64,000 nucleotides of DNA. It comes from Candidatus Omnitrophota bacterium. GTDB taxonomy: Bacteria; Omnitrophota; Gorgyraeia; Duberdicusellales; 4484-171. Shown here one piece after another: positions 1-64,000 of this stretch; the first letter of the stretch is position 1, and every line of letters begins with the position of its first letter. The notes beneath the pieces are model-generated. The model was given only the letters and a program-made list of their open reading frames with translations. It did no database searches and was not told where the DNA came from. Location: contig JAIPGM010000003.1 in assembly GCA_021735655.1 (NCBI GenBank), positions 192,001 through 256,000 of the forward strand, in the 5' to 3' direction. A program made the translations under genes and the position numbers.

Positions 1-1330
1 TATCGGCATGAAAAGTTTTCCTGGCGGAAGGCTGAATGAAGAGTCCAGTGATGGCTTATTTAATAGTATCAAAGGGCTAGGCTTTAAAACTAAGCATTTT
101 AAAACTGGGACTTGCGCTCGACTTGATTCTCGGACGATTAATTTTTCTAAAATGATCGAACAGGTTCCTGATTCTGACGCTGTGCCATTTTCATTTACTA
201 ATAAAAGGATATCCAAAGATGCCTTAAGTTGTTTTATCGCCCACACTAACAAAAAAACTCATAACATAATTAAAAGAAACTTAAAATATTCGCCGCTTTA
301 TTCAGGAAAAATAAAATCTCAAGGCGTGCGTTATTGTCCATCACTTGAAGACAAGGTGGTTAAGTTTTCTGATCGAGACCGTCATCAGGTTTTTATTGAG
401 CCTCAAAGTAGAAATTCTTATGAGGTTTACCCTAACGGAATCTCAACTTCCCTGCCCTATGAGGTTCAAATAAAGTTTATTCAAAGCATAGAAGGTCTAG
501 GAAAGGCTGAAGTTTTACGTCCTGGCTATGGTATCGAGCATGGTTTAATTGATGCCCGAGAGCTTGAACTAACCTTAGAAGCGAAAAAGATCAGCGGGCT
601 TTACTTTGCCGGTCAACTTAACGGAACTACTGGCTATGAAGAAGCAGCCGCTCAAGGTGCGATAGCTGGAATAAATGCTGCATTGTCAGTCAAGAAAAAG
701 AAGCCGTTTATTTTAGCTAGAAATCAAGCTTATATCGGGGTTTTAATTGATGATTTAACCATCAAGGGTACTAATGAGCCTTATCGAATGTTTACCTCGC
801 GTAGTGAGTTTCGTCTTTCTTTGCGTGAAATGAATGCTGATTTACGTCTTGGACCTTTAGCTTATAATTTAGGGCTATTAACTAGAGGTGAGTATAAGCT
901 GATCAGCGATAAGAGGCGGTCGATTGAGGACTGTTTAAAAGAAGCAAAATCTAAAAAGATTTTTTTTCAAGGAAAGCGTCTTTCGCTTCTTGAGATTGTA
1001 AGACGTCCGAAGATAAGTTTTAGTAAGGTGAACAAGCATTTCGATAAATCAGTTGATAACTTAGCGGTTCAGCGCGAAATAGAGGTGGCGGCTAAGTATG
1101 AGAGTTTTCTAATTAGAGAGCTGGCTCAGGCTAAAGAGATAGAAAGGTTTGATCGGGTAAAGTTACCTAAGATGGATTATGCTAAGATTTCATCAATTTC
1201 TAGAGAAATAGTTGAAAAGTTAAAGAAGTTTAAGCCTAAAACCTTAGGTGAGGCTTTGAGAATAAGCGGAGTTACTCCGGCGGCGATTTTAACTATTTAT
1301 AATGAGGTAAAAAAGAAGCAGAAAGTATAG
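1..1330 (+). CDS. mnmG: tRNA uridine 5-carboxymethylaminomethyl modification enzyme MnmG (GidA), C-terminal ~440 aa; the 5' end lies outside the window
   Basis: Motifs VRYCPSLEDKV, DRDRHQVFIEPQS, YPNGISTSLP and GQLNGTTGYEEAAAQG are typical of the MnmG FAD-binding and C-terminal domains. The frame is open to position 1. Confidence 0.85.
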   Translation, partial: IGMKSFPGGRLNEESSDGLFNSIKGLGFKTKHFKTGTCARLDSRTINFSKMIEQVPDSDAVPFSFTNKRISKDALSCFIAHTNKKTHNIIKRNLKYSPLYSGKIKSQGVRYCPSLEDKVVKFSDRDRHQVFIEPQSRNSYEVYPNGISTSLPYEVQIKFIQSIEGLGKAEVLRPGYGIEHGLIDARELELTLEAKKISGLYFAGQLNGTTGYEEAAAQGAIAGINAALSVKKKKPFILARNQAYIGVLIDDLTIKGTNEPYRMFTSRSEFRLSLREMNADLRLGPLAYNLGLLTRGEYKLISDKRRSIEDCLKEAKSKKIFFQGKRLSLLEIVRRPKISFSKVNKHFDKSVDNLAVQREIEVAAKYESFLIRELAQAKEIERFDRVKLPKMDYAKISSISREIVEKLKKFKPKTLGEALRISGVTPAAILTIYNEVKKKQKV

Positions 1331-1353
1331 TTCAGGTTGGTGCTATAAAAGTG

Positions 1354-2454
1354 CTAATTCAATTTTAAATATTTACCAATATACTCGGCAAATTTTTCGC
1401 TTGCTCCGTAAGGAGAGAGGGTTTCTTTTACTTTTTTTAGTTTTTCTTTTAATTGGTTGCATTTCTGATCGTTAGTTAAATAGCTAAAAGTAGCTTTAGC
1501 TATTTTGTTTGAGCTAGCTTCGTTTTGTAATAGTTCATCAACTATCTTTTCTTTTGATAGGATATTAACCATACCGATAAATTTAGTTTTCACTAATTTT
1601 TTTAAAATATGCCAGGTTAATGGATTAACCTTATAAATTATTAAATAAGGTACTTCAAGGATGGCTATCTCTACGGTTGCTGTACCTGAAGAGGCAATGA
1701 TAAATTTTGATTCAGCTAGTGCAAGGTATGAGTGATTAACTATGTCCATATCCGGTGAGAATTGTCGATAGAACTCTTGGCTTAAACTCTCAGGTTTTAT
1801 TATTTGGAATTGATACCCGGGGAGTTGTTTTTCGATAATTTTTTTAGCCTCACTCATAACTGGCAGATGTTTTTTTACTTCGTTTTTGCGTGAGCCAGGC
1901 ATAAATGAAATTATATTTTTTGTTTTTGAGTTTTCAGGTCTCTCAATAATTTCTAAAAGCGGGTGACCAAAGTAAAGAGCATCAATATTTTTAGTTTGAT
2001 AAAAATCTTTTTCAAACTTAAAGATTACTATTATTTGGTCGATAAACTTTTTAATTAAGTTTACCCTTTTTTCTCTCCAAGCCCAAACCTGAGGACTTAC
2101 GTAGTAAAAGACAGGGTATTTTTTATTAATTTTTTTAGCCAATCGAAGATTGAAGTCAGGAAAGTCAATCAATATTACTAAGTCTGGCTTTACTTTTTCT
2201 ATGTGCTCATAAGCTTGGTTAAAGATAGCAAAGATACCTTTCAGAGAAGAGATTACCTCAACCAGTCCGCTTACTGAATGCGCCAGAAGGTTAACTATTT
2301 GTTGAGAGTGTTCAGCAAGCGCCGGCCCACCGAAGGAATCGATTTCAAGGCTTGAGTACTTTTCTTTGAGTTTTTTAGCTAGGAGGCCTCCATAGAGGTC
2401 GCCTGAAGTGTCGCCGGCAATAATGACAATTTTTCTTGTTCCGTCGGGGTTCAT
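1354..2454 (-). CDS. lpxB: lipid-A-disaccharide synthase
   Basis: N-terminal IVIIAGDTSGDLYGG matches the LpxB glycosyltransferase family. At 366 aa the length is typical. It overlaps the upstream oxidoreductase gene by a few nt. Confidence 0.8.
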   Translation of the reverse strand: MNPDGTRKIVIIAGDTSGDLYGGLLAKKLKEKYSSLEIDSFGGPALAEHSQQIVNLLAHSVSGLVEVISSLKGIFAIFNQAYEHIEKVKPDLVILIDFPDFNLRLAKKINKKYPVFYYVSPQVWAWREKRVNLIKKFIDQIIVIFKFEKDFYQTKNIDALYFGHPLLEIIERPENSKTKNIISFMPGSRKNEVKKHLPVMSEAKKIIEKQLPGYQFQIIKPESLSQEFYRQFSPDMDIVNHSYLALAESKFIIASSGTATVEIAILEVPYLIIYKVNPLTWHILKKLVKTKFIGMVNILSKEKIVDELLQNEASSNKIAKATFSYLTNDQKCNQLKEKLKKVKETLSPYGASEKFAEYIGKYLKLN

Positions 2455-2457
2455 TAT

Positions 2458-3393
2458 TTACTTTGCAATGTTCCTTTGGATTTTTAAGGCAAGGCCGAGG
2501 GCATCTTTTGCTTTTTCGGCATATTCAGTTTTATATTTTTTAGCTTTCACTAATTTTATGAATTCAGAAATTTCTTTTTTTAACGGCTCTTCCTTATTAA
2601 TCCCCAGCGATTTCTTTACTATTTTTTCACCTAACTTTTGATAGATTTCAACTTCTTGATTGGCATAGTCTAAAGATACATAAAGGTTTGACATAAAAAT
2701 TCTGATTTTTCTTTCTCGCTTGGCTGATATTCTTGAAGAAGTGATATTAGCCACACAGCCTTTTTTAAACTCAAGACGCACATTGGCGATATCATCGGAG
2801 GCCGAGAGAACCTTTACTCCTTTGGCTTGAACTTTTTTTACTTCATCTCTTACCAAATCAAGAATTATGTCTAAATCATGAATCATTAGATCTAAAACTA
2901 CACTGATGTCCAGTGAGCGGTTGGGGTAAGGGTTTAGGCGATGACATTCGATAAATAAGGGATTTTTAATAAATTCTTTCACGGCTAGATAGGCGCTGTT
3001 GTACCGCTCAACATGGCCAACAAAAAGAAGAGTGCGCATTTTTCTCGATAGATTAACTAGCTCTTCGGCTTCTTTTAAATTTTGAGTTAGCGGTTTTTCA
3101 ACTAAGACTGGAATCCGATGATTTAAGAAGAACTTGGCGATTTCAAAGTGGCTGGTAGTGGGGGTAGCAATACTTACTAAGTCTACCTTGTCTTTTAGTT
3201 CTTTATAGTCTTTAAATGAGGGGCAATTGTTGTTATTTTTAAGCGTAGTTTCATTGGTGTCAACAAGGTAGATATTCGCTATCCCTTTGATTTCCTTATA
3301 TATACGCAGGTGGATACTGCCTAGTTTGCCTATTCCGATGACTCCTACCTTTAACATAGGACCTATCTTATCAAATCGCTTGTGAAAAGTCAA
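2458..3393 (-). CDS. Gfo/Idh/MocA-family NAD(P)-dependent oxidoreductase. The true start is probably the internal Met (MLKVGVIGIGKLGS, near 3360). It is co-operonic with lpxB.
   Basis: Rossmann motif VGVIGIGKLG lies near the N-terminus and the fold is Gfo/Idh/MocA-like. Its stop abuts the lpxB start. Confidence 0.7.
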   Translation of the reverse strand: MTFHKRFDKIGPMLKVGVIGIGKLGSIHLRIYKEIKGIANIYLVDTNETTLKNNNNCPSFKDYKELKDKVDLVSIATPTTSHFEIAKFFLNHRIPVLVEKPLTQNLKEAEELVNLSRKMRTLLFVGHVERYNSAYLAVKEFIKNPLFIECHRLNPYPNRSLDISVVLDLMIHDLDIILDLVRDEVKKVQAKGVKVLSASDDIANVRLEFKKGCVANITSSRISAKRERKIRIFMSNLYVSLDYANQEVEIYQKLGEKIVKKSLGINKEEPLKKEISEFIKLVKAKKYKTEYAEKAKDALGLALKIQRNIAK

Positions 3394-3409
3394 TTGATGT
3401 GATACAATT

Positions 3410-5209
3410 TTGGCTATGAAAAATTACTTAAAACTACTAAAATTCTTAAGACCACAGCTGGGAATTTTTTGTATTGCTTTGCTGGCGACTGCAATTTCTG
3501 CGGCCTTAAACGGAATAACCATTCTTTCAATTTTACCCTTAGTTGATATTGTTTTTACCGGTAAACAGATAATAATTCCTACTACTTTGCCGCCATTTCT
3601 CTCAGGTTTAGTGGATAAGCTAAATGCTGTTGATCCGGCCGTCTTATTTAAGGTCTTGGTTATCTCTATTGTGCCTTATTTCTTTGTTAAAGGAATATTT
3701 TTCTGGCTTCAAGGTTATTTAATGAATGCGGTGGCCTATCGTACGGTAAGAGAGGTAAGGAATAAGCTTTTTCAGAAACTTCAGGAACTTTCTTTGGCTT
3801 TTTACTCACGTCAGAGAACCGGAGAGCTAATGAGTCGGATTACTAATGACGTTGGATGTATTAATAATGCGATTTCTTTTGCTTTCAGAGATTTAATTCA
3901 TGAATCGTTTCGTTTCCTTATTTATGTCGGGTTTGCTTTTGCTATTGGCGGAAAGGTAGCCTTAATAACGGTTATTTTTCTACCGTTAATTGTTATGCCA
4001 ATAGCTAGAATTGGCAGGCGGCTTAAAAAAATATCAACTCAGACTCAGGAAAAAGTGGCTGATATAAGTTCATTGCTTTCTGAGACTATTTCTGGAGTGA
4101 GAATAGTTAAGGCTTTTTCAATGGAAGATTATGAGCTAGGCAGATTTAAAGCGCAGAATCAGCGTTATTTTAGCTACTTGATGAAGGCAACTAAAAGAAT
4201 GCTTTTGTCTACTCCGATTTCTGAGATGGCTGGAGCAATAGCCACAACGGTTATTCTAGCTATTTGGGGAAGGGAGGTAGCTCGGGGTAATATTTCCTTT
4301 GGTGGCTTTAGCGTGGTCATGGGTTCACTTATGTCTTTAATGCAGCCGCTAAAGAAGTTAACCGGAGTTCACTTTACTACTCAGCAGGGTTTAGCTGCTA
4401 ATAAGCGTATTTACGAGATACTTGATACTGAAGTTTTAGTTAAGGATTCAGTTGGTGCCATCGATATACCGATTTTAAAAGATAAGATTGTTTTTAAGGA
4501 TGTTTGGTTTAAATATGAGGGTTCTTCAGAAGATGTTCTAAGTGGCACTAACCTTGAGGTTAAAAGAGGCGAGATGATAGCTGTGGTTGGCCCTTCGGGG
4601 GCCGGAAAAACCACCATGATAAATCTAATTCCTCGTTTTTATGATCCTTATAAGGGGAGTATTTTGTTTGACGGGAAAAATATAAAGGATGCAAGTTTAA
4701 AATCTGTGCGCAATCTTGTCGGTATGGTTACTCAAGAGATGATTCTTTTTAACGATACAATAAGAGCTAATATTGCTTACGGAAATCAGGATACTACTAA
4801 TCAACAGATTGAAGAGGCAGCTAAAAAAGCCTCAGCCCATGAGTTTATCATGAACTTGCCGGAAAAATATGATACAGTTATCGGCGATAGAGGATTTAGG
4901 CTTTCTGGTGGTGAGAAGCAGAGAGTGGCAATTGCCCGGGCTATTCTAAAAGATGCGCCGATATTAATCTTAGACGAAGCCACTAGCAATCTTGATTCAG
5001 CCTCAGAACAGTTGGTAAAAGATGCCCTTTACACCTTAATGCAAGGGAAGACTTCTTTTGTTATTGCTCATCGACTTTCTACAGTCCAAAAGGCCGATAA
5101 AATCGTAGTTTTAGACAAGGGAAATATTGTCGGAATAGGAACGCACGCCCACCTTATCGAGACCAATTCCCTTTATAAAAAGCTGCATGATTTGCAGTTT
5201 AATGCCTAA
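3410..5209 (+). CDS. msbA: ABC transporter with fused permease and ATPase, a lipid A/LPS exporter of the MsbA type
   Basis: Six predicted N-terminal TM helices, Walker A GPSGAGKTT, ABC signature LSGGEKQRVAIARA and Walker B ILILDEAT. It neighbours lpxB. Confidence 0.8.
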   Translation: MAMKNYLKLLKFLRPQLGIFCIALLATAISAALNGITILSILPLVDIVFTGKQIIIPTTLPPFLSGLVDKLNAVDPAVLFKVLVISIVPYFFVKGIFFWLQGYLMNAVAYRTVREVRNKLFQKLQELSLAFYSRQRTGELMSRITNDVGCINNAISFAFRDLIHESFRFLIYVGFAFAIGGKVALITVIFLPLIVMPIARIGRRLKKISTQTQEKVADISSLLSETISGVRIVKAFSMEDYELGRFKAQNQRYFSYLMKATKRMLLSTPISEMAGAIATTVILAIWGREVARGNISFGGFSVVMGSLMSLMQPLKKLTGVHFTTQQGLAANKRIYEILDTEVLVKDSVGAIDIPILKDKIVFKDVWFKYEGSSEDVLSGTNLEVKRGEMIAVVGPSGAGKTTMINLIPRFYDPYKGSILFDGKNIKDASLKSVRNLVGMVTQEMILFNDTIRANIAYGNQDTTNQQIEEAAKKASAHEFIMNLPEKYDTVIGDRGFRLSGGEKQRVAIARAILKDAPILILDEATSNLDSASEQLVKDALYTLMQGKTSFVIAHRLSTVQKADKIVVLDKGNIVGIGTHAHLIETNSLYKKLHDLQFNA

Positions 5210-5377
5210 AGCTTTCGGGGCATAATATATATTGAATATATTAAGAAGTATGATATACTTTGAGTCAAGATTGCCAACGGTCAAGAGGAGGAAATTGGCT
5301 GTCTGGTAAGGTAAAATACTGCCCAATGAGGCAAAAAAGCTCACAAATATTAAGTTCAAGTAAGGAGGAAGAAACTA

Positions 5378-6196
5378 ATGGCGTTACCCGATCTTATTAA
5401 AAACTTACTAGAAAGTGGCGTTCACTTCGGCCATTTGAGTAAGCATTGGAATCCCAAGATGAAGCGATTTATTTTCGGGAAGAAGAAGAATGTCTATATT
5501 ATTGACTTAGAGAAAACAGCTCTAAAGTTACAGGAAGCAAAAGATTTTGCAAAAGAGAAGGCGAAGCTGAGCGAGAAAATTCTGTTCGTAGGGACTAAGA
5601 AGCAACTACGTGGAGAAATGAGGCAGCTAGCGACTTCTTGTAGCATGCCTTATGTGGTAGAGCGTTGGGTTGGTGGTTTGCTTACCAATTTTTCCACAGT
5701 AAGGACTAGGGTGAATAAGTATTTAGAACTTATTGAGAAAAGAGACACTGGTAAGTTTGAGACAATGATGAAAAAGGAAGTGGTACGCTTAAACCGGGAT
5801 ATAGAGAGAATGGAAAAGGTTTATAGTGGGGTTACCACAATGGATGGGCTACCGGGTTGTGTTTTCATCATTGATCCTAAAAAAGAGATGGCTTGTGTGA
5901 GAGAGGCCCGTAAGCTTTCCATACCGATTATTGCCTTGATTGACACTGATGCTGATCCGGAAATGATCGATTATCCGATACCGGGTAATGACGATTCAAT
6001 AAAATCGGTAAAGTATATAGTTTCTTGTTTGGTTGATGCGGTTAATGAGGGACAAAAGGCAGCAACCGATTTAACCAAACAGGTAAAAACTGAGGAATCT
6101 AAAAAAAGCCCAGCCAAAGAAAATAAGGCTTCTAGCGAAGGGTCCCAAGAGGAAAAGTTAGAAGAAGATCAGAAAAAAACCGAAAAAAAAGCATAG
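5378..6196 (+). CDS. rpsB: 30S ribosomal protein S2
   Basis: N-terminus LLESGVHFGHLSKHWNPKM is the S2 signature. The RBS AAGGAGG sits upstream. Confidence 0.93.
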   Translation: MALPDLIKNLLESGVHFGHLSKHWNPKMKRFIFGKKKNVYIIDLEKTALKLQEAKDFAKEKAKLSEKILFVGTKKQLRGEMRQLATSCSMPYVVERWVGGLLTNFSTVRTRVNKYLELIEKRDTGKFETMMKKEVVRLNRDIERMEKVYSGVTTMDGLPGCVFIIDPKKEMACVREARKLSIPIIALIDTDADPEMIDYPIPGNDDSIKSVKYIVSCLVDAVNEGQKAATDLTKQVKTEESKKSPAKENKASSEGSQEEKLEEDQKKTEKKA

Positions 6197-6238
6197 AGAT
6201 CCAGTTCGCGGATATCTACAACTTCAAGGAGGACGAGG

Positions 6239-6763
6239 ATGAGCCTAACCGATATTAAAAAATTAAGAGATATGACCTCTCTAGGTATTAATGATTGCAA
6301 AAAAGCCTTATCGGAATCAAAGGGTGACTTTAGTAAGGCTTTAGAGATTTTAAGGAATAAAGGTGTGCAAACTTTAAAAAATAAGAGTTCACGAAGTGCA
6401 ACCCAAGGTCGCATAGAGTCATATGTTCATTTTGGAGGCAATCTTGGCGTATTGGTTGAGATAAATTGCGAAACTGATTTTGTTGCTCGAACCGATGTAT
6501 TTAAGGCTTTTGTCAAAGATATCGCAATGCAAATTGCTGCTGCTAGTCCGGAGTACATAAAAAAAGAAGATATTCCTAAAGAAATTTTGGAACCAATTGA
6601 AGATAAAGATGCATATTGTAAACAGCATTGCCTTATCGATCAGTCCTTTATAAAGAATAGCAAGCTTTCAGTTGCTCAATATCTTCACGAGGTAGTATCA
6701 AAAACTGGAGAGAATGTTGTAATCAAAAGGTTTATTCGTTTTTCTTTAGGAGAAGAAGCTTAG
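6239..6763 (+). CDS. tsf: elongation factor Ts (short form)
   Basis: N-terminal UBA-like LRDMTSLGINDCKKAL. The rpsB-tsf-pyrH-frr order is conserved. Confidence 0.88.
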   Translation: MSLTDIKKLRDMTSLGINDCKKALSESKGDFSKALEILRNKGVQTLKNKSSRSATQGRIESYVHFGGNLGVLVEINCETDFVARTDVFKAFVKDIAMQIAAASPEYIKKEDIPKEILEPIEDKDAYCKQHCLIDQSFIKNSKLSVAQYLHEVVSKTGENVVIKRFIRFSLGEEA

Positions 6764-6779
6764 AGGTTTTTTAGGTTGA

Positions 6780-7496
6780 TTGATGAAGGCTAAATATAAA
6801 AGAATTCTTCTTAAACTAAGTGGAGAGGCGTTTCAAGGGAAATATTCACACGGAATCGATAGTTCAGTCTGCGCTCTTTTAGCTAAACAGATTAAAGAGA
6901 TAGTAGAATTAGGCACTGAGATAGCTTTGGTGGTTGGTGGTGGAAATATCTTTCGCGGGGTGCCGAAATCTACTGAGTTTCAAATGCAGCGAACCGTTGC
7001 CGATTATATGGGAATGTTGGCGACTGTCTTGAATGGTTTAGCTCTTCAGAATGCTTTAGAGAATCAAGGCATTACAACTAGAGTTATGACTTCGATTGGA
7101 ATGGAAAGAATTGCTGAGCCTTATATTCGCAGGCGCGCCGTTAGACACCTAGAGAAAAAGAGGGTAGTAATATTTGTTGCCGGCACTGGCAATCCTTATT
7201 TTACCACTGATACGGCAGCAGCTTTAAAGGGAGTTGAAATTGGCGTTGATGTATTGTTTAAGGCAACTAAGGTAGATGGCGTATATTCATCGGATCCTTT
7301 TAAAAACAAAAAAGCCAAAATGTTTAAGAACTTGAAATATATGGAAGTGATCAGTAAAGAGTTAAAAATAATGGACTCAACAGCAGTTACTTTATGTATG
7401 GAAAATAAGTTACCGATAATTGTTTTCAATTTTTTAAAGAAAGATAATTTAAAAAAAGTAGTTTGTGGTAGCGATTTAGGAACTCTAATTACTTAA
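6780..7496 (+). CDS. pyrH: UMP kinase
   Basis: KRILLKLSGEAF and the VVGGGNIFRG amino-acid kinase motifs. Confidence 0.92.
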   Translation: MMKAKYKRILLKLSGEAFQGKYSHGIDSSVCALLAKQIKEIVELGTEIALVVGGGNIFRGVPKSTEFQMQRTVADYMGMLATVLNGLALQNALENQGITTRVMTSIGMERIAEPYIRRRAVRHLEKKRVVIFVAGTGNPYFTTDTAAALKGVEIGVDVLFKATKVDGVYSSDPFKNKKAKMFKNLKYMEVISKELKIMDSTAVTLCMENKLPIIVFNFLKKDNLKKVVCGSDLGTLIT

Positions 7497-7508
7497 GCGG
7501 AGGCAGAT

Positions 7509-8069
7509 ATGATTGCAAAACAAGTTCTTAGTGAAATAGAGGCAACTATGAAGAAGGGGATTGAAGCAACTAAACGAGAGTTGTCTGAGCTCCGTTCAGG
7601 GCGGGCAAATCCGAAGATGGTCGAAGGGGTAAGGGTTAATTATTATGGAACGCCAACCTTACTAAAAGAAATAGCCACTATTGGTGTTCCTGAGGCCAGG
7701 ATGGTAGTTATACATGCTTATGACCCGACATCTTTGAAAGAGATTGAGAAAGCAATATTGCAATCAGAGTTAGGTATTACCCCGGTGAATGACGGAAAGA
7801 TTATCCGTTTAATTGTCCCCCCTCTAAGTGAAGAAAGGCGGGAGGAATTAATAAAGATAGTGAAGAAAGTTGTTGAGGAAGGTAAGGTGTCGATTAGAAC
7901 TGTGAGAAGAGATGGTAAAGAGAGGATAAAACAACTCGAAAAAGATAAAAAGATTTCTGAAGATGAACGATTTAAGTCTGAGGAAGACCTTCAGAAGCTG
8001 ACCGATAAATCGATAAAAGATTTAGAAGTTATTTTAGAAGAGAAAGAAAAAGAATTGAAAGAATTTTAA
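7509..8069 (+). CDS. frr: ribosome recycling factor
   Basis: 186 aa with RRF-family motifs (LSELRSGRANP, SIRTVRRD). Confidence 0.9.
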   Translation: MIAKQVLSEIEATMKKGIEATKRELSELRSGRANPKMVEGVRVNYYGTPTLLKEIATIGVPEARMVVIHAYDPTSLKEIEKAILQSELGITPVNDGKIIRLIVPPLSEERREELIKIVKKVVEEGKVSIRTVRRDGKERIKQLEKDKKISEDERFKSEEDLQKLTDKSIKDLEVILEEKEKELKEF

Positions 8070-8073
8070 CTAT

Positions 8074-8146
8074 GGGCCGCTAGCTCAGTTGGTAGAGCAC
8101 CGCCCTTTTAAGGCGGCTGTCCCCAGTTCGACCCTGGGGCGGCTCA
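8074..8146 (+). tRNA. tRNA-Lys (anticodon UUU)
   Basis: Hand-folded cloverleaf. Acceptor GGGCCGC/GCGGCUC, D-arm GCUC..GAGC, anticodon stem CCGCC/GGCGG with loop CUUUUAA, T-loop TTCGACC. No encoded CCA. Confidence 0.8.
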
Positions 8147-8154
8147 CTTGTTAC

Positions 8155-8236
8155 GCCGCGGTGGCGGAACTGGCAGACGCGCATGGCTTAGGACCATGTC
8201 TCGTAAGGGGTGGGAGTTCGACTCTCCCCCGCGGCA
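8155..8236 (+). tRNA. tRNA-Leu (anticodon UAG), class II with a long variable arm
   Basis: Acceptor GCCGCGG/CCGCGGC, anticodon stem CATGG/CCATG with loop CTTAGGA, long variable arm, T-loop GTTCGAC. No encoded CCA. Confidence 0.75.
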
Positions 8237-8249
8237 TTTGTAGTTTTTC

Positions 8250-8323
8250 GCGGGGGTAGCTCAATCGGCTAGAGCGTCACGTTGCCAACGTGAAGGTTGA
8301 GGGTTCGATTCCCTTCCTCCGCT
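8250..8323 (+). tRNA. tRNA-Gly (anticodon GCC)
   Basis: Acceptor GCGGGGG/CCTCCGC, anticodon stem TCACG/CGTGA with loop TTGCCAA, T-loop TTCGATT. It is followed by a T7 run. Confidence 0.8.
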
Positions 8324-8347
8324 GTTTTTTTAGTTTAAAATTCAATA

Positions 8348-8818
8348 ATGAACGTTTTAGATTATTTAGATTCAGAAAGCATTATTTTAGGTTTAAAAGC
8401 CAAAAATAAAAAGGCTGCTGTTTCGTCTATGCTTGATTATCTTGTTCAAAAAAAGAAGATAACCAAGGATGACAAAAAAACTATTGCCCGGGCCATATTT
8501 CGTCGAGAAGAAATGGGCTCTACCGCGATTGGAAACCACATAGCATTTCCCCACGCTCGAGTGAATTCGGTTAAAGATATTATCATCTGCGTAGGAGTAT
8601 CTAAAGAAGGGGTTGATTTTGATTCTTTAGACCAAGAACCAGTTAGCATTATTGCTTTACTTTTATCGAACCAGAGTGAAGCGGGTTTACATCTTAAAAT
8701 GTTGGCTTTCTTGGCACGAATGTTGCGGGATAAATATCTCGTTCAGAGATTGAAGAACGCAAAAAGTCAGACTGAAGTCATAGCGTTGTTGCGTCAGCAA
8801 CAGCAAGCGATTGGTTAG
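8348..8818 (+). CDS. ptsN: PTS EIIA-Ntr nitrogen regulatory protein (PtsN, EIIA type-2 fold)
   Basis: STAIGNHIAFPHARV contains the phospho-acceptor His motif of the EIIA fructose/Ntr family. Length is 156 aa. Confidence 0.8.
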   Translation: MNVLDYLDSESIILGLKAKNKKAAVSSMLDYLVQKKKITKDDKKTIARAIFRREEMGSTAIGNHIAFPHARVNSVKDIIICVGVSKEGVDFDSLDQEPVSIIALLLSNQSEAGLHLKMLAFLARMLRDKYLVQRLKNAKSQTEVIALLRQQQQAIG

Positions 8819-8845
8819 AGGAAAATCTTTTTAAAGTAAAAAAGT

Positions 8846-10108
8846 ATGAAAAAATTTATAAAAGTTATACGTTGGTTATACCCAGGCTTGCGGATAAAGC
8901 GGTGGGTAGGATTATTAGTTTTAAGTAGTTTTTTCGTGATTTTTTCTACGGTTCGTTTTATCTATGATGTTGATCCGGTTTTGCGAATATTCGATTTGGT
9001 TTTATTTGTATTTTCTTTCGCCGGTTTTATTGCTGGGGTAAAATCATTGATTGAGAGTTTTTTTGAAGCCATTTATCCTGGGAAGAATAAAGAACTGATT
9101 GATATAATTTACGAAAAACGATTTCTTTCCAAGGGACCAAAAATTGTAGCTATTGGTGGAGGAACTGGCTTGTCAACCATCCTTGAAGGCTTAAAGAAAT
9201 ACACCGCGAATATAACCGCAATCGTTACTGTGGCTGATGAAGGAGGGTCTTCGGGGCGATTGCGTGAAGAATTTGGAATATTGCCACCGGGTGATATACG
9301 TAACTGCCTTGTTTCCTTGGCTGAGGTTCCTCAGATGATGCGTGATTTGTTTCAATATCGTTTTGAGGAAGGAGATGGTATCAAAGGCCATAGCTTTGGT
9401 AATCTTTTCATCACGGCTATGACTCAGGTGACCGGAAGTTTTAAGGATGCTGTAGAAGAATCAAGCATTGTTTTAGCCATCCGGGGAAGGGTTTTGCCTT
9501 CGAGCCTTGATCGGATTCGTCTTAAGGCTGAATACGGTGATGGGACAACTAAAGAGGGAGAAGATAAGATTCCTGACGAGGGAAGATCAATAAAGAACAT
9601 TTGTCTTATTCCTGATGACCCTAAGCCAAATCCCGAAGCAATTGAAGCAATCCGCGAGGCTGAAATAATAGTTTTTGGTCCGGGAAGTCTATTCACTAGC
9701 GTTATTCCAAATCTTTTGATTGGTCAGATTAAAGATGAGATTTCGAAGCGCGATGTTATGAAGTTGTATATTTGTAATGTTATGACTCAAAATGGCGAAA
9801 CTGATGGTTTTACAGCTTTTGATCATTTCAATACAATTGTTTCACACACTAAGAAAAATGTGATTAATAGCTGTTTGGTGAATTCGGGACGTCTTGAACA
9901 TCGTCTTTTAGTTAAATATGCTCAGGAGAAGTCTTTTCCGGTTATCTTTGATCGTGAGCGTTTTAAAAAGAAAGGCGTGGGAATATTTGAGGCCAATGTT
10001 GTTAGTAGAAGCAATTATTTAAGGCATGATTCAGAAAGAGTGTCTAAGGAAATTATAAATATTTATAACTATCGGAAGCGACGATGGAAAGTTTGGAAAA
10101 GAAAATAA
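8846..10108 (+). CDS. YvcK/CofD-family gluconeogenesis-factor-like protein with an atypical ~95-aa N-terminal extension carrying two predicted TM helices
   Basis: The core IVAIGGGTGLSTILEGLK...GPGSLFTSVIPNLL matches YvcK/UPF0052. The N-terminus has two hydrophobic helices (GLLVLSSFFVIFSTV; LVLFVFSFAGFIAGV). Confidence 0.7.
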   Translation: MKKFIKVIRWLYPGLRIKRWVGLLVLSSFFVIFSTVRFIYDVDPVLRIFDLVLFVFSFAGFIAGVKSLIESFFEAIYPGKNKELIDIIYEKRFLSKGPKIVAIGGGTGLSTILEGLKKYTANITAIVTVADEGGSSGRLREEFGILPPGDIRNCLVSLAEVPQMMRDLFQYRFEEGDGIKGHSFGNLFITAMTQVTGSFKDAVEESSIVLAIRGRVLPSSLDRIRLKAEYGDGTTKEGEDKIPDEGRSIKNICLIPDDPKPNPEAIEAIREAEIIVFGPGSLFTSVIPNLLIGQIKDEISKRDVMKLYICNVMTQNGETDGFTAFDHFNTIVSHTKKNVINSCLVNSGRLEHRLLVKYAQEKSFPVIFDRERFKKKGVGIFEANVVSRSNYLRHDSERVSKEIINIYNYRKRRWKVWKRK

Positions 10109-10350
10109 TAGTAAATAAAGAGCATGGTTTACATGCACGGCCAGCAACTATTTTTGTCCAGTTAGCCAATAAGTTTAATTCTTCCGTTAAGGTTGTCAAG
10201 GATGGCGAAGCGGTAGACGGTAAGTCAATAATCGCTATTTTAAGTTTAGGGGTAAGCAAGGGGGCAGAAGTGGCTTTAGTTGTTGAGGGTGGTGATTCCC
10301 AAGAGGCTATGGACGAACTCAAAAAATTTTTAGAGGCTGAAAATGATTAA
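10084..10350 (+). CDS. ptsH: phosphocarrier protein HPr
   Basis: HGLHARPA active-site His15 motif, 88 aa. It overlaps the start of ptsI. Confidence 0.9.
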   Translation: MESLEKKIIVNKEHGLHARPATIFVQLANKFNSSVKVVKDGEAVDGKSIIAILSLGVSKGAEVALVVEGGDSQEAMDELKKFLEAEND

Positions 10351-12100
10351 ATTAAAAGGCATTGCTGTTAGTGGCGGAGTTGGGATCGGAACAGTTCTAA
10401 CCTTGAGAAAGGATGAGCTTTCGATTCCTAGGAGAAAAATTGCTCATGATGAGATTTCTCGCGAGATCTATCGTTTGGAAGAGGCTTTGATTGAAACTCG
10501 TCGGCAAATTTCGGACCTTCAAAAGAAGATTTCTCAAGACATTGGCTTTGATCACGGAAGGATATTCGAAGCTCATTTTTTGGTTCTTGAAGACAGGATG
10601 CTTATCGAAGATATTATTAAACAAATTAAAAATAATAAAGTTAACGTAGAGTACGCGTTTTCTCAAAGTGTAAAGAAGTATGTTGATACGCTTTTACATT
10701 TGAACGATGAATACTTAAGAGAAAGAGTTGTCGATATCGAAGATATTGCCCGCAGAGTTTTACGGACAATGTTGAAGGAAAAGGCAACTACTTTAAGTAA
10801 TTTAAAAGAAAAGGTAGTTGTTGTTGCTCATGATCTTGGCCCTTCTCAAACTGCGTCTTTGCCAAAAGAAAATGTTCTTGGGTTTGTTACTGATATCGGA
10901 GGTAGGACATCACATACTGCGATTATTGCTCGTACCTTAAGAATTCCGGCAGTCGTTGGTCTCGAAACAGCTACTGATAATATTAAGTCTGGAGATAAAA
11001 TTATAGTTGATGGGTCAACTGGCGAAGTTATAGTCAACCCGACTGATAAGGTTCTTAAAGAATATGAAAAAAAGTCAACCCTTTATGATAAAGAAATTAA
11101 AGCTATCCATATTCCCAAGGCTTTAAAGGCAACAACCAAGGATGGTAAAGAAGTTATTATTTCAGCTAATATTGAGTTACCTGAAGAATTATCTTTAGTT
11201 AAACAATACGGAGCAGAGGGTATTGGTCTTTATCGGACAGAGTATATTTTTCTGGGCCGGAGGGATTTACCTTCCGAGGAAGAGCAATATGAGGCTTATC
11301 GGTTAGTAGCTAAAAAGGTTAAGCCAAATACAGTAGTTTTTAGGACTATTGATATTGGTGGGGATAAGTTTCTTTCTCGACCAGAAGTTCCCCATGAGAT
11401 GAGTCCTTTTTTAGGTTGGCGGGCAATTAGGTTTTGTTTAGCCCGACCAGAAGTGTTTAAAGCTCAGCTACGGGCAATTTTGAGAGCTTCGGTTGAGAAA
11501 AACGTAAATGTAATGTTTCCGATGATTTCGGGGGTAGAGGAACTCAGGGCGGCCAAAGCTATTCTTAATGAGTGTAAAGGTGAACTACGTAAAGAAAACA
11601 AACATTTTGATGAAAAATTGGCAGTTGGCACGATGATTGAAGTTCCTTCGGCAGCTTTAACGGCTGATGCCTTAGCTAAAGAGAGTGATTTTTTTAGTAT
11701 TGGAACTAATGATTTGATTCAATATTCTTTAGCCGTTGATCGGGGAAACGAAAAGGTTGCTTATCTTTATGAACCGGGGCACCCGGCAGTATTGAAACTT
11801 ATAAAACAGGTTATCGATGCGGCTCATAAAAATAAGATTTGGGCAGGCATGTGCGGGGAAATGAGTGGTGAGCCTATTTTTTCATTTTTACTTTTAGGTT
11901 TAGGGCTTGATAAGTTTAGTATGTCTCCGCCTCAGATTCCTAAAATAAAAGAGTTAATCTCTAACGTTAAATTTTCTGACGCTCAAAAGATTGCCGTCAA
12001 GGCTTTAAATATTTTAACCGCCAAGGAAGTTGAAAAGTATTTTCAGGGCGAGCTAAAGAAGATTTTAAAAGATAAATTTAACCATATTTTAATGGTTTAA
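10343..12100 (+). CDS. ptsI: phosphoenolpyruvate-protein phosphotransferase (PTS Enzyme I)
   Basis: GGRTSHTAIIARTLRIPAVVG phospho-His motif and the C-terminal PEP-utilising TIM-barrel motifs. Confidence 0.9.
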   Translation: MIKLKGIAVSGGVGIGTVLTLRKDELSIPRRKIAHDEISREIYRLEEALIETRRQISDLQKKISQDIGFDHGRIFEAHFLVLEDRMLIEDIIKQIKNNKVNVEYAFSQSVKKYVDTLLHLNDEYLRERVVDIEDIARRVLRTMLKEKATTLSNLKEKVVVVAHDLGPSQTASLPKENVLGFVTDIGGRTSHTAIIARTLRIPAVVGLETATDNIKSGDKIIVDGSTGEVIVNPTDKVLKEYEKKSTLYDKEIKAIHIPKALKATTKDGKEVIISANIELPEELSLVKQYGAEGIGLYRTEYIFLGRRDLPSEEEQYEAYRLVAKKVKPNTVVFRTIDIGGDKFLSRPEVPHEMSPFLGWRAIRFCLARPEVFKAQLRAILRASVEKNVNVMFPMISGVEELRAAKAILNECKGELRKENKHFDEKLAVGTMIEVPSAALTADALAKESDFFSIGTNDLIQYSLAVDRGNEKVAYLYEPGHPAVLKLIKQVIDAAHKNKIWAGMCGEMSGEPIFSFLLLGLGLDKFSMSPPQIPKIKELISNVKFSDAQKIAVKALNILTAKEVEKYFQGELKKILKDKFNHILMV

Positions 12101-12103
12101 ACT

Positions 12104-12835
12104 ATGAAAGTAATAATTCTTGCCGCCGGTTATGGAACCAGACTTTATCCTTTAACTTATCATATTGCTAAACCGTTATTGCTGGTGAATAAAAAGCCGA
12201 TGCTTAATTTTTTGATTGATAAGATAGCTATTTTAAAAAAGAGCTTTCCGATTGATGAGGTACGAGTTGTAGTTAATGATAAGTTTTATAAAGATTTTTT
12301 AGCCTGGGAGAAAAGATATAAAATAAAAGTAAAGATTGTCAATGATGGTTCAACTAGCCCTGATGATCGTCTAGGTGCAATAAAAGATATGAGATTTGCA
12401 ATGGGTAAAGAAAAGTGTGATTGGTTGATACTTGGTGGAGATAATTTATTTGAGGATAGTTTGACCAGTTTCTTGGATTTTGCTTTAGATAAAGAATCTA
12501 ATCCATCAATTGGCCTTTACGATCTGAAATCAAAAAAAGAGGCAACCCGGTTTGGCATAGTTAGTTTAAACACCAAGTCACGAATTGTAAAATTTGCCGA
12601 GAAACCAAAGAAACCAGCCTCAACCCTTGCGGCATCATGTGTTTATTTTTTTCCTAAGAAATCCCTAGGGTTACTAAATACATTTGTTAAGGGTCATAGA
12701 AGTGTTGATGCTTCCGGGCGCTATATTGCTTGGCTTGTTAGGACGGCTAAGGTTTTCGGTTATATCTTAAAAGGCAAGTGGATTGATATTGGACATATTG
12801 ATTCTTTAAAGTTAGCCGAAAAAGCATTTAAATAA
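12104..12835 (+). CDS. sugar-phosphate nucleotidyltransferase (NTP-transferase family)
   Basis: N-terminal MKVIILAAGYGTRLYPLT is the G-x-G-T-R motif of sugar nucleotidyltransferases. Confidence 0.65.
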   Translation: MKVIILAAGYGTRLYPLTYHIAKPLLLVNKKPMLNFLIDKIAILKKSFPIDEVRVVVNDKFYKDFLAWEKRYKIKVKIVNDGSTSPDDRLGAIKDMRFAMGKEKCDWLILGGDNLFEDSLTSFLDFALDKESNPSIGLYDLKSKKEATRFGIVSLNTKSRIVKFAEKPKKPASTLAASCVYFFPKKSLGLLNTFVKGHRSVDASGRYIAWLVRTAKVFGYILKGKWIDIGHIDSLKLAEKAFK

Positions 12836-12859
12836 GATTTAGATTTATGGAGGATTAGT

Positions 12860-13918
12860 ATGCAGTTAAAACAGATGAGAGGAAAAATTGATAAGATAGA
12901 CAAAAGAATAGTCGAGTTGCTTAACCAGCGGGCTCAGGAAGTAATAAAAATAAGCCTTCTTAAGAAGAAAAAGAAATTATCTCTTTATTCTCCGGAAAGA
13001 GAGGCTAGCATGCTTGAGTCTCTTAAAAAGCTAAGCCAGGGGCCTTTGCGTGGAGAAGATATTGAAAATGTTTTTCGGGAAGTTTTATCAGCCTGTCGTT
13101 CTCAGAAGGCCAATTTGGAGATTGCCTACTTAGGGCCTCAAGGCACTTTTACTCATCTTGCGGCAATAAAGAAATTCGGCAAAAGACCGGACTATCTTCC
13201 GGTAGCAAGTATTAGTGATGTTTTTGATGCCGTCGACAGAGACCAAGCGCAATACGGAGTTGTTCCGGTTGAGAACTCTACCGAAGGGGTAATTAACTAT
13301 ACTTTGGATATGTTTTTTGGCTCATCGTTAAACATTTGCGCTGAGATAACTATGAATATTTCGCACGCCCTCTTAGCTAAAGGGTCTGAGAGTATAAAAC
13401 GGGTTTACTCTAATCCTGAAGTATTTGCTCAGTGTCGAAACTGGATAGCTGCTTCCTTAAAGGATGTTGAGTTAGTTCCAGTTTCATCGACGGCTAAAGC
13501 GGCTAAAGAAGCTAAAAAAGATAAAAATGGTGCTTGTATCGGGAATAAAATTTTGGCCAATCTTTATGGTTTGAGAATAATAGCTTCTTCAATTCAAGAC
13601 TCATCAAACAATTACACAAGATTTTTGGTAATTGCTAAAAATGATAGTCCACCTTCTGGTAAAGATAAGACCTCTATTTTGTTTTCAACTAAAGATAAAG
13701 TAGGGGCTTTGCATGATATTTTGTCATCGTTTAAGGCTTCGGGCTTAAATCTTACTAAAATAGAGTCTCGGCCTTCTAAGAAAAAAGCCTGGGAGTACTA
13801 TTTCTTTGTCGATTTTCAAGGACACAAGAGCTCTGCTTTGGTTAAGAAGTCTTTGAAGAAATTAGAGAAACAATGTTCCTTTGTTAAACTTCTTGGTTCT
13901 TACCCCTGTGAAAATTAG
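12860..13918 (+). CDS. pheA: bifunctional chorismate mutase / prephenate dehydratase (P-protein)
   Basis: An N-terminal chorismate mutase helix (LKQMRGKIDKIDKRIVELLNQR), a prephenate dehydratase core (IAYLGPQGTFTH) and a C-terminal ACT domain. Confidence 0.85.
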   Translation: MQLKQMRGKIDKIDKRIVELLNQRAQEVIKISLLKKKKKLSLYSPEREASMLESLKKLSQGPLRGEDIENVFREVLSACRSQKANLEIAYLGPQGTFTHLAAIKKFGKRPDYLPVASISDVFDAVDRDQAQYGVVPVENSTEGVINYTLDMFFGSSLNICAEITMNISHALLAKGSESIKRVYSNPEVFAQCRNWIAASLKDVELVPVSSTAKAAKEAKKDKNGACIGNKILANLYGLRIIASSIQDSSNNYTRFLVIAKNDSPPSGKDKTSILFSTKDKVGALHDILSSFKASGLNLTKIESRPSKKKAWEYYFFVDFQGHKSSALVKKSLKKLEKQCSFVKLLGSYPCEN

Positions 13919-14501
13919 CCTGTTAGTTGAGGCGTTAAAAAATATTAAGGAGATAAAAATCAAAAAAAGCTTTACTTTAATTGAATTAATTGTAGTCATC
14001 GCAATCATTGCCATTTTAGCGGCGATCATTGCACCGAATGCTTTTCGAGCAATTGAGAAAGCTAAAATATCTGCCACAGTTCAGGATTTTAAATCTTTTA
14101 AAACTGCGACTCAGGCTTATTATGCTGATGTTGGAAAGTGGCCTTGGGAGGGCGCAGTTTGGAATCCACCCAATTGGGACACCAGCAATGGCGAAGGGTA
14201 TATCAACAATGATGGTGCCTCAGGTTGGGATGGACCTTATTTGGAAGGTTGGCCAAAAGCCAATTGGGGTATGGATTTTGTTTGTTATTATTATTTGAGT
14301 GATTGGGATGCAGATGGGATAGCTGAAAGTCATTTTGTTTCAATTCGCAAGAATGCCTTCGTTACTCCTACAGGCAATTCTACAGCCTTGCCAGAACATG
14401 TTCGACAAAGGATAGATGAGATTCTTGATGACGGAGATTTGGATACCGGAAAACTTCAGATGGCTAGCGATTTGTATTTTGACTATCTACTAGTTAGATG
14501 A
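13881..14501 (+). CDS. prepilin-type N-terminal cleavage/methylation domain protein, a type IV pilin or pseudopilin and paralog of 48996..49652. The start is uncertain: the ATG at 13881 gives a 29-aa leader overlapping pheA, and an ATC at 13959 behind an AAGGAG is an alternative.
   Basis: Class III signal KKS|FTLIELIVVIAIIAILAAIIAP with Glu at +5. The C-terminus is rich in W/G/N and contains the GWDGPYLEGW motif. Confidence 0.75.
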   Translation: MLNFLVLTPVKISLLVEALKNIKEIKIKKSFTLIELIVVIAIIAILAAIIAPNAFRAIEKAKISATVQDFKSFKTATQAYYADVGKWPWEGAVWNPPNWDTSNGEGYINNDGASGWDGPYLEGWPKANWGMDFVCYYYLSDWDADGIAESHFVSIRKNAFVTPTGNSTALPEHVRQRIDEILDDGDLDTGKLQMASDLYFDYLLVR

Positions 14502-14529
14502 AGGCCATTAAAAGCCTAACTAAAACTTT

Positions 14530-15621
14530 ATGGGGACATATCGTAAAGAATTAAAAAAGATCGATAACTATAAGCCGGGAAAACCAATCGAAGAAGTAAA
14601 AAGAGCTTTGGGATTGGGTGAGGTCTATAAACTGGCTTCTAACGAGATTCCTTTTGAACCGACCTATATAAAAAAAGCTGTTTTGGCTGAGATTAAGAAC
14701 ATTAATCGTTATCCAGAAAGTGGTTCATTTTACCTGAGGCAAAAATTAGCTAAAAAACTAAAAGTTAACGAAGAACAGCTAGTTTTTGGTAACGGATCTG
14801 ACGAGTTGATTGTTCTGGCACTTAAGGCCTTTGTTGAAAAGGGTGACCAGGTTATAGTGTCTTATCCGACCTTTTTGATTTATGAAATTCAAGCAAAAAT
14901 AGCCGGTGCTAAAGTTATTAGAGTTCCTTCCAGCGGCTTGCGTTACGATTTAGAGGAAATAGCAAAGAAGGTAAATAAGAAGACAAAGATTATTTTTATT
15001 GCTAATCCTGATAATCCTACCGGAACCTATTTGACTCAGCGAGAAATTAATAATTTTTTAGCTAAAATTCCTAAGTCGATATTAGTTTTTTTTGATGAGG
15101 CTTACTTTGAATTTGCACCAAAGAATTTTCCTAAAAGTTTGGCTTTTTTAAAGAAAAGAGGCAATATCATTGTAACTAGAACATTTTCTAAGGCCTATGG
15201 CTTGGCTGGCTTGCGTATTGGTTATGGAGTTACTACTAAAGAGATAGCCGGTATTTTAAATAAAATTAGGGAGCCGTTTAATATTAATCGCTTTGCTCAA
15301 GTAGCGGCCGTTGCCGCTTTAGGAAACAACAGTTTTTTAAAAAAGGCAGTAAGCTATGTAAATAATGAAAAGAGCTATTTTTATCGAGAATTAAAAAAAT
15401 GCAAACTTTCATTCGTTGAGAGCGCGACTAATTTTGTAGTGGTTGATTTTAAGAAGAGCACTAAGGGGCTTTATGATTATTTGTTGAAAAATGGCGTTAT
15501 TGTTCGTGAACTTAAGGGTTGGGGCTTGTCGCGTTACTTTCGAGTGACTGTGGGCCTAGCTAAGGAAAATAGAAAATTTATAAGTTGTTTAAAGGCTTAT
15601 TTAGCCAAAATTAAAGGATAA
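14530..15621 (+). CDS. hisC: histidinol-phosphate/aromatic aminotransferase (class II PLP aminotransferase)
   Basis: KLASNEIPFEP near the N-terminus and the PLP-lysine region SKAYGLAGLRIGY. It lies in the aromatic amino acid cluster. Confidence 0.8.
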   Translation: MGTYRKELKKIDNYKPGKPIEEVKRALGLGEVYKLASNEIPFEPTYIKKAVLAEIKNINRYPESGSFYLRQKLAKKLKVNEEQLVFGNGSDELIVLALKAFVEKGDQVIVSYPTFLIYEIQAKIAGAKVIRVPSSGLRYDLEEIAKKVNKKTKIIFIANPDNPTGTYLTQREINNFLAKIPKSILVFFDEAYFEFAPKNFPKSLAFLKKRGNIIVTRTFSKAYGLAGLRIGYGVTTKEIAGILNKIREPFNINRFAQVAAVAALGNNSFLKKAVSYVNNEKSYFYRELKKCKLSFVESATNFVVVDFKKSTKGLYDYLLKNGVIVRELKGWGLSRYFRVTVGLAKENRKFISCLKAYLAKIKG

Positions 15622-15624
15622 ACT

Positions 15625-16641
15625 ATGATTATTGTATTTAAAAAAGGCGCAACTGAACAGGAAGTTTCAAATTTAATCAGCCGAATTGAAAAATTAGGAT
15701 TGAAGGCAATGATTTCCAAAGGTACTGAACGAACTATTGTCGGAGTCATCGGTCCGGAAGACATAATTCGTTTGCATCCTTTAGAGGTTTTTCCCGGTGT
15801 TGAAAAAGTAATGCCGGTCTTGGCGCCCTATAAGCTTGTATCTCGAGAGTTTAAAAAAGATGACACAGTAGTAAAAATTGCAAGAGGCGTTGAAGTTGGC
15901 GGTAAGAAAATAACAGTTATCGCTGGTCCTTGTTCCATAGAGAGTGAAGCTCAGCTTATGGAGGTTGCTAAGAAAGTCAAAAAATCCGGAGCTTCAATTT
16001 TAAGGGGAGGCGCTTTTAAGCCTAGAAGCTCTCCTTATACTTTTCAAGGTTTAGGCCAGGAAGGTTTAAAGATTCTAAAAGATGCATCGGATAAATTTTC
16101 AATAGCTACAGCTACTGAAGTTATGGACACCCGCGATGTCGAGCTAGTTGCAAGGTACAGTGATTGTTTGCAAATCGGGGCTCGCAATATGCAGAATTTT
16201 AATCTTTTAAAGGAAGTCGGCCAAACCAAGAAGCCGGTTATTTTAAAGCGCGGCCTGAATGCTACGATAAAAGAGCTTTTGATGAGTGCTGAATATATAT
16301 TAAGCGAAGGAAATTTTAATGTAATCCTTTGTGAGCGGGGGATACGCACCTTTGAAGATTTTACCCGTAATACTTTAGATATCAGCGCAGTCCCAGTAAT
16401 AAAGTTGCTATCACACCTACCAATTGTAGTTGATCCGTCTCATGCTGCCGGAAAGTGGGGGTTGGTTGGTCCGTTAAGTAAAGCTGCTATTGCAGCTGGT
16501 TGTGATGGTTTATTAATTGAGGTCCATCCTAATCCTCAAGAGGCTTTAAGCGATGGGCCACAGCAGTTATTGCCCGAGAACTTTGCAAGTTTGATGAATG
16601 AATTAAAGGATATAGCTAAAATAGTAAAAAGACAAATGTAG
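15625..16641 (+). CDS. aroF: 3-deoxy-7-phosphoheptulonate (DAHP) synthase, class I-beta, with an N-terminal ferredoxin-like regulatory domain
   Basis: Catalytic motifs KPRSSPYTFQGLG and GARNMQN of the DAHPS/KDO8PS family, plus an extra ~70-aa N-terminal domain as in Thermotoga-type DAHPS. Confidence 0.75.
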   Translation: MIIVFKKGATEQEVSNLISRIEKLGLKAMISKGTERTIVGVIGPEDIIRLHPLEVFPGVEKVMPVLAPYKLVSREFKKDDTVVKIARGVEVGGKKITVIAGPCSIESEAQLMEVAKKVKKSGASILRGGAFKPRSSPYTFQGLGQEGLKILKDASDKFSIATATEVMDTRDVELVARYSDCLQIGARNMQNFNLLKEVGQTKKPVILKRGLNATIKELLMSAEYILSEGNFNVILCERGIRTFEDFTRNTLDISAVPVIKLLSHLPIVVDPSHAAGKWGLVGPLSKAAIAAGCDGLLIEVHPNPQEALSDGPQQLLPENFASLMNELKDIAKIVKRQM

Positions 16642-16642
16642 G

Positions 16643-17491
16643 GTGAAGATGGATTTGAAAAGAGTTAAAAAAATAGCAATAATCGGTGTTGGATTTATGG
16701 GCGGATCTTTAGCTTTAGCTTTGAAGAAGAAGCTGCCTTATGCGAAGATTTGGGGGTTTGCCCGCAGTCAGAAGTCTTTTAATAAGCTTAAAAGGTTAAG
16801 TTTGCTGGATCGGGTTGAGAAAGATCTAGCTAAACTGGTGGTTGATTCAGATCTAGTAGTTTTTGCTTTACCGGTTAAGGTTATTTGTAGTTACTTTAAA
16901 AAAGTTTCTCCTTTTTTAAAAGAAGGGGCTACGGTTATCGATTTAGGAAGCACAAAACAGTTAGTCGAAAAATCGGCCAAAATGAATTTACCGCGTTCGA
17001 TCGATTTCATTGCTTGCCATCCTTTAGCCGGAAGTGAAAAGAGTGGCGCTGAATTTAGCCACGAAAATCTTTATCAAGGTTCAGTTTGCTTGATTACTTC
17101 TTCGCCCAAAGCCAAGGCAGCTAAATCAGTAAAGAATTTTTGGCAAAAGCTAGGCTGTCGGGTTGTTTTTATTAGCGCTAGTCAGCACGATAAAGTTCTT
17201 TCTGGTATATCTCACCTGCCGCATTTAATTTCTTTTTCGCTCAGTGAGCTTATTTCTGAAGATTATTTGAAGTTTTCTACTAACAGTTTTAAAGATTTAA
17301 CTCGCATAGCTAACTCGCCAGCTTTAGTTTGGGCAGATATTTTTATTTCTAATAGTGACAACATTGTAAGGGATTTGAAAGGCTATATTAAAATTTTAAA
17401 AAAATATCAAGCTTTGTTAAAAAAAGGCGATCGGGAGCTAATTGTTAAGTTAATCACCAAGGTAAATCACAAACAAAAAAAGATTATATGA
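16643..17491 (+). CDS. tyrA: prephenate/arogenate dehydrogenase
   Basis: Rossmann motif IAIIGVGFMGGSLALAL and the TyrA-family core. Confidence 0.75.
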   Translation: MKMDLKRVKKIAIIGVGFMGGSLALALKKKLPYAKIWGFARSQKSFNKLKRLSLLDRVEKDLAKLVVDSDLVVFALPVKVICSYFKKVSPFLKEGATVIDLGSTKQLVEKSAKMNLPRSIDFIACHPLAGSEKSGAEFSHENLYQGSVCLITSSPKAKAAKSVKNFWQKLGCRVVFISASQHDKVLSGISHLPHLISFSLSELISEDYLKFSTNSFKDLTRIANSPALVWADIFISNSDNIVRDLKGYIKILKKYQALLKKGDRELIVKLITKVNHKQKKII

Positions 17492-18132
17492 TTATTGCTA
17501 TTGATGGGCCAGCCGGATCAGGCAAAACTACTGTGGCTCGACTTTTGGCTAAAAGATTAGGTATTTCTTATCTTGATACCGGAGCCATTTATCGTGTTTT
17601 AACCTATCTTGCCTTAGAGCGTAAAATTGGCGCTTGGGACGAAGAGGCTTTAACCGAGCTGGCTAAAATTCTCAATTTGGATTTAAAGGGGAGCGAAGTT
17701 TATCTCGACGGTGTTGACCTTAGCGAGAAGATTAGGACCCCGCAAATAGATAAGTCTATCTCAGCGGTAGTTTCTCATCCCGAGGTACGAAAGGTAATCG
17801 TAGAGCTACAGAGAAAAATCGTTGAAAAAGGAGATTTTGTCGTAGAGGGTCGCGATATTACTACAGTTGTTTTTCCGGATACCGAATACAAGTTTTATCT
17901 TGATGCTGACCCGAACATTCGCGCTGAAAGGCGATCGAAAGAACTGCAAACTAAAGGAGTAAGCATTGAGCTTTCTGAGGTTCAGGAGGATTTAGAGAAA
18001 CGAGATTATGCTGATAAGAATAGAGAAGTTGGAGCTTTAAAAAAAGCTCCTGATGCCTTTTTTATTGATACCAGCAATTTAACTATCGAGCAATCCGTTG
18101 AGGAGATAGCAAAGCATATTCAAGTGAAGTAA
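17488..18132 (+). CDS. cmk: cytidylate kinase
   Basis: IIAIDGPAGSGKTTVAR P-loop, 214 aa. Confidence 0.88.
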   Translation: MIIAIDGPAGSGKTTVARLLAKRLGISYLDTGAIYRVLTYLALERKIGAWDEEALTELAKILNLDLKGSEVYLDGVDLSEKIRTPQIDKSISAVVSHPEVRKVIVELQRKIVEKGDFVVEGRDITTVVFPDTEYKFYLDADPNIRAERRSKELQTKGVSIELSEVQEDLEKRDYADKNREVGALKKAPDAFFIDTSNLTIEQSVEEIAKHIQVK

Positions 18133-18146
18133 CTTCTAAGGTTTAC

Positions 18147-19943
18147 GTGGAAGAAAAAAATAACATCCGCAATTTTTGTATTATTGCCCACATCGATCAT
18201 GGAAAGTCTACCCTTGCCGATAGATTTCTAGGTTTGTCCGGAGCTCTCGCAAGAAGCAAGACTAAAGAGCAGATGCTTGACAGTATGGAGCTTGAGCGAG
18301 AACGGGGAATTACTATAAAGGCAAAAGCGGTTAGATTGAATATAACTTGGCAAGGCAAAGAATATATTTTGAATCTTGTTGATACTCCTGGGCATGTTGA
18401 TTTTAGCTATGAGGTAGCTAAGTCGTTAAAAGGTTGTGAGGGGGCTATTATTTTGGTAGATGCTTCTCAGGGTATAGAAGCTCAGACTGTAGCCAATTTT
18501 CATCTAGCCTTAGAAAGTGACTTAAAAATTATGCCGGCTCTTAATAAAATAGATTTACCAAGCGCTGATCCTAAAAGGTGCATAAACCAACTTTTTGAAG
18601 TTTTTGGTTTTAAGGAGGAAGAAATTTCCTTAATTTCGGCTAAAGACGGAAAAGGTGTGGAAGAATTACTGGCTAGAGTTATCAATGAAATACCACCGCC
18701 CTTTGGTGATGTCAATAAGCCGCTTAAGGCTCTTCTGTTTGATTCAGCTTATGATTCTTATCGGGGGGTTATTCTTTTCCTAAGAATTTTTGACGGTAAA
18801 ATTTACCGCGGTGATTCAATCGTTCTTATGCACCAAAATAAAACTTACAAGGTTGAGGAGGTAGGGGTATTTTTACCTCAGGCTGAAAAAAGAGACAGTC
18901 TTTCTTGTGGTGAGGTTGGTTATATTTGTTGTAATATTAAAAATCCTCAGGAGATCGATGTCGGCGATACGGTAACTAGCGCTAAAAATCCTACAAAAGA
19001 AGCTTTCGCTGGTTACAAGAAGCTACCGCCAATGGTCTTTTCGGGAATTTTCCCTTCATCGCCTAAAGATTATCCGGCCTTACGTCGGGCAATGGAGAAG
19101 TTAAAGCTTTCTGATCCATCTTTTGTTTATGAGCCTGATAACTTGGGTAATCTCGGGCACGGTTTTAGATGTGGTTTTCTAGGCCTTCTTCATATGGAAA
19201 TAGTTCAGGAGCGCTTAGAGCGTGAGTATAATCTTGACTTGATACTTACTTCACCTAGCGTCCGCTATAGAATAAAGCGTAGAGGTGCCAAGGAGTTTGA
19301 GGATGTAGATATTCCTCATCAGTTTCCTGATCCGGGAGTTATTGAGGAAATGCAGGAGCCTTATGTTCGGGCTATAATAATCGCTCCTCCTGATAATATG
19401 GATGATTTATGCGAATTGGCAAAGAACCGGCGCGGTGAATTTGTTAAAATGGATTATATCGGTCGAGATCGAGTAAATATTATTTTTGATTTACCGTTAG
19501 GGGAAATAGTGATTGATTTTTATGATAACATAAAGTCTCTTACTAAGGGGTATGCTTCATTTGATTATGAGTTTGTTGGGTATCGAAAAACCGAAATCGT
19601 AAAATTAGATATTCTTTTTAATCAGAAAAAAGCTGAAGCCTTTTCTTTTTTAGTGCATAAACAAAAGTGTGACGTTAAAGCTCGCTCGGTAGCTGATCGC
19701 CTGAAGGATTTAATTCCTCGCCAGATGTATGAGGTGAAAGTTCAGGTAGCGATTGGGGCGAAAATAATTGCTTCCAGTCGAATATCAGCTTTAAAGAAGA
19801 ACGTTACCGCTAAGTGCTATGGAGGAGATATTAGCCGTAAGCGTAAACTTTGGGAAAAACAGAAAAAGGGTAAGAAAAAGATGAAACAGTTGGGTAATGT
19901 TACTTTTCCTAACGATGCCTTTTTAGAAGTATTAAAGATGTAG
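18147..19943 (+). CDS. lepA: elongation factor 4 (LepA)
   Basis: NFCIIAHIDHGKSTLADR G1 motif, DTPGHVDF, and the LepA-specific C-terminal domain. Confidence 0.92.
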   Translation: MEEKNNIRNFCIIAHIDHGKSTLADRFLGLSGALARSKTKEQMLDSMELERERGITIKAKAVRLNITWQGKEYILNLVDTPGHVDFSYEVAKSLKGCEGAIILVDASQGIEAQTVANFHLALESDLKIMPALNKIDLPSADPKRCINQLFEVFGFKEEEISLISAKDGKGVEELLARVINEIPPPFGDVNKPLKALLFDSAYDSYRGVILFLRIFDGKIYRGDSIVLMHQNKTYKVEEVGVFLPQAEKRDSLSCGEVGYICCNIKNPQEIDVGDTVTSAKNPTKEAFAGYKKLPPMVFSGIFPSSPKDYPALRRAMEKLKLSDPSFVYEPDNLGNLGHGFRCGFLGLLHMEIVQERLEREYNLDLILTSPSVRYRIKRRGAKEFEDVDIPHQFPDPGVIEEMQEPYVRAIIIAPPDNMDDLCELAKNRRGEFVKMDYIGRDRVNIIFDLPLGEIVIDFYDNIKSLTKGYASFDYEFVGYRKTEIVKLDILFNQKKAEAFSFLVHKQKCDVKARSVADRLKDLIPRQMYEVKVQVAIGAKIIASSRISALKKNVTAKCYGGDISRKRKLWEKQKKGKKKMKQLGNVTFPNDAFLEVLKM

Positions 19944-19944
19944 T

Positions 19945-20511
19945 ATGAATAAAAAAAGTCAGTTACGAGAGTGGATTGAAGCTTTGGTTGTTGCTGGGGC
20001 GATAGCTATATTTGCCAGGAGTTTTTTCTTTCAAATTTATAAGATCCCTACGACTTCTATGGTTCCAACCCTTATGCCTGGCGATAAGATTTTTGTGAGC
20101 AAATTAACCTATGGCCCTAAGGTACCATTTACGCCTTTTCGTATTAAAGGTTTTGCTAAACCGCAAAGGGGAGAAGTGGTAGTGTTTATACCTCCACATG
20201 ATCGAAAGAAAGCCTATATTAAAAGATTGATTGGGCTACCTGGGGATAAAGTAGTTATTAAGGGAGGGAATATCTATATTAACGAGAAGATGGTGGTTGA
20301 TTCGAAAATGACACATTATTATTATAATCAGGGAGAATATGCAAAAGAGGAAGAGCCTATAGTTGTTCCCGAAGACCAGTATTTTTTTCTCGGCGACAAT
20401 AGTATTTCATCATTGGATAGCCGATACTGGGGATTTGTTGATAAAAAAGATGTTGTTGGTAAGGCTATATTTATTTGGTGGCCGCCTAGGCGGATAACCA
20501 TGATTGAGTAA
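19945..20511 (+). CDS. lepB: signal peptidase I
   Basis: Catalytic Ser region PTTSMVPTL and the box E motif GDNSISSLDSRYWGFV. Confidence 0.88.
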   Translation: MNKKSQLREWIEALVVAGAIAIFARSFFFQIYKIPTTSMVPTLMPGDKIFVSKLTYGPKVPFTPFRIKGFAKPQRGEVVVFIPPHDRKKAYIKRLIGLPGDKVVIKGGNIYINEKMVVDSKMTHYYYNQGEYAKEEEPIVVPEDQYFFLGDNSISSLDSRYWGFVDKKDVVGKAIFIWWPPRRITMIE

Positions 20512-20526
20512 CTAAGGAGGTATCCT

Positions 20527-20832
20527 ATGAATTCAAAAGGGTTAGCTTTGGTATTGTTGTCAGTAGTTTTTGTTTTTACCGGATGCACAACAACTCAGAA
20601 AGGGGCAGCTACCGGGGCAGTCGTCGGTGGAGGTCTAGGGGCGATAATTGGGCATCAATCCGGTAAAACCGGTGCTGGTGCAGCAGTTGGCGCAGCAGTT
20701 GGGGGTATTGGCGGGGCTATAGTTGGAGAAAAATTAGATAATAAGTTTTGTCCTACTTGCGGTAGAAGGTTTGCTGGTTCGGTTCAGTATTGTCCTTATG
20801 ATGGGGCAACTTTAAAGAATATTGATAAGTAA
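20527..20832 (+). CDS. small lipoprotein with a glycine-zipper domain and a C-terminal Cys4 zinc-ribbon-like motif
   Basis: Lipobox VFTGC, the glycine zipper GAATGAVVGGGLGAIIGHQSGKTGAGAAVGAAVGGIGGAIVG, and CPTCGRRF...CPYDG. Confidence 0.6.
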   Translation: MNSKGLALVLLSVVFVFTGCTTTQKGAATGAVVGGGLGAIIGHQSGKTGAGAAVGAAVGGIGGAIVGEKLDNKFCPTCGRRFAGSVQYCPYDGATLKNIDK

Positions 20833-20848
20833 ACGGTAACCATAAACT

Positions 20849-21394
20849 ATGAGTTTAGCTGATAAAGTATCTACCATAAGAATTATCCTTATTCCGGTAT
20901 TTGTTTCTCTGCTTATTTACGCTCGTTACCATCCTTTTCTGCGATATCTAGCTATAGTGGTGTTTATCTTAGCGATTCTTAGCGATTTTTTTGATGGCTT
21001 GGTGGCGAGAATAAAGAAAGAGAAATCAGACTTAGGGCAGATTATTGATCCCTTAGCTGATAAGTTGTTACTTCTAACATCTTTCATTAGCCTTTACTTT
21101 CTTTCAAACTCTTTACAACTTAATGTGTATTTGTGGTTAGTTTTAGTGGTTATTAGCAGAGATTTTGTTATATTTTTAGGCTTTGCAATTTTACACTTCC
21201 TTAAGATTGAGGTGGTTATTGCGCCTTCAATTTGGGGAAAACTCACCACTTTCTTTCAGATGTTCACTATTCTTTGGATTTTGTTAGGAGCTCCTTATTA
21301 TTTTTTCGTTTCTTTGACAGCAGTAATTTTTACTTTGATTTCTGGTATTGATTACTTTATAAGAGGGGTAAGAGCCGCACAGTGCAACAATTAA
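20849..21394 (+). CDS. pgsA: CDP-diacylglycerol--glycerol-3-phosphate 3-phosphatidyltransferase (CDP-alcohol phosphatidyltransferase family)
   Basis: DFFDGLVARIKKEKSDLGQIIDPLADK matches D-G-x2-A-R...G-x3-D-x3-D. Confidence 0.8.
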   Translation: MSLADKVSTIRIILIPVFVSLLIYARYHPFLRYLAIVVFILAILSDFFDGLVARIKKEKSDLGQIIDPLADKLLLLTSFISLYFLSNSLQLNVYLWLVLVVISRDFVIFLGFAILHFLKIEVVIAPSIWGKLTTFFQMFTILWILLGAPYYFFVSLTAVIFTLISGIDYFIRGVRAAQCNN

Positions 21395-21996
21395 TTCTTT
21401 TAATAGTTAGCTACCTTGTGGGCAGCATACCTTTTGGGTTTGTAGCTGTTTACTTAGTTAAAAAAGTAGACATTCGAACTCTTGGCTCAGGTAATATTGG
21501 TGCGACTAATGTAACCAGAGTTTTAGGTAAACCTTGGGGTATAGCAGTTTTCATTTTAGATTTTTTAAAAGGGTTTATTTGTCCTTTAATTGTGACCCGG
21601 TTAGTTGACGACCCGAAGATTTTGCTTTTTATTTTTGCCGCTTTATTAGCAGTGTCCGGGCACAACTGGACTTGTTTTTTAAAGTTTAAAGGTGGAAAAG
21701 GGGTTGCTACCAGTATTGGTGCGATTTGCGGACTAGCAGTTAAATTCCCAGTGTTAATTCCGGTTTTAGTTATTTCAATTATTGTTTGGATTGTGGTATT
21801 TTTTGTTTCGAAGGTGGTATCTTTGGCCTCATTAGCCAGTGCTTTTTCATTTTTAATTTTTTCAATTATTTTTTATTTTACAATCGGATTACCTTGGGAG
21901 TTTTTGATTCTTTCGGTATTGCTTTTTTTGTTCATAGTTCTAAGGCACAGAAAGAATATAAAGAACATTTTAGCTAAAAAAGAGTTACATTTTTGA
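21382..21996 (+). CDS. plsY: glycerol-3-phosphate acyltransferase PlsY
   Basis: LGSGNIGATNVTRVLGK and a multi-TM topology. Confidence 0.85.
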   Translation: MQQLILLIVSYLVGSIPFGFVAVYLVKKVDIRTLGSGNIGATNVTRVLGKPWGIAVFILDFLKGFICPLIVTRLVDDPKILLFIFAALLAVSGHNWTCFLKFKGGKGVATSIGAICGLAVKFPVLIPVLVISIIVWIVVFFVSKVVSLASLASAFSFLIFSIIFYFTIGLPWEFLILSVLLFLFIVLRHRKNIKNILAKKELHF

Positions 21997-22002
21997 ATTT
22001 GT

Positions 22003-22031
22003 TTGACACTAAATATGGCAAAGAGTATAAT
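22003..22031 (+). promoter_or_regulatory. near-consensus sigma-70 promoter for recA: TTGACA, 17 nt, TATAAT
   Basis: TTGACA at 22003-22008 and TATAAT at 22026-22031. The RBS AAGGGAGGA and the ATG at 22066 follow. Confidence 0.55.
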
Positions 22032-22065
22032 TGAAATATTAATTATTATATAAAGGGAGGATGAT

Positions 22066-23070
22066 ATGGTTAAAGAGAAAGATAACTCTGCTAACAAAAA
22101 GAAAGCTTTAGAATTAGCTCTTGCTCAGATTGAGAAACAGTTTGGCAAGGGAGCTATAATGCGTATGGGCGAGGATACTCATCTTGATATTGAGTCTATT
22201 CCTTCGGGAATAATTTCTTTAGATAAGGCTTTTGGGGTAGGTGGCTTACCACGGGGGAGAGTGGTTGAAATATTCGGACCAGAATCTTCCGGTAAAACTA
22301 CCCTTACGCTAAGCATTATTGCCCAGGGCCAAGGCAATTCAGGTGTAGCAGCCTTTATCGATGCTGAGCATGCCTTTGATCCTGCCTATGCTCGTTTAAT
22401 CGGTGTAAAATTAGACGAGCTTCTAATTTCGCAGCCGGATACCGGAGAGCAGGCTTTGGAAATTGTCGAAACCTTAGTAAGATCTAATGCGGTTGATTTA
22501 ATCGTTGTTGATTCAGTAGCAGCCTTGGTACCTAAGGCCGAAATCGAAGGGCAGATGGGTCAATCGCAAGTTGCGCTTCAAGCCCGTCTTATGAGTCAGG
22601 CTTTAAGAAAACTAACCGCGGCGATAAGTAAGTCTAAATCTTGTGTTGTGTTTATTAACCAGTTGCGGGAGAAAATCGGAGTTATGTTTGGTTCTCCAGA
22701 AGTTACTCCGGGAGGCAGGGCCTTGAAGTTTTACTCTTCAATGCGGATTGATTTAAGAAGAATTGCGACTATTACTGGACCTTCGGGTGCGATGGGTATA
22801 AGGGTTCGGGCTAAAATAGTTAAGAATAAAGTAGCCGCACCTTTTAAGGAAGCAATTTTTGAAATTATGTATACCGAGGGAGTATCTAAGGCCGGAGCCT
22901 TAATTGATGCTGCTATTGATGGAGGATTGATTAAGAAAGCCGGAAGTTGGTTTTCTTATAAAGATAAAAATTTAGCTCAAGGTAAAGAGCAGTTGAGAGC
23001 CTTAGTAAAGGAAGATGAAAGCTTACGTCGCGAGCTAGAAGAAGCTTTAGGCACAACTGCTTCTAGTTAA
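22066..23070 (+). CDS. recA: recombinase RecA
   Basis: [10 protein letters not shown] Walker A and the L1/L2 loop motifs. Confidence 0.95.
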
Positions 23071-23095
23071 TTCAACCAATCCTGATTTTTATCAG

Positions 23096-24526
23096 GTGAA
23101 TATGGAGGCCAAAATGAAGAAGATAATCAGTTTAATAACTATCGCTATCGTTTTTAGCTTGTCTACATATGCTCAGAGTGTAGCGACTTTAGAGAAATTA
23201 ACCATTGATGTTGCTGCTAGTACTGGAAAATCAGTAGTTTCAATAAGTAGCGAGGTCAAAGAAAAAGTCAACGGAAGACGTTACTTTGAGTCTCCCTTTG
23301 GAGATTCTGAGGATGATCCTTTTAGGGGATTTTTTGAGGATTTTTTTGGAGCGTTGCCGGATAGAGAATTCCGTCGGATGGGTTTAGGCAGTGGAGTGAT
23401 TATTGATAAAGACGGTTACATTCTTACTAATGCTCATGTTGTTGCTGGTGCCACTAAGGTAAAAGTTAAGCTTTATGATGGAAGAGAATTTGATGCCGAA
23501 GTGAAAGGATCCGATGAAAGAAGTGATTTGGCGGTAGTAAAAATAAAAGCTAAAGATCTTCCGGTGGCTAAGCTTGGTGATTCAAGTGAGTTGAAGATCG
23601 GAAACTGGGTAGTTGCCATAGGTAATCCTTTTGGGTTTGCCATTGAGAATCCTGAACCGACAGTTACTGTCGGAGTTGTCAGTGCCCTGCATCGTTATTT
23701 ACCGGCTTTAGGTAACCGTCAAGGTAGTCTTGATGATTTGATTCAAACCGATGCTGCGATTAATCCTGGGAATAGCGGTGGTCCATTGGTAAATTTAAAG
23801 GGTGAAGTCATCGGCATAAATACAGCAATAATAACTACTTCCGGAGGTTATCAAGGGTTAGGTTTTGCCACTCCGATTGATAAAGCTAAGCGAATTCTTA
23901 ATAAACTACTTAAGGGTGAAAGTATTCTCTACGGGTGGCTCGGGGTTAGTATACAGAATCTAAATGAAGATTTGCGCAATTATTTTGATATTAAGGAGAA
24001 GAAGGGCGTTATTATTCTAAAAGTTTACAAGGATTCTCCGGCTGAAAAAAGCAACCTCAACGAAGGAGATCTAATTACTGAGTTTGACGGGAAAGTGGTT
24101 GAGACTACAAGAGATTTGTCGCGGATGGTTTCTTCTTCCGAGGTCGGTAAACTGGTGCCAATTAAAATAGTTCGCTCAGGAAGTAAAATTTCTTTAACTG
24201 TAAAGATTGGTAAGATTCCTGAGAATGTTGAAGAGGTAGAGCTTTCGACTGCGAGCAAGACCTCTTTTAGGGGTTTGTCGGTAGAAGATTTAGATTTACA
24301 AACTAAGCGAAAATTCAAAATAAAGCTTGATGAAGGCGTTGTTGTGGTAGCTATCGAGAATGATTCCTTAGCTGACCAAAGTGGTTTGATGATAGGTGAC
24401 GTTATTACTAAGATTGAAAACAAGAATATAAAAAATAAAGCTGAATTCCAAGAAGTGGTTTCCAAAATAAAGGGTAACTGTTTGGTTAAAACTAATCGTG
24501 GTTATTTTGTTCTTAAAAGTAAGTGA
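23096..24526 (+). CDS. htrA: periplasmic serine endoprotease DegP/HtrA with two PDZ domains. The likely start is the ATG at 23114 behind a GGAGG.
   Basis: Signal peptide, catalytic triad motifs (TNAHVV, D, GNSGGPLVN) and two PDZ domains. Confidence 0.88.
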   Translation: MNMEAKMKKIISLITIAIVFSLSTYAQSVATLEKLTIDVAASTGKSVVSISSEVKEKVNGRRYFESPFGDSEDDPFRGFFEDFFGALPDREFRRMGLGSGVIIDKDGYILTNAHVVAGATKVKVKLYDGREFDAEVKGSDERSDLAVVKIKAKDLPVAKLGDSSELKIGNWVVAIGNPFGFAIENPEPTVTVGVVSALHRYLPALGNRQGSLDDLIQTDAAINPGNSGGPLVNLKGEVIGINTAIITTSGGYQGLGFATPIDKAKRILNKLLKGESILYGWLGVSIQNLNEDLRNYFDIKEKKGVIILKVYKDSPAEKSNLNEGDLITEFDGKVVETTRDLSRMVSSSEVGKLVPIKIVRSGSKISLTVKIGKIPENVEEVELSTASKTSFRGLSVEDLDLQTKRKFKIKLDEGVVVVAIENDSLADQSGLMIGDVITKIENKNIKNKAEFQEVVSKIKGNCLVKTNRGYFVLKSK

Positions 24527-25002
24527 AGGATTTTAACCAAGCGCTCAGTTATTCATTTTTACTTCTTAAGTATCGAGCTCGTTCAAAGACCGAACTTGTC
24601 CGGCGACTTAAGGAGAAGAAGTATAGTGGATCAGTAGTCAAGCAGACGGTTCAGTATTTAGAGAAGAATAATTATATTGATGATAAAGAATTCGCAAGAT
24701 TGTTTATTTTGAGCGCAATCGAAAAAGGATGGGGTCCACGAAAAGTAGATTTTCGTCTTAAACAGTTAGGCGTTTCTTATGATTTGCGAAAGCCCACACC
24801 AACTTTAAACACTGCTTTCAATAATAAGTTAAGTCAAATAGTAGAGGAAAGAGTAACTTGTCTTAAGAAGCAAAAACCGCCACTTTCTTCGAAAAAAATA
24901 TCACAGAAAGTGATGCGGCTGGTTTTATCAAGAGGGTTTAATTATTCTGAGGTTAGCAGGATAATTGATGGTTTAGGAGTAACTAATTTTGAAAACTGTT
25001 GA
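24523..25002 (+). CDS. recX: recombination regulator RecX
   Basis: RecX-like three-repeat helical protein, 159 aa, in a recA...recX-alaS arrangement. Confidence 0.7.
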   Translation: MKDFNQALSYSFLLLKYRARSKTELVRRLKEKKYSGSVVKQTVQYLEKNNYIDDKEFARLFILSAIEKGWGPRKVDFRLKQLGVSYDLRKPTPTLNTAFNNKLSQIVEERVTCLKKQKPPLSSKKISQKVMRLVLSRGFNYSEVSRIIDGLGVTNFENC

Positions 25003-27544
25003 ATTAAGAAATGCATTTTTAGATTTTTTTAAAGCTAAGGGGCATAAGTTCTTTACATCTGATACTTTAGTTCCCGATGATCAGTCATTACTTTTTACTT
25101 CAGCCGGAATGAATCAGTTTAAGCCTTACTTTTTGGGTGAAAAGAAAGATATAAAAACAGCTACATCTTGTCAGAAGTGCTTGCGTACTGGTGACTTAGA
25201 GAATGTTGGTAAAACTGCCTATCACCATACTTTTTTTGAGATGCTTGGTAATTTTTCTTTCGGTGATTATTTCAAGAAAGAAGCTATAGTCTATGCTTGG
25301 GAGTTTATTACTAAAAAAGCAAAACTAAAGGAGAAAGATTTATGGGTTTCGGTATATAAAGATGATGTCGAGGCCTATAAGATTTGGAAGGATCAAATAG
25401 GGATTCCTAAAAACAAAATTGTTAAATTAGGAGAGGACAGCAACTTTTGGCCGGCAAATGCTCCTAGCCTAGGTCCTGATGGACCTTGCGGCCCGTGTTC
25501 AGAGATTTTTTTTGATCAAGGGGAAGAAGTTGGCTGTAGAAAAAAAGGCTGTAACCCCGATTGTAGTTGCGGCCGGTTTGTTGAAGTTTGGAATTTAGTT
25601 TTTACGCAGTTTAATCGAACAGGAAAAAATAAATTAGAACCTTTGCCTCAGAATAACATTGATACTGGTATGGGCCTTGAAAGGATGGCTTGCGTTTTGC
25701 AGGGTAAAAACTCTAACTTTGAAATTGATATTTTAGCGCCGATAGTTAGTCAAGCTAGACAGCTGATTGCTACAGAAAAGCAAGATAAGGCAACACTTGG
25801 GTTAATATACGCTATAGTTGATCATGTTCGAGCAGCAACCTTTTCTATTTCTGACGGAATATATCCTTCAAATGAAGATAGGGGATATGTAATTAGAAAA
25901 ATAATTCGTAAAGCTCTTTGGTCTGCACATCTTTTGGCTAAAAAAGAGCCTTTTCTTTATAGTTTGTCTGACTATGTTGTTGAGGTAATGAAAGATGTTT
26001 ATCCTGAACTAGATAAGAAAAGAGAAGCCATTGCTAAAGTTATCCGGGCCGAAGAGGAAAAATTTTTGGCAACTCTTAACGATGGACAGTATCAGATCTC
26101 GTTACTAGTTAAAGCTTTAAACAAAGAAAATAAAAAAACAATAAAATCCGAAGACCTATTTCGTTTTTATGATACTTATGGATTACCGCTTGAGCTTACT
26201 AAGGAGATAGCTAAGGAAGCCAGTTTGGGGGTAGATGAAAAAGGGTTTAATGATTTACTAAAGCAACAACAAGAACGTTCTCGGAAAAAGAGTATGTTTG
26301 ATGAAAATATATTTAAAAAAGGAAAGTTAAGCTTAACCGAGAAAACTAAGTTTGTTGGCTATGAACTTAATGAAATTAAAGTTTCAATAGAGAAGGTATT
26401 TTTAGGTGATGAGACCTTGGTTGTTTTAGATAAAACTCCTTTTTATCCTGAAGCTGGTGGCCAACTTTCAGACAAAGGTATTATTAAGTCAGATCAAGGT
26501 GAGTTTCAAGTAGAACAAGTTTTTAAAGTTAATGAAGCAATTGTCCATAAAGGTACAATCATTAAGGGGAACATAGAAAAAGGAGCTTGTTTGGCCGTTG
26601 TCGATACCAAAAGAAGAAAGGCTTTAGCTCGTTCGCATACGGCAACTCATCTTTTGCAGGCTGCTTTACGTAGAGTTTTGGGCGATCACGTTGTTCAGCA
26701 AGGCTCATTAGTTGATGAAGATAAATTTCGTTTTGATTTTACTCATTTTAATAAGTTAACTGAAGAAGAGAAGGCCAAGATTACCGCCTTAGTTAAAGAG
26801 TTTATCAAAGGCCGGGCTAAGGTTGAGAAGAAAGAACTTAGCTTTAAGCAGGCCAAAGAAGAAGGAGCCTTAGCTTTTTTTAAGGATAAGTATCAGGACA
26901 AGGTAAGGGTAGTTTCGATTTCTGATTATAGCAAAGAGCTTTGCGGCGGGACTCATGTTGATAACACTGCTGAAATAGAGGATTTTGAAATCGAGTCGGA
27001 GTCTTCAATCAGCAGCGGCATTAGAAGAATCAGGGCTTCAGTAGCTAAACAGGCTCAGCTAGTCATAGAGGTTCGTCAAAAAACAGAGGAAGAGCTAAAA
27101 AAGCGTTCTGAAGAGTCGAAGAAGCCGGATCGGGGAAAAATTACTCAAAAATTCAATCAAGGAAAGGAAGAACTTTTATTAAAGACTCCAGAAATTATAA
27201 AGGGAGTAAATCTTCTATATGTTTACAGTCAAGAGAGTCCCCTTACGATTAAGGAAGAGAAGGAAGTTATGCTTAAATTGTCAGATAGCTTAAAGAAAAA
27301 AATAAAATTGGCAGTTATATTCTTAGTTAGAAGAGTTGAGGGCAAGGATATTTTTATTTGCTCAGCTGGCGATGATCTAGTTAATAAGGGCTTTAGTTGC
27401 CGAAAACTAATTTCTGAGTTTGGAGAAAAATTATCCCTAAGAGGCGGTGGAAGTGATAAAATAGTCCAAGGATCAGTAGCTAACTGGAGTGATGGATTCT
27501 TAGACCAATTAAAAGAGGTTCTTAACCAATTTATAAAATTATGA
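24989..27544 (+). CDS. alaS: alanine--tRNA ligase
   Basis: FTSAGMNQFKPYF, the zinc-binding H-x-x-x-H...C-x-x-x-H editing-domain motifs (HTATHLL; CGGTH) and a C-terminal DHHA1 domain. Confidence 0.93.
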   Translation: MKTVELRNAFLDFFKAKGHKFFTSDTLVPDDQSLLFTSAGMNQFKPYFLGEKKDIKTATSCQKCLRTGDLENVGKTAYHHTFFEMLGNFSFGDYFKKEAIVYAWEFITKKAKLKEKDLWVSVYKDDVEAYKIWKDQIGIPKNKIVKLGEDSNFWPANAPSLGPDGPCGPCSEIFFDQGEEVGCRKKGCNPDCSCGRFVEVWNLVFTQFNRTGKNKLEPLPQNNIDTGMGLERMACVLQGKNSNFEIDILAPIVSQARQLIATEKQDKATLGLIYAIVDHVRAATFSISDGIYPSNEDRGYVIRKIIRKALWSAHLLAKKEPFLYSLSDYVVEVMKDVYPELDKKREAIAKVIRAEEEKFLATLNDGQYQISLLVKALNKENKKTIKSEDLFRFYDTYGLPLELTKEIAKEASLGVDEKGFNDLLKQQQERSRKKSMFDENIFKKGKLSLTEKTKFVGYELNEIKVSIEKVFLGDETLVVLDKTPFYPEAGGQLSDKGIIKSDQGEFQVEQVFKVNEAIVHKGTIIKGNIEKGACLAVVDTKRRKALARSHTATHLLQAALRRVLGDHVVQQGSLVDEDKFRFDFTHFNKLTEEEKAKITALVKEFIKGRAKVEKKELSFKQAKEEGALAFFKDKYQDKVRVVSISDYSKELCGGTHVDNTAEIEDFEIESESSISSGIRRIRASVAKQAQLVIEVRQKTEEELKKRSEESKKPDRGKITQKFNQGKEELLLKTPEIIKGVNLLYVYSQESPLTIKEEKEVMLKLSDSLKKKIKLAVIFLVRRVEGKDIFICSAGDDLVNKGFSCRKLISEFGEKLSLRGGGSDKIVQGSVANWSDGFLDQLKEVLNQFIKL

Positions 27545-28761
27545 GAGTAGTAAGAAATTTAGACAGTTTAGAAAAAATACTTAGCAAGAAAAGGCTAAGA
27601 AAAAACAAAATTAACGAGAAGGTTGCTAAGATTATAAAGAGCGTTAGCGATAGTGGTGATATTGCCTTAGTTGAATTTACCAAGAAGTTCGATAAGGTAA
27701 AGATATCTCATCGCGAACTCAGGATAAGCGAATCGGAGATAAGCGCAGCCTTTAATGAGTTAGATTCAAAACTTATCTCGGCTTTTAAGGTAGCCATAGA
27801 TAACGTAACTAAATTCTATAAACACCAGATTCCTAAAACAACCAGAGTAAGAAACGCAAACGGTAAAACGCTTACCAGCCGTTATGTGCCACTTGAACGT
27901 GTCGGCGTGTATGTTCCAGCCGGAACCGCTCCTTTAGTTTCATCGGTCTATATGGCAGTTATCCCAGCTATAGTTGCTGGAGTAAAAGAAATAGTCTTAG
28001 CCTCGCCACCAGGAAAAGATAAGAGCCTGAATCCTTTCATTCTGGCGATGGCATCTTTGCTTAAAATAAAGGAAATTTATCGTATTGGTGGCGCTCAAGC
28101 AGTAGGTGCCTTGGCTTACGGAACTAAAACAATTAAAAAGGTTGATAAAATTGTTGGTCCGGGTAATGAATTTGTGACTGAAGCTAAGCGTCAGGTTTTC
28201 GGCAAGGTCGGTATTGATATGTTGGCCGGTCCTTCGGAAGTAGTTATTTTAGCCTCTAAGGATGCCAATGTAGAATATATTATTGCTGATTTAGAGTCAC
28301 AAATTGAGCATTATAATGGATCAGGTATTTTAATTACTAATTCTAGGAGAATTATTCGTGAAGTTAGGAAAAGGAAAACTCCTGGCTTAGCTTTAAGAGT
28401 TAGGAACCTTGAAGCTGGTTGCCAAGTGGTTAATCGGATCGCTCCTGAACATTTAGAAATTTTAACTAAGAAGCCGGCAGCCCTATTGAAAAAAATTAAA
28501 AACGCCGGCGCAATATTTTTAGGAGATTATACTCCGGTGGCTTTAGGAGACTATACGGCTGGGCCAAGTCACGTTCTCCCCACCGGTGGAAGCGCGCGTT
28601 TTTTCTCTTGTCTTTCAGTGAAGGATTTTTTGAAAGAAGTCCATGTGATAAATTACACTAAAAAGGCCTTGCAGGAAGAGGTAGAAGTTTTAGAGAAAAT
28701 AGCCGGATTGGAGGGGATGAATAAACACATTGAAAGTGTTAAGAAGAGGCTTCAAGCATAA
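27541..28761 (+). CDS. hisD: histidinol dehydrogenase
   Basis: HisD family, 406 aa, in a hisDBHA arrangement. Confidence 0.85.
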   Translation: MRVVRNLDSLEKILSKKRLRKNKINEKVAKIIKSVSDSGDIALVEFTKKFDKVKISHRELRISESEISAAFNELDSKLISAFKVAIDNVTKFYKHQIPKTTRVRNANGKTLTSRYVPLERVGVYVPAGTAPLVSSVYMAVIPAIVAGVKEIVLASPPGKDKSLNPFILAMASLLKIKEIYRIGGAQAVGALAYGTKTIKKVDKIVGPGNEFVTEAKRQVFGKVGIDMLAGPSEVVILASKDANVEYIIADLESQIEHYNGSGILITNSRRIIREVRKRKTPGLALRVRNLEAGCQVVNRIAPEHLEILTKKPAALLKKIKNAGAIFLGDYTPVALGDYTAGPSHVLPTGGSARFFSCLSVKDFLKEVHVINYTKKALQEEVEVLEKIAGLEGMNKHIESVKKRLQA

Positions 28762-28770
28762 GGAGATCAG

Positions 28771-29388
28771 ATGAGAAAAGCCCAAATAAAAAGAAAGACT
28801 AATGAAGTGGACATAAAGGGTAATTTTGTTGTTGATGGGGAAGGCAAAACCAAGCTAAATACTAGTTTTGAGCCGCTCAATCATTTATTGACCCTTTTTG
28901 CCTTTCACGGTTTGTTTGATTTAGATTTAGCGGCTGAAGGCGATCTTCAGCATCATATAATTGAAGATATTGGCATAGCTTTAGGTAAGGCCTTCAAGGA
29001 AGCTTTGGGTGATAAAAGTGGTATCAATCGGTACGGTAGCTTTTCAGCAACCATGGATAAAGTGGTGGTTGAAGCTAATGTTGACATATCGGGTAGGCCA
29101 TCTTTACATAGAGAAATTACCGCGGCCAATAAAGTTGGTGTCGATACAATTTTAGATAGTGGGACCTTCGATGATACTAGCTTTACCGCTAAACATGCCG
29201 AAGAGTTTTTAGAAGCTTTTACTCAGCATGGGGGATTGAGCCTGGTCTATAACATAAAGTCAGGAGAAGGTGATCTTCATCACATTCTGGAAGCTCTTTT
29301 TAAAGCGATGGGCAAGGCTCTAGATCAAGCTACCCAGATTGATCCACGCCGCAAAGGCATTCCTTCGACAAAAGGAATAATTGATTAA
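28771..29388 (+). CDS. hisB: imidazoleglycerol-phosphate dehydratase (monofunctional)
   Basis: IGPD motifs (the HHIIEDIGIALG and GEGDLHHILEALFKAMG regions). Confidence 0.85.
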   Translation: MRKAQIKRKTNEVDIKGNFVVDGEGKTKLNTSFEPLNHLLTLFAFHGLFDLDLAAEGDLQHHIIEDIGIALGKAFKEALGDKSGINRYGSFSATMDKVVVEANVDISGRPSLHREITAANKVGVDTILDSGTFDDTSFTAKHAEEFLEAFTQHGGLSLVYNIKSGEGDLHHILEALFKAMGKALDQATQIDPRRKGIPSTKGIID

Positions 29389-29403
29389 TTAGTAATTAAA
29401 ATT

Positions 29404-30003
29404 ATGATAGTAGTTGTTGATTACGGAATGGGTAATTTAAAAAGCGTAGCTAACGCTTGTAGGCTTTTAGGAAAACCGGCTATAGTTACTGATTCTAAGG
29501 AAGTAATAGCTAAGGCTGAGAAGATAATTTTTCCTGGTGTTGGTCATTTTGCTCAGGCGATGAAAGAGCTTAAAAAGCGAGGTTTGATTTCGGTAATTAA
29601 GAAAAAGATAGCCGAAGGCGCTCCTTTTTTCGGTATCTGTTTAGGTATGCAGATATTATTTGAGGAAAGCCAGGAAGCCCCGGGACTAAAGGGTCTAGGA
29701 GTTATTAAAGGAAAGGTTAAGAAGTTTAAAGATAAGAGTTTGCGTATTCCTCATATGGGTTGGAATCAGATAAATATTAAAAAGCCAACTATGTTTAAAG
29801 GGGTTAAAGACAGAAGTTTTCTTTACTTTGTTCACTCCTACTATTGTGAACCAAAAGATAAGAAAATAGTTGCAACTACTACTGATTATGGGGTTGAATT
29901 TGTTTCAAGCATAAGTGTTGAAAATATCTGGGCAGTTCAATTCCACGCTGAGAAAAGTCAAAGATTAGGCCTTAAGCTTTTCGATAACTTTTTAAAACAA
30001 TGA
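29404..30003 (+). CDS. hisH: imidazole glycerol phosphate synthase, glutamine amidotransferase subunit
   Basis: Class I GATase catalytic Cys in GICLGMQ, and the His in VQFHAE. Confidence 0.88.
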   Translation: MIVVVDYGMGNLKSVANACRLLGKPAIVTDSKEVIAKAEKIIFPGVGHFAQAMKELKKRGLISVIKKKIAEGAPFFGICLGMQILFEESQEAPGLKGLGVIKGKVKKFKDKSLRIPHMGWNQINIKKPTMFKGVKDRSFLYFVHSYYCEPKDKKIVATTTDYGVEFVSSISVENIWAVQFHAEKSQRLGLKLFDNFLKQ

Positions 30004-30710
30004 TTGTAATACCGGCTATCGATTTATATCAAGGAAAGGTTGTCCGCCTTATAAAAGGGGATATAAAATATTCTAAGGTTTACAGCGATAATCCTGTAGA
30101 GATTGCCAAAAAATGGGAAGCTGAGGGTGCAGAGCTTCTTCACTTAGTTGATCTTTCGGCTGCTCTTGGTGAAGGTGATAACTTAGAGGTAATAAAGGAT
30201 ATCATTGCTGAAGTTGACATCGAGGTTCAGGTTGGTGGTGGCATACGTGATATTAAGAAGGCTAAACAGCTTTTGTCCTTAGGCGTTGAAAGGGTAATTA
30301 TTGGAACCAAAGCTTTAGACGAGGACTTTCTTAATGAGGTTTTAAAATCTTTAGGTAAAGAGAAGTTTGCTATTGGCGTAGATGTTTTTAATTCTTGTTT
30401 GGCAATTGATGGCTGGAAGGAAAAGACTGATTTCAGCGGTTTAGATTTTGTAGCTTACCTGCAGCTTAAAGGTATAAGCTGGGTCATTTATACCGATGTT
30501 TGTCGCGATGGAACTTTGGAAGGCCTTGACTTCGATCAGATAACTAAGCTAGATATGTTTAGCGATATGAAAATTATAGCTTCCGGAGGAGTAGCTTCTT
30601 TAGATGATTTAAGGTTGTTGAAGAAACGTGCCCCTTTCATTTGGGGGGTTATAGTTGGCAAGGCTCTCTATGAAGGTAAATTTACCCTGACTGAAGCCCT
30701 TGGTGAGTAA
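30000..30710 (+). CDS. hisA: ProFAR isomerase
   Basis: MIVIPAIDLYQGKVVRL N-terminus and the (beta/alpha)8 HisA/HisF family fold. Confidence 0.85.
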   Translation: MIVIPAIDLYQGKVVRLIKGDIKYSKVYSDNPVEIAKKWEAEGAELLHLVDLSAALGEGDNLEVIKDIIAEVDIEVQVGGGIRDIKKAKQLLSLGVERVIIGTKALDEDFLNEVLKSLGKEKFAIGVDVFNSCLAIDGWKEKTDFSGLDFVAYLQLKGISWVIYTDVCRDGTLEGLDFDQITKLDMFSDMKIIASGGVASLDDLRLLKKRAPFIWGVIVGKALYEGKFTLTEALGE

Positions 30711-30734
30711 TTCTGTCGGTTTGCAATTTAGCTG

Positions 30735-30762
30735 TTGACAATATTATCAAATATGATATAAA
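30735..30762 (+). promoter_or_regulatory. sigma-70-like promoter upstream of rplM-rpsI: TTGACA, 16 nt, TATAAA
   Basis: TTGACA at 30735-30740 and TATAAA at 30757-30762. Confidence 0.5.
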
Positions 30763-30788
30763 AGGCTCTTAAGAATTTCAAGAAAAAT

Positions 30789-31214
30789 ATGAAAAAGACT
30801 AAGTTTTTCAACCCTAAAGAGAGAAGGTGGGTAGTTATTGACGCCAAGGATAAGGTCTTAGGCCGTCTAGCTACGCGTATAGCCATAGTTTTGCAAGGTA
30901 AAAATAAGGCGACTTATACACCAAATTCTATTTGTGGTGATCGGGTCGTTGTGATTAACGCAAGGCATGCAAGACTTACTGCTAATAAGGCTGAAACTAA
31001 GAGCTATGATCGTTATTCAGGATATCCTAGTGGTCGCAAGGATTTAACTTTAAAAGAGTTAATGAAGAAAAATCCTACTCGGGTAATGTATCTGGCGGTA
31101 AAGGGCATGGTTCCCAAGAATAACCGTGGCAGAGAAATGATGAAATCTTTAAAAATATATGCTGAGGCTGAGCATAATCAGCAGGCTCAGAAACCGGAGT
31201 CAATTAATATTTAA
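30789..31214 (+). CDS. rplM: 50S ribosomal protein L13
   Basis: L13 family, 141 aa, in the rplM-rpsI pair. Confidence 0.9.
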   Translation: MKKTKFFNPKERRWVVIDAKDKVLGRLATRIAIVLQGKNKATYTPNSICGDRVVVINARHARLTANKAETKSYDRYSGYPSGRKDLTLKELMKKNPTRVMYLAVKGMVPKNNRGREMMKSLKIYAEAEHNQQAQKPESINI

Positions 31215-31216
31215 TT

Positions 31217-31627
31217 ATGAAAGCAAAAATAAAAGAAAAAGAAAATTTCGCTGCCACTGGCCGAAGGAAAAAAGCTATCGCTCGGGTACGTGTTTTTCCT
31301 CAAGGAAAAGGTAAATTAGTGATTAATGGTAGAGATTTTGAGGCTTACTTTTCTACAGTTGATAATAGAATGCAGGTTAGGAAAACATTAATTGTAACTG
31401 AGTCTGAAGGTAAAATGGATGTTTTCGCTAATGTTAGTGGGGGAGGCCTTAGCGGCCAGGCTGGAGCTGTAAGCTTAGGTATAGCTCGTTGTATGGTTGA
31501 ATGGAATCCAGAACTTCGTAGTTTATTGCGAAGGGAAGATCTTCTTACCCGTGATCCTCGCGCCAAAGAACGCAAGAAATACGGCCGTAAAGGCGCCCGC
31601 AAAAGATTTCAGTGGACGAAACGGTAA
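31217..31627 (+). CDS. rpsI: 30S ribosomal protein S9
   Basis: C-terminal RKKYGRKGARKRFQWTKR is the S9 signature. Confidence 0.92.
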   Translation: MKAKIKEKENFAATGRRKKAIARVRVFPQGKGKLVINGRDFEAYFSTVDNRMQVRKTLIVTESEGKMDVFANVSGGGLSGQAGAVSLGIARCMVEWNPELRSLLRREDLLTRDPRAKERKKYGRKGARKRFQWTKR

Positions 31628-31701
31628 CTTTTACAGTTACTTTCAAGTCTTAATTCCAGTAAAACTATTTGATTGGGTTAATTGTTTAGGCCTGAAATGC
31701 C

Positions 31702-31730
31702 TTGACAATTCTAGCTATTTGGGTTAATTT
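31702..31730 (+). promoter_or_regulatory. candidate sigma-70 promoter for ribBA: TTGACA, 17 nt, TAATTT
   Basis: TTGACA at 31702-31707 and TAATTT at 31725-31730. The ATG is at 31739. Confidence 0.4.
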
Positions 31731-31738
31731 ATTTTATT

Positions 31739-32926
31739 ATGTTTAGTTCAATTGAAGATATTTTAGCTGATATTTTAGTCGGAAAGCCAGTAATCGTAGT
31801 CGACGATGAGGCTCGAGAAAATGAGGGGGATTTAGTAGTTGCTGCTGAATTCGCTACTCCTGAGGCGATTAATTTTATGATTAAGGAGGCTCGGGGTTTA
31901 GTTTGCGTTCCGATGGAGCGTTCGCGAATCGAAGCTCTTGATTTAGAGCCAATGCATCATAAGCCTTCCCGAGATCCTTTCAAAACAGCTTGGCGAGTTT
32001 CAGTAGATGCTGCTACTGGAGTTACTACTGGTATTTCAGCCTTTGATCGTTCAAGGACTATTTCAGTTTTAATTAACCCTGAAAGTAAACCAAGCGATTT
32101 TACAAAACCAGGCCATCTATTTCCTCTAGAGGCTAAAGACGGTGGAGTACTGACAAGAACTGGGCATACTGAAGCTGCTGTAGATTTAGCTAAGTTGGCA
32201 GGGGTTTACCCGGCTGGAGTAATTTGTGAAATAATAAAGGAAGATGGTTCAATGGCTAGGCTTCCGGGTTTGATAAAGTTTGCCAAAAAGCACGGGTTAA
32301 AGATATGTACCATTGCTTCGTTAATTAAGTATCGCAGCAAGAAAGAAAAACTAGTAAAGTTAGTTACGGAAGTCAATTTGCCTACCGATTACGGACAGTT
32401 TAAACTTTTTCTTTACGAATCTTTACTTGATGGATCTGAGCACTTAGCTTTAGTTAAAGGAACGATAAGTGAAAAATCGGTTTTAGTACGTGTGCATTCA
32501 GAGTGTCTTACTGGAGATATTCTTACTTCGCACCGTTGTGATTGTGGTAATCAACTTCATCAGTCGATGAAAATGATTGCTGATTGCGGTGGGGTCCTTC
32601 TTTATATGCGTCAGGAAGGAAGAGGAATTGGTTTAAAAGCTAAGATGAAAGCTTACCATTTACAGGAGAAAGGCCTTGATACTGTCGAGGCAAATCAGAG
32701 CTTAGGCTTTGCTTCCGATCTTAGAGATTATGGAATCGGAGCCCAGATTTTGGTAGAATTAGGGGTTAGGAAAATAAAACTTTTAACTAATAATCCTAAG
32801 AAAATAATCGGTCTCCAGGGGTATGGTTTAGAAATTACTGAGCGGGTGCCGATAAAAAGTGTCGCACATCCAGAAAGTGAACGTTATCTTAAAACTAAGA
32901 AGAATAAATTGGACCATATATTGTAA
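31739..32926 (+). CDS. ribBA: bifunctional 3,4-dihydroxy-2-butanone-4-phosphate synthase / GTP cyclohydrolase II
   Basis: DHBP synthase N-domain ([12 protein letters not shown]) and GTP cyclohydrolase II C-domain with the Cys zinc motif ([15 protein letters not shown]). Confidence 0.9.
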
Positions 32927-32938
32927 GAGGAGGTAGCT

Positions 32939-33397
32939 ATGAAAGAAATAAGAGGCAGTTTCTCCGGTAAAGGAAAAAAAATCGCCATCATTGTTTCCCG
33001 ATTTAACGAATTTATCAGTAATCAGTTGCTTGCCGGATGTGTTGACGCTTTAAAGAAGTCAGGCGTAGCCGATGGCAGTATTTCGGTTATTTGGACACCG
33101 GGAGCTTTTGAGATACCACAGGTATTGAGCAAGTTGGAAACAAAGAAGTTTGATGCGGTTATTGCTTTGGGGGCGGTAATTAGAGGTGAAACTCCCCATT
33201 TTGATTATATTGCTTCTGAAGTTTCTAAAGGAGTTGCTCGTTTTGCTCAAGATAAAAAAGTTCCAGTAGTCTTCGGAGTAATCACCGCTGATACAGTTGA
33301 GCAGGCAGTTGAGCGCTCTGGCACTAAGCAAGGCAACAAAGGTCGCGATGCTGCCTTAAGTGCTCTAGAGATGGCAGACATTTATTTGCAAATTTAA
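32939..33397 (+). CDS. ribH: 6,7-dimethyl-8-ribityllumazine synthase
   Basis: Lumazine synthase family; IAIIVSRFNEFI and GAFEIP motifs. Confidence 0.9.
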   Translation: MKEIRGSFSGKGKKIAIIVSRFNEFISNQLLAGCVDALKKSGVADGSISVIWTPGAFEIPQVLSKLETKKFDAVIALGAVIRGETPHFDYIASEVSKGVARFAQDKKVPVVFGVITADTVEQAVERSGTKQGNKGRDAALSALEMADIYLQI

Positions 33398-33420
33398 TTT
33401 TCGATATTTGATTTTTTAAA

Positions 33421-33840
33421 ATGCGTTTACGAACAAAATCCCGGGAGATTGCCCTAAGTCTTCTCTACCAAATAGAGCTGTCAAAAATTTCCCCATCAGA
33501 CGCCCTCAAGAATTATTCAGAACAATATCCCCAAAAACAAGAAGTTATTGATTTTTTTTCTTTGTTGGTTGAAGGTGTGCATAAAAATATGGACCAAATT
33601 AATTTTTTGATAAAAAAGTATGTTAAGAACTGGGAAATTAGCAGAATGGCAGTTATTGATCGTAATATTTTGCGTTTAGCTTGTTTTGAATTATTGTTTT
33701 TAGACGATATTCCACCCAAGGTAACCATCAACGAGGCAATTGAGCTTGCCAAGCGTTTCGGTGATTTAGATTCGCCGCGATTTGTTAATGGCATGGTAGA
33801 TAAAATATATAAAGCCGAGGGCAAGAATGTTGATAAATAG
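33421..33840 (+). CDS. nusB: transcription antitermination factor NusB
   Basis: All-helical NusB family, 139 aa, located after ribH as in many bacteria. Confidence 0.8.
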   Translation: MRLRTKSREIALSLLYQIELSKISPSDALKNYSEQYPQKQEVIDFFSLLVEGVHKNMDQINFLIKKYVKNWEISRMAVIDRNILRLACFELLFLDDIPPKVTINEAIELAKRFGDLDSPRFVNGMVDKIYKAEGKNVDK

Positions 33841-34675
33841 AGTTAGCAATGATCGCTGCGATTTACATATTCATTCTAAGTTTTCTGATAGTGACTTAGA
33901 AGTAGAGGATATTTTTAAGCAGGCTAAAGAAAAAGGCCTTCGTTGCATTGCTATAACTGATCATGATACATGCGAAGGCATTCCTGAAGCTCGAATTAAT
34001 AGTAAGAAATATGACATTGAGCTGATTGAAGCTTTTGAGTTAAGCGCTCAACACAAAGATGTTGAGGTTCACATTCTAGGCTATTTTGTTGATTCTGATA
34101 ACTTAGAGTTTCGTAAAGAGTTGGATGAGGTTAAAATATCGCGGCGTAATCGACTCATTGAAATGACTGAGGTTTTAGCTTCCTTAGGCTTAAAGGTAGA
34201 CCCAAAAGAGTTAATGTCAATGGTTGGCGATATAGTACCAACTCGTTTGCATCTAGCATTATATCTTTTGAATAAAGGAATAGTTTCATCTTTGTATGAA
34301 GCTTTTCGAAAATATCTTTCGCCGGGCAAGCCAGCTTATCGGGCTCGCTTTAAGCATTCGGTAGCTGATGCAGTTAATCTAATTAAAAAGCATCAAGGAC
34401 TTTCCTTCTTGGCTCATCCGCATATAATAACTAGGCAGGATTGGGTTGAAGAGTTTCTTTCTTTAGGCATAGACGGCTTAGAGGTGGCTTATTCGAGCAT
34501 GTCTCCGGCTAAAAAATTGATGTACGGTAATTTGGTAAAGAAGCTTGGTCTTCTTAGGAGCGGTGGTTCTGACGCCCATGGCAGTTATAAGCAGTTTACC
34601 AAAATTGGCAAAATAACTATTCCTTATCAGTGGGTTGAAGAAATGAAGGCCCGTCGAGAAGCTTTAAAAACTTAA
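33827..34675 (+). CDS. PHP-domain metal-dependent phosphoesterase (TrpH/YciV-like; possibly a histidinol-phosphatase)
   Basis: CDLHIHSKFSDS N-terminal PHP His motif, and internal ITDHD, LAHP and GSDAHG metal-binding motifs. Confidence 0.7.
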   Translation: MLINRVSNDRCDLHIHSKFSDSDLEVEDIFKQAKEKGLRCIAITDHDTCEGIPEARINSKKYDIELIEAFELSAQHKDVEVHILGYFVDSDNLEFRKELDEVKISRRNRLIEMTEVLASLGLKVDPKELMSMVGDIVPTRLHLALYLLNKGIVSSLYEAFRKYLSPGKPAYRARFKHSVADAVNLIKKHQGLSFLAHPHIITRQDWVEEFLSLGIDGLEVAYSSMSPAKKLMYGNLVKKLGLLRSGGSDAHGSYKQFTKIGKITIPYQWVEEMKARREALKT

Positions 34676-34684
34676 AAAGATTCG

Positions 34685-35764
34685 ATGTTAGACAGCTACT
34701 ACATGGAGCGTGCGCTTTTGTTGGCTAAGCAGGGAGAAGGTTTTACTTCGCCTAATCCTTTGGTCGGGGCAGTTATTGTTAAGAAGGATAAGATAGTATC
34801 TCAAGGTTATCATAAAAAATCCGGCTTGGCCCATGCTGAAATCGAAGCAATAAATAAGATTAGTCTTTCGTCCTGCCGAGGGGCAACTCTTTATGTTAAT
34901 TTAGAGCCTTGTTCTCATTTTGGAAAAACTCCGCCTTGTGTTGATAGGATAATTAAAATGAAGTTTAGGAGAGTAGTTATCGCGACTAAGGATCCTACCC
35001 AAAAGGTTAATGGTAAGTCGATAAGAAAATTAAAAAAAGCCGGGGTTAAGACTTCGGTTGGGTTATTGAAGAGTCAAGCTTCTAAACTCAATGAGGTATT
35101 TTTTAAAAACAGTATAAAATCGATGCCTTTTGTGGTTGCAAAGGTTGCTCAGAGCCTGGACGGAAAAATTGCAACTAGAAAAGGTATTTCTAAATGGATT
35201 ACCGGTCAAGATTCACGCAAAATGTCTAAAGCTTTGCGGGATAAATACGATTCGGTTTTAGTCGGAGTTAATACGGTTTTGAAAGATAATCCTGTGTTAG
35301 CCGGATTAAAGAGGGTGCCATTTAGGGTGGTTATCGACCCTAGTTTAAAGATTAACCCGAAAGCCCACATTTTAAAACATAACCCAACTAAAACTATTAT
35401 TATTACTGCTTCAGGCGATAAAGTTAAGTTGAAAAAACTTCCTGGCCTGGTAACGGTTTTAACTATTAAGAGAGATAAAGCTGGGTTAATTCCAATTAAA
35501 AAGATTCTGAAATCACTATATAGCTTAGGGATAATGTCAGTTTTTGTTGAGGGCGGTTCAAGAACGATCGGTAACTTTTTTGATCATAAGTTAATTGATA
35601 AGGTATTTTTCTTTATTGCACCTAAGATAATTGGCGGTAAGGACGCACTCAGCTCAATTGGCGCTAAAGGTTTTGCTGCGCTTAAAGACGCCCCAGGCTT
35701 AAAAGATGTAAGGATAGAAAGGGTTAAGCAAGATATAATAATTTCAGGATATCCGAAATATTAG
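34685..35764 (+). CDS. ribD: bifunctional riboflavin biosynthesis deaminase/reductase
   Basis: CMP/dCMP deaminase zinc motif HAEIEAI...PCSHFGKTPPC, and a C-terminal RibD reductase domain. Confidence 0.88.
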   Translation: MLDSYYMERALLLAKQGEGFTSPNPLVGAVIVKKDKIVSQGYHKKSGLAHAEIEAINKISLSSCRGATLYVNLEPCSHFGKTPPCVDRIIKMKFRRVVIATKDPTQKVNGKSIRKLKKAGVKTSVGLLKSQASKLNEVFFKNSIKSMPFVVAKVAQSLDGKIATRKGISKWITGQDSRKMSKALRDKYDSVLVGVNTVLKDNPVLAGLKRVPFRVVIDPSLKINPKAHILKHNPTKTIIITASGDKVKLKKLPGLVTVLTIKRDKAGLIPIKKILKSLYSLGIMSVFVEGGSRTIGNFFDHKLIDKVFFFIAPKIIGGKDALSSIGAKGFAALKDAPGLKDVRIERVKQDIIISGYPKY

Positions 35765-36343
35765 ATGAAGAGTAAAGCCTTTCATGGTTTAATTATTAGC
35801 CGGCGCTCAACCAGACTTTTTAAGCAAAAGAAGGTTTCGCTTAAGATACTTAAGCAAGCAGTTAATGCCGGACGCTTGGCTCCTTCTGCGGCAAACCTGC
35901 AGTATTTAGAATATCTGGTTGTAACTGGCTCTAGAAATTTAGAAAAAGTGTTTCCGCATACTCGTTGGGCCGGATATTTGCATCCAAAAAGAATTCCACC
36001 TCAAGGTAAGCGACCAACCTGTTATATTTTTATCTTGGTTAATAAATTAAAGTCAAAGCAACCTGATTCCCGAGACGTGGGCGCAGCAGTTGAAAACATT
36101 ATTCTGTCTCTTCTTGCCGAGGGTATTGCTAGTTGTTGGATTGCTGCTCTTGATAGAGTGGCTTTGAGAAAAGCGTTAAAAATCCCTTTAAAATTTAAGA
36201 TAGACTCTCTAGTTGCCTGTGGCTATCCGGCAGAATACCCTAAATTGGAAACGGATGCAAAAAAAGTAAAATATTGGTTAGATAAAAAAGGTCGTCTGCA
36301 CGTTCCTAAACGCCCCCTTAAAGATATTATCTATTTTAATTAA
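35765..36343 (+). CDS. nitroreductase-family protein
   Basis: RRSTRLF FMN-binding motif of the nitroreductase fold, 192 aa. Confidence 0.65.
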   Translation: MKSKAFHGLIISRRSTRLFKQKKVSLKILKQAVNAGRLAPSAANLQYLEYLVVTGSRNLEKVFPHTRWAGYLHPKRIPPQGKRPTCYIFILVNKLKSKQPDSRDVGAAVENIILSLLAEGIASCWIAALDRVALRKALKIPLKFKIDSLVACGYPAEYPKLETDAKKVKYWLDKKGRLHVPKRPLKDIIYFN

Positions 36344-36348
36344 ATTTT

Positions 36349-37026
36349 ATGAAAGAGTTTGATCAACTTTTGAAAACAGTGCGAATTTTGCGTTCACCTA
36401 AAGGGTGTCCTTGGGATAGAGCTCAAAAAGTTAAAGATATGAAAGGCTATCTTTTAGAGGAGGTCTATGAACTTATTGACGGCATCGATCGAAATCAGGC
36501 TAAGACTGTTGAAGAAGAGTTAGGGGATATTTTTCTAATTTTGATTGTAATCACCGAGATGTTTCGTTACGATAACAATAAGTTTGATCTTAAGAAAGTA
36601 TTTAAGAAAATTAATAATAAATTAATTTCTCGCCATCCTCATGTTTTTAGCAGCAAGAGGCTAAATACGAAAGAGGAGGTCTTGGATCATTGGGTCAAGG
36701 CTAAGGCTAAGAAAAAAAAGCGAAAATCGATAAAAGACCGGTTGCCTCAAGCTGCGCCTTCTTTACTTTTAGCTAATATTTTTTTAAAAGAGTGTACTTA
36801 TTTAACTGGAAAGAAGTTAAATAAAAATCAGTTTCTAAAATTACATCTTAAGTTAAAAGATAAGGTCAAGGCTTTGAAAGGCAATAAGGCTTCAAAAGAT
36901 CTATTAAGCGATATTATTATTGATGTATCTAAAATTGCCTTTAGCCGTGGTATCAATTTGGAAACTCAGACCAGAAAGGTGATTTTGAGAGAAGCGAAGA
37001 AGACCCTTTATGATAATGGCGGCTGA
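36349..37026 (+). CDS. mazG: nucleoside triphosphate pyrophosphohydrolase MazG
   Basis: PKGCPWDRAQKVKDMKGYLLEEVYELIDGI MazG EEXX(E/D) motif. Confidence 0.8.
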   Translation: MKEFDQLLKTVRILRSPKGCPWDRAQKVKDMKGYLLEEVYELIDGIDRNQAKTVEEELGDIFLILIVITEMFRYDNNKFDLKKVFKKINNKLISRHPHVFSSKRLNTKEEVLDHWVKAKAKKKKRKSIKDRLPQAAPSLLLANIFLKECTYLTGKKLNKNQFLKLHLKLKDKVKALKGNKASKDLLSDIIIDVSKIAFSRGINLETQTRKVILREAKKTLYDNGG

Positions 37027-37084
37027 TTTTTATGTTATATGAAAATAAAATGAAAAAAATAAGAATTTAAGTTTTTTTGTTTTT

Positions 37085-37093
37085 TGCTATAAT
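37085..37093 (+). promoter_or_regulatory. extended -10 element (TGcTATAAT) upstream of the PilZ-domain gene
   Basis: TGCTATAAT at 37085-37093 with the ATG at 37102. There is no good -35. Confidence 0.35.
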
Positions 37094-37101
37094 GATTTTC
37101 T

Positions 37102-37452
37102 ATGGAAAATAAAAGACGCATTCTAAGGTTAAATGTTGGTGATTTTGTAGAGATTCGTCCACTTTCTGAGGTTGGCAAGGTCCATAAGGGCAAGGCTAAA
37201 GATATATCACCTATGGGGATATGCTTTTCTAGTGATACCGAGTGGAAGACAGGGCAAGTCTTGCTTATTGATTATTTTATCCCTGAAGAGCTTGATTCAA
37301 TCCAGCTTAAATTAGTGGTAGCTTGGTCAGAGTTTATCGATCCGGAAAGCGGGTATTTTTGCGGTGGAGAGTTAATAGACGTTGAACCCTCAAAAGAAAC
37401 AACATTCGCCACGTATTATTTTAAGAGATTGCAAGATCGGCCTTCTAGATAG
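37102..37452 (+). CDS. PilZ-domain protein (c-di-GMP-binding type)
   Basis: RRILRLNV (RxxxR) and DISPMGICF (D-x-S-x-x-G) match the two PilZ c-di-GMP-binding motifs. Length is 116 aa. Confidence 0.65.
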   Translation: MENKRRILRLNVGDFVEIRPLSEVGKVHKGKAKDISPMGICFSSDTEWKTGQVLLIDYFIPEELDSIQLKLVVAWSEFIDPESGYFCGGELIDVEPSKETTFATYYFKRLQDRPSR

Positions 37453-37491
37453 CTTTGATCAAACTTTCTTGTCTAAATAAATTCTAAATTA

Positions 37492-40400
37492 ATGAATTCG
37501 AAAAAGGATCTAGGCCTCGATAAATTCCCTCAGGTCGTAGTAGTTGAAGCCTCTGCCGGATCAGGCAAAACCTTTGCTTTAGCCAAAAGGTATCTCGAAC
37601 TTATCGCTAGCCCTAAGCTTATTAAAGAGCCTCTATCATTACGCTCGATTTTAGCTATTACTTTTACCAATAAAGCAACTATTGAGATGAAGGAACGAAT
37701 TCTTGATCTGCTTAAAAAAATAGCCCTAGATGGTTTTTTGAGTCAAGCCGAAAGAGAAGATATTCTAAACTTGTTAGGCTTAGATCAGGAAAAGGCTAAG
37801 CTGATCGCTCATGATATTGTTGATAGGATAGTTCGCCATTATAATTTTTTTCAAGTTAAAACTATTGATAGTTTTATCAATGCCCTTCTTTTAGGTTGCG
37901 CTTTAAACATTGACCGTTCAAGCTCCTTTAAGATTAAGCGTGATTACCGACATCATTTGGCCTTTTGTCTTGATTTAGTTATTGACCAAGCTTCAAGTAA
38001 TCGAGTAATCTTAAAGCTTCTTGAGGAGTTTTTAGATCACTATTTATTTGTTGAAAACCGAAAAGGTTGGTTTCCCAAGGAGGATATTCTAAGTTTAATG
38101 CATTCTTTGTTCACTTTAAGTAATAAGTTTGGTGGTCTTTTTCAGGTCTACAAGGGCAAAGGTTTGGATGTAATTAAAATGAAACGACATATTTATCAAA
38201 AGATTGTCGAGCTTTCACTTACCTTGCCGGAAGGCATCAATGCTAATGCGTTTAGGTCTATCGTTGGTTTTGTTGATAAGTCAGAAAATATATTTGATAT
38301 CGCTGACATTCCCCAAAGTTTAACTAAGTCTAATCCACTGATGAATAAGGAAAAAGTCGCTCCGGAAGACTTTATTAAAAGGTGGAGGAGTATCCATGGG
38401 CAGTTAGTTGAGCTCATCGAGCTTGACGCGACGGTTGCTTACAATCCTTACGTAGCTCTTTTTCATAAGCTATTAGAGTTTTTTCAGGTTATATCTAAAA
38501 AAGAAGACGTATTATTTTTAGAAGAGCTTAATCATAAGGCGCGTTTACTTTTTGATCAGGAGGGCTTAACTGTCGCCGAAGCTTATTATCGTTTAGCTAC
38601 TAGATTCAGACACTACCTGATTGATGAATTTCAGGATACCAGTATTTTGCAGTGGCGTAATCTAGAGCCGATGATTGATGAGGCTTTGTCAACTGGTGGT
38701 TCTTTATTTTATGTTGGGGATAAAAAGCAGGCTATCTATCGTTTTCGTGGTGGCGAGTCCGGTCTTTTTGATGAAATTAAAGGTAAATTTTCACGATATA
38801 ATGTTATCCCGACTCAACTTACCAACAATTGGCGCAGCCAAAAAGCAATCATTGATTTTAACAACAGGATATTTTCAAAGGATAACTTAGCTAAGGCTTT
38901 AGAGCTTTCTGGAATAAATGAGGCACTTTCTGGTGATTCCGGTGGTTGTAGCGAAATTGCAGATGTGTTTAAAGATGCCTTTCAGAAAGGTAGGGACAAA
39001 AATTGCATGGGTTATGTGTCTGTTGAGCATTTGGATGAGAAGAATCAATCCGAGCGAAATGAAATTATGCAGCCTAAGATTATAGGCTTACTTAAGAGCT
39101 TAAGCGAGCGTTTCCGCTATGAAGATATTGCAATACTTACCCGCAACAACTCTGAAGTAGAGCTAATAAGTTCTTGGTTACTTTCAGAAAAGATTCCAGT
39201 TGAGTCGGAAAAAACTCTTAACGTCATTGAGAATTCTTTAATCAAGGAAGTTATCTGTCTTTTAAAATTTCTGAATTCTCCGATTGACGATTTGAGTTTT
39301 GTCGGTTTTATTCTTGGAGAAATATTTATTAAAGCTAGTGGGGTATCCCGAGAGCAAATCAGCCAGTTTATTTTTGAGCTTCATTCTAAGCGGAAGGGAA
39401 GTGGAGGTATTTCTTTTTATCGTAAGTTTGCCAAGCAGTATCCGAAAATTTGGAAGCAGTACTTTGAAGATTTTTTTCAGAGTGTTGGGTTTATTTCAGT
39501 TTATGAGTTGCTTTCGAGTATTTATAATCGTTTTAGCCTGTTTGCTAATTTTTCTAAGCAGCAGGCTTTTTTTATGAAGTTTTTTGAGTTAGTTAAACAG
39601 AGAGAAGATGAATACGTTGGGATTGGGGAGTTTTTAGATTATTTAGAGAGTGCAGCTTCCGAAGATCTATATGTTACTATCACCCATAGCGATTCGGTTA
39701 AAGTTCTTACTGTTCATAAGTCCAAGGGGTTGGAATTCCCGGTAGTGATTATTCCTTTTTTTAGGATCGAGATAAGCCCAGAAACCGGCGCTAAAGGAAC
39801 GAATTCTTATGTTTTGCCTGGCAATGAGAATCAAGATTTAGGTTTAGTGAGAATTACAAAAACTCACCGTCTTTTTTCTAAGAAATTAAATAAGATTTAT
39901 GCTCAAAATTACAAGAAGGCCTGTATTGATGAGTTGAATAATATCTATGTAGCCTTAACTCGGCCTAAACATGAGTTATATATTTTTATTCCTAATAAGA
40001 GTGGCCCAAGCTCTAATAAGGCTTCGTTTTTTATTCCTAAGGATTTAACTAAGCTTGGCGTCCAGAAGGAATATTCGGATTTAAAAAAAGATATCACTCA
40101 GCCAATGATCGAGACTCAGGGCCAGGATTATCGAAATTGGATAGATGTTCTTGGTGAAAAAAAGACTCCTAAGTCAGAAGTTATTAATCGGGAGAAAATA
40201 TTGGAAGGAAAAGTAATCCACGCTTTGCTTGCCCAAATTAAAAATTACTCAGTTAGAGACAAAAGCTTAGCGGTTGATGAGGCTATTGCTATTGTCAAAA
40301 GAGATTATCCTAATATCGATAACTTTGCTCAATATAAGAATAAACTTATTAAATTGGTGGAAGATGAAAGATTTAAAGATATATTTTATTCTGGCGAAGC

Positions 40401-40644
40401 TAAGGTTTATTGTGAAAAAGAAGTGGTTAACAAGTATGGTGATTTAAAAAGAGTTGATCGGTTGATCATTGGTGAAAAAGATATCACCATCATTGACTAT
40501 AAGAGCACAAGCAGCCAAATGGATAAAGACAGAGAGCAGGTTAAGGAATATTTAGAGATATTTTCCGGTATCTATTCTAAAAAGAAACTTAAAGGGTTTA
40601 TCGTGTATTTAGACGATTTTTCTTTAGAAGAAGTAAAATTTTAA
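37492..40644 (+). CDS. addA: ATP-dependent helicase/nuclease subunit A (AddA/RecB-like UvrD-family helicase with a C-terminal PD-(D/E)XK nuclease)
   Basis: Walker A EASAGSGKTF, UvrD motifs (DEFQDTS; YVGDKKQAIYRFRGG) and the C-terminal nuclease motif DRLIIGEKDITIIDYKST. Confidence 0.8.
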   Translation: MNSKKDLGLDKFPQVVVVEASAGSGKTFALAKRYLELIASPKLIKEPLSLRSILAITFTNKATIEMKERILDLLKKIALDGFLSQAEREDILNLLGLDQEKAKLIAHDIVDRIVRHYNFFQVKTIDSFINALLLGCALNIDRSSSFKIKRDYRHHLAFCLDLVIDQASSNRVILKLLEEFLDHYLFVENRKGWFPKEDILSLMHSLFTLSNKFGGLFQVYKGKGLDVIKMKRHIYQKIVELSLTLPEGINANAFRSIVGFVDKSENIFDIADIPQSLTKSNPLMNKEKVAPEDFIKRWRSIHGQLVELIELDATVAYNPYVALFHKLLEFFQVISKKEDVLFLEELNHKARLLFDQEGLTVAEAYYRLATRFRHYLIDEFQDTSILQWRNLEPMIDEALSTGGSLFYVGDKKQAIYRFRGGESGLFDEIKGKFSRYNVIPTQLTNNWRSQKAIIDFNNRIFSKDNLAKALELSGINEALSGDSGGCSEIADVFKDAFQKGRDKNCMGYVSVEHLDEKNQSERNEIMQPKIIGLLKSLSERFRYEDIAILTRNNSEVELISSWLLSEKIPVESEKTLNVIENSLIKEVICLLKFLNSPIDDLSFVGFILGEIFIKASGVSREQISQFIFELHSKRKGSGGISFYRKFAKQYPKIWKQYFEDFFQSVGFISVYELLSSIYNRFSLFANFSKQQAFFMKFFELVKQREDEYVGIGEFLDYLESAASEDLYVTITHSDSVKVLTVHKSKGLEFPVVIIPFFRIEISPETGAKGTNSYVLPGNENQDLGLVRITKTHRLFSKKLNKIYAQNYKKACIDELNNIYVALTRPKHELYIFIPNKSGPSSNKASFFIPKDLTKLGVQKEYSDLKKDITQPMIETQGQDYRNWIDVLGEKKTPKSEVINREKILEGKVIHALLAQIKNYSVRDKSLAVDEAIAIVKRDYPNIDNFAQYKNKLIKLVEDERFKDIFYSGEAKVYCEKEVVNKYGDLKRVDRLIIGEKDITIIDYKSTSSQMDKDREQVKEYLEIFSGIYSKKKLKGFIVYLDDFSLEEVKF

Positions 40645-40657
40645 TTTAATAATAGTT

Positions 40658-43471
40658 ATGGAAAAAGTCGTAAGTTTAAATTTAAGTGATAATTTTATTG
40701 AAAGACTAGCCGATTTTATCCTTGATAATTTCAAGGATACCACTGATTTTAGCAATATTGCTTGTGTTTTTGGCGGCAAGCGGCCAAGTTTATTTTTGCG
40801 GCGGGCTCTTAGCGAGAAAATAAAAAAGCCTTTTTATCCACCGACTATTTTTACGATTGATGAGTTTGTGGAATATTCTTTGGGTGCATCAGCTAAGAGG
40901 CCGATCGGTGATCTTGAGGCGGCTTATTGTGTTTACAATATTGTTGCTAAGTATTCACCGAGCTTACTTAAGAAAAGAAAGGGTTTCGCTGAATTTTTAC
41001 CTTGGGCTAGAGAGATTAATTCTTTTATCGAACAACTTGATTTGGAAAATATTTCTAATCAGAAGCTTAAAGGGATAGCTAGCAGCGCTGAGATTGGATA
41101 TGATGTGCCAGCTAGCATCAATAAGCTTCTTGAAAACATCGCCCAAATACGTTATAGCTATCATAAAATTTTAGATGAGAATAAGTTTTATTCACGGGGA
41201 GGCATGTATTTAGAGGCATCTCTTCAGATAAAAAAGAAGCAATTAGAAGAGTTTAAAGCAGTAGTATTTTGTAACTTTTTTTATCTGCACAGTACTGAAA
41301 TGGAAATTATGAAGGAAGTTAAGGCTAGCGGCAAGGGTTTTTTTATTTTTCAAGGTTCAAGCCGTGAGTGGTCGGTATTAAATAAAACTGCAACTGAACT
41401 CGAAGTGACTATCGAGCCGAATTCTAAAGAGGTAAGCCGTCCGAATTTAAATTTTTATCAGGGTTTTGATATGCATTCAGAAGTAGTTCTTGCTCATCAT
41501 GCGTTTAAGAAAGTTAAGAACAAAGAAAATACAGTAATTGTTTTACCTAAAACTGAGACTTTGATTCCTTTACTTACTGAGGTCGCTCCTTCAATTGGTG
41601 CATGTAATGTTTCGATGGGGTATCCTCTGAAGCGTAGCTCGCTGTTTGTTTTGCTCCATCTTCTACGAAAAGTCCAAGAAAGTAAAAAAGACTCAAAAGT
41701 ATACACCCGAGATTACCTAAATTTAATTAGGCACCCGTTAGTTAAAAATTTGAAGATTTCTAGCGATCCAGTAATAACTCGGATTATTGTACATAAGTTA
41801 GAGGAGTTGTTGCAGGGTAGTGAAACTAGTACAATTGGTGGTAGTTTATTTTTATCTCTTTCAGATATAGAACATGAGGCAAAAATTTATTCCTTGGCTG
41901 TCCAGACGCTTAAAAGTATCAATATTAACGTTGAGGAGGCCGAATGTAGACGGGTGTTGCTTAAGCTTCATCAGTTATTTTTTTCAATTTGGAAAGAGAA
42001 TGGTACTTTTTTTGATTTTGCTGATAATTTTAAAAAGGTTTTAGGATTCCTTGTTGAAAATAGTGCGCTGGATAAATTTTCTTTAAACCTAAAGGTTATT
42101 GAAAAACTTCAAAATTTAATTGATGAGTTTAAAAGTCTGTCATTTAAAGATCAAATATTTTCTAGCAGCCAGATTTGGGAGATTTTTGAGCAAAAGCTTG
42201 AATATGAAAAGATATCATTTATTGGCTCTCCGTTAAAGGGAACCCAGGTGTTAGGCCTTTTTGAGACACGTTCTTTAAGTTTTGAAAATGTTATTGTTCT
42301 TGATCTTAATGAAGGGGTCTTACCTAAATTGAAGATTTATGAGCCTTTAATCCCGCGTGAAGTTATGCTTAATTTAGGTTTAAGTCGTCTCGAAAAGGAA
42401 GAAGAAATTCAAAGATATCAGTTTAGTTCGCTGATTGCTTCGGCCAAGGTTGCTGATTTGATATATGAAAAAAGTCAGGAAAAAGAAAAGAGTCGGTTTG
42501 TTGAAGAAATATTTTGGAGAATTCAAAAAGAAAAAGGAAATCTTTCGGCGGCAACCGTTTCCGGTGTTTCATTTTCTATTGCTACTAGCTTAAAACAGAC
42601 TGTGATTAAGAAAACAGTTCCGGTAATTGAATTTTTAAAAAAGGAGAAATATTCTGCTAGTCGGCTCAATACTTACCTTAGCTGTCCGTTAAAGTTTTAC
42701 TATCAATATGTTTTGGGCTTAAAAGAGCAGGAAGATGTGCTTGATGAGCCGCAGAGCTCTCACATTGGAACTTTTATTCATGAGCTTCTTGAGGAAACCT
42801 TTAAGAAGTTTAAGGGCCGCCAACCGTTGATTAATCAAAGCTTCAGAGATTACTTTTTTAAGAAGATGGATGTTAAGTTTGAAAATGAACTTGCGCCGCG
42901 CATGAAATCTGATTCTTTTTTACTTGCGCGAATAATTAAAAACCGCCTTGAGCGATTTCTTGACAATGAAAAGGAGCGTTCGGTTAAAAAGATTATTTGC
43001 TTAGAGGAGAGGCGGGTTGGGCGGTTGAGTTTAGATAACTACTCTTTAGAATTTAACTACACGGTAGATAGGATCGACCAGCTAGGAGATGATAGCCTGG
43101 TAATCATTGATTATAAGACTGGCGGAGCAGATTTTTCACCTAAGAAACTTAAAGTTCTTCAAAAGATGGAGATGAGTCGAGATTCGATAAAAGAGTGCAT
43201 AAGATCATTTCAGCTTCCGCTTTATTATTATTTTACTTTACAGGAATTTCCTAATAAAAGTATTAATGCTCAAATTTATAATTTGCGTAGTTTAGAGCGC
43301 AAAAGTTTTATTGCTGAAAGTGACTACTCACAGCGAGAGAGGGTATTAGAAATTTGCTTAAGGGCTTTAGCTACAGTATTCGATGAGCTGTTTGACTCTA
43401 AGATTGACTTTTTGCCTGAGAAGGAGGAAAGGAAATGTTCCTTTTGTCCTTTTAGATGGTTTTGCGTCTAG
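40658..43471 (+). CDS. addB: helicase/nuclease subunit B (AddB-like), with a degenerate ATPase region and a RecB-family nuclease carrying an Fe-S 'iron staple'
   Basis: C-terminal nuclease VIIDYKTG; one Cys upstream (YLSCPLKF) plus C-x2-C-x5-C at the extreme C-terminus (CSFCPFRWFC), as in AddB. Confidence 0.7.
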   Translation: MEKVVSLNLSDNFIERLADFILDNFKDTTDFSNIACVFGGKRPSLFLRRALSEKIKKPFYPPTIFTIDEFVEYSLGASAKRPIGDLEAAYCVYNIVAKYSPSLLKKRKGFAEFLPWAREINSFIEQLDLENISNQKLKGIASSAEIGYDVPASINKLLENIAQIRYSYHKILDENKFYSRGGMYLEASLQIKKKQLEEFKAVVFCNFFYLHSTEMEIMKEVKASGKGFFIFQGSSREWSVLNKTATELEVTIEPNSKEVSRPNLNFYQGFDMHSEVVLAHHAFKKVKNKENTVIVLPKTETLIPLLTEVAPSIGACNVSMGYPLKRSSLFVLLHLLRKVQESKKDSKVYTRDYLNLIRHPLVKNLKISSDPVITRIIVHKLEELLQGSETSTIGGSLFLSLSDIEHEAKIYSLAVQTLKSININVEEAECRRVLLKLHQLFFSIWKENGTFFDFADNFKKVLGFLVENSALDKFSLNLKVIEKLQNLIDEFKSLSFKDQIFSSSQIWEIFEQKLEYEKISFIGSPLKGTQVLGLFETRSLSFENVIVLDLNEGVLPKLKIYEPLIPREVMLNLGLSRLEKEEEIQRYQFSSLIASAKVADLIYEKSQEKEKSRFVEEIFWRIQKEKGNLSAATVSGVSFSIATSLKQTVIKKTVPVIEFLKKEKYSASRLNTYLSCPLKFYYQYVLGLKEQEDVLDEPQSSHIGTFIHELLEETFKKFKGRQPLINQSFRDYFFKKMDVKFENELAPRMKSDSFLLARIIKNRLERFLDNEKERSVKKIICLEERRVGRLSLDNYSLEFNYTVDRIDQLGDDSLVIIDYKTGGADFSPKKLKVLQKMEMSRDSIKECIRSFQLPLYYYFTLQEFPNKSINAQIYNLRSLERKSFIAESDYSQRERVLEICLRALATVFDELFDSKIDFLPEKEERKCSFCPFRWFCV

Positions 43472-43483
43472 GGCGAGGGGGGA

Positions 43484-43639
43484 TTATTTTTTCTTTTTTG
43501 TGCGTCGCTTTTGGGATGGTTTTATGAAATATTGTCGTTCTCGGAACTTCTTAACAATCCCTTCTTTTTTACATTGAGCCCGAAAACCGCGCAAAGCTCT
43601 TTCAAAATCTTCATTTTTGTTAATTTGTACTTCAGCCAT
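43484..43639 (-). CDS. rpsU: 30S ribosomal protein S21, 51 aa; missed by the ORF track because it is under 60 aa
   Basis: Hand translation of the minus strand gives MAEVQINKNEDFERALRGFRAQCKKEGIVKKFRERQYFIKPSQKRRTKKKK, which matches the S21 family pattern. An AGGAGG RBS lies 6 nt upstream of the ATG. Confidence 0.7.
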   Translation of the reverse strand: MAEVQINKNEDFERALRGFRAQCKKEGIVKKFRERQYFIKPSQKRRTKKKK

Positions 43640-43764
43640 TGATTCCTCCTGGTTTCGAATGTTATACCATAATTATCATATTTTTCAAAGAAAAAATATT
43701 GGGGTTAAAAAAGGGGCAATTTTGGCCTTTATCCTTAGGCTTAATTGTGGTATGATTTTTATCA

Positions 43765-45624
43765 ATGGTTAAAGATAAAAAGCTTAATTTAAAGGATATT
43801 TTCTGTATTGCTACCGGGGCGATGATCTCATCAGGCCTTTTTGTCCTACCAGCTATTGCCTATCGCTATAGTGGGCCTTCGATAATTTTAGCTTATCTTG
43901 TTGCCGGTCTTTTAATGATTCCTTCCATTTTTAGTAAATCTGAGCTTCTTACAGCTATGCCCAAGTCCGGAGGCACCTATTTTTTCATCGAGAGAAGCTT
44001 TGGCCCACTTTTAGGTATTTTCGGCGGGTTAGCCAGTTGGTTTTCACTTAGCTTGAAGAGTGCTTTTGCTCTAATCGGTATCGGTGTATTTTTAGAATAT
44101 TTTTTGCCTTCAGCGAGCAGTCCTCAACTTTACTTTTTCATTAAGCTGATTGCGGCTTCTTTCTGTATAGTTTTTGTTTTAGTAAATATATTCAGTGTGC
44201 GCTTGAGTGCACGGTTACAGAACGTTTTAGTTTTCTTTTTACTTACGATTTGCGTTTCTTATATAGTTTTTGGGATAAAAAACATAAATTATGATAACTT
44301 TCGTCCTTTTATGTCTAAAGGTGTTTGGCCGTTTTTTTCGGTAGTCGGTTTAGTTTTTGTTTCTTATGGAGGTCTTACTAAGGTAGCTTCAATTGCCGAG
44401 GAAACTAAAGATCCTTCGCGAACTATTCCGGTTGGTATGTTTTTATCTTTCTTGGTGGTTCAAGTGATCTATGTTTTATCTGTAGCAGTGACAATTGGCT
44501 TGCTTTCATCGGGAGAATTAACTTCAACTTTTACCCCCTTAACTCATGGGGCGATTAAAATTGGCGGAATAACCTTTGGTATAGTTATTTCTCTGGCTGC
44601 GCTGGCGGCCTTTATTACTACTGCTAATGCCGGTATTTTGTCTTCTGCTCGGGTGCCTTATGCCATGGCTAAAGACAGCTTGCTTCCTTCTAAATTTTCT
44701 TTAGTTTCAAAAAAGTTCAATACTCCTTATGTTTCGATAATTTTTACCGGCTTGTTTATGCTTTTTTTGATACTTTTTTTGGATTTAGAAAATTTAGTTA
44801 AGACTGCCTCAACTTTGATGATTATTCTTTTTATTTTTGATAATCTTTCGGTAATTATAATGCGTCAAAGTCGCTTGATAAACTATCGGCCTAATTTCCG
44901 TTCGCCGTTTTATCCCTGGATGCAAATATTTGCCATTTTTGCATACGGATTTTTAATTTTTAAAATGGGCATAATACCTTTGGCGATAAGTGCTGGTTTT
45001 ATCGGTGTGAGTTTAATTTGGTTTGGTTTTTCATCGCGAAAGATTAAGCGCCAATCTGCCCTGATGCATATTGTTGAGCGGGTAACTGCTAAGGAGTTCG
45101 TAGATATATCTTTGGAAGATGAGTTAAAAGAAATTCTTCATAAGCGGGATAATGTTATTAAGGATCGTTTTGATCATTTGATTGAGAAATGTTTAGTTCT
45201 AGACTTAGATAAAGATATAACTAGGGATGGTTTTCTTTCTTTGATTTCAGAGGCTTTGCATCAGAGATTAGATATCGATAAGAAAATCGTTAAAGATTTA
45301 CTTATTGAGCGAGAAGAACAGTCAACCACAGTAATTGAAAAGGGCTTGGCTTTGCCGCATATCGTTGTTGAGGGGAAGAATAAGTTTGAGATAGTTATTG
45401 TTCGTTCAAAAGAGGGCCTAGCTTTTTCACATGAGAAAGATCCGGTTCATATTGTATTTGTTTTGGCTGGTTCAAAGGATGAGCGAAATTTTCATCTTAG
45501 ATCACTTATGGCAATTGCTCAGATTGTTCAAGGACATAACTTTCATAAGGATTGGATGCGAATGAAAGATGGTGAATCGTTACGAATGTTAGTTTTATCT
45601 TCAACCCGCAAACGAGATATATGA
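43765..45624 (+). CDS. APC-family amino-acid permease fused to a C-terminal PTS EIIA(Ntr/Fru)-type regulatory domain
   Basis: About 12 TM helices of APC type over ~430 aa. The C-terminal ~150 aa contain GLALPHIVVEGKNKFEIVIVRSKEGLAF, which aligns with PtsN IAFPHARVNSVKDIIICVGVSKEGVDF and has the same phospho-His context. Confidence 0.75.
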   Translation: MVKDKKLNLKDIFCIATGAMISSGLFVLPAIAYRYSGPSIILAYLVAGLLMIPSIFSKSELLTAMPKSGGTYFFIERSFGPLLGIFGGLASWFSLSLKSAFALIGIGVFLEYFLPSASSPQLYFFIKLIAASFCIVFVLVNIFSVRLSARLQNVLVFFLLTICVSYIVFGIKNINYDNFRPFMSKGVWPFFSVVGLVFVSYGGLTKVASIAEETKDPSRTIPVGMFLSFLVVQVIYVLSVAVTIGLLSSGELTSTFTPLTHGAIKIGGITFGIVISLAALAAFITTANAGILSSARVPYAMAKDSLLPSKFSLVSKKFNTPYVSIIFTGLFMLFLILFLDLENLVKTASTLMIILFIFDNLSVIIMRQSRLINYRPNFRSPFYPWMQIFAIFAYGFLIFKMGIIPLAISAGFIGVSLIWFGFSSRKIKRQSALMHIVERVTAKEFVDISLEDELKEILHKRDNVIKDRFDHLIEKCLVLDLDKDITRDGFLSLISEALHQRLDIDKKIVKDLLIEREEQSTTVIEKGLALPHIVVEGKNKFEIVIVRSKEGLAFSHEKDPVHIVFVLAGSKDERNFHLRSLMAIAQIVQGHNFHKDWMRMKDGESLRMLVLSSTRKRDI

Positions 45625-46655
45625 TACCTAAAACAAAAATCATTGCTACCCTAGGCCCGGCGAGTAATACCGAGGCTGTTCTGAGAAAAATGTACCTGAG
45701 TGGTCTTGATATAGTACGGCTTAATTTTTCACACGGTAACCATCAAGAACATTTACAACGAGTGAAGATCGTCCGTATGCTTAATAAAAAATTGCATCGG
45801 GCAGTTAAGATAATGCAGGATTTAGAGGGTTATCGTCTGCGAGTCGGTAAGTTAAAAGAGCAATTTTATTTAAAAAAAGGTGAAAAACTTTACTTAACTC
45901 AGGAAGATATTCTGGGAGATAGAGGAGAAGTGTCTTTTGACTATAAAGGTTCGTTGAGACGCATTAAAAAAGGATTTTTAATCCATATTGATGATGGTCG
46001 GATAACTCTGAGAGTTTTGTCAGTTGAAAAAAAGTGCCTAAAAACTCGAGTAGTTACCGAAGGTCAATTAAGGGATTCAAAGGGGATAAATATCCCTGAG
46101 GCAAAATTAGAGTTTGAGGCGCTTACCGATAAAGATAAAAAGGATGTAAAAGTAGCCATAGCTCAGAAATTTGATTATATTGCTCAATCTTTTGTGAGTT
46201 CAGCTAAAGATTTAAAGTTACTTAAAAATATAGTTTTACCGAAGCATCCAAAATGTAAGTTTTATGCTAAGGTTGAAAGTAGAATTGCTTTGGTTAATTT
46301 AGATGAAATTATTAACGAAGCTGATGGAATAATCGTTGCTCGTGGCGATCTTGGTATTTGTGTTCCAATCTATAAAGTCCCCACCATTCAGAAAGAGATT
46401 GTTAAGAAGTGCCATTCTAAGAATAAGCCGGTAGTTGTGGCGACTCAAATGCTGGACAGTATGACTGACCAAGCGTTACCGACTCGGGCTGAGGTAAGTG
46501 ATGTAACTAATGCTATTCTTGATGGTGCGACTCATCTTCTTCTATCGGCTGAAACGGCAGTTGGCCGGCATCCTCAGAGAGTAGTAGATATGATGAATAA
46601 GGTAATTAAGAACACTGAGAGCTATCAGAGAAAGTTAAAGGATTTATTGAAATGA
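45621..46655 (+). CDS. pyk: pyruvate kinase-like protein with A and B domains only; the C-terminal allosteric domain is absent
   Basis: IIATLGPAS, RLNFSHG, the K-V-E-S signature region and MLDSM...PTRAEVSDVTNA. Length is 344 aa against about 470 typically. ATGA overlaps with the permease stop and the coaB start. Confidence 0.7.
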   Translation: MIPKTKIIATLGPASNTEAVLRKMYLSGLDIVRLNFSHGNHQEHLQRVKIVRMLNKKLHRAVKIMQDLEGYRLRVGKLKEQFYLKKGEKLYLTQEDILGDRGEVSFDYKGSLRRIKKGFLIHIDDGRITLRVLSVEKKCLKTRVVTEGQLRDSKGINIPEAKLEFEALTDKDKKDVKVAIAQKFDYIAQSFVSSAKDLKLLKNIVLPKHPKCKFYAKVESRIALVNLDEIINEADGIIVARGDLGICVPIYKVPTIQKEIVKKCHSKNKPVVVATQMLDSMTDQALPTRAEVSDVTNAILDGATHLLLSAETAVGRHPQRVVDMMNKVIKNTESYQRKLKDLLK

Positions 46656-47284
46656 GGATATTAATAACAGCCGGAGCAACCTGGGTTAAGGTTGATGAGG
46701 TGCGGATCTTTACGAATTGCTTTACTGGTAAGAGCGGGCTTTATTTAGCCCGAGAACTAAAGAAAAAAGGTCATTCAGTCACTCTTTTGATAAACCCTCA
46801 TTGTACCGGCAAGATAAGTGATATCACTTCAGTTTATTATCGTTATTTTGATGAATTTAAAAGTAAAGTTTATCAAATTTTACGAAAGAAAAATTATGAC
46901 GCTATAATTCACATGGCTGCAGTGAGTGATTATCAGTTAAGGGTCCCTAAAAAAGGCAAGATTCCATCGGGCAGGAGCAACCTAATATTAAAACTGGTGC
47001 CGGCTGAGAAGATCGTTAAGACAATTAGAAAACTAGCCAAGGAAGCACTATTAATCCAATTTAAATTAGAAGCCAATCGTAAAGGTTTAAAGGAGAAGGC
47101 CTATAAAAGTCTAAAAAGCAATAAAAGTGATTTTGTGGTTGCTAATAGTCTAACCGATATGGACTTAGGTTATAAGGCTTTCTTAATTAATGATAAGAAA
47201 AAAGTGATTAATATCGGATCTAAAAAAGCCCTTGCTGATACTTTGAATCGGATTATAATAAAACAATCATGGAAAAAGGTCTAA
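46652..47284 (+). CDS. coaB: phosphopantothenate--cysteine ligase (stand-alone CoaB)
   Basis: MRILITAGATWVKVDEVRIFTNCFTGKSG matches the CoaB/DFP C-terminal domain family. Confidence 0.75.
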   Translation: MRILITAGATWVKVDEVRIFTNCFTGKSGLYLARELKKKGHSVTLLINPHCTGKISDITSVYYRYFDEFKSKVYQILRKKNYDAIIHMAAVSDYQLRVPKKGKIPSGRSNLILKLVPAEKIVKTIRKLAKEALLIQFKLEANRKGLKEKAYKSLKSNKSDFVVANSLTDMDLGYKAFLINDKKKVINIGSKKALADTLNRIIIKQSWKKV

Positions 47285-47832
47285 AAAATAGCAATATTCT
47301 GATTGGTGTTTGCGGAGGGATATCATCTTATAAAACCTGTGAGCTGGTACGCCTTTTCATTAAGGGTGGTTTTTCAGTTAAGGTAATGATGACTAATTCG
47401 GCAACTAAATTTGTTACTCCATTGGTTTTTCAGGAGCTTTCCAGAAACTCGGTTTATATTGATATGTTTAATTTAACTAAAGAGGAGAATGTTAAACATA
47501 TAAGTCTTGCCCAATGGGCTGATATTTGTGTAGTTGCACCACTCTCAGCTAATACCCTTTCTAAAGTAGCTTGCGGTATTTGCGATAATCTTTTGACTAC
47601 GGTTATTTGCGCCTTACCTAAAGATGTAAAAGTTTTGCTGGCTCCGGCAATGAATGAATTTATGTGGAAGAATCCAATTATTCAGGATAACGTTGCCAAG
47701 CTTAAAGGTCTAAAAAAGTACATAGCTCTTGAGTCGGAGAGAGGCGAACTTGCCTGTGGCGCTTACGGAGAAGGCCGAATGCCTGAAGTGGTTGAAATCT
47801 ACAAGAAAACAAAATCTCTCCTTAGGAAATAG
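47269..47832 (+). CDS. coaC: phosphopantothenoylcysteine decarboxylase (stand-alone CoaC flavoprotein)
   Basis: ILIGVCGGISSYKTCELVR flavoprotein motif and the PAMN...M region. Confidence 0.75.
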   Translation: MEKGLKNSNILIGVCGGISSYKTCELVRLFIKGGFSVKVMMTNSATKFVTPLVFQELSRNSVYIDMFNLTKEENVKHISLAQWADICVVAPLSANTLSKVACGICDNLLTTVICALPKDVKVLLAPAMNEFMWKNPIIQDNVAKLKGLKKYIALESERGELACGAYGEGRMPEVVEIYKKTKSLLRK

Positions 47833-47839
47833 TTTGACG

Positions 47840-48856
47840 ATGTCAATTTACCTTCTTTTTACTATACTTGCCGTACTTGTAATAATTCTGATTATCCTTA
47901 TTTTTAAATTAGGTAAGGACAAGGAAGATATTCTTCTTCATGGCAAGTTAGACTCTTTGCGAGAGGAGCTTACTAAAAATATTATCCAGACCCAGGACAA
48001 TGCTCTTAGTTCTCATCGGGCGGTATCCGAAGAATTAACCAAGCTTTATGAAAAAATCGGCGGCTTAGACCGAGAGAGTCGAGAAATTCTTCAACTCACC
48101 AAGTCTTTTCATGATATCCTAAAGCCGACTAAAAGCCGTGGAGAATTGGGTGAAAGTATTTTAGAGAACTTGCTTCGCGACATTTTGCCTGGTGAGGTAG
48201 TGGTTGCTCAATATGGATTTAAAGACGGAAAGAAGGTTGATTTTGTAATTAAACTTCCTTCAAATCTTGTACCGATTGATGCTAAATTTTCGCTTGAGGC
48301 TTTTAAGAATTATCTAGATGCCGAAGAAGCTGATAAAAAGCGCCAGCGTAAGTCTTGTATCGATAGTATAAAAAAACGAATCAGCGAAACAGCAGGTTAT
48401 ATCTATCCTGACGAAGGAACAACTGACTTTGCTTTAATGTACGTACCTTCAGAGGCAGTTTATTATTTTATTGTTACCGAAACCCAACTTTTAGAGTTTG
48501 CTCATCAGAAGAAGGTGTTTGTGGTTGGTCCGAATACGCTTTATGCGTACCTAAAGACTATTTTTATTGGTTTTCAGGCAATGAAGATAGAAAAAAGAGC
48601 AAAGCAGATTTATGATAGTTTAAAGCGTTTAGATAAAGATGTTTCGAATTTTATAAGGGAGTACAACATTTTAGGGACGCATATCCGCAGCGCTTCCTTA
48701 AAATATGATGATGTAGCAAAGAAGGCAGAGAATATTTCTTCAAAGTTAAGTTTAATTGGGAGTGATTCTGATGAGAATAAAAGTGAGAGTGATTCCAAAA
48801 GCCAAGAAGACCAGGATCACCCAAGACAAAGAAGTCCTGAAAGTGTATCTCAATGA
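47840..48856 (+). CDS. rmuC: DNA recombination protein RmuC. The start is taken at the ATG at 47840; the track ORF begins upstream inside coaC.
   Basis: An N-terminal TM helix (LLFTILAVLVIILIILIF), a coiled-coil region and the conserved RmuC C-domain (FVVGPNTLYAYLKTI). Confidence 0.75.
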   Translation: MSIYLLFTILAVLVIILIILIFKLGKDKEDILLHGKLDSLREELTKNIIQTQDNALSSHRAVSEELTKLYEKIGGLDRESREILQLTKSFHDILKPTKSRGELGESILENLLRDILPGEVVVAQYGFKDGKKVDFVIKLPSNLVPIDAKFSLEAFKNYLDAEEADKKRQRKSCIDSIKKRISETAGYIYPDEGTTDFALMYVPSEAVYYFIVTETQLLEFAHQKKVFVVGPNTLYAYLKTIFIGFQAMKIEKRAKQIYDSLKRLDKDVSNFIREYNILGTHIRSASLKYDDVAKKAENISSKLSLIGSDSDENKSESDSKSQEDQDHPRQRSPESVSQ

Positions 48857-48989
48857 GCCGGCAATTGAAGGCAGGGCTAATAAAAAGTTGTTTGAACTTT
48901 TGGCTGAACATTTTCAAGTAAAGAAATATCAAATTTCTATAGTGAAGGGTCAGAAGCAAAGAGATAAGATAGTTGAGATTAATTTTTAA
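48771..48989 (+). CDS. DUF167/YggU-family small protein. The ATG at 48771 is the likely start; the track ORF starts at a TTG at 48756.
   Basis: MRIKVRVIPKAKKTRI...LKVYLNEPAIEGRANKKL matches the YggU (UPF0235) pattern. Confidence 0.6.
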   Translation: MRIKVRVIPKAKKTRITQDKEVLKVYLNEPAIEGRANKKLFELLAEHFQVKKYQISIVKGQKQRDKIVEINF

Positions 48990-48995
48990 AAAAGG

Positions 48996-49652
48996 TTGGC
49001 GATGAGGAAGAGTTTTACTTTAATCGAGTTGATTGTAGTCATTGCGATTATCGCAATTCTAGCAGCAATCATCGCCCCTAATGCTTTTAGAGCAATCCAA
49101 AAAGCCAAGGCGTCTAGAATAATAGCTGACTTCACTGCTATTAAGAGTGCAAGCATGAGCTTTTATGCTGATACCGGTAGTTGGCCGGTAAATATTGAAC
49201 CTAGGCCAGATCCCGGAGGTACTAATTCTTGGACTTGGATAAAAAGTGGCCAGCATCCTCTTATGGATAATCTTAATAATTGGATTGGTTGGGACGGACC
49301 TTATCTAGAAAGCTCTTTAGCTTCGCCTTCTCCGCCTACTGGTGTTCCGGGCTGCACAAGCCCCGGATACTATTATACCCAATGGTGGGGCAGCGGTTGG
49401 CATGCGGGAGGTTATGGCAAATTTGATTTGGATAAAAATCCAAGTACCGGCGGAGCTTGTTATATAGCTGCTACTGGCTGTGAAGTTAATAGCGCTTGGA
49501 GTATAAATATTTTTCCTATACCTGCGGACGTGATGAAAAGTATCAACCTGGCTTTAGATGGTGACGATTCTTTTGATGATATGCTCGGGCGAGTGCAGGT
49601 TTATAGCGGTTGCGATGGTTTAGTAAGTTTTTACGTTTCTCATCCGATATAG
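48996..49652 (+). CDS. prepilin-type N-terminal cleavage/methylation domain protein, a putative major pilin or pseudopilin and paralog of 13881..14501. The likely start is the ATG at 49002 (MRKS|FTLIEL).
   Basis: Class III signal MRKS|FTLIELIVVIAIIAILAAIIAPNAFRAIQKAKA with Glu+5, and a C-terminal GWDGPYLES motif shared with the 13881 protein. Confidence 0.8.
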   Translation: MAMRKSFTLIELIVVIAIIAILAAIIAPNAFRAIQKAKASRIIADFTAIKSASMSFYADTGSWPVNIEPRPDPGGTNSWTWIKSGQHPLMDNLNNWIGWDGPYLESSLASPSPPTGVPGCTSPGYYYTQWWGSGWHAGGYGKFDLDKNPSTGGACYIAATGCEVNSAWSINIFPIPADVMKSINLALDGDDSFDDMLGRVQVYSGCDGLVSFYVSHPI

Positions 49653-49667
49653 AACATACATTTAGAC

Positions 49668-50327
49668 GTGCGATTGGTTAATAAAGAGTACTGTTTTCTT
49701 ATTAAGGATGTTTTCTCATCTTTATCTTTGGTCGGATTTACTAAAAACAGTCTAGTTGGCAATCTTCCTCAAGATATCCAGACAGCCCTTTCTTTTTCTG
49801 ATCAACAGTTCAAAGTAGCCTATCTAAACCAGATCCATTCGGAAAAAGTCTTATCAGTTGACCAGGCTGGCTGCTACGAAGGTGATGGCTTGTTTACTAA
49901 AAATTCTGGTTTAGTTCTAGTTGTTAAAACTGCTGATTGCTTACCGCTTCTTTTCGAGAGTAAGGAGCTGGGGGTAATCGGGGCAGTGCATATGGGTTGG
50001 AAATCAGCTAAGGCCGGTATTTTGGATAATCTACCTTATGAATTGAGTTCTTTTAAAGTAGTTGCTGGTGTGGGTTTAAGAAAATCTTGTTATGAGGTCG
50101 GGGATGATTTTCTCAATCATCAGCCGTTTAAGCCTTTTATCGAAAAGACAGACGCTAGGTTCTATTTTAACCCGGTAGAGTTTGCTAGGAGTGAACTTAT
50201 TGCCAGGGGTTTAAAAGAAGACAATTTCATTGATTTAGATATTTGTAGCTTATGCAGTAAGAGCAATTTTTCTTCTTGTCGTCGCGGCGATACCTCATCA
50301 AGAACTTTATCTTTTATTTTAAGATAA
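49668..50327 (+). CDS. pgeF: peptidoglycan editing factor PgeF / YfiH (DUF152 laccase-domain purine nucleoside phosphorylase)
   Basis: NQIHSEKV, TADCLPLLF and AVHMGWKSAKAG are the three His/Cys metal-site motifs of YfiH. Confidence 0.8.
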   Translation: MRLVNKEYCFLIKDVFSSLSLVGFTKNSLVGNLPQDIQTALSFSDQQFKVAYLNQIHSEKVLSVDQAGCYEGDGLFTKNSGLVLVVKTADCLPLLFESKELGVIGAVHMGWKSAKAGILDNLPYELSSFKVVAGVGLRKSCYEVGDDFLNHQPFKPFIEKTDARFYFNPVEFARSELIARGLKEDNFIDLDICSLCSKSNFSSCRRGDTSSRTLSFILR

Positions 50328-50337
50328 TGACTAAAAA

Positions 50338-50366
50338 TTGTTATTACATTTATAAGATTATATGAT
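50338..50366 (+). promoter_or_regulatory. candidate sigma-70 promoter for the gcv operon: TTGTTA, 17 nt, TATGAT
   Basis: TTGTTA at 50338-50343 and TATGAT at 50361-50366. The ATG is at 50411. Confidence 0.4.
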
Positions 50367-50410
50367 AAAATTATAAACCAATCTTAACTAAATTTATTTA
50401 GAAGGTTAAT

Positions 50411-51520
50411 ATGGATCAAAAGAAGACACCACTTTACGAACAGCACATAAAACAAAATGGCCGAATGGTTAATTTTTCCGGTTGGGTTCTGCCTTTGGAA
50501 TATAGAAGTAGTCTTGAAGAGGCAAAGGCTGTCCGAAGCAGCTGTGGTATTTTCGATGCTTCACATATGGGCGAAATAGAGGTGACCGGAAAAGACGCCT
50601 TAGCGTTTTTGCAAAAACTTTTGAGCAACGACCTTTCTTTACTTAAGACCCAACAGATGCAGTACAATCTTATTCTTAATTCAGCCGGAGGTGTGGTTGA
50701 TGACTGTATGGTTTATTGTTTAGAGAATAAATTTCTCTGCGTAGTGAATGCTTCCAATAAAGATAAGGTTTTTAGCTGGTTTAATAAAAATAAGCAAGGC
50801 AATGTTGAAATCAAGGATAAAAGTGAGGAGTTAGCTCTAATTTCTCTCCAGGGACCGAAAGCCGTTGGAGTGATTGCGGAAGTTATTGGTATTAAGCCTG
50901 TTGAGTTAAATTATATGTCTTTCTTAGAAGCTGCAATCGATAACAAGTCTTTTTTAATTTCTCGTAGCGGTTATACCGGTGAAGATGGTTTCGAGCTTTA
51001 TGTTCCTTCTGGTGATGCTGAATTTTGGTGGAATAAACTTTTAGCGGCTGGTGAGGTTTTCGGAATTACGGTTTGTGGGCTAGGGTCTCGTGATATTTTA
51101 AGAATTGAGGCTGGTTACCCTTTGTATGGTCATGAGCTTGATGATATTATTAATCCTTATGAAGCGACTTTGGCTTGGGCCCTAAAGCTTAATAAAGATT
51201 TGATTGCTAAAGAAGAATTAATGCATATTCAGCAGGAGGGTTTAAAAAGAAAGAGAGTCGGTCTAGTTATGCAGGAACGGGCTGTTCCGCGTCAGGGTTA
51301 TTCGGTATACTTTAAAGATAAAGTTGTTGGAGAAGTTACTAGCGGTACTTATTCTCCTAATCTGGAACAGTTTATTGCTATGGCTTATTTAGATAAACAG
51401 TACACAGAAGTTGATTCAGAGGTTAAAATAAAGATTCGTGATAAGTTTTATCAAGCAAAAGTGGTAAAGTTTCCTTTTATAAGACCAAAAACAAAAAAGT
51501 TAGCAAGTAAGGGGGCTTAA
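50411..51520 (+). CDS. gcvT: glycine cleavage system aminomethyltransferase T
   Basis: TPLYEQH, the GWVLPLEY N-terminal motifs and the folate-binding fold. Confidence 0.9.
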   Translation: MDQKKTPLYEQHIKQNGRMVNFSGWVLPLEYRSSLEEAKAVRSSCGIFDASHMGEIEVTGKDALAFLQKLLSNDLSLLKTQQMQYNLILNSAGGVVDDCMVYCLENKFLCVVNASNKDKVFSWFNKNKQGNVEIKDKSEELALISLQGPKAVGVIAEVIGIKPVELNYMSFLEAAIDNKSFLISRSGYTGEDGFELYVPSGDAEFWWNKLLAAGEVFGITVCGLGSRDILRIEAGYPLYGHELDDIINPYEATLAWALKLNKDLIAKEELMHIQQEGLKRKRVGLVMQERAVPRQGYSVYFKDKVVGEVTSGTYSPNLEQFIAMAYLDKQYTEVDSEVKIKIRDKFYQAKVVKFPFIRPKTKKLASKGA

Positions 51521-51521
51521 A

Positions 51522-51902
51522 ATGTCAGAGTTTAAATTCACTAAATCTCATGAATGGGTGAAAGTAGAGCCAGATTCAGCAACTATCGGGATAACTGATT
51601 ATGCTCAATCTCAGCTAGGTGATGTTGTATTTGTCGAACTGCCTAAACCTGGAGGCGCAATTCAACAGACTAAGCAGTTTGGTACCATTGAATCAACCAA
51701 GGCTGCCAGCGAGCTTTATGCTCCGATCGATGGAGAGATCGTTGAAGCTAATAACAATGTAGTTTCGAATCCTCAACTAGTTAATCAGTCAGCTCAAGAT
51801 TTTGGCTGGTTACTTAAGGTAAAGATTTCTGATTTTTCTCAGCTTGATAGCTTGATGGATGAAGTAGCTTATCAAGAGTTTGTAGCTAAAGAAAGTAAAT
51901 AA
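51522..51902 (+). CDS. gcvH: glycine cleavage system H protein (lipoyl carrier)
   Basis: ESTKAASELYAPIDGEI contains the lipoyl-lysine motif. Length is 126 aa. Confidence 0.9.
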   Translation: MSEFKFTKSHEWVKVEPDSATIGITDYAQSQLGDVVFVELPKPGGAIQQTKQFGTIESTKAASELYAPIDGEIVEANNNVVSNPQLVNQSAQDFGWLLKVKISDFSQLDSLMDEVAYQEFVAKESK

Positions 51903-51917
51903 GCAGAAACTAATCAT

Positions 51918-53264
51918 ATGCCTTACATTTTAAATACCTACAAAGAAACTGAAGAGATGCTACGGGCAATTGGAGTAAGTTCGATTGAAGATCTTTACAG
52001 CCAAATACCTAAAGATTTAAGGCTCAAAGCAGCACTTAACATACCTAGTGGTTTGAGTGAGTTAGATACTAAAAGAACCGTTAAGGGGCTTGCTGAAAAA
52101 AATATTCCGATTGATGAGTTTAATTCATTTCTCGGTGCCGGATGCTATGATCATTACATACCGGCGGCTTTAGAGTTTATAGTTTCTCAATCTCAACTGC
52201 TTACCGCTTATACCCCTTATCAAGCTGAGTGCTCGCAAGGTATTTTGCAGGCAATTTATGAGTACCAAAGTTATATCTGTCTTTTAACTGGCATGGATGC
52301 TTCTAACGCTTCTTTGCTTGATGGGGCTTCGAGCTTAGCTGAGGCAGTCCTGATGTCTTTGAGAGTAACTAAACGCAATAAGATTGTTGTACCTTCTAAT
52401 CTTCATCCCGAATATCGTAAAACTCTCGAAACCTATTTAAGTGGTTTTGATTTTGTGGTTAAAGACCTAGAATTAGGAGATGATGGATTAGTAAATTTAG
52501 AGGGAGCTAAAGCGGTAATTGATCAAGATACAGCCTGTTGCATTATTCAGAGCCCTAACTTTTTTGGTTTGATTGAGAAGGTAGAGGATTTGGCAGCTTT
52601 AGCTAAAGAAAACGGGGCGATGACGATTATGGTGACCAACCCTTTATCGTTAGCAATATTTAAGGAGCCATCCAATTTAGGTGTTGATATTATTTGTGGT
52701 GATGGCCAACCTCTTGGGGGAAGCCTTAATTTCGGCGGGCCTTCATTTGGATTCTTAGCCACTAAGAATGAATATATTCGTCAGTTACCCGGACGGATTG
52801 TTGGAAAAACTAAAGATGCCCAGGGTGAGTGCGCATATTGTTTAACTTTGCAAACTCGCGAGCAGCACATCCGTCGCGAAAAAGCAACTAGCAATATTTG
52901 TTCTAATCAATCTTTGAATGCAATAGCTGCGGCAGTTTATCTTTCACTTGTCGGTCGAGATGGTCTCTATGATACTGCTCTTTATTCTTTTAGTAATACT
53001 CAATATCTTTATAAGCGCCTTAAGGAAGTAAGGGGAATTAATATTCCTTATTCGCAATCAGTGTTTAATGAGTTTGTTTGGGAAGTGGATAATTCAGAAA
53101 TTATATTAGCTAAACTTTATCATAAAGGAGTAATCGCCGGTTACCAAATTGGCAAGATATTTCCTCAACATAAAGACCGAATTTTAAGTTGCTGTACTGA
53201 AAAAAAGACCAAGGATGATATAGATCAATTTATTTATTTTTTAGCCGAGATACTGCATGGATAG
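51918..53264 (+). CDS. gcvPA: glycine dehydrogenase (decarboxylating) subunit 1
   Basis: GcvPA N-terminal subunit family, 448 aa, in a gcvT-H-PA-PB order. Confidence 0.88.
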   Translation: MPYILNTYKETEEMLRAIGVSSIEDLYSQIPKDLRLKAALNIPSGLSELDTKRTVKGLAEKNIPIDEFNSFLGAGCYDHYIPAALEFIVSQSQLLTAYTPYQAECSQGILQAIYEYQSYICLLTGMDASNASLLDGASSLAEAVLMSLRVTKRNKIVVPSNLHPEYRKTLETYLSGFDFVVKDLELGDDGLVNLEGAKAVIDQDTACCIIQSPNFFGLIEKVEDLAALAKENGAMTIMVTNPLSLAIFKEPSNLGVDIICGDGQPLGGSLNFGGPSFGFLATKNEYIRQLPGRIVGKTKDAQGECAYCLTLQTREQHIRREKATSNICSNQSLNAIAAAVYLSLVGRDGLYDTALYSFSNTQYLYKRLKEVRGINIPYSQSVFNEFVWEVDNSEIILAKLYHKGVIAGYQIGKIFPQHKDRILSCCTEKKTKDDIDQFIYFLAEILHG

Positions 53265-54708
53265 AAAATTAATATTTCAAAAAAATAGCGAGTTAAAATC
53301 AAGTGGTTATGTTGGGAAACCGAGTGTTTCCTTAATTGATCCTAGGGATGTTTTTCCTGATCAGTTTTTGCGTAGCGAGTTGCCCCTGCCTCAATTAGGT
53401 GAGCTTGAAGTAATTCGGCACTATAGTCAGTTAGCCGAGCTTAACTTTTCAGTCGATACCCATTTTTATCCTCTTGGTTCTTGTACTATGAAATATAATC
53501 CGAAGCTTAATGAGTCTTTGGCCAACCTAGAGGCTTTTAAAGGAATCCATCCTTATCAGGATCCAGAATCGGTGCAAGGGGCTCTTGAGCTTATCTATAA
53601 TTTGAATATGCTTTTATCTGAAATAACCGGAATGAAACAATTCACCTTTCAGCCCTCAAGCGGTGCTCAAGGTGAGCTTACTGGCTTGTTGATGATTCGT
53701 AAGTTTCATCAAGTTTCTGGAAATAGGAAGACTAAAGTTATTATTCCTGATTCAGCCCATGGCACAAACCCAGCCTCAGCTAGTATGTGCGGCTATGAGA
53801 CAGTGATAATTGAAAGTACTGAGGGAGGATTAATCGATATTGAAAAACTAAGAGCAGCGGTAGATCAGGATACAGCAGCGATAATGCTCACTAATCCTAA
53901 TACTTTGGGTTTGTTTGAAGAACAGATTCTGGAAGTGGCAGCAATAGTTCATCAGGCTGGAGGTTTGCTTTATTATGACGGAGCAAATTTTAACCCGCTT
54001 TTAGGCATTACTAACCCGGCGAAAATGGGTTTTGATGTTATTCATCTTAATTTGCATAAAACCTTTTCTACTCCCCATGGCTGCGGTGGTCCCGGAGCTG
54101 GTGTGGTTGGAGTTGCTAGCAAGTTAGTTGATTTTCTTCCTACACCAGTCGTAGCTAAAAAAGATGACGTTTATTATTTTGACTACTCGCTGGAAAATTC
54201 AATTGGCCGTTTACGTACCTTCTATGGTAATTTTGGCGTTTTAGTTAGAGCCTATAGTTATATTTTACGTTTAGGAAGGGAGGGCTTGTTGCGAGTCGCT
54301 CAAAATTCAGTAATTAATGCAAACTATATAAAGGAGAAGTTAAAGAATCATTATCATTTGGCTTACAATAAACCTTGTATGCATGAGGTAGTTTTTTCAG
54401 CTAAGCTTCAGAAAGAAAAAGGTGCCTCAGCTTTAGATATCGCTAAAAGACTTATTGACTACGGTATCCATCCGCCGACGATATATTTCCCTTTGATTGT
54501 TAAGGAGGCCTTGATGATTGAGCCTACTGAAACTGAGAGTAAAAAGACTCTCGATAAATTTATCCGGGTGATGATTAGCATCGATCGAGAGATAGCTGAG
54601 GAATTATACAAGGTTAAGAATGCTCCTTGTGAGGCACCGATTAAAAGGGCTGATGAGGTTCAGGCAGCACGCTTTCCGGAGGTAAGATGGAAAAAAGATG
54701 GCGCTTAA
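53257..54708 (+). CDS. gcvPB: glycine dehydrogenase (decarboxylating) subunit 2
   Basis: PLP-lysine region HLNLHKTFSTPHGCGGPGAG. Confidence 0.9.
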   Translation: MDRKLIFQKNSELKSSGYVGKPSVSLIDPRDVFPDQFLRSELPLPQLGELEVIRHYSQLAELNFSVDTHFYPLGSCTMKYNPKLNESLANLEAFKGIHPYQDPESVQGALELIYNLNMLLSEITGMKQFTFQPSSGAQGELTGLLMIRKFHQVSGNRKTKVIIPDSAHGTNPASASMCGYETVIIESTEGGLIDIEKLRAAVDQDTAAIMLTNPNTLGLFEEQILEVAAIVHQAGGLLYYDGANFNPLLGITNPAKMGFDVIHLNLHKTFSTPHGCGGPGAGVVGVASKLVDFLPTPVVAKKDDVYYFDYSLENSIGRLRTFYGNFGVLVRAYSYILRLGREGLLRVAQNSVINANYIKEKLKNHYHLAYNKPCMHEVVFSAKLQKEKGASALDIAKRLIDYGIHPPTIYFPLIVKEALMIEPTETESKKTLDKFIRVMISIDREIAEELYKVKNAPCEAPIKRADEVQAARFPEVRWKKDGA

Positions 54709-55454
54709 TCGTCGATAAGAAAAAAGACGGTTATTATAATATGGCTGTTGATGAGGCAATACTGCTTAACTATCAAACTCAGCGGGTTCCGACTTTGCGG
54801 ATTTATGGCTGGAGTGAGCCATTTATTACTTTAGGTTACAGCCAAGAACCTAACGAGGTGTTAGAATTAACCAATAAGTTACCTTTTTTAAAGAGAGTTA
54901 CTGGAGGTTCAGCTATTCTGCATGATCGTGAGCTTACTTATAGTATTACCTGCGTGTTGGAGGATTTAAGTTTGACTAGCTCGGTCAAAGAGTCCTATAA
55001 AACTATTTGTAGTTTTTTGATAAATTTCTACCAAAGTTTAGGAATTTCCGTTAAGTATGCTAAAGATACTGAAGAGACAAGCCTAGATGAGCAGACTCCT
55101 TTTTGTTTTTCCAGTTGGCAGAAATTAGATTTGGTTGCGGCTGATAAGAAAATCGGTGGTAATGCCCAAAGGCGTAAGCGAAACTTAATTTTTCAGCATG
55201 GTAGTATTCCTCAAGAATTGGATTTTTCGATAATTGATAAGGCGATTAAAACTCCTTTTGATGTTAGAAAGAGGGCAACTTCTTTGGAACAGTTGCTTGG
55301 CCATCATACCGACTTTTCTTCTTTGAGCCAATTATTAGCTAAAAGCTTCGAAAATACATTTGGGCTTGAACTTTACCGGGATGTGATTTCACCATCAGAA
55401 GAGCTGACAGTTAGTGATATCCTAAAAAAGAAACAGCAGATTCATCTTTTTTGA
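54687..55454 (+). CDS. octanoyl/lipoyl transferase of the BPL/LplA/LipB family (LipM/LplA-N-like). It probably lipoylates GcvH.
   Basis: KRVTGGSAILHDRELTYS and GGNAQRRKRN match LplA-family catalytic motifs. It lies immediately after gcvPB. Confidence 0.7.
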   Translation: MEKRWRLIVDKKKDGYYNMAVDEAILLNYQTQRVPTLRIYGWSEPFITLGYSQEPNEVLELTNKLPFLKRVTGGSAILHDRELTYSITCVLEDLSLTSSVKESYKTICSFLINFYQSLGISVKYAKDTEETSLDEQTPFCFSSWQKLDLVAADKKIGGNAQRRKRNLIFQHGSIPQELDFSIIDKAIKTPFDVRKRATSLEQLLGHHTDFSSLSQLLAKSFENTFGLELYRDVISPSEELTVSDILKKKQQIHLF

Positions 55455-55506
55455 TTTTATGGCTAATGAAAGCGTTTTCATTGTTTTCATAAAAACTCTT
55501 TATCCA

Positions 55507-55535
55507 TTGAATAATAGATATAAATATGGTATAAA
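55507..55535 (+). promoter_or_regulatory. candidate sigma-70 promoter for the pseudopilin/Cys-rich operon: TTGAAT, 17 nt, TATAAA
   Basis: TTGAAT at 55507-55512 and TATAAA at 55530-55535. A GGGGA RBS and the ATG at 55557 follow. Confidence 0.45.
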
Positions 55536-55556
55536 ATAATTAGATGGGGAACGATA

Positions 55557-55973
55557 ATGGGGAGGCGTTGTAAGAACAAAAATAAATCATTTTCGCTCGT
55601 TGAAATTATCACGGTGATAATCATATTGGGGATTTTAGCGGCAATTGCTTCTCCCTCATATCACAGGATGATTGAGAGAAGCAGGGGCAAACACGCTGAG
55701 TTTAATCTCATGGCTGTTTATAATGCTCAGAAACGACATCGCTTGGCTCAGAAGACCTACTATCAGTGTGTTAGTGCTCCTTGTGGTTCTCAAGAATTAG
55801 AAGATCACTTGGGAGTGTATATAAATGACCCTTATTTTAATTATGGAATAGTAGCTAACACGACTACTTTTACGGCAACAGCTACTAGGATAAATAGTAA
55901 TTTGTGTCTTGGCGCGACTATGAATGTGAGTGACAGTGGAAGTGAACCTATAAAAGGATGTGATCTTTGGTGA
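55557..55973 (+). CDS. minor pilin / pseudopilin (GspH/FimT-like), Ser at -1
   Basis: MGRRCKNKNKS|FSLVEIITVIIILGILAAIASP is a class III signal with Glu+5. Length is 138 aa. Its stop overlaps the next start (GTGA). Confidence 0.75.
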   Translation: MGRRCKNKNKSFSLVEIITVIIILGILAAIASPSYHRMIERSRGKHAEFNLMAVYNAQKRHRLAQKTYYQCVSAPCGSQELEDHLGVYINDPYFNYGIVANTTTFTATATRINSNLCLGATMNVSDSGSEPIKGCDLW

Positions 55974-57538
55974 AAAATAGATTGAATAAAAAGGCTCGAG
56001 GTAACCGGCGTATTTTTGGGGCTTTCGGAGTCTTGATTTTGGCGGCTCTTTTTCTTAGCTCAAGCTATTTCTTTGAATATTCATTTGCTCAAACACACCC
56101 TTTTCTAAAATATTTCCCAGCCAATGAAGAAATAATTACTTATTCTACCGATGGATTTAGCGGTTATCCTTTAGCTTTAACTGAAATAACAAACTGTACT
56201 CCGCCCAGTTTTGGCGGAGTAGATTTATTTAAGGCTCTAGCTGATTGTAATGCTTGTATGGGTTGGAAGGAGGGCTGCGCTGATTGTTGTATTAATCCAA
56301 CAACTCCGCCAGAGTACTTTTGTGCTCCCAGTGCAACGGATCCTGGGCCTAGTGGTGGATATAATCCAGTGCCTTTTAGTGAAAATTGCGACGGCTCAAC
56401 TCGAGTTTCCTGTACTACCTGTGGTCCTACCTTTTGTGGTCTTGATCCTGTGTTTGATAATTGTACTGGCTTTAATCCCTTGAATGTTGTTAGTGGCGAT
56501 ATTCCTAATTGTCAGCAGGCAGGATGTCCGATTTCAGATGATTATAGCTCTGTTGGTTGCGTTAGTGTTGGTTCCCCTCCTGAAACATATTGCATTGGAG
56601 ATAAAACTCCTCTTGATAAAGGTTGTGTTCCTGTAACTGAAGCCCAAGCAGTAGCAAGCTTGGGGTATAATCCGTTATTCCATACTTCAAGCACTGGGAG
56701 TGATTTTTATACAGTTACTACTCATCCAGCTGGGACTTTTAACGATACTGATGACGTTACAGTTGCCTTTGATAATGAAGGCATAACTTTTGATCCAGAC
56801 AATGATCCCTGCTTTCAGTATGGTCCAGGAGCCTTTTTAAATTATATTAATTCTTGTTCTGTTTATGCTGATGCTGCAGAGGTTGGATTTAAGGATAATC
56901 ACTGTTGTCAGTCTGGAGTATGTAGTGGTGCGGGCATGGGCGAGTGCGATACTAGCGGTGGCAATACAGCTACTATAGCCGATGACGGTGGTTGTACGAG
57001 CATAATGAATAATTGGGATAATCTTATACCTGTTTCTGCAGGGGTTAGTAAAAATTGCCATGCAGTTCAAGCTTTTGAATGTGTTGCTTTGCAAGAATTA
57101 GTAAATAACTGCATACAGAGTAATAACCAGTCTGAATGTAGTGCTTGTTTTGTTGAAATTGATTCAGATTTTCGCTATGAATTTGTGCCAAAAAGCGGAG
57201 AGTCTTTAGTTCTTGTTTGGCTTATTGAGGCGGTACCTGATATGCCAGCGGGCATGAACCCTAATTTTAATACCTATTTTTATAGCATGGTTAGGGTATT
57301 TGAACAGGGTGGAAGCGAACTCGGTCTTCCTACGAATATTGTACATCAGAAAAATTTTACTTCCGCCTTTAGTGTTTTTGGCGCAACATCAATAGATTCA
57401 TCATGGCTTACACCGGGTAAAAAATACGAAATAAGGGTATCTTATTTTATACCTAACGACTCTAATATTCCTCTTGGCGAACACTTAACGATGACCGTAA
57501 ACCGCATGGAACTGGATGTTTTCAGAGTGCGGGAGTAG
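55967..57538 (+). CDS. cysteine-rich secreted or membrane-anchored protein with no recognisable homology; a putative pilus-associated adhesin. The start is a TTG at 55967 or a GTG at 55970.
   Basis: N-terminal signal-anchor KKARGNRRIFGAFGVLILAALFL. About 30 Cys occur in residues 75-390, for example ADCNACMGWKEGCADCC and HCCQSGVCSGAGMGEC. The C-terminal ~130 aa are Cys-free and beta-rich. Lysine is almost absent, unlike the rest of the window. Confidence 0.6.
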   Translation: MVKNRLNKKARGNRRIFGAFGVLILAALFLSSSYFFEYSFAQTHPFLKYFPANEEIITYSTDGFSGYPLALTEITNCTPPSFGGVDLFKALADCNACMGWKEGCADCCINPTTPPEYFCAPSATDPGPSGGYNPVPFSENCDGSTRVSCTTCGPTFCGLDPVFDNCTGFNPLNVVSGDIPNCQQAGCPISDDYSSVGCVSVGSPPETYCIGDKTPLDKGCVPVTEAQAVASLGYNPLFHTSSTGSDFYTVTTHPAGTFNDTDDVTVAFDNEGITFDPDNDPCFQYGPGAFLNYINSCSVYADAAEVGFKDNHCCQSGVCSGAGMGECDTSGGNTATIADDGGCTSIMNNWDNLIPVSAGVSKNCHAVQAFECVALQELVNNCIQSNNQSECSACFVEIDSDFRYEFVPKSGESLVLVWLIEAVPDMPAGMNPNFNTYFYSMVRVFEQGGSELGLPTNIVHQKNFTSAFSVFGATSIDSSWLTPGKKYEIRVSYFIPNDSNIPLGEHLTMTVNRMELDVFRVRE

Positions 57539-57621
57539 GGATTATATAGACGCCATTGAGGGAAGAGATTAGTATAGATTAAGTATTAGGAAAAAGAAAG
57601 ATGAGTACAAGGAGGTACAAA

Positions 57622-58461
57622 ATGAAAAAGATAGCAATTTTGGCTATAGTTTCTATGTTGGTTCTGCCTCTGTTGGGTTTTGCTCAAGAAGGCCAGAATA
57701 TTGCAGTAGCACCTTTGGTGATTTCTGATGAAGGAAGCGGGACATTTACCTTAATTGAAACCCGTTGGCCTGACTTTTACAAGTACGTTCCAGCTGGGGG
57801 TTGTAGTGGATTGAGTAATTACAGTAAGAAGCGAAAGATTGAAGGAACTCCAACTTCACTTTATCCAATTTGTGGCAGTATGTTCTGCTATGTTACTGAC
57901 GCTATCGATCCATCAACCGGCACTCTTCACAGCTATCCGAATGCCGGGGCTCCAGCAGGTTATAACGTAGTTTATGAATATGCACCTAGTAATGCTGAGT
58001 ATGTTCCAATTTCTGACTTAGGAGCAACAGTTAACTTCGATGGCGACTGGGCTGAGTATCGTGATGTGGCTAGAATTTTGGTTACCTGGACAATTAGGCT
58101 TGAAGGTTATAAGAATATTATCCAGCCTAACCGAAAACATGATCCTTGGTTTAGTGGTGGTTGTGGTGGAACTACCTATCAATCTTTTCCCGAAGGTGAT
58201 GTTTATACGAAGTTGTTCGTTAATGGCTCACCTATAGGTAATCCGGCCATAATGACTATACCTTATGGCGGAAAGGGTTCAGCCTCAGGCGTAGTTGATC
58301 CAACCCATACCGGAAGCGTTGCGCTTACACCGGACATGTTCGGAGGATCTTTCCCAGCAACTTTGAATCTTGCAATTAAGGCTTACAATGACACTTGCAT
58401 GTCAGTTCAAAGTCCTAATGGCATGAGGAATTTAGTTGTTACAGTAACACCGATTAACTAG
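57622..58461 (+). CDS. secreted protein of unknown function (Sec signal peptide). The start is the ATG at 57622 behind an AAGGAGG; the track ORF starts at 57601.
   Basis: Signal MKKIAILAIVSMLVLPLLGFA|QEG and six Cys (CSG, ICGSMFC, GGCGG, DTC). No family recognised. Confidence 0.6.
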   Translation: MKKIAILAIVSMLVLPLLGFAQEGQNIAVAPLVISDEGSGTFTLIETRWPDFYKYVPAGGCSGLSNYSKKRKIEGTPTSLYPICGSMFCYVTDAIDPSTGTLHSYPNAGAPAGYNVVYEYAPSNAEYVPISDLGATVNFDGDWAEYRDVARILVTWTIRLEGYKNIIQPNRKHDPWFSGGCGGTTYQSFPEGDVYTKLFVNGSPIGNPAIMTIPYGGKGSASGVVDPTHTGSVALTPDMFGGSFPATLNLAIKAYNDTCMSVQSPNGMRNLVVTVTPIN

Positions 58462-58475
58462 AATTAAAGAAGACA

Positions 58476-58518
58476 AGACATAGAGGGCTAATTCCGGCCC
58501 TCTATGTCTATTTATTAT
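58476..58518 (+). terminator. rho-independent terminator after the secreted-protein gene
   Basis: A 13-bp perfect stem, AGACATAGAGGGC / GCCCTCTATGTCT, with an 8-nt loop and followed by ATTTATTAT. Confidence 0.55.
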
Positions 58519-58596
58519 AGGTAAAGTTTATCTTTCTTATTGGCCTTTCTGGCGTTATAATATTTATAGTTCGTTAAAATAAAAGTTGTTTTATAA

Positions 58597-59493
58597 ATGA
58601 AACATAAGGGATTAACCCTCATTGAGATAGTAGTTTCGGTAGTTTTAATCGGTATAGCTTTAATTGCTTTGGGAACAGCTTTAGTTACCGGAAAACACTT
58701 CATAAAAAGAGCTGAAAATGACGGCCGCGCTTTAAGCATAGCCTTGTCGCACAAAGAAGAACTTCTTAGTCGTTCTTATGACCATGCTGATTTATGTCCG
58801 GGTCTTTTTGGTTCCTCTTGTACGCAGAGTAATCCGGTTGGGTCGCCGGTAGATGGTTTTTTTAATTGGACCACGGTAGTAACTAATCGACGGGCTTGCA
58901 ACACCGGTAGCACTCGTTGTATTCCCTATAAAGAAATTATTGCTCAAGTTAATTATCCTGAAGAGGCAATCTCTGGCGCTAACAGTGGCATAACTAAAAG
59001 AGTTACCGTAAAGGATATAATTCCTTTTCCTAAGGTGCATCTTAGTGAGGCTAATACTGGGGTAGTTACCTGTGATGCTGCTGCTGGATGTGAAGTCCTT
59101 TTTGGCATTGGTAATGAAACAGTAGTTGGATCCGGTGGCGATTCCTTATCAATAGATCTTCCGGCTTACCCAGTAGAAAAAGATCTTTTAGTTATTTACA
59201 ATATTGCAATTAATATCGAATTAAACGGAGCAGGCATTCAAAATGCCGATAATATAGTAACTAGGTCCAGGATTATAAATAACGATAGCGGTGCTGTAAC
59301 CTGGAGTTCAATGGTGACAGTTACCCCGATTATGTCTCAGGCAGTAATTAATAGTGTTTCAAGAATTTCTATTCCTGCTGCCGGTGTTAATGATCCCCAT
59401 ACGATTGAGGTACGTTGGTATAAGCAACAAAATAGAGGTCAAATATCTGTTAAGCGATCTAGTTTGACAGTGCTTGCTTTTGAAAGGGATTAA
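58597..59493 (+). CDS. large pseudopilin-like protein (prepilin-type N-terminus, 298 aa; GspK/PilW/PilX-like size)
   Basis: MKHKG|LTLIEIVVSVVLIGIALIALGTAL with Gly-1 and Glu+5, and six Cys in the globular part. Confidence 0.7.
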   Translation: MKHKGLTLIEIVVSVVLIGIALIALGTALVTGKHFIKRAENDGRALSIALSHKEELLSRSYDHADLCPGLFGSSCTQSNPVGSPVDGFFNWTTVVTNRRACNTGSTRCIPYKEIIAQVNYPEEAISGANSGITKRVTVKDIIPFPKVHLSEANTGVVTCDAAAGCEVLFGIGNETVVGSGGDSLSIDLPAYPVEKDLLVIYNIAINIELNGAGIQNADNIVTRSRIINNDSGAVTWSSMVTVTPIMSQAVINSVSRISIPAAGVNDPHTIEVRWYKQQNRGQISVKRSSLTVLAFERD

Positions 59494-59498
59494 AAGCT

Positions 59499-60071
59499 AT
59501 GAATAGCAAAGGCTTTACTTTAATTGAGATGATTGTAGTTTTACTTGTTATTAGTTTTATAATGATTACCATTACTTCTATAGCAATTTTTTTTACCCGC
59601 CAAGTTAATTTAAGTAGGGAAAGAACGAATATGTGGAGTCAGCTAGAATATACCGTTAGTGATATGCGTACTCGTTGCGTTAGCGCTGTCACCACTATTA
59701 CCCCGCTTAGCCCTTGCGGAAGTATCACTATTAATGGTACTAGTGGTAGTAACTTTACCTTTAACGGTGAGGCAGATATATATAGTATTACTCCTGATAA
59801 TATTACTGATAATGTAAATTATACCTATAGCATACAGAATGACGGAGCCTTGATTTTACAGACTACTGGAGGCGTTACTGATGTTTTAATTGATGGAAAA
59901 TATAACCCCGAGCTAATCTTTGAACACCATTGCGAAGTCGTTGGCGGGGTGACTATTCCTGATGAGCCACATTTTATTAGGGTTAACCTTACACTTGAAA
60001 ACGTTAGCTTCGGTCTTAATGCTTCTCGGGAAGACGCAATACGTTTTTGGTTTTTGGATGTAGTACAATGA
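59499..60071 (+). CDS. minor pilin / pseudopilin (PilV/GspI-J-like)
   Basis: MNSKG|FTLIEMIVVLLVISFIMITI with a canonical Gly-1, Phe+1 and Glu+5. Length is 190 aa. Confidence 0.75.
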   Translation: MNSKGFTLIEMIVVLLVISFIMITITSIAIFFTRQVNLSRERTNMWSQLEYTVSDMRTRCVSAVTTITPLSPCGSITINGTSGSNFTFNGEADIYSITPDNITDNVNYTYSIQNDGALILQTTGGVTDVLIDGKYNPELIFEHHCEVVGGVTIPDEPHFIRVNLTLENVSFGLNASREDAIRFWFLDVVQ

Positions 60072-60460
60072 TAGCAATTGTAATTTCAATCACAGTTTCT
60101 CTTTCTATTCTCTTGAGTGCTTTTGTATCTTTTAGCCCGAGCTTTAAAGCTATAGTTGAAGGAGAGATTAAACGTAAAGCTCAAGAAAGCGCTTGGGTTT
60201 ATGCTTCGAAAAGCGGTCAACTTATTGAACGGGCTAATTCTGATGGTAACCCTCCGGATAACTTTACCTGTGTTACTGCGGCTAGTGCCTGGAATTGCAT
60301 GGGAACTGTTCCGATGCGAGAGGAAGAGTCAGGCGGCGTTTGGACTGACACTGAACATGTATGTATAGAAGTCAGTCGGTCGGCACCTGCTTTTCCGGAT
60401 TTACCTAAAATTACAGTAGAAAATGTTACTTCTAGTAGCCAAACTTGCCCCCATCACTAA
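60068..60460 (+). CDS. small membrane-anchored protein with a pilin-like hydrophobic N-terminus but no canonical cleavage motif (PilX-like?). The ATG at 60068 overlaps the preceding stop as ATGA.
   Basis: MIAIVISITVSLSILLSAFVSF N-terminal helix, Cys-containing C-terminus (FTCVTAASAWNCMG; HVCIEV; QTCPHH), and translational coupling. Confidence 0.5.
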   Translation: MIAIVISITVSLSILLSAFVSFSPSFKAIVEGEIKRKAQESAWVYASKSGQLIERANSDGNPPDNFTCVTAASAWNCMGTVPMREEESGGVWTDTEHVCIEVSRSAPAFPDLPKITVENVTSSSQTCPHH

Positions 60461-61341
60461 AGATAATGGTTTCAGGACAAACTTCAAGCCTATCTTGTTC
60501 TAAGCCGGCTTGGCTTAAAAAAAATATAAATTTGAGTTTGAATCATAAGCTAAAGACAAGGCTACGTAATCTTTCTTTAAATACGGTTTGTGAGGAATCT
60601 CGTTGTCCTAATATTTCTGAGTGTTTTTCTAAGCAGGTTGCAACTTTTTTAATTTTAGGTGATGTTTGTACTCGAGGTTGTAGTTTTTGCCTTATTGGTA
60701 AAGGTAAACCAGGCCAACTTGATTTTAATGAACCGCAGAGGATAGCGCAGGCAGCTAAACTTTTGAATTTAAATTATCTAGTTATTACTTCTCCTACTCG
60801 CGATGATCTTCTTGACGGAGGGGCAGCAATTTTTGTAGAAACCGTAAGAGAGATTCTAGCTTTAGATCCTAAAAAAAGAGTTGAGCTCTTGATACCTGAT
60901 TTTTTGGGGAAAAAAGACTCTATTGAAAAGGTAGTCGAATCAGGAGCAGAAACTATAGCTCACAATCTAGAAACTGTTCCTAAGTTATATAAGAAGGTAA
61001 GGAAAGGTGCCAGTTATCGGCGTTCCTTATTTGTTCTGGAGACTACAAAGAAGTTGAACCAGCGAATTTTTACTAAGACGGGTTTAATGTTCGGCTTGGG
61101 CGAAAAGGAAAAGGAGGTTAAGAGGGTCTTGGCTGATTTAAATTCTATAGGTTGTGATTTTTTAACTCTCGGTCAATATTTACCTCCTTCGCGAAATAAT
61201 TACCCTTTAAAAAGTTATGTTCATCCTGATACTTTTGATTATTTTAAAAATTATGCTTTAAAATTAGGTTTTAAGAATGTTATTAGTGGTCCCTACGTTC
61301 GTTCTTCATATATGGCTCATTTAATGAGTTCCGGCCTTTAA
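60445..61341 (+). CDS. lipA: lipoyl synthase
   Basis: N-terminal KPAWLKK, auxiliary cluster Cys (CEESRCPNISEC) and radical-SAM CTRGCSFC. Confidence 0.88.
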   Translation: MPPSLKIMVSGQTSSLSCSKPAWLKKNINLSLNHKLKTRLRNLSLNTVCEESRCPNISECFSKQVATFLILGDVCTRGCSFCLIGKGKPGQLDFNEPQRIAQAAKLLNLNYLVITSPTRDDLLDGGAAIFVETVREILALDPKKRVELLIPDFLGKKDSIEKVVESGAETIAHNLETVPKLYKKVRKGASYRRSLFVLETTKKLNQRIFTKTGLMFGLGEKEKEVKRVLADLNSIGCDFLTLGQYLPPSRNNYPLKSYVHPDTFDYFKNYALKLGFKNVISGPYVRSSYMAHLMSSGL

Positions 61342-61576
61342 TAGTATATATACTAAATACTTTCCTAAGTATTTACTTATCAATCAGAAAGACAGGGTAT
61401 TTTTTAGGATAAGTGAGCTTATTTCCTGATAATTTTAGAAGGGGGCTTTGTACACAATATCTAGTGGCATAGTCAAAAGCATACAATATATTGAAAATAG
61501 CGTTAAATCGTAGGAAATTATGCTTGACAGAGGTAAACAAAGATAATTTAATAGAGATATAACCATTTTATAACAA

Positions 61577-61762
61577 ATGATAAAGAGAAAGGCAGTTCCT
61601 CGGTTGATGAGTGTTGATGAGTTGGCAGATTATTTAGGTCTGCAGAAGCAGACTATTTATAATTGGCTACACTTAAAGAAGATTACCGGAATAAAAATCG
61701 GTAAAGTTTGGCGTTTTGATCGTAAGTATATTGATCAGTGGCTGAAAAAGTGTAGTGAGTGA
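61577..61762 (+). CDS. small helix-turn-helix DNA-binding protein (excisionase/AlpA-like HTH_17 family)
   Basis: LMSVDELADYLGLQKQTIYNWL...KIGKVWRF is the MerR-superfamily excisionase-type HTH. Length is 61 aa. Confidence 0.6.
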   Translation: MIKRKAVPRLMSVDELADYLGLQKQTIYNWLHLKKITGIKIGKVWRFDRKYIDQWLKKCSE

Positions 61763-61768
61763 TAAGTT

Positions 61769-63256
61769 ATGGCTAAAACAGTAGGATTATATTTGGGTGT
61801 AGATACTTTAGGGGTAGCAGTAGTCAGCGGCCGCAATCTCGTTAATTTTAATCAGTTTAACCTTTCTGTTGCCGAAGAGTCTAAACAGGGAGTGGTAAAT
61901 GAGGATGTCCGCTTAGAAGCTTCAATTAATAAAGCACTCAGAGAAGCGGGTGTTGTTAGTGAGAGCATATACCTTTCTTTAGCTGATCGAGATTTTATTT
62001 TTCGTTCTCTTGAAATGCCACTCATGCGTAAGGGCGAGATTGAGTCATCTTTGGTTTATGAAGTTGAGAAGTATATACCTTTTAAGATGACTGAGTTGGA
62101 GTGGACCTACGCCAGCGTGCGTTCAGCCAAAGAGAAAAAGATGAATATATCTTTTGTCGGCATCCGGGACAAAAATCTAGGGCGGATTAGAGATATCTTG
62201 GGTCGTTTGGATCTTGGTATTATTTTTATTGAGCCATCTTCTTTATCTCTATTTAGGGCACTTAAGACCTTGAAGCGGTTCTCAAAAATAAAGGATTTTG
62301 CCCTTTTGGACATTACAAAGACCGAATCCCATCTTACTTTTTTCCAGGATGAACTTCCGGTATTCAACCGTTATCTTACTATTCCTAAGAAGGAAGACTC
62401 TTTTGACACCGGTAAATTTTCCGAATCAGTAGATTTTTCTTTTCAGTACTTTAAACGTGAATTTCGTTCTTATAAACTTGATAAGTTTATCTTGGTCAGT
62501 GACATTGAGAGTAAAGAGTTAGCTTCTAGCCTTGAAGAAGGGCTACAGGTTTCAGTTGAGGCTGTTTCTTCTTCTGATATAGCCAATCGTAATGATGCCA
62601 GCGTTGAAAGCATGAAGGCTTTCGGGGCAGCAGTTCAAGATCAATTCCCTTCAGTTTTTAAATCAAGCTTCAGGAAGACCCAGATTTCTAAAGAAGGAGA
62701 GATGATTGAGATTGGCGTTGATGCTCCCGACTTAAGGATAGGTTTAATCGGAGCTCTTTTAGGTATAGGTTTGGTAGCTGCTTTTTTTACTTCTATTATT
62801 ATGGGCAATGAGGTTGTTGAAAAGAAAGCTTATGTAAATAGGCAAAGAGAGGAAGTTGTTGTTCCTAAAGGGCTTGAAAACTTTTCTTGGGATCAGTATC
62901 CGGAGGTTGTTAAGGATCTAGAGAAAAAGACCAAAGAGTTAAAAGATTCTCAAGAGTCATTTAGTAATCTTGCTAATATTTTTGAAGCTTTAAGTAGCCG
63001 CAGGGTTTTACCGGAAGGGTTGTGGCTTGAGAATTTTAGAATTACTCGTCAGAAGGGAACTAGTAATGGAAAGGTAACCGGATATCTGTTTCGTGACGAC
63101 GATCAAGATGAGCGTTCGGGCTTAGATGATTTTGTTTCCAGGCTTAAGGCCGAGCCCTCATTACAACAAGCTTTTCCGACCATTGAAATTGATTTTTCTA
63201 AGCGACAAACTAAAAAGGAATTTGAAGTTACCTATTTTTCTATAACTTTAAAGTAA
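61769..63256 (+). CDS. pilM: type IV pilus assembly PilM-PilN fusion protein (GspL-like architecture)
   Basis: Residues 1-320 are a PilM/FtsA-like actin-fold ATPase (MAKTVGLYLGVDTLGVAVVSG). A TM helix follows (LIGALLGIGLVAAFFTSIIMG), then a ~150-aa periplasmic PilN-like domain. Confidence 0.7.
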   Translation: MAKTVGLYLGVDTLGVAVVSGRNLVNFNQFNLSVAEESKQGVVNEDVRLEASINKALREAGVVSESIYLSLADRDFIFRSLEMPLMRKGEIESSLVYEVEKYIPFKMTELEWTYASVRSAKEKKMNISFVGIRDKNLGRIRDILGRLDLGIIFIEPSSLSLFRALKTLKRFSKIKDFALLDITKTESHLTFFQDELPVFNRYLTIPKKEDSFDTGKFSESVDFSFQYFKREFRSYKLDKFILVSDIESKELASSLEEGLQVSVEAVSSSDIANRNDASVESMKAFGAAVQDQFPSVFKSSFRKTQISKEGEMIEIGVDAPDLRIGLIGALLGIGLVAAFFTSIIMGNEVVEKKAYVNRQREEVVVPKGLENFSWDQYPEVVKDLEKKTKELKDSQESFSNLANIFEALSSRRVLPEGLWLENFRITRQKGTSNGKVTGYLFRDDDQDERSGLDDFVSRLKAEPSLQQAFPTIEIDFSKRQTKKEFEVTYFSITLK

Positions 63257-63257
63257 A

Positions 63258-63737
63258 ATGAAAGAATTAGCGCGTTATAAAAATATTGTTGTTAGTTTGT
63301 TTATTGTACTTATCGTTGCAATATCGCTACGCAGTATTTACTCTAACTATTCTCTAAAGCTCAAAAAATTATCAGAAGAGGAAGTACAGATAAAAGAGGC
63401 TAAGGATATTATATTTGAATGGATAAACCTTAACAGTAAACTTGAACAGCTTAGAAGCCAGTTTTTGGAAAAAGACACAATTCTTTTTAAGAAGCTTGTT
63501 GAAGAAAAAGCAAGGCTGGCTAAGATTGATCTTCCTTCCTTGCGACTTTCGCGTATTGATAAAGATTCTTATTGGGAGGTTAGGGTAAGGCTTAACACCA
63601 CTTGTCCTTATAGTAATTTTGTAGAGTTTGTTGATTCCCTCGCTGATAAAAATATAGAGGTAGTTACCGCAAGCTTGAGTGGTGATAGAGAAAAAGTAGC
63701 GGTTGATGCTGAGATAAAGGGGGTTGTTCTTAAATGA
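63258..63737 (+). CDS. pilO: type IV pilus assembly protein PilO-like (bitopic)
   Basis: N-terminal TM IVVSLFIVLIVAISL, a coiled-coil and a ferredoxin-like periplasmic domain. Position follows pilMN. Confidence 0.55.
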   Translation: MKELARYKNIVVSLFIVLIVAISLRSIYSNYSLKLKKLSEEEVQIKEAKDIIFEWINLNSKLEQLRSQFLEKDTILFKKLVEEKARLAKIDLPSLRLSRIDKDSYWEVRVRLNTTCPYSNFVEFVDSLADKNIEVVTASLSGDREKVAVDAEIKGVVLK

Positions 63738-64000
63738 GGCTTATAAAAGTGGCTTTTCTTTTATTGTTTTTGCTTTTGCCGATACTGCTTTATTCAGCTG
63801 AAAGCTATCGAAATCCTTTTGAATCATTACTTCCTAAGGAAGAGGTTGCCGGAGAGGCAGGGGTTCAAGAAGTTGTCAAGCCTTTAACGATCGTTGTTCA
63901 GGGGGTTTTGTGGGGAAGCTTAATGCCACAGACGATTATCGACGGTGAGGTTTATAAAGTTGGTGATCAACTTAAGAGCCTTGAGAATGCTTCAGTACTT
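63734..64000 (+). CDS. pilP: PilP-like periplasmic pilus assembly protein, N-terminal fragment that runs off the window
   Basis: Signal peptide MRLIKVAFLLLFLLLPILLYSA and an IDGEVYKVGDQL beta-strand motif typical of PilP/GspC HR domains. ATGA overlap with pilO. Confidence 0.45.
   Translation, partial: MRLIKVAFLLLFLLLPILLYSAESYRNPFESLLPKEEVAGEAGVQEVVKPLTIVVQGVLWGSLMPQTIIDGEVYKVGDQLKSLENASVL

Follow-up and report, generated by a model that had tools for sequence, protein, structure and literature searches.

PilY1 and the minor pilins form a priming and tip complex (PMC7541494), and PilC is anchored to PilK by beta-strand augmentation (bioRxiv 10.64898/2026.09.18.752573). PilY1/PilC are Sec-exported non-pilins encoded within a minor-pilin cluster. 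They have approximately 1000 aa with a C-terminal beta-propeller, and are thought or shown to act in the minor-pilin priming complex as tip adhesins (PMC7541494; bioRxiv 10.64898/2026.09.18.752573). Type IVb pili secrete CofJ and TcpF once these have bound the minor pilin at the tip (PMC6048534, PMC9565799, PMC10120004). Both are operon-encoded, Sec-dependent soluble proteins, and work with a large trimeric minor pilin, CofB or TcpB, which has a C-terminal beta-rich (lectin-like) domain (PMC6048534, PMC9565799, PMC10120004). In Omnitrophota, type IVa pili are near-universal and were proposed to serve cell-cell attachment (PMC10066038).

We analyzed the gene of a 279-aa protein located in a six-gene pilin cassette of a Candidatus Omnitrophota bacterium. 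The whole 64,000-nt stretch of DNA that was analyzed is referred to as the window. Similar to PilY1/PilC, the 279-aa protein is a predicted Sec-exported non-pilin encoded within a minor-pilin cluster, and a putative tip location is considered for it here. In contrast to PilY1/PilC, members of its family have 230–370 aa with a predicted jelly-roll domain, and show no relation to them in sequence or fold; the PilY1/PilC beta-propeller domain was not found in the 279-aa protein by Pfam or NCBIfam, and the predicted fold is a jelly roll. In parallel with CofB/TcpB, the pseudopilin encoded beside the 279-aa protein (pp298) also has a large C-terminal beta domain. However, CofJ and TcpF differ from the 279-aa protein, with no homology found at the sequence or fold level, and the cassette is T4a/T2SS-like, not T4b. 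Furthermore, the 279-aa protein and the C-terminal domain of pp298 may be paralogs, whereas CofJ and CofB are not. Pfam and PDB-sequence searches detected no similarity of the 279-aa protein to PilY1/PilC, CofJ, TcpF, or any lectin. The features of the locus are listed below by their positions in the window.

55557 to 55973, + strand: pil138, cassette gene 1, a 138-aa type IV pilin (N_methyl and ComP_DUS-like; Pfam/NCBIfam).
55970 to 57538, + strand: big523, cassette gene 2, a Cys-rich, Sec-exported protein of 522/523 aa.
57609 to 57615, + strand: Shine-Dalgarno sequence AAGGAGG of the 279-aa gene, 6 nt before the ATG, read from the sequence.
57622 to 58461, + strand: coding sequence of the 279-aa protein, cassette gene 3 (open reading frame call and homolog searches).
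57622 to 57684, + strand: predicted Sec (SPase I type) signal peptide, aa 1–21, with predicted cleavage between GFA and QEG, from the sequence.
57712 to 57804, + strand: conserved N-terminal strands, aa 31–61, with P31, the (T)RWPxFY motif, and invariant Cys61, from alignments.
57832 to 57993, + strand: hypervariable insert, aa 71–124, 4 to 92 aa long depending on the family member, with a local Cys84/Cys89 pair and low pLDDT.
57994 to 58458, + strand: predicted C-terminal ten-strand jelly-roll domain, aa 125–279, TNF/C1q-like.
58476 to 58518, + strand: intrinsic-terminator-like hairpin with an interrupted U-tract, from folding energy against shuffles.
58597 to 59493, + strand: pp298, cassette gene 4, a 298-aa pseudopilin (N_methyl; Pfam/NCBIfam).
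59499 to 60071, + strand: pp190, cassette gene 5, a 190-aa pseudopilin (N_methyl; Pfam/NCBIfam).
60068 to 60460, + strand: s137, cassette gene 6, approximately 130 aa, with a leaderless hydrophobic N-terminal helix (MIAIV...).

The product of the 279-aa gene was identical to the NCBI hypothetical protein K9L86_03985 (Candidatus Omnitrophica MAG), which has the same length. Its ribosome-binding site is the strongest among the six cassette genes; pp298 has no Shine-Dalgarno sequence, and those of pp190 and s137 are weak. An alternative in-frame ATG at 57601 is not preceded by a ribosome-binding site. The N-terminus, MKKIAILAIVSMLVLPLLGFA followed by QEG, is Sec-like, as it starts with MKK and has a 15-residue hydrophobic core and G-F-A. 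The cleavage site was assigned by inspection of the sequence, without a dedicated predictor. Among the 126 family members starting with Met, 108 had Sec-like N-termini and none was prepilin-like; the other 18 were mostly truncated at the N-terminus. A lipobox was absent from the 279-aa protein and from the family N-termini on inspection of the sequences, and the protein was thus rejected as a lipoprotein. It was also rejected as a pilin, because no family member has a class III signal, and N_methyl did not match it in Pfam or NCBIfam. An earlier, sequence-only reading of this stretch had described an open reading frame at 57622–58461, a classic Sec signal, and a perfect AAGGAGG ribosome-binding site, in agreement with the above results. 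It had counted six cysteines in the protein, but the actual number is five (positions 61, 84, 89, 181, and 259).

The cassette genes are tightly packed in the order pil138, big523, the 279-aa gene, pp298, pp190, and s137, and the GTG start codon of big523 overlaps the stop codon of pil138. The 279-aa gene, the third of the six, is flanked by Cys-rich big523 and the N_methyl pseudopilin pp298, as had been read from the sequence. The six-gene order was found in every genome locus that reached far enough, and a homolog of the 279-aa protein was present in all nine genome loci. To survey metagenomes independently of the 279-aa protein, the scan was seeded on pp190 orthologs, and a locus was regarded as informative when the contig extended upstream of the pp298 ortholog. 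A homolog of the 279-aa protein was encoded directly upstream of the pp298 ortholog in 23 of 23 informative loci (approximately 18 of them non-redundant). This count leaves out nine more pp190-seeded contigs, which end inside pp298 or 80 nt or less from it. Conservation across related metagenome-assembled genomes had been proposed as a check in the sequence-only reading, and loss of the gene from relatives retaining the flanking pilin genes as evidence against its proposal; the gene was present in 9/9 genome loci and 23/23 informative metagenome loci, with no such loss.

Each cassette carries one or two copies of the 279-aa gene. Tandem duplications were found in loci L012/L014/L047, L013/L039, L037, L048, and L049, with copies 40–75% identical, and the pattern of nearest relatives indicated at least four independent duplications. 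The distant members P0061 and P0100 have kept the cassette, which in these cases contains two copies of the gene and lies beside POR and gltX genes. All six cassette genes diverge at one rate, with a median pairwise identity of approximately 36%. The identity pattern of the 279-aa protein correlated with that of big523 at a Spearman coefficient of 0.78, with that of pp298 at 0.62, and with the others at approximately 0.5–0.6, and these values are confounded by shared phylogeny.

In the window, the cassette interrupts a gcvT-gcvH-gcvPA-gcvPB-lplA-lipA operon (54687–61341), with lplA on one side and lipA on the other. The lplA/lipA placement recurs in several distant MAGs and was observed in L001, L010, L015, and L036, and the alternative POR/gltX placement in L002, L048, and L049. 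As the cassette occurs in these differing neighborhoods (gcv/lipoate and POR/gltX), it is self-contained and behaves as a relocatable module. Downstream in the window are a PilM-like gene and its partners, followed in related contigs by a secretin and an MshEN-type T2SSE ATPase. By sequence, this apparatus is indistinguishable from a T2SS-like system.

Several other observations were made on the cassettes and their surroundings. The orthologs of Cys-rich big523 have 450–520 aa across cassettes. Pfam, NCBIfam, and PHROGs gave no family match for big523, and the word-indexed homolog search returned just big523 itself. It has a Sec-type signal, then a conserved Y-(L/F)-P-x-(N/D)-E at the mature N-terminus, and its C-terminus is a conserved beta domain with a terminal LIVxRxRE. 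The start codon of s137 is most likely the ATG at 60068, which shares the sequence ATGA with the stop codon of pp190. The s137 product has neither a leader nor Glu5, and is thus pilin-like or bitopic but leaderless; these features are conserved in all loci. The residue at −1 of the prepilin cleavage site is Ser, Ala, or Thr, not Gly, in many cassette pilins (in pil138, cleavage falls between KS and FSLVE), and the prepilin peptidase of this lineage may have an unusual specificity. Other cassette parts also vary in copy number: L020 (1319–2719) has the 138-aa pilin three times in tandem, L014 (14812–15920) has a second, partial pp298-pp190-s137 set, and L048 (9456–9881) and L049 have an extra N_methyl gene of approximately 140 aa at the cassette end. 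In the window, a 218-aa open reading frame with a TTG start codon and an N_methyl prepilin motif (48996–49652) is located approximately 6 kb upstream of the cassette, flanked by an RmuC gene and a Cu-oxidase_4 gene. The 495-aa PilM-like gene is directly preceded by a 61-aa open reading frame (61577–61762), which corresponds in L004 to a 52-aa protein with HTH_17, an excisionase-type helix-turn-helix. The 61-aa product may regulate the assembly genes.

The 279-aa protein had been regarded as an orphan of no recognized family. The word-indexed search retrieved 10 homologs, and exhaustive phmmer analysis of 1.84 billion cluster representatives retrieved 129 representatives of 50% clusters at E ≤ 1e-3, 92 of which were found at E ≤ 1e-10. 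One of the 129, P0134 (668 aa), was rejected as a spurious match to a repeat protein. The protein is thus a member of a family rather than an orphan. Nearly all members have 220–310 aa, and all those that carry a name are annotated as "hypothetical protein" from Candidatus Omnitrophota. The nine genome loci are mostly from titled Omnitrophota MAGs; two are labeled "uncultured Planctomycetia" and one just "bacterium". The second half of the earlier description held: the 279-aa protein had no match in Pfam, NCBIfam, or PHROGs, and Pfam gave none among 111 of its relatives. PDB sequences gave nothing by phmmer, and nothing at E ≤ 10 with the family profile. Neither an enzyme nor a toxin signature was found in the Pfam, NCBIfam, and PDB profile searches; membership of a well-characterized periplasmic enzyme family, which the sequence-only reading had named as contrary evidence, likewise received no match in Pfam, NCBIfam, or PDB sequences.

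Invariant or near-invariant residues in the family are P31, P50, F52, C61, W156, R159, G183, P214, D226-P227-T228, G231, P245, N256, and R269. C61 is the sole invariant Cys. A second family Cys, conserved in 96% of members, is located in the loop before the GTxYQ strand and aligns to Ser178 of the 279-aa protein. The codon of Ser178 is AGT (58153–58155), one change away from the Cys codon TGT, and P0002, an 86%-identical homolog, has Cys at this position. Cys181, within GGCGG, is three residues past Ser178 and looks like a local substitute for the conserved family Cys. Ser178 would represent either a real loss of Cys compensated by Cys181 or an assembly error. A disulfide predicted between the two conserved Cys residues, Cys61 and Cys178/181, would link the N-terminal segment with the jelly roll. 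The GGCSG and GGCGG motifs noticed earlier correspond to one conserved Cys in a variable context and to the local substitute; they were rejected as functional family motifs, as they were not conserved in the alignments. In addition to the insert at aa 71–124, two loops of the jelly-roll domain are hypervariable in length, with 0 to 74 residues at aa 166–182 and 6 to 80 residues at aa 216–225 across the family. The mature N-terminus (aa 22–30) is also variable, and had low confidence in the AlphaFold2 model.

The TNF/C1q-like jelly roll is the ligand-binding head of many fibers and lectins, and is characteristically trimeric. We modeled the 279-aa protein with AlphaFold2 on a 10-sequence alignment, and searched the model with Foldseek, as the sequence-only reading had suggested. 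The model had a pTM of 0.72 and a mean pLDDT of 75, with 86 residues at pLDDT ≥ 90 and a mean pLDDT of 85–86 at residues 31–50. It is all-beta, with ten strands within residues 128–277. The jelly-roll domain contains the conserved motifs VTWTVRxEG, GTxYQxFP, AxMTIP, DPTHTGS, WYNDT, and MRN. The structural matches were EDA-A1, the tip domains of BclA and F-BclA, cyanophage tail-fiber tips, C1q heads, and the tip of Bdellovibrio Bd2734. Foldseek against PDB again gave the EDA-A1/BclA/C1q-type classes, including the BC2L-C N-terminal lectin, and against BFVD it gave collagen-like and C1q-headed viral fiber proteins and tail fibers. The closest matches included the soluble secreted trimers PLTL, BC2L-C-Nt, and Chlamydia Pgp3. 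The C-terminal half is therefore predicted to be a TNF/C1q-like jelly roll at the level of fold, as the model has the ten-strand jelly-roll sandwich with the TNF topology of this superfamily. The TNF (PF00229) and C1q (PF00386) signatures matched neither the 279-aa protein nor its 111 relatives, and the PDB-sequence profile search at E ≤ 10 was empty.

BC2L-C-Nt is a trimer, and PLTL is a hexamer of TNF-like units (PMC12914763). In the MAT fibers of Bdellovibrio, the TNF-like tips hold sugars at sites between the protomers, and have a part in the handling or recognition of prey (PMC10769870). The likeness of the 279-aa protein to PLTL, BC2L-C-Nt, the Pgp3 C-terminal domain, BclA, the Bdellovibrio MAT tips Bd2439 and Bd2734, and phage tail-fiber tips is at the fold level only, with sequence identities of 8–16%. 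Unlike TNF/C1q-like fiber heads, it has no collagen-like or coiled-coil stalk and has an extra N-terminal region of approximately 100 aa, and a pilin-cassette context is known for none of the TNF/C1q-like lectins and fiber heads compared.

By eye, the C-terminal halves of the 279-aa protein, pp298, and big523 show a like succession of strand motifs (ILVTWTIRLEG, IKAYNDT, and MRNLVVTVTP in the 279-aa protein; LLVIYNIAINIE, VRWYKQ, and SSLTVLAFE in pp298). In hhalign, the trimmed C-terminal domains of the 279-aa protein and pp298 were collinear from end to end (E = 4.3e-4, score 28.6). Block-permuted profiles scored 16.7 ± 2.4, with 0/60 reaching the observed score, and the reversed profile scored 11.6. 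The 111-sequence family profile also matched pp298 (E = 8.4e-4, score 27.3; permuted profiles 16.4 ± 2.8, 0/40 reaching the score). The match thus has a z of approximately 4–5 against permuted profiles, with an HHalign probability of 24–34%. The globular domain of pp190, used as a control, matched the 279-aa protein at the null level. C-terminal domain homology between the 279-aa protein and big523 was rejected as not significant, since 16/60 and 3/40 permutations reached the score, and the match between big523 and pp298 was unreliable, as the reversed profile scored as high. The AlphaFold2 model of pp298, built from a two-sequence alignment, had a pLDDT of 46 and a pTM of 0.34, and was too poor for structural comparison. 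The profile matches, weak but reproducible, give moderate support to the jelly roll of the 279-aa protein and the C-terminal domain of pp298 being remote paralogs.

The 279-aa gene is followed by a hairpin at 58476–58509 with a 14-bp stem and a 6-nt loop (−25.3 kcal/mol), and then by AUUUAUUAUA. Shuffled controls gave −10.5 ± 2.7 kcal/mol (z = −5.5). The sequence-only reading had proposed a strong terminator with a 13-bp stem at 58476–58518; the hairpin is indeed strong, but its stem has 14 bp, and termination may be only partial because the U-tract is interrupted. The hairpin arm sequence is unique within the window, and a repeated REP-like element was thus rejected. The best hairpin after the stop codon of the 279-aa gene had a median dG of −22.8 kcal/mol (33 loci, 110 nt), and the other junctions had −11 to −15. 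Many loci have a perfect 13–23-bp stem right after this stop codon, with sequences unrelated between loci. At this junction, the structure is conserved, not the sequence. A perfect TATAAT at 58556–58561, between the hairpin and pp298, is a candidate promoter. The hairpin would divide the cassette into a strongly expressed unit of pil138, big523, and the 279-aa gene and a weaker minor-pilin unit. The spacer between the 279-aa gene and pp298 is, in L044, the exact insertion site of an IS3-family element (3172–4226; 89-aa orfA and 262-aa orfB), and the downstream pseudopilin genes can therefore tolerate uncoupling. In L013, L033, and L039, perfect 14–17-bp hairpins are located approximately 58–61 nt past the stop codon of the 279-aa gene, inside the 5′ coding region of pp298, and their sequence encodes the pilin helix. 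These hairpins may serve translational or processing control, rather than act as terminators.

We propose, with a probability of roughly 0.4, that the 279-aa protein is a Sec-exported, non-pilin, ligand-binding accessory subunit that is carried by the minor-pilin complex of a type IV filament, the cassette of which is Omnitrophota-specific. Sec would export the protein to the periplasm, where it would dock onto the minor-pseudopilin complex. The likeliest partner is pp298, because its C-terminal domain looks like a remote paralog of the 279-aa protein, and big523 is perhaps involved. The growing filament tip would then carry it through the secretin, as is the case for PilY1/PilC on PilVWX/PilHIJK. 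Ligand binding would occur through its variable loops, probably to a glycan or a surface protein present on a host or prey cell or on a surface. The hypervariable lengths of three regions in the alignments and the repeated tandem duplication would represent diversification typical of binding proteins. The earlier suggestions of a pilus-associated subunit, a chaperone, or a secreted substrate are narrowed by these results: strict synteny, duplication, hypervariable loops, and the fiber-tip fold favor a pilus-associated or pilus-exported binder, and disfavor a chaperone.

TNF/C1q-like domains are normally homotrimers. Such homotrimers would fit the asymmetric tip of a one-start pilus awkwardly, which argues against a tip subunit. 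The weakness of the match to the pp298 C-terminal domain and the lack of sequence similarity to PilY1/PilC, CofJ, TcpF, or any lectin in the searches above also count against it. The strongest ribosome-binding site and the position upstream of the hairpin, together with the probable major pilin, suggest a high copy number, which argues against a single-copy tip subunit and would suit a released cargo. Such a cargo would enter the periplasm by Sec, and the (pseudo)pilus would then drive it through the secretin, which is the exit route of T2SS substrates. Outside, it would be a TNF-like lectin, bridge, or toxin, soluble and probably trimeric. This possibility, the main alternative, which we regard as doubtful, agrees with the Sec signal and with the position inside a filament operon, which is also that of cofJ and tcpF (PMC6048534, PMC9565799, PMC10120004). 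The soluble secreted trimers among the closest structural matches point in the same direction, as does the variable, low-confidence segment at aa 22–30, since the secretion signals of CofJ and TcpF are N-terminal extensions; the nearby PilM-like protein, secretin, and MshEN-type ATPase are compatible by sequence with a T2SS-like system. However, a fixed place between pilin genes throughout a phylum is rare for a substrate, the apparent paralogy to the pp298 C-terminal domain points to a structural partnership, and the protein lacks the enzyme or toxin signatures searched for. Overall, the data fit a protein that stays on the pilus and one that is released alike. We also considered an unlikely variant, in which one or two paralogs of the 279-aa protein, the C-terminal domain of pp298, and possibly that of big523 would form a hetero-oligomeric TNF/C1q-like head at the filament tip, similar to a C1q-style heterotrimer with the pilus as its "stalk". 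Such a head would be a modular, rapidly diversifying host-recognition device for the ultra-small, possibly predatory or parasitic Omnitrophota.

It is quite improbable that the 279-aa protein never leaves the cell, and chaperones or primes big523 and/or the pseudopilins as a periplasmic assembly factor. Its obligatory presence in the cassette, its Sec signal without a membrane anchor, and its adjacency to big523, with which its identity pattern correlates best (a correlation confounded by shared phylogeny), would agree with such a role. However, hypervariable loops, repeated duplication, and a fiber-tip or lectin fold are atypical of chaperones, and Pfam and NCBIfam detected no thioredoxin, PPIase, or other chaperone signature. 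The lack of a match in annotated families would also be expected of an unrelated secreted hitch-hiker in the operon or a mis-annotated open reading frame. This explanation has hardly any probability, being effectively refuted by synteny and conservation: the family has 129 conserved representatives (one of them spurious) and a confident fold, and its synteny is invariant in differing neighborhoods.

Omnitrophota are widespread, uncultured, mostly ultra-small, and suspected to be predatory or parasitic. Their type IVa pili are among the most conserved "symbiosis" traits of the phylum (PMC10066038). The Omnitrophota literature that we searched treats type IVa pili as a near-universal trait for attachment and has no description of the 279-aa protein, and none of the literature searched links a TNF-like domain with minor pilins. 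The new fold and the phylum-specific cassette architecture are new for a non-pilin accessory protein or adhesin of a type IV filament, whose function, location, and oligomeric state we infer here. The possible relation to pp298 suggests that the globular domain of a pilin and its soluble partner can be paralogs. Beside PilY1/PilC, the 279-aa protein would add a second, structurally unrelated solution for the non-pilin functionalization of type IV filaments. Its family is phylum-specific, unannotated, and obligate in the cassette, with a predicted fiber-tip lectin fold and diversification resembling that of receptor-binding proteins. Cassette membership, fold, and diversification therefore make the 279-aa protein a concrete candidate for a host- or surface-recognition element of Omnitrophota.

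Follow-up and report, generated by a model that had tools for sequence, protein, structure and literature searches.

[quoted passage not shown] In the type IVa pilus (T4aP), which has the gene order M-N-O-P-Q, PilM is a separate soluble protein that carries ATP-binding motifs and clamps the N-terminal peptide of PilN, whose periplasmic ferredoxin-like domain (Pfam PF05137) follows a TM helix and a coiled coil. The MSHA secretory operon of Vibrio cholerae (mshI-J-K-L-M-N-E-G-F) encodes the GspL/PilN-like MshI, a PilO-like protein, a small protein, a secretin, an MshEN c-di-GMP ATPase and a platform protein in this order (PMC4624765). Among small DNA-binding proteins, BldC of Streptomyces, a pleiotropic regulator of ~60-70 aa that consists solely of a winged helix-turn-helix (HTH; MerR-like), forms cooperative multimers that are arranged head-to-tail on AATTxxxx(C) direct repeats (PMC5859096). 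Excisionases like Xis gp37 of mycobacteriophage Pukovnik and AlpA/TorI-type proteins are small basic members of the HTH_17 family.

Omnitrophota are mostly uncultured nanobacteria, which are believed to be dependents or predators of other cells. Secretion and pilus loci have been linked to this lifestyle in published work (bioRxiv 10.1101/2023.11.21.568195). The window analyzed here comprises 64,000 nucleotides of a Candidatus Omnitrophota genome, and all features described below are located on its plus strand. The lipA stop at 61341 is followed by a 235-nt leader, the gene of a 61-aa HTH protein (61577..61762) and, after a 6-nt gap, the gene of a 495-aa fusion protein (61769..63256). Next are a 159-aa ORF (63258..63737) and the 5′ part of a gene for a small signal-peptide protein (63734..64000; 89 of 112 codons), which is cut by the window end. 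The ORFs, the gap, the leader and a TTGACA at 61524 agree with the initial annotation of this DNA. The complete length of the last protein (112 aa) was obtained from the sister contig L001, which is identical to the window over the shared genes, including the fusion protein. Here, the secretin gene that the initial annotation had expected beyond the window end was found after the small gene (12354-13844 of L001), followed by genes for a PilB/GspE-type ATPase, a platform protein and pilins. The operon has a length of ~9 kb, with internal gaps of 50-115 nt.

The best joint explanation, to which we assign a probability of about 0.6, is that the region constitutes the promoter and the 5′ end of one long type IV filament machine operon, which would be intermediate between T4aP and T2SS, is conserved across Omnitrophota, and encodes a GspL-type fusion and a dedicated HTH protein that would bind at its own promoter and regulate it. 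The proposed operon would run from a promoter module over the winged HTH, the fusion, a PilO/GspM-like and a GspC-HR/PilP-like protein to the secretin, the ATPase, the platform protein and short pilins.

The 495-aa protein had been described as a single PilM-like/TM/PilN-like chain with GspL topology, and this was confirmed by its bitopic architecture, its folds and its homologues. The cytoplasmic, actin-like (PilM-type) domain (residues 1-292, 61769..62644) has an FtsA-like fold. It is followed by a single TM helix (residues 324-346, 62738..62806), whose hydrophobic stretch IGLIGALLGIGLVAAFFTSIIMG is the start of an extended helix in the two AF2 models, and by a periplasmic ferredoxin-like domain (residues 400-495, 62966..63253) with the order alpha-beta-beta-alpha-beta-beta, a fold shared with PilN and the periplasmic domain of GspL. 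In structure, the two halves come closest to PilM and PilN (T. thermophilus 2ych/4bhq; M. xanthus 3jc8). For the C-terminal half, a sequence-only PDB profile search gave no match and only the fold comparison worked. On the family level, PilM_2 reaches 27.4 bits (cut-off 27.0) for residues 44-201 only, and TIGR01175 reaches 42.9 bits (cut-off 133). The gathering score of Pfam T2SSL (PF05134), the GspL family, is not reached by the window fusion, for which no T2SSL match was obtained at E<=1; weak matches are found in 31 of 37 relatives (best E 1.8e-6).

The PilM/FtsA-like domain had also been called complete. The FtsA-like fold is present, but the domain is not fully complete: in an alignment with the true PilM of locus L078, the subdomain 2B insert (~33 aa) is absent, the phosphate-1 aspartate is replaced by tyrosine and the GGG adenosine motif by SD-I. 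The nucleotide-binding motifs are degenerate, and the domain appears to have lost its ATP-binding motifs. A cytoplasmic domain that is predicted to contain neither nucleotide-binding motifs nor subdomain 2B is a GspL-like feature. In contrast to the T4aP PilM, the fusion is neither a separate soluble protein nor equipped with ATP-binding motifs, and since the PilM and PilN parts are fused, the interaction of a PilN peptide with a PilM groove is not needed.

A frameshift at the PilM/PilN junction, which had been named as a possible objection, as well as chance are excluded by more than 120 homologues of 487-510 aa from independent assemblies and by 61 orthologous loci; in every relative, the PilM-like part is covalently joined to the TM helix and the PilN-like part. 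The fused PilM/PilN is a known design and not unique to Omnitrophota, as single chains of PilM_2 and PilN also occur in T2SSK-...-T2SSM_b-secretin clusters of Desulfobacterota and Elusimicrobia. Such proteins, which combine PilM and PilN signatures with GspL architecture in all three groups, are useful intermediates for tracing the origin of the T2SS GspL from the PilM and PilN of T4aP.

As had been annotated, a pilO-like and a pilP-like gene follow the fusion gene. The bitopic 159-aa protein is a PilO/GspM-like partner, whose orthologues match Pfam PilO (9/11) or T2SSM (2/11); the window copy alone has no Pfam match. The orthologues of the small protein with its GspC-HR/GspB/PilP-like beta domain match T2SSB (10/12) and T2SSC (8/12) with a best E of 5.8e-7, and not PilP. 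Since these two proteins are PilO/GspM-like and GspC/GspB-like, the machine is placed between T4aP and T2SS. Among the downstream proteins, the ATPase, which carries the MshEN c-di-GMP motif, has its highest score as PilB (600 bits, cut-off 676), the platform protein has it as GspF (341, cut-off 424), and the secretin is about equal as PilQ and GspD with PilQ marginally ahead (182 bits, cut-off 284). All three proteins miss every equivalog cut-off.

The initial annotation had described the gene order as that of a T4aP pilMNOPQ operon. The order itself is correct, but it does not establish a T4aP, because fused homologues outside the phylum are located in T2SS-type K-L-M-C-D clusters and because the genes of the MSHA operon are arranged likewise (PMC4624765). 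A genuine type IVa operon with an incidental fusion of pilM and pilN, whose retractile pili would serve adhesion, motility or DNA uptake and not secretion, is nevertheless the strongest competing explanation and a possible one, although we hold it to be less probable than the intermediate machine. The PilB-like ATPase with MshEN motif, the slight preference of the secretin for PilQ, the ComP_DUS matches of the pilins and the example of MSHA pili, which use the GspL-like MshI and share the gene order, are consistent with it. However, all equivalog cut-offs are missed, the platform protein and the small protein point to T2SS, as do the clusters of the fused relatives, a separate canonical unfused pilMNOPQ operon is carried by other Omnitrophota (L078), and neither pilT nor a second ATPase was found in the window or in L001. 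The MSHA operon itself differs by mshM and mshN, which have no equivalents here, and the secretin reaches 95 bits with MshL, far below its PilQ and GspD scores. No NCBIfam match of the MshI type was obtained for the fusion.

In the intermediate machine, the 495-aa protein would work like GspL or MshI. Its TM helix links the cytoplasmic actin-like domain covalently to the periplasmic ferredoxin-like domain. Judged by the protein families, the former would dock the assembly ATPase, the latter would pair with the PilO/GspM-like protein that is encoded by the adjacent gene, and a bridge to the secretin would be formed by the small GspC-HR-like protein.

The 61-aa protein is a winged HTH of the excisionase/BldC class. 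It matches HTH_17 (PF12728) with 53.9 bits (cut-off 27) and TIGR01764 'excise' with 54.6 bits (cut-off 28.8), is basic in character, and its closest solved structure by sequence is the Pukovnik Xis gp37 (4j2n, E 0.002); BldC was not recovered in this PDB profile search. In total, 420 homologues were found, of which the 120 listed are all at least 71% identical, and every source name given belongs to Omnitrophota. In a search of a representative library, 32 members were retrieved at E<=1e-10 and 3559 members at E<=1e-3, which shows the protein as belonging to a small subfamily of HTH_17, itself a very large family.

The proposed tie of the HTH to the pilus operon is borne out by the comparison of loci: in 58 of 59 testable species, the HTH gene immediately precedes the fusion gene, and one species (L022) has the operon without it. 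Of 59 extracted HTH genes, including that of L001, 53 overlap the fusion gene or are separated from it by at most 11 nt. An apparent gap of 300 nt in L008 is a run of N and has no biological meaning. Across the loci, the identity of the HTH is 68-88% vs. 30-66% for the fusion, with medians of 80% for the HTH, 77% for the ATPase and 42% for the fusion. The msh operon is not known to start with an HTH_17 gene.

With the excisionases, the HTH protein shares its domain family, its size and its basic character; the difference is that the HTH gene is chromosomal, vertically conserved across the phylum and tied to a filament machine operon, and that integrase, att sites and a mobile-element context are missing. 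As in the initial annotation, no integrase partner was detected, neither in the window flanks nor in L001, and the prophage-like surroundings that it had considered are absent, with lipA upstream and housekeeping genes around. A function as true excisionase (recombination directionality factor) was rejected for the lack of integrase and att sites and the lipA-HTH-fusion synteny fixed in 58/59 species. MAD1 of the MADS defence was rejected too, since NF047737 gives 65.7 bits at a cut-off of 80, PADLOC reports mad1 only and the neighbours are pilus and secretion genes. That the HTH is a stray mobile-element excisionase, and/or the 495-aa ORF an assembly or frameshift artefact, has accordingly a negligible probability: the 'excisionase family' name of TIGR01764 and the sub-cut-off MAD1 match are all that speaks for it, and the comparative data, i.e., the recurring gene pair in its housekeeping context and the full-length fusions of independent assemblies, refute it.

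Within the HTH gene, a terminator-like hairpin was observed at 61637-61654. It was rejected as a conserved terminator, as it results for the most part from the codons for LQKQT and is absent in 21/59 loci; no excess of compensatory changes was seen among the rows of loci tallied by hand.

The initial annotation had reported a weak TTGACA-based promoter at 61524. The hexamer is indeed a conserved -35 element; it is not an incidental weak match but the core of a strongly conserved 117-nt module in the leader. This module consists of two 11-nt boxes, three 10-bp-phased AAATTATA repeats and TTGACA-17-TTTAAT. Box 1 (ACAATATCTAG, 61454..61464) is the distal copy of the quasi-palindromic box, and Box 2 (ACAATATATTG, 61483..61493), the proximal copy, holds the perfect palindrome CAATATATTG. 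The direct repeats GAAAATAGCG, TTAAATCGTA and GGAAATTATG (61493..61522) abut the -35 element (61524..61529), and a -10-like hexamer TTTAAT (61547..61552) begins 17 nt after it. In the subsequent short 5′ leader (61553..61574), two further repeat-like units (AGAGATATAAC and CATTTTATAAC) are present and the consensus '..TatAA..aaaTTATAa..ATG' is conserved; no obvious Shine-Dalgarno sequence was found in this stretch.

Among 44 non-redundant leaders, the box pattern ACWAKATRTWG occurs at -70/-71 from TTGACA in 30 (Box 1) and at -41/-42 in 36 (Box 2), and the spacing between both boxes is 29 bp in 26/28 leaders. The repeat consensus across the phylum is xxAAATTATA (AATTATAAC), whereby repeats 1 and 2 are degenerate in the window's own clade; well-formed leaders are those of L024 and L010. 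PWM matches of the repeat are located at exactly -31 in 19/44, at -21 in 35/44 and at -11 in 24/44 leaders, where -21 is the training position of the PWM and 0.04 loci per position are expected from the background; 6/44 leaders have a further match at +39. The sequence cTTGACA is near-invariant (55/59 leaders), and TTtAAT is kept at the fixed spacing of 17 nt. A simple promoter scan did not report TTGACA-17-TTTAAT, because it requires the canonical A at position 2 of the -10 hexamer, which is missing here; the promoter call rests on conservation. Transcription from this promoter is predicted to start near 61559-61562 and to yield a single transcript that extends to the pilin genes. The module has a mean of 0.9 bit per column, with 44 of 117 columns at 1 bit or more, and a pairwise identity of 56% vs. 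28-36% for controls. An Rfam scan of 61200-61900 (leader and gene start) gave no match to RNA elements.

The module is largely restricted to the HTH leaders. A PWM and regex scan of ~1 Mb of related loci and the window found no paired boxes elsewhere, and 53 of the 64 tandem repeat units found are inside HTH leaders; of the other 11, two are located farther upstream of the HTH in L008 (displaced promoter). For a wider regulon, neither box nor repeat is enriched elsewhere in the 64-kb window.

As the cis-module is conserved alongside the HTH gene and lies at its own promoter, it is most simply the target of the HTH, for which dedicated autoregulation of this operon is the most likely role. The most probable binding sites are the direct repeats of the AATTATAAC type, which are phased at 10 bp and adjoin the -35 element, with a binding mode like that of Xis or BldC. 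The two palindromic boxes may be bound instead of the repeats or in addition to them, and transcription would be autoregulated in each case. Anatomy, folds, conservation and cis-module are observed here, and all binding steps as well as the sign of the regulation are inferred. The AATTATAAC unit fits the BldC pattern, and with at least three phased units in the leader a BldC-like binding is conceivable; the BldC repeats differ in their period of 9 bp instead of 10 bp, and BldC is not encoded by the first gene of a target operon. The AT-rich phased repeats could also be an UP-element or curved DNA instead of HTH sites, and a factor encoded elsewhere could be the one that recognizes the boxes.

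Other functions of the HTH are less probable. It is unlikely, though worth considering, that it is not a classical repressor-type autoregulator but acts at the promoter like the processive antiterminators of the AlpA type, or as an activator in contact with RNA polymerase, so that transcription would run through the ~9-kb operon. AlpA of P. aeruginosa works as a processive antiterminator, and the membership in the HTH_17/AlpA class, the conserved sites that reach from upstream right up to the -35 element, the imperfect -10 hexamer and the long operon with its internal gaps would suit such a role, but conserved intrinsic terminators were not found and the one hairpin in the HTH gene is not conserved beyond codon constraint. 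Quite improbable is a stoichiometric cytoplasmic machine partner that is not primarily a transcription factor, e.g., one that binds the PilM-like domain or the ATPase or handles DNA for a ComP-like uptake pilus, with other factors at the promoter elements. Its conservation at the level of the ATPase and far above other structural genes, the translational coupling to or overlap with the fusion gene and the ComP_DUS matches would fit, whereas the DNA-binding nature of the domain family, the dedicated cis-module and L022, which keeps the machine without the HTH, argue against it. Similarly speculative is an assembly-coupled switch, in which the HTH, made near-stoichiometrically through translational coupling with the GspL-type protein, would form a BldC-like head-to-tail oligomer on the phased repeats and be titrated by the cytoplasmic domain of the fusion or by the c-di-GMP-binding ATPase. 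If so, transcription of the filament machine would report its assembly state or host contact.

In the literature on 'PilMN fusion' and on Omnitrophota pili or T2SS, no description of the HTH-fusion gene pair was found. While the fusion design is already known, the new element is the unusually conserved 61-aa HTH with its own conserved promoter module. The operon, apparently a core trait of Omnitrophota, now has a defined control region and a candidate regulator, and this putative control system is small, consisting of a 61-aa protein and a DNA fragment of ~120 bp.

Furthermore, a minor-pilin cluster (55557..60460) with N_methyl and ComP_DUS matches is located between lplA and lipA. It contains a ComP_DUS-like pilin, two signal-peptide proteins, two prepilins and a small TM protein, and it is syntenic in L002, L004, L008, L012, L043, L057, L061 and L081-L083.

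The operon begins on the forward strand with a 61-aa HTH_17 protein (61577-61762), followed after a gap of 6 nt by a 495-aa PilM-PilN fusion (61769-63256), a 159-aa PilO/GspM-like protein (63258-63737) and a small protein that starts at 63734 and is cut by the window end. The upstream gene lipA ends at 61341, which leaves a leader of 235 nt containing a TTGACA at 61524-61529. This ORF layout was recovered exactly as in the initial annotation, whose overall reading of a PilM-PilN fusion with GspL-like topology behind an HTH gene was essentially right. The 495-aa protein matches, at 100% identity, a 'hypothetical protein' at NCBI from a Candidatus Omnitrophota MAG. It is also encoded identically on a Logan contig (L001) that covers the genes 3′ of the window. 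There, the small protein, 112 aa at full length, is followed by genes for a 496-aa secretin, a 569-aa MshEN + T2SSE ATPase, a 407-aa T2SSF platform protein and two short pilins, and then by housekeeping genes. The secretin presumed to lie beyond the window is thus present, and the objection that none follows falls away. No integrase or prophage was found on either flank in the window and L001. The same layout was found again in three independent metagenome contigs.

The synteny of the glycine-cleavage/lipoate block and the filament operon is kept across the phylum. lplA and lipA are adjacent and directly 5′ of the HTH gene in most other Omnitrophota; in the window, lplA (54687-55454) and lipA are split by a 4.9-kb minor-pilin cluster (55557-60460), which has the appearance of an insertion specific to this clade.

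A frameshift as the origin of the fusion, one of the doubts named at first, is ruled out: database searches returned more than 120 homologues of 487-510 aa with 38-69% identity, all those with a named source being Omnitrophota, and a scan with one genome per species yielded 61 orthologous loci. An AF2 model built on 37 relatives (pLDDT 84) comprises an actin-like domain (residues 1-290), a disordered linker, a TM helix (residues 324-346) running on as a long helix, and a C-terminal alpha-beta-beta-alpha-beta-beta domain. PilM_2 was matched by 37 of 37 family members, T2SSL weakly by 31 and PilN by 19; the window copy barely reaches the PilM_2 gathering score (27.4 vs. 27) and misses TIGR01175 (43 vs. 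a cut-off of 133). For a comparison of motifs, the protein was aligned with a genuine unfused PilM from a different Omnitrophota MAG (L078). Missing from the fused proteins are the phosphate-1 Asp (GLYLG vs. GIDLG), the GGG adenosine loop (SD-IE vs. SGGG) and about 33 residues of subdomain 2B. Due to these three missing features, the cytoplasmic domain is GspL-like in its losses, but PilM-like in sequence and overall fold. Judged by these motifs, ATP binding has probably been lost.

The fused design is not new. GspL counts as equivalent to PilM fused with PilN (PMC10191384, PMC4471445), and single chains of 459-475 aa that pass the Pfam cut-offs of PilM_2 as well as PilN were found among the more distant scan matches in Desulfobacterota (L068, L064) and Elusimicrobia (L079). 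Their genes are flanked by a T2SSK pseudopilin gene on one side and by T2SSM_b-like, GspC-like and secretin genes on the other, with ATPase, platform protein and pilins upstream, which is a T2SS-type layout. The fusion is a known, GspL/MshI-type kind of protein, whose PilM-flavoured version appears to be a core trait of the Omnitrophota. Two distinct types of filament machine occur in the phylum, since the L078 MAG carries a canonical unfused pilA-pilM-pilN-pilO-pilP-pilQ operon (7211-11991) whose PilM has intact ATP-binding motifs.

On its own, the 159-aa protein matches no family; its orthologues match Pfam PilO in 9 of 11 and T2SSM in 2 of 11 cases. The 112-aa protein combines a signal peptide with a small beta domain and contains the conserved motif DPFESLLP; its orthologues match T2SSB (10/12) and T2SSC (8/12), and none of the 12 matches PilP. 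PilP is structurally homologous to the HR domain of GspC (PMC4471445). All remaining components stay below the equivalog cut-offs: the ATPase scores best with PilB (600 bits; GspE 569), the secretin with PilQ (182 bits; GspD 171) and the platform protein with GspF (341 bits; PilC 292). The proposed order pilMN-pilO-pilP-like-secretin was confirmed but is by itself insufficient for assignment to T4aP, as the MSHA operon of Vibrio cholerae has the same order, with MshI (GspL/PilN-like), MshJ (PilO-like), a small protein, the secretin and later the c-di-GMP-binding ATPase MshE (PMC4624765). In its N-terminal part, the Omnitrophota ATPase (L001 13945-15654) also matches the model of the MshE-type motif for c-di-GMP binding (NF053729, 57 bits vs. 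a cut-off of 38), which suggests that the machine is controlled by a second messenger. On account of these mixed, sub-cut-off matches, the machine lies between T4aP, T2SS and MSHA as currently defined.

The most informative part of the finding is the HTH gene. By a tblastn synteny table of the orthologous loci, it immediately precedes the fusion gene in 58 of the 59 species that could be tested (in two further loci, the sequence starts within the fusion gene), and the two genes are mostly separated by 1-11 nt or overlap by 1-8 nt. Median identity to the window protein is 80% for HTH (range 68-88), 77% for the ATPase (65-91), 55% for the platform protein (29-76), 52% for the secretin (41-78), 42% for the fusion (30-66) and 32% for the PilO-like protein (23-50). 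The core LGLQKQTIYNWLHxKKISGIKIGKVWRFDRKYIDxWL is almost invariant. Among the best 120 of 420 homologues, all are at least 71% identical, and those with a named source are Omnitrophota proteins called 'excisionase family' or 'helix-turn-helix'. By sequence, the closest relative with a solved structure is a mycobacteriophage Xis (4j2n, E 0.002). A working excisionase is ruled out by the fixed chromosomal position across the phylum without an integrase. HTH is a basic protein made up solely of an HTH_17/TIGR01764 domain. A terminator-like hairpin inside the HTH CDS (61637-61654, GGTCTGC-AGAA-GCAGACT with a T-rich tail) was rejected as a conserved element: it results mostly from the LQKQT codons, is missing from 21 of 59 orthologues and shows no significant covariation.

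The 59 leaders were aligned on TTGACA, which supports the promoter proposed there and places it within a conserved cis-regulatory module. Its order is ACAATATATAG, 18 nt, tACAATATATAG, three xxAAATTATA units, cTTGACA, 17 nt, TTtAAT and a leader of about 25 nt with TATAAC...TTATAAC before the ATG. Over 117 columns, the module has a mean of 0.9 bit, 44 columns of at least 1 bit and a pairwise identity of 56%, compared to 28-36% for stretches of the same length upstream of ATPase, secretin or pilin genes. With a PWM derived from the middle repeat, matches fall exactly at -31 (19/44) and -11 (24/44) relative to TTGACA, with a background expectation of 0.04 loci per position. Copies of the 11-nt box are positioned at -70/-71 and -41/-42; in 26 of 28 leaders, they are 29 bp apart. 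The tandem repeats are almost confined to HTH leaders, and no paired boxes were found outside them, in about 1 Mb of related DNA and the 64-kb window. The window copy of the module has its boxes at 61454-61464 and 61483-61493; of its repeats, the third (GGAAATTATG) is well formed and the first two are degenerate. A lone copy with one mismatch (TACAATATATGG, 32914-32925, minus strand) is unpaired, far from the operon and consistent with chance (9 matches vs. 8.6 expected).

Based on a near-invariant wHTH and a co-conserved non-coding module restricted to its own promoter, HTH is most simply explained as a regulator with the module as its candidate operator. BldC, which consists of a wHTH alone, forms cooperative head-to-tail multimers on AATTxxxx(C) direct repeats (PMC5859096). 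With AATTATAAC, the Omnitrophota unit conforms to this consensus, a resemblance suggestive of BldC-like binding of the repeats by HTH; BldC was not recovered by sequence search with HTH. The repeats could also be an UP-element or phased A-tracts, and the boxes could be the real site of HTH or that of another factor. HTH may also act as an AlpA-like antiterminator or activator, or be a structural part of the machine. For the regulator hypothesis, the sole species truly without the HTH gene (L022) is a natural control; there, lipA is followed by 177 nt (7824-8000) and the fusion gene, and the promoter is altered to TTGACT-17-TCTAAT. No description of HTH at the operon start with a dedicated promoter module was found in the searchable literature, and this ultra-conserved operon-leading wHTH with its module is a modestly novel, directly testable addition.

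A 227-aa signal-peptide protein without family match is encoded after the pilins (L001 17978-18661), has 46-70% identity by tblastn in six loci, in some directly after the pilins (L002, L005), and may be an unrecognised outer-membrane or pilotin-like component. ComP_DUS, a domain of the Neisseria DNA-uptake-sequence receptor pilin, was matched by two short pilins, one in the window (55557-55973, above the Pfam cut-off) and one on L001 (17010-17405, a precomputed match), which hints that the filament may serve in DNA binding or uptake. The Omnitrophota operon also turns up on a contig (L011) of a MAG named 'Methanosarcinales archaeon' and on many contigs with the label 'uncultured Planctomycetia'. 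Such assignments are probably binning or taxonomy-label problems, and the archaeal bin could reflect co-abundance with a host.
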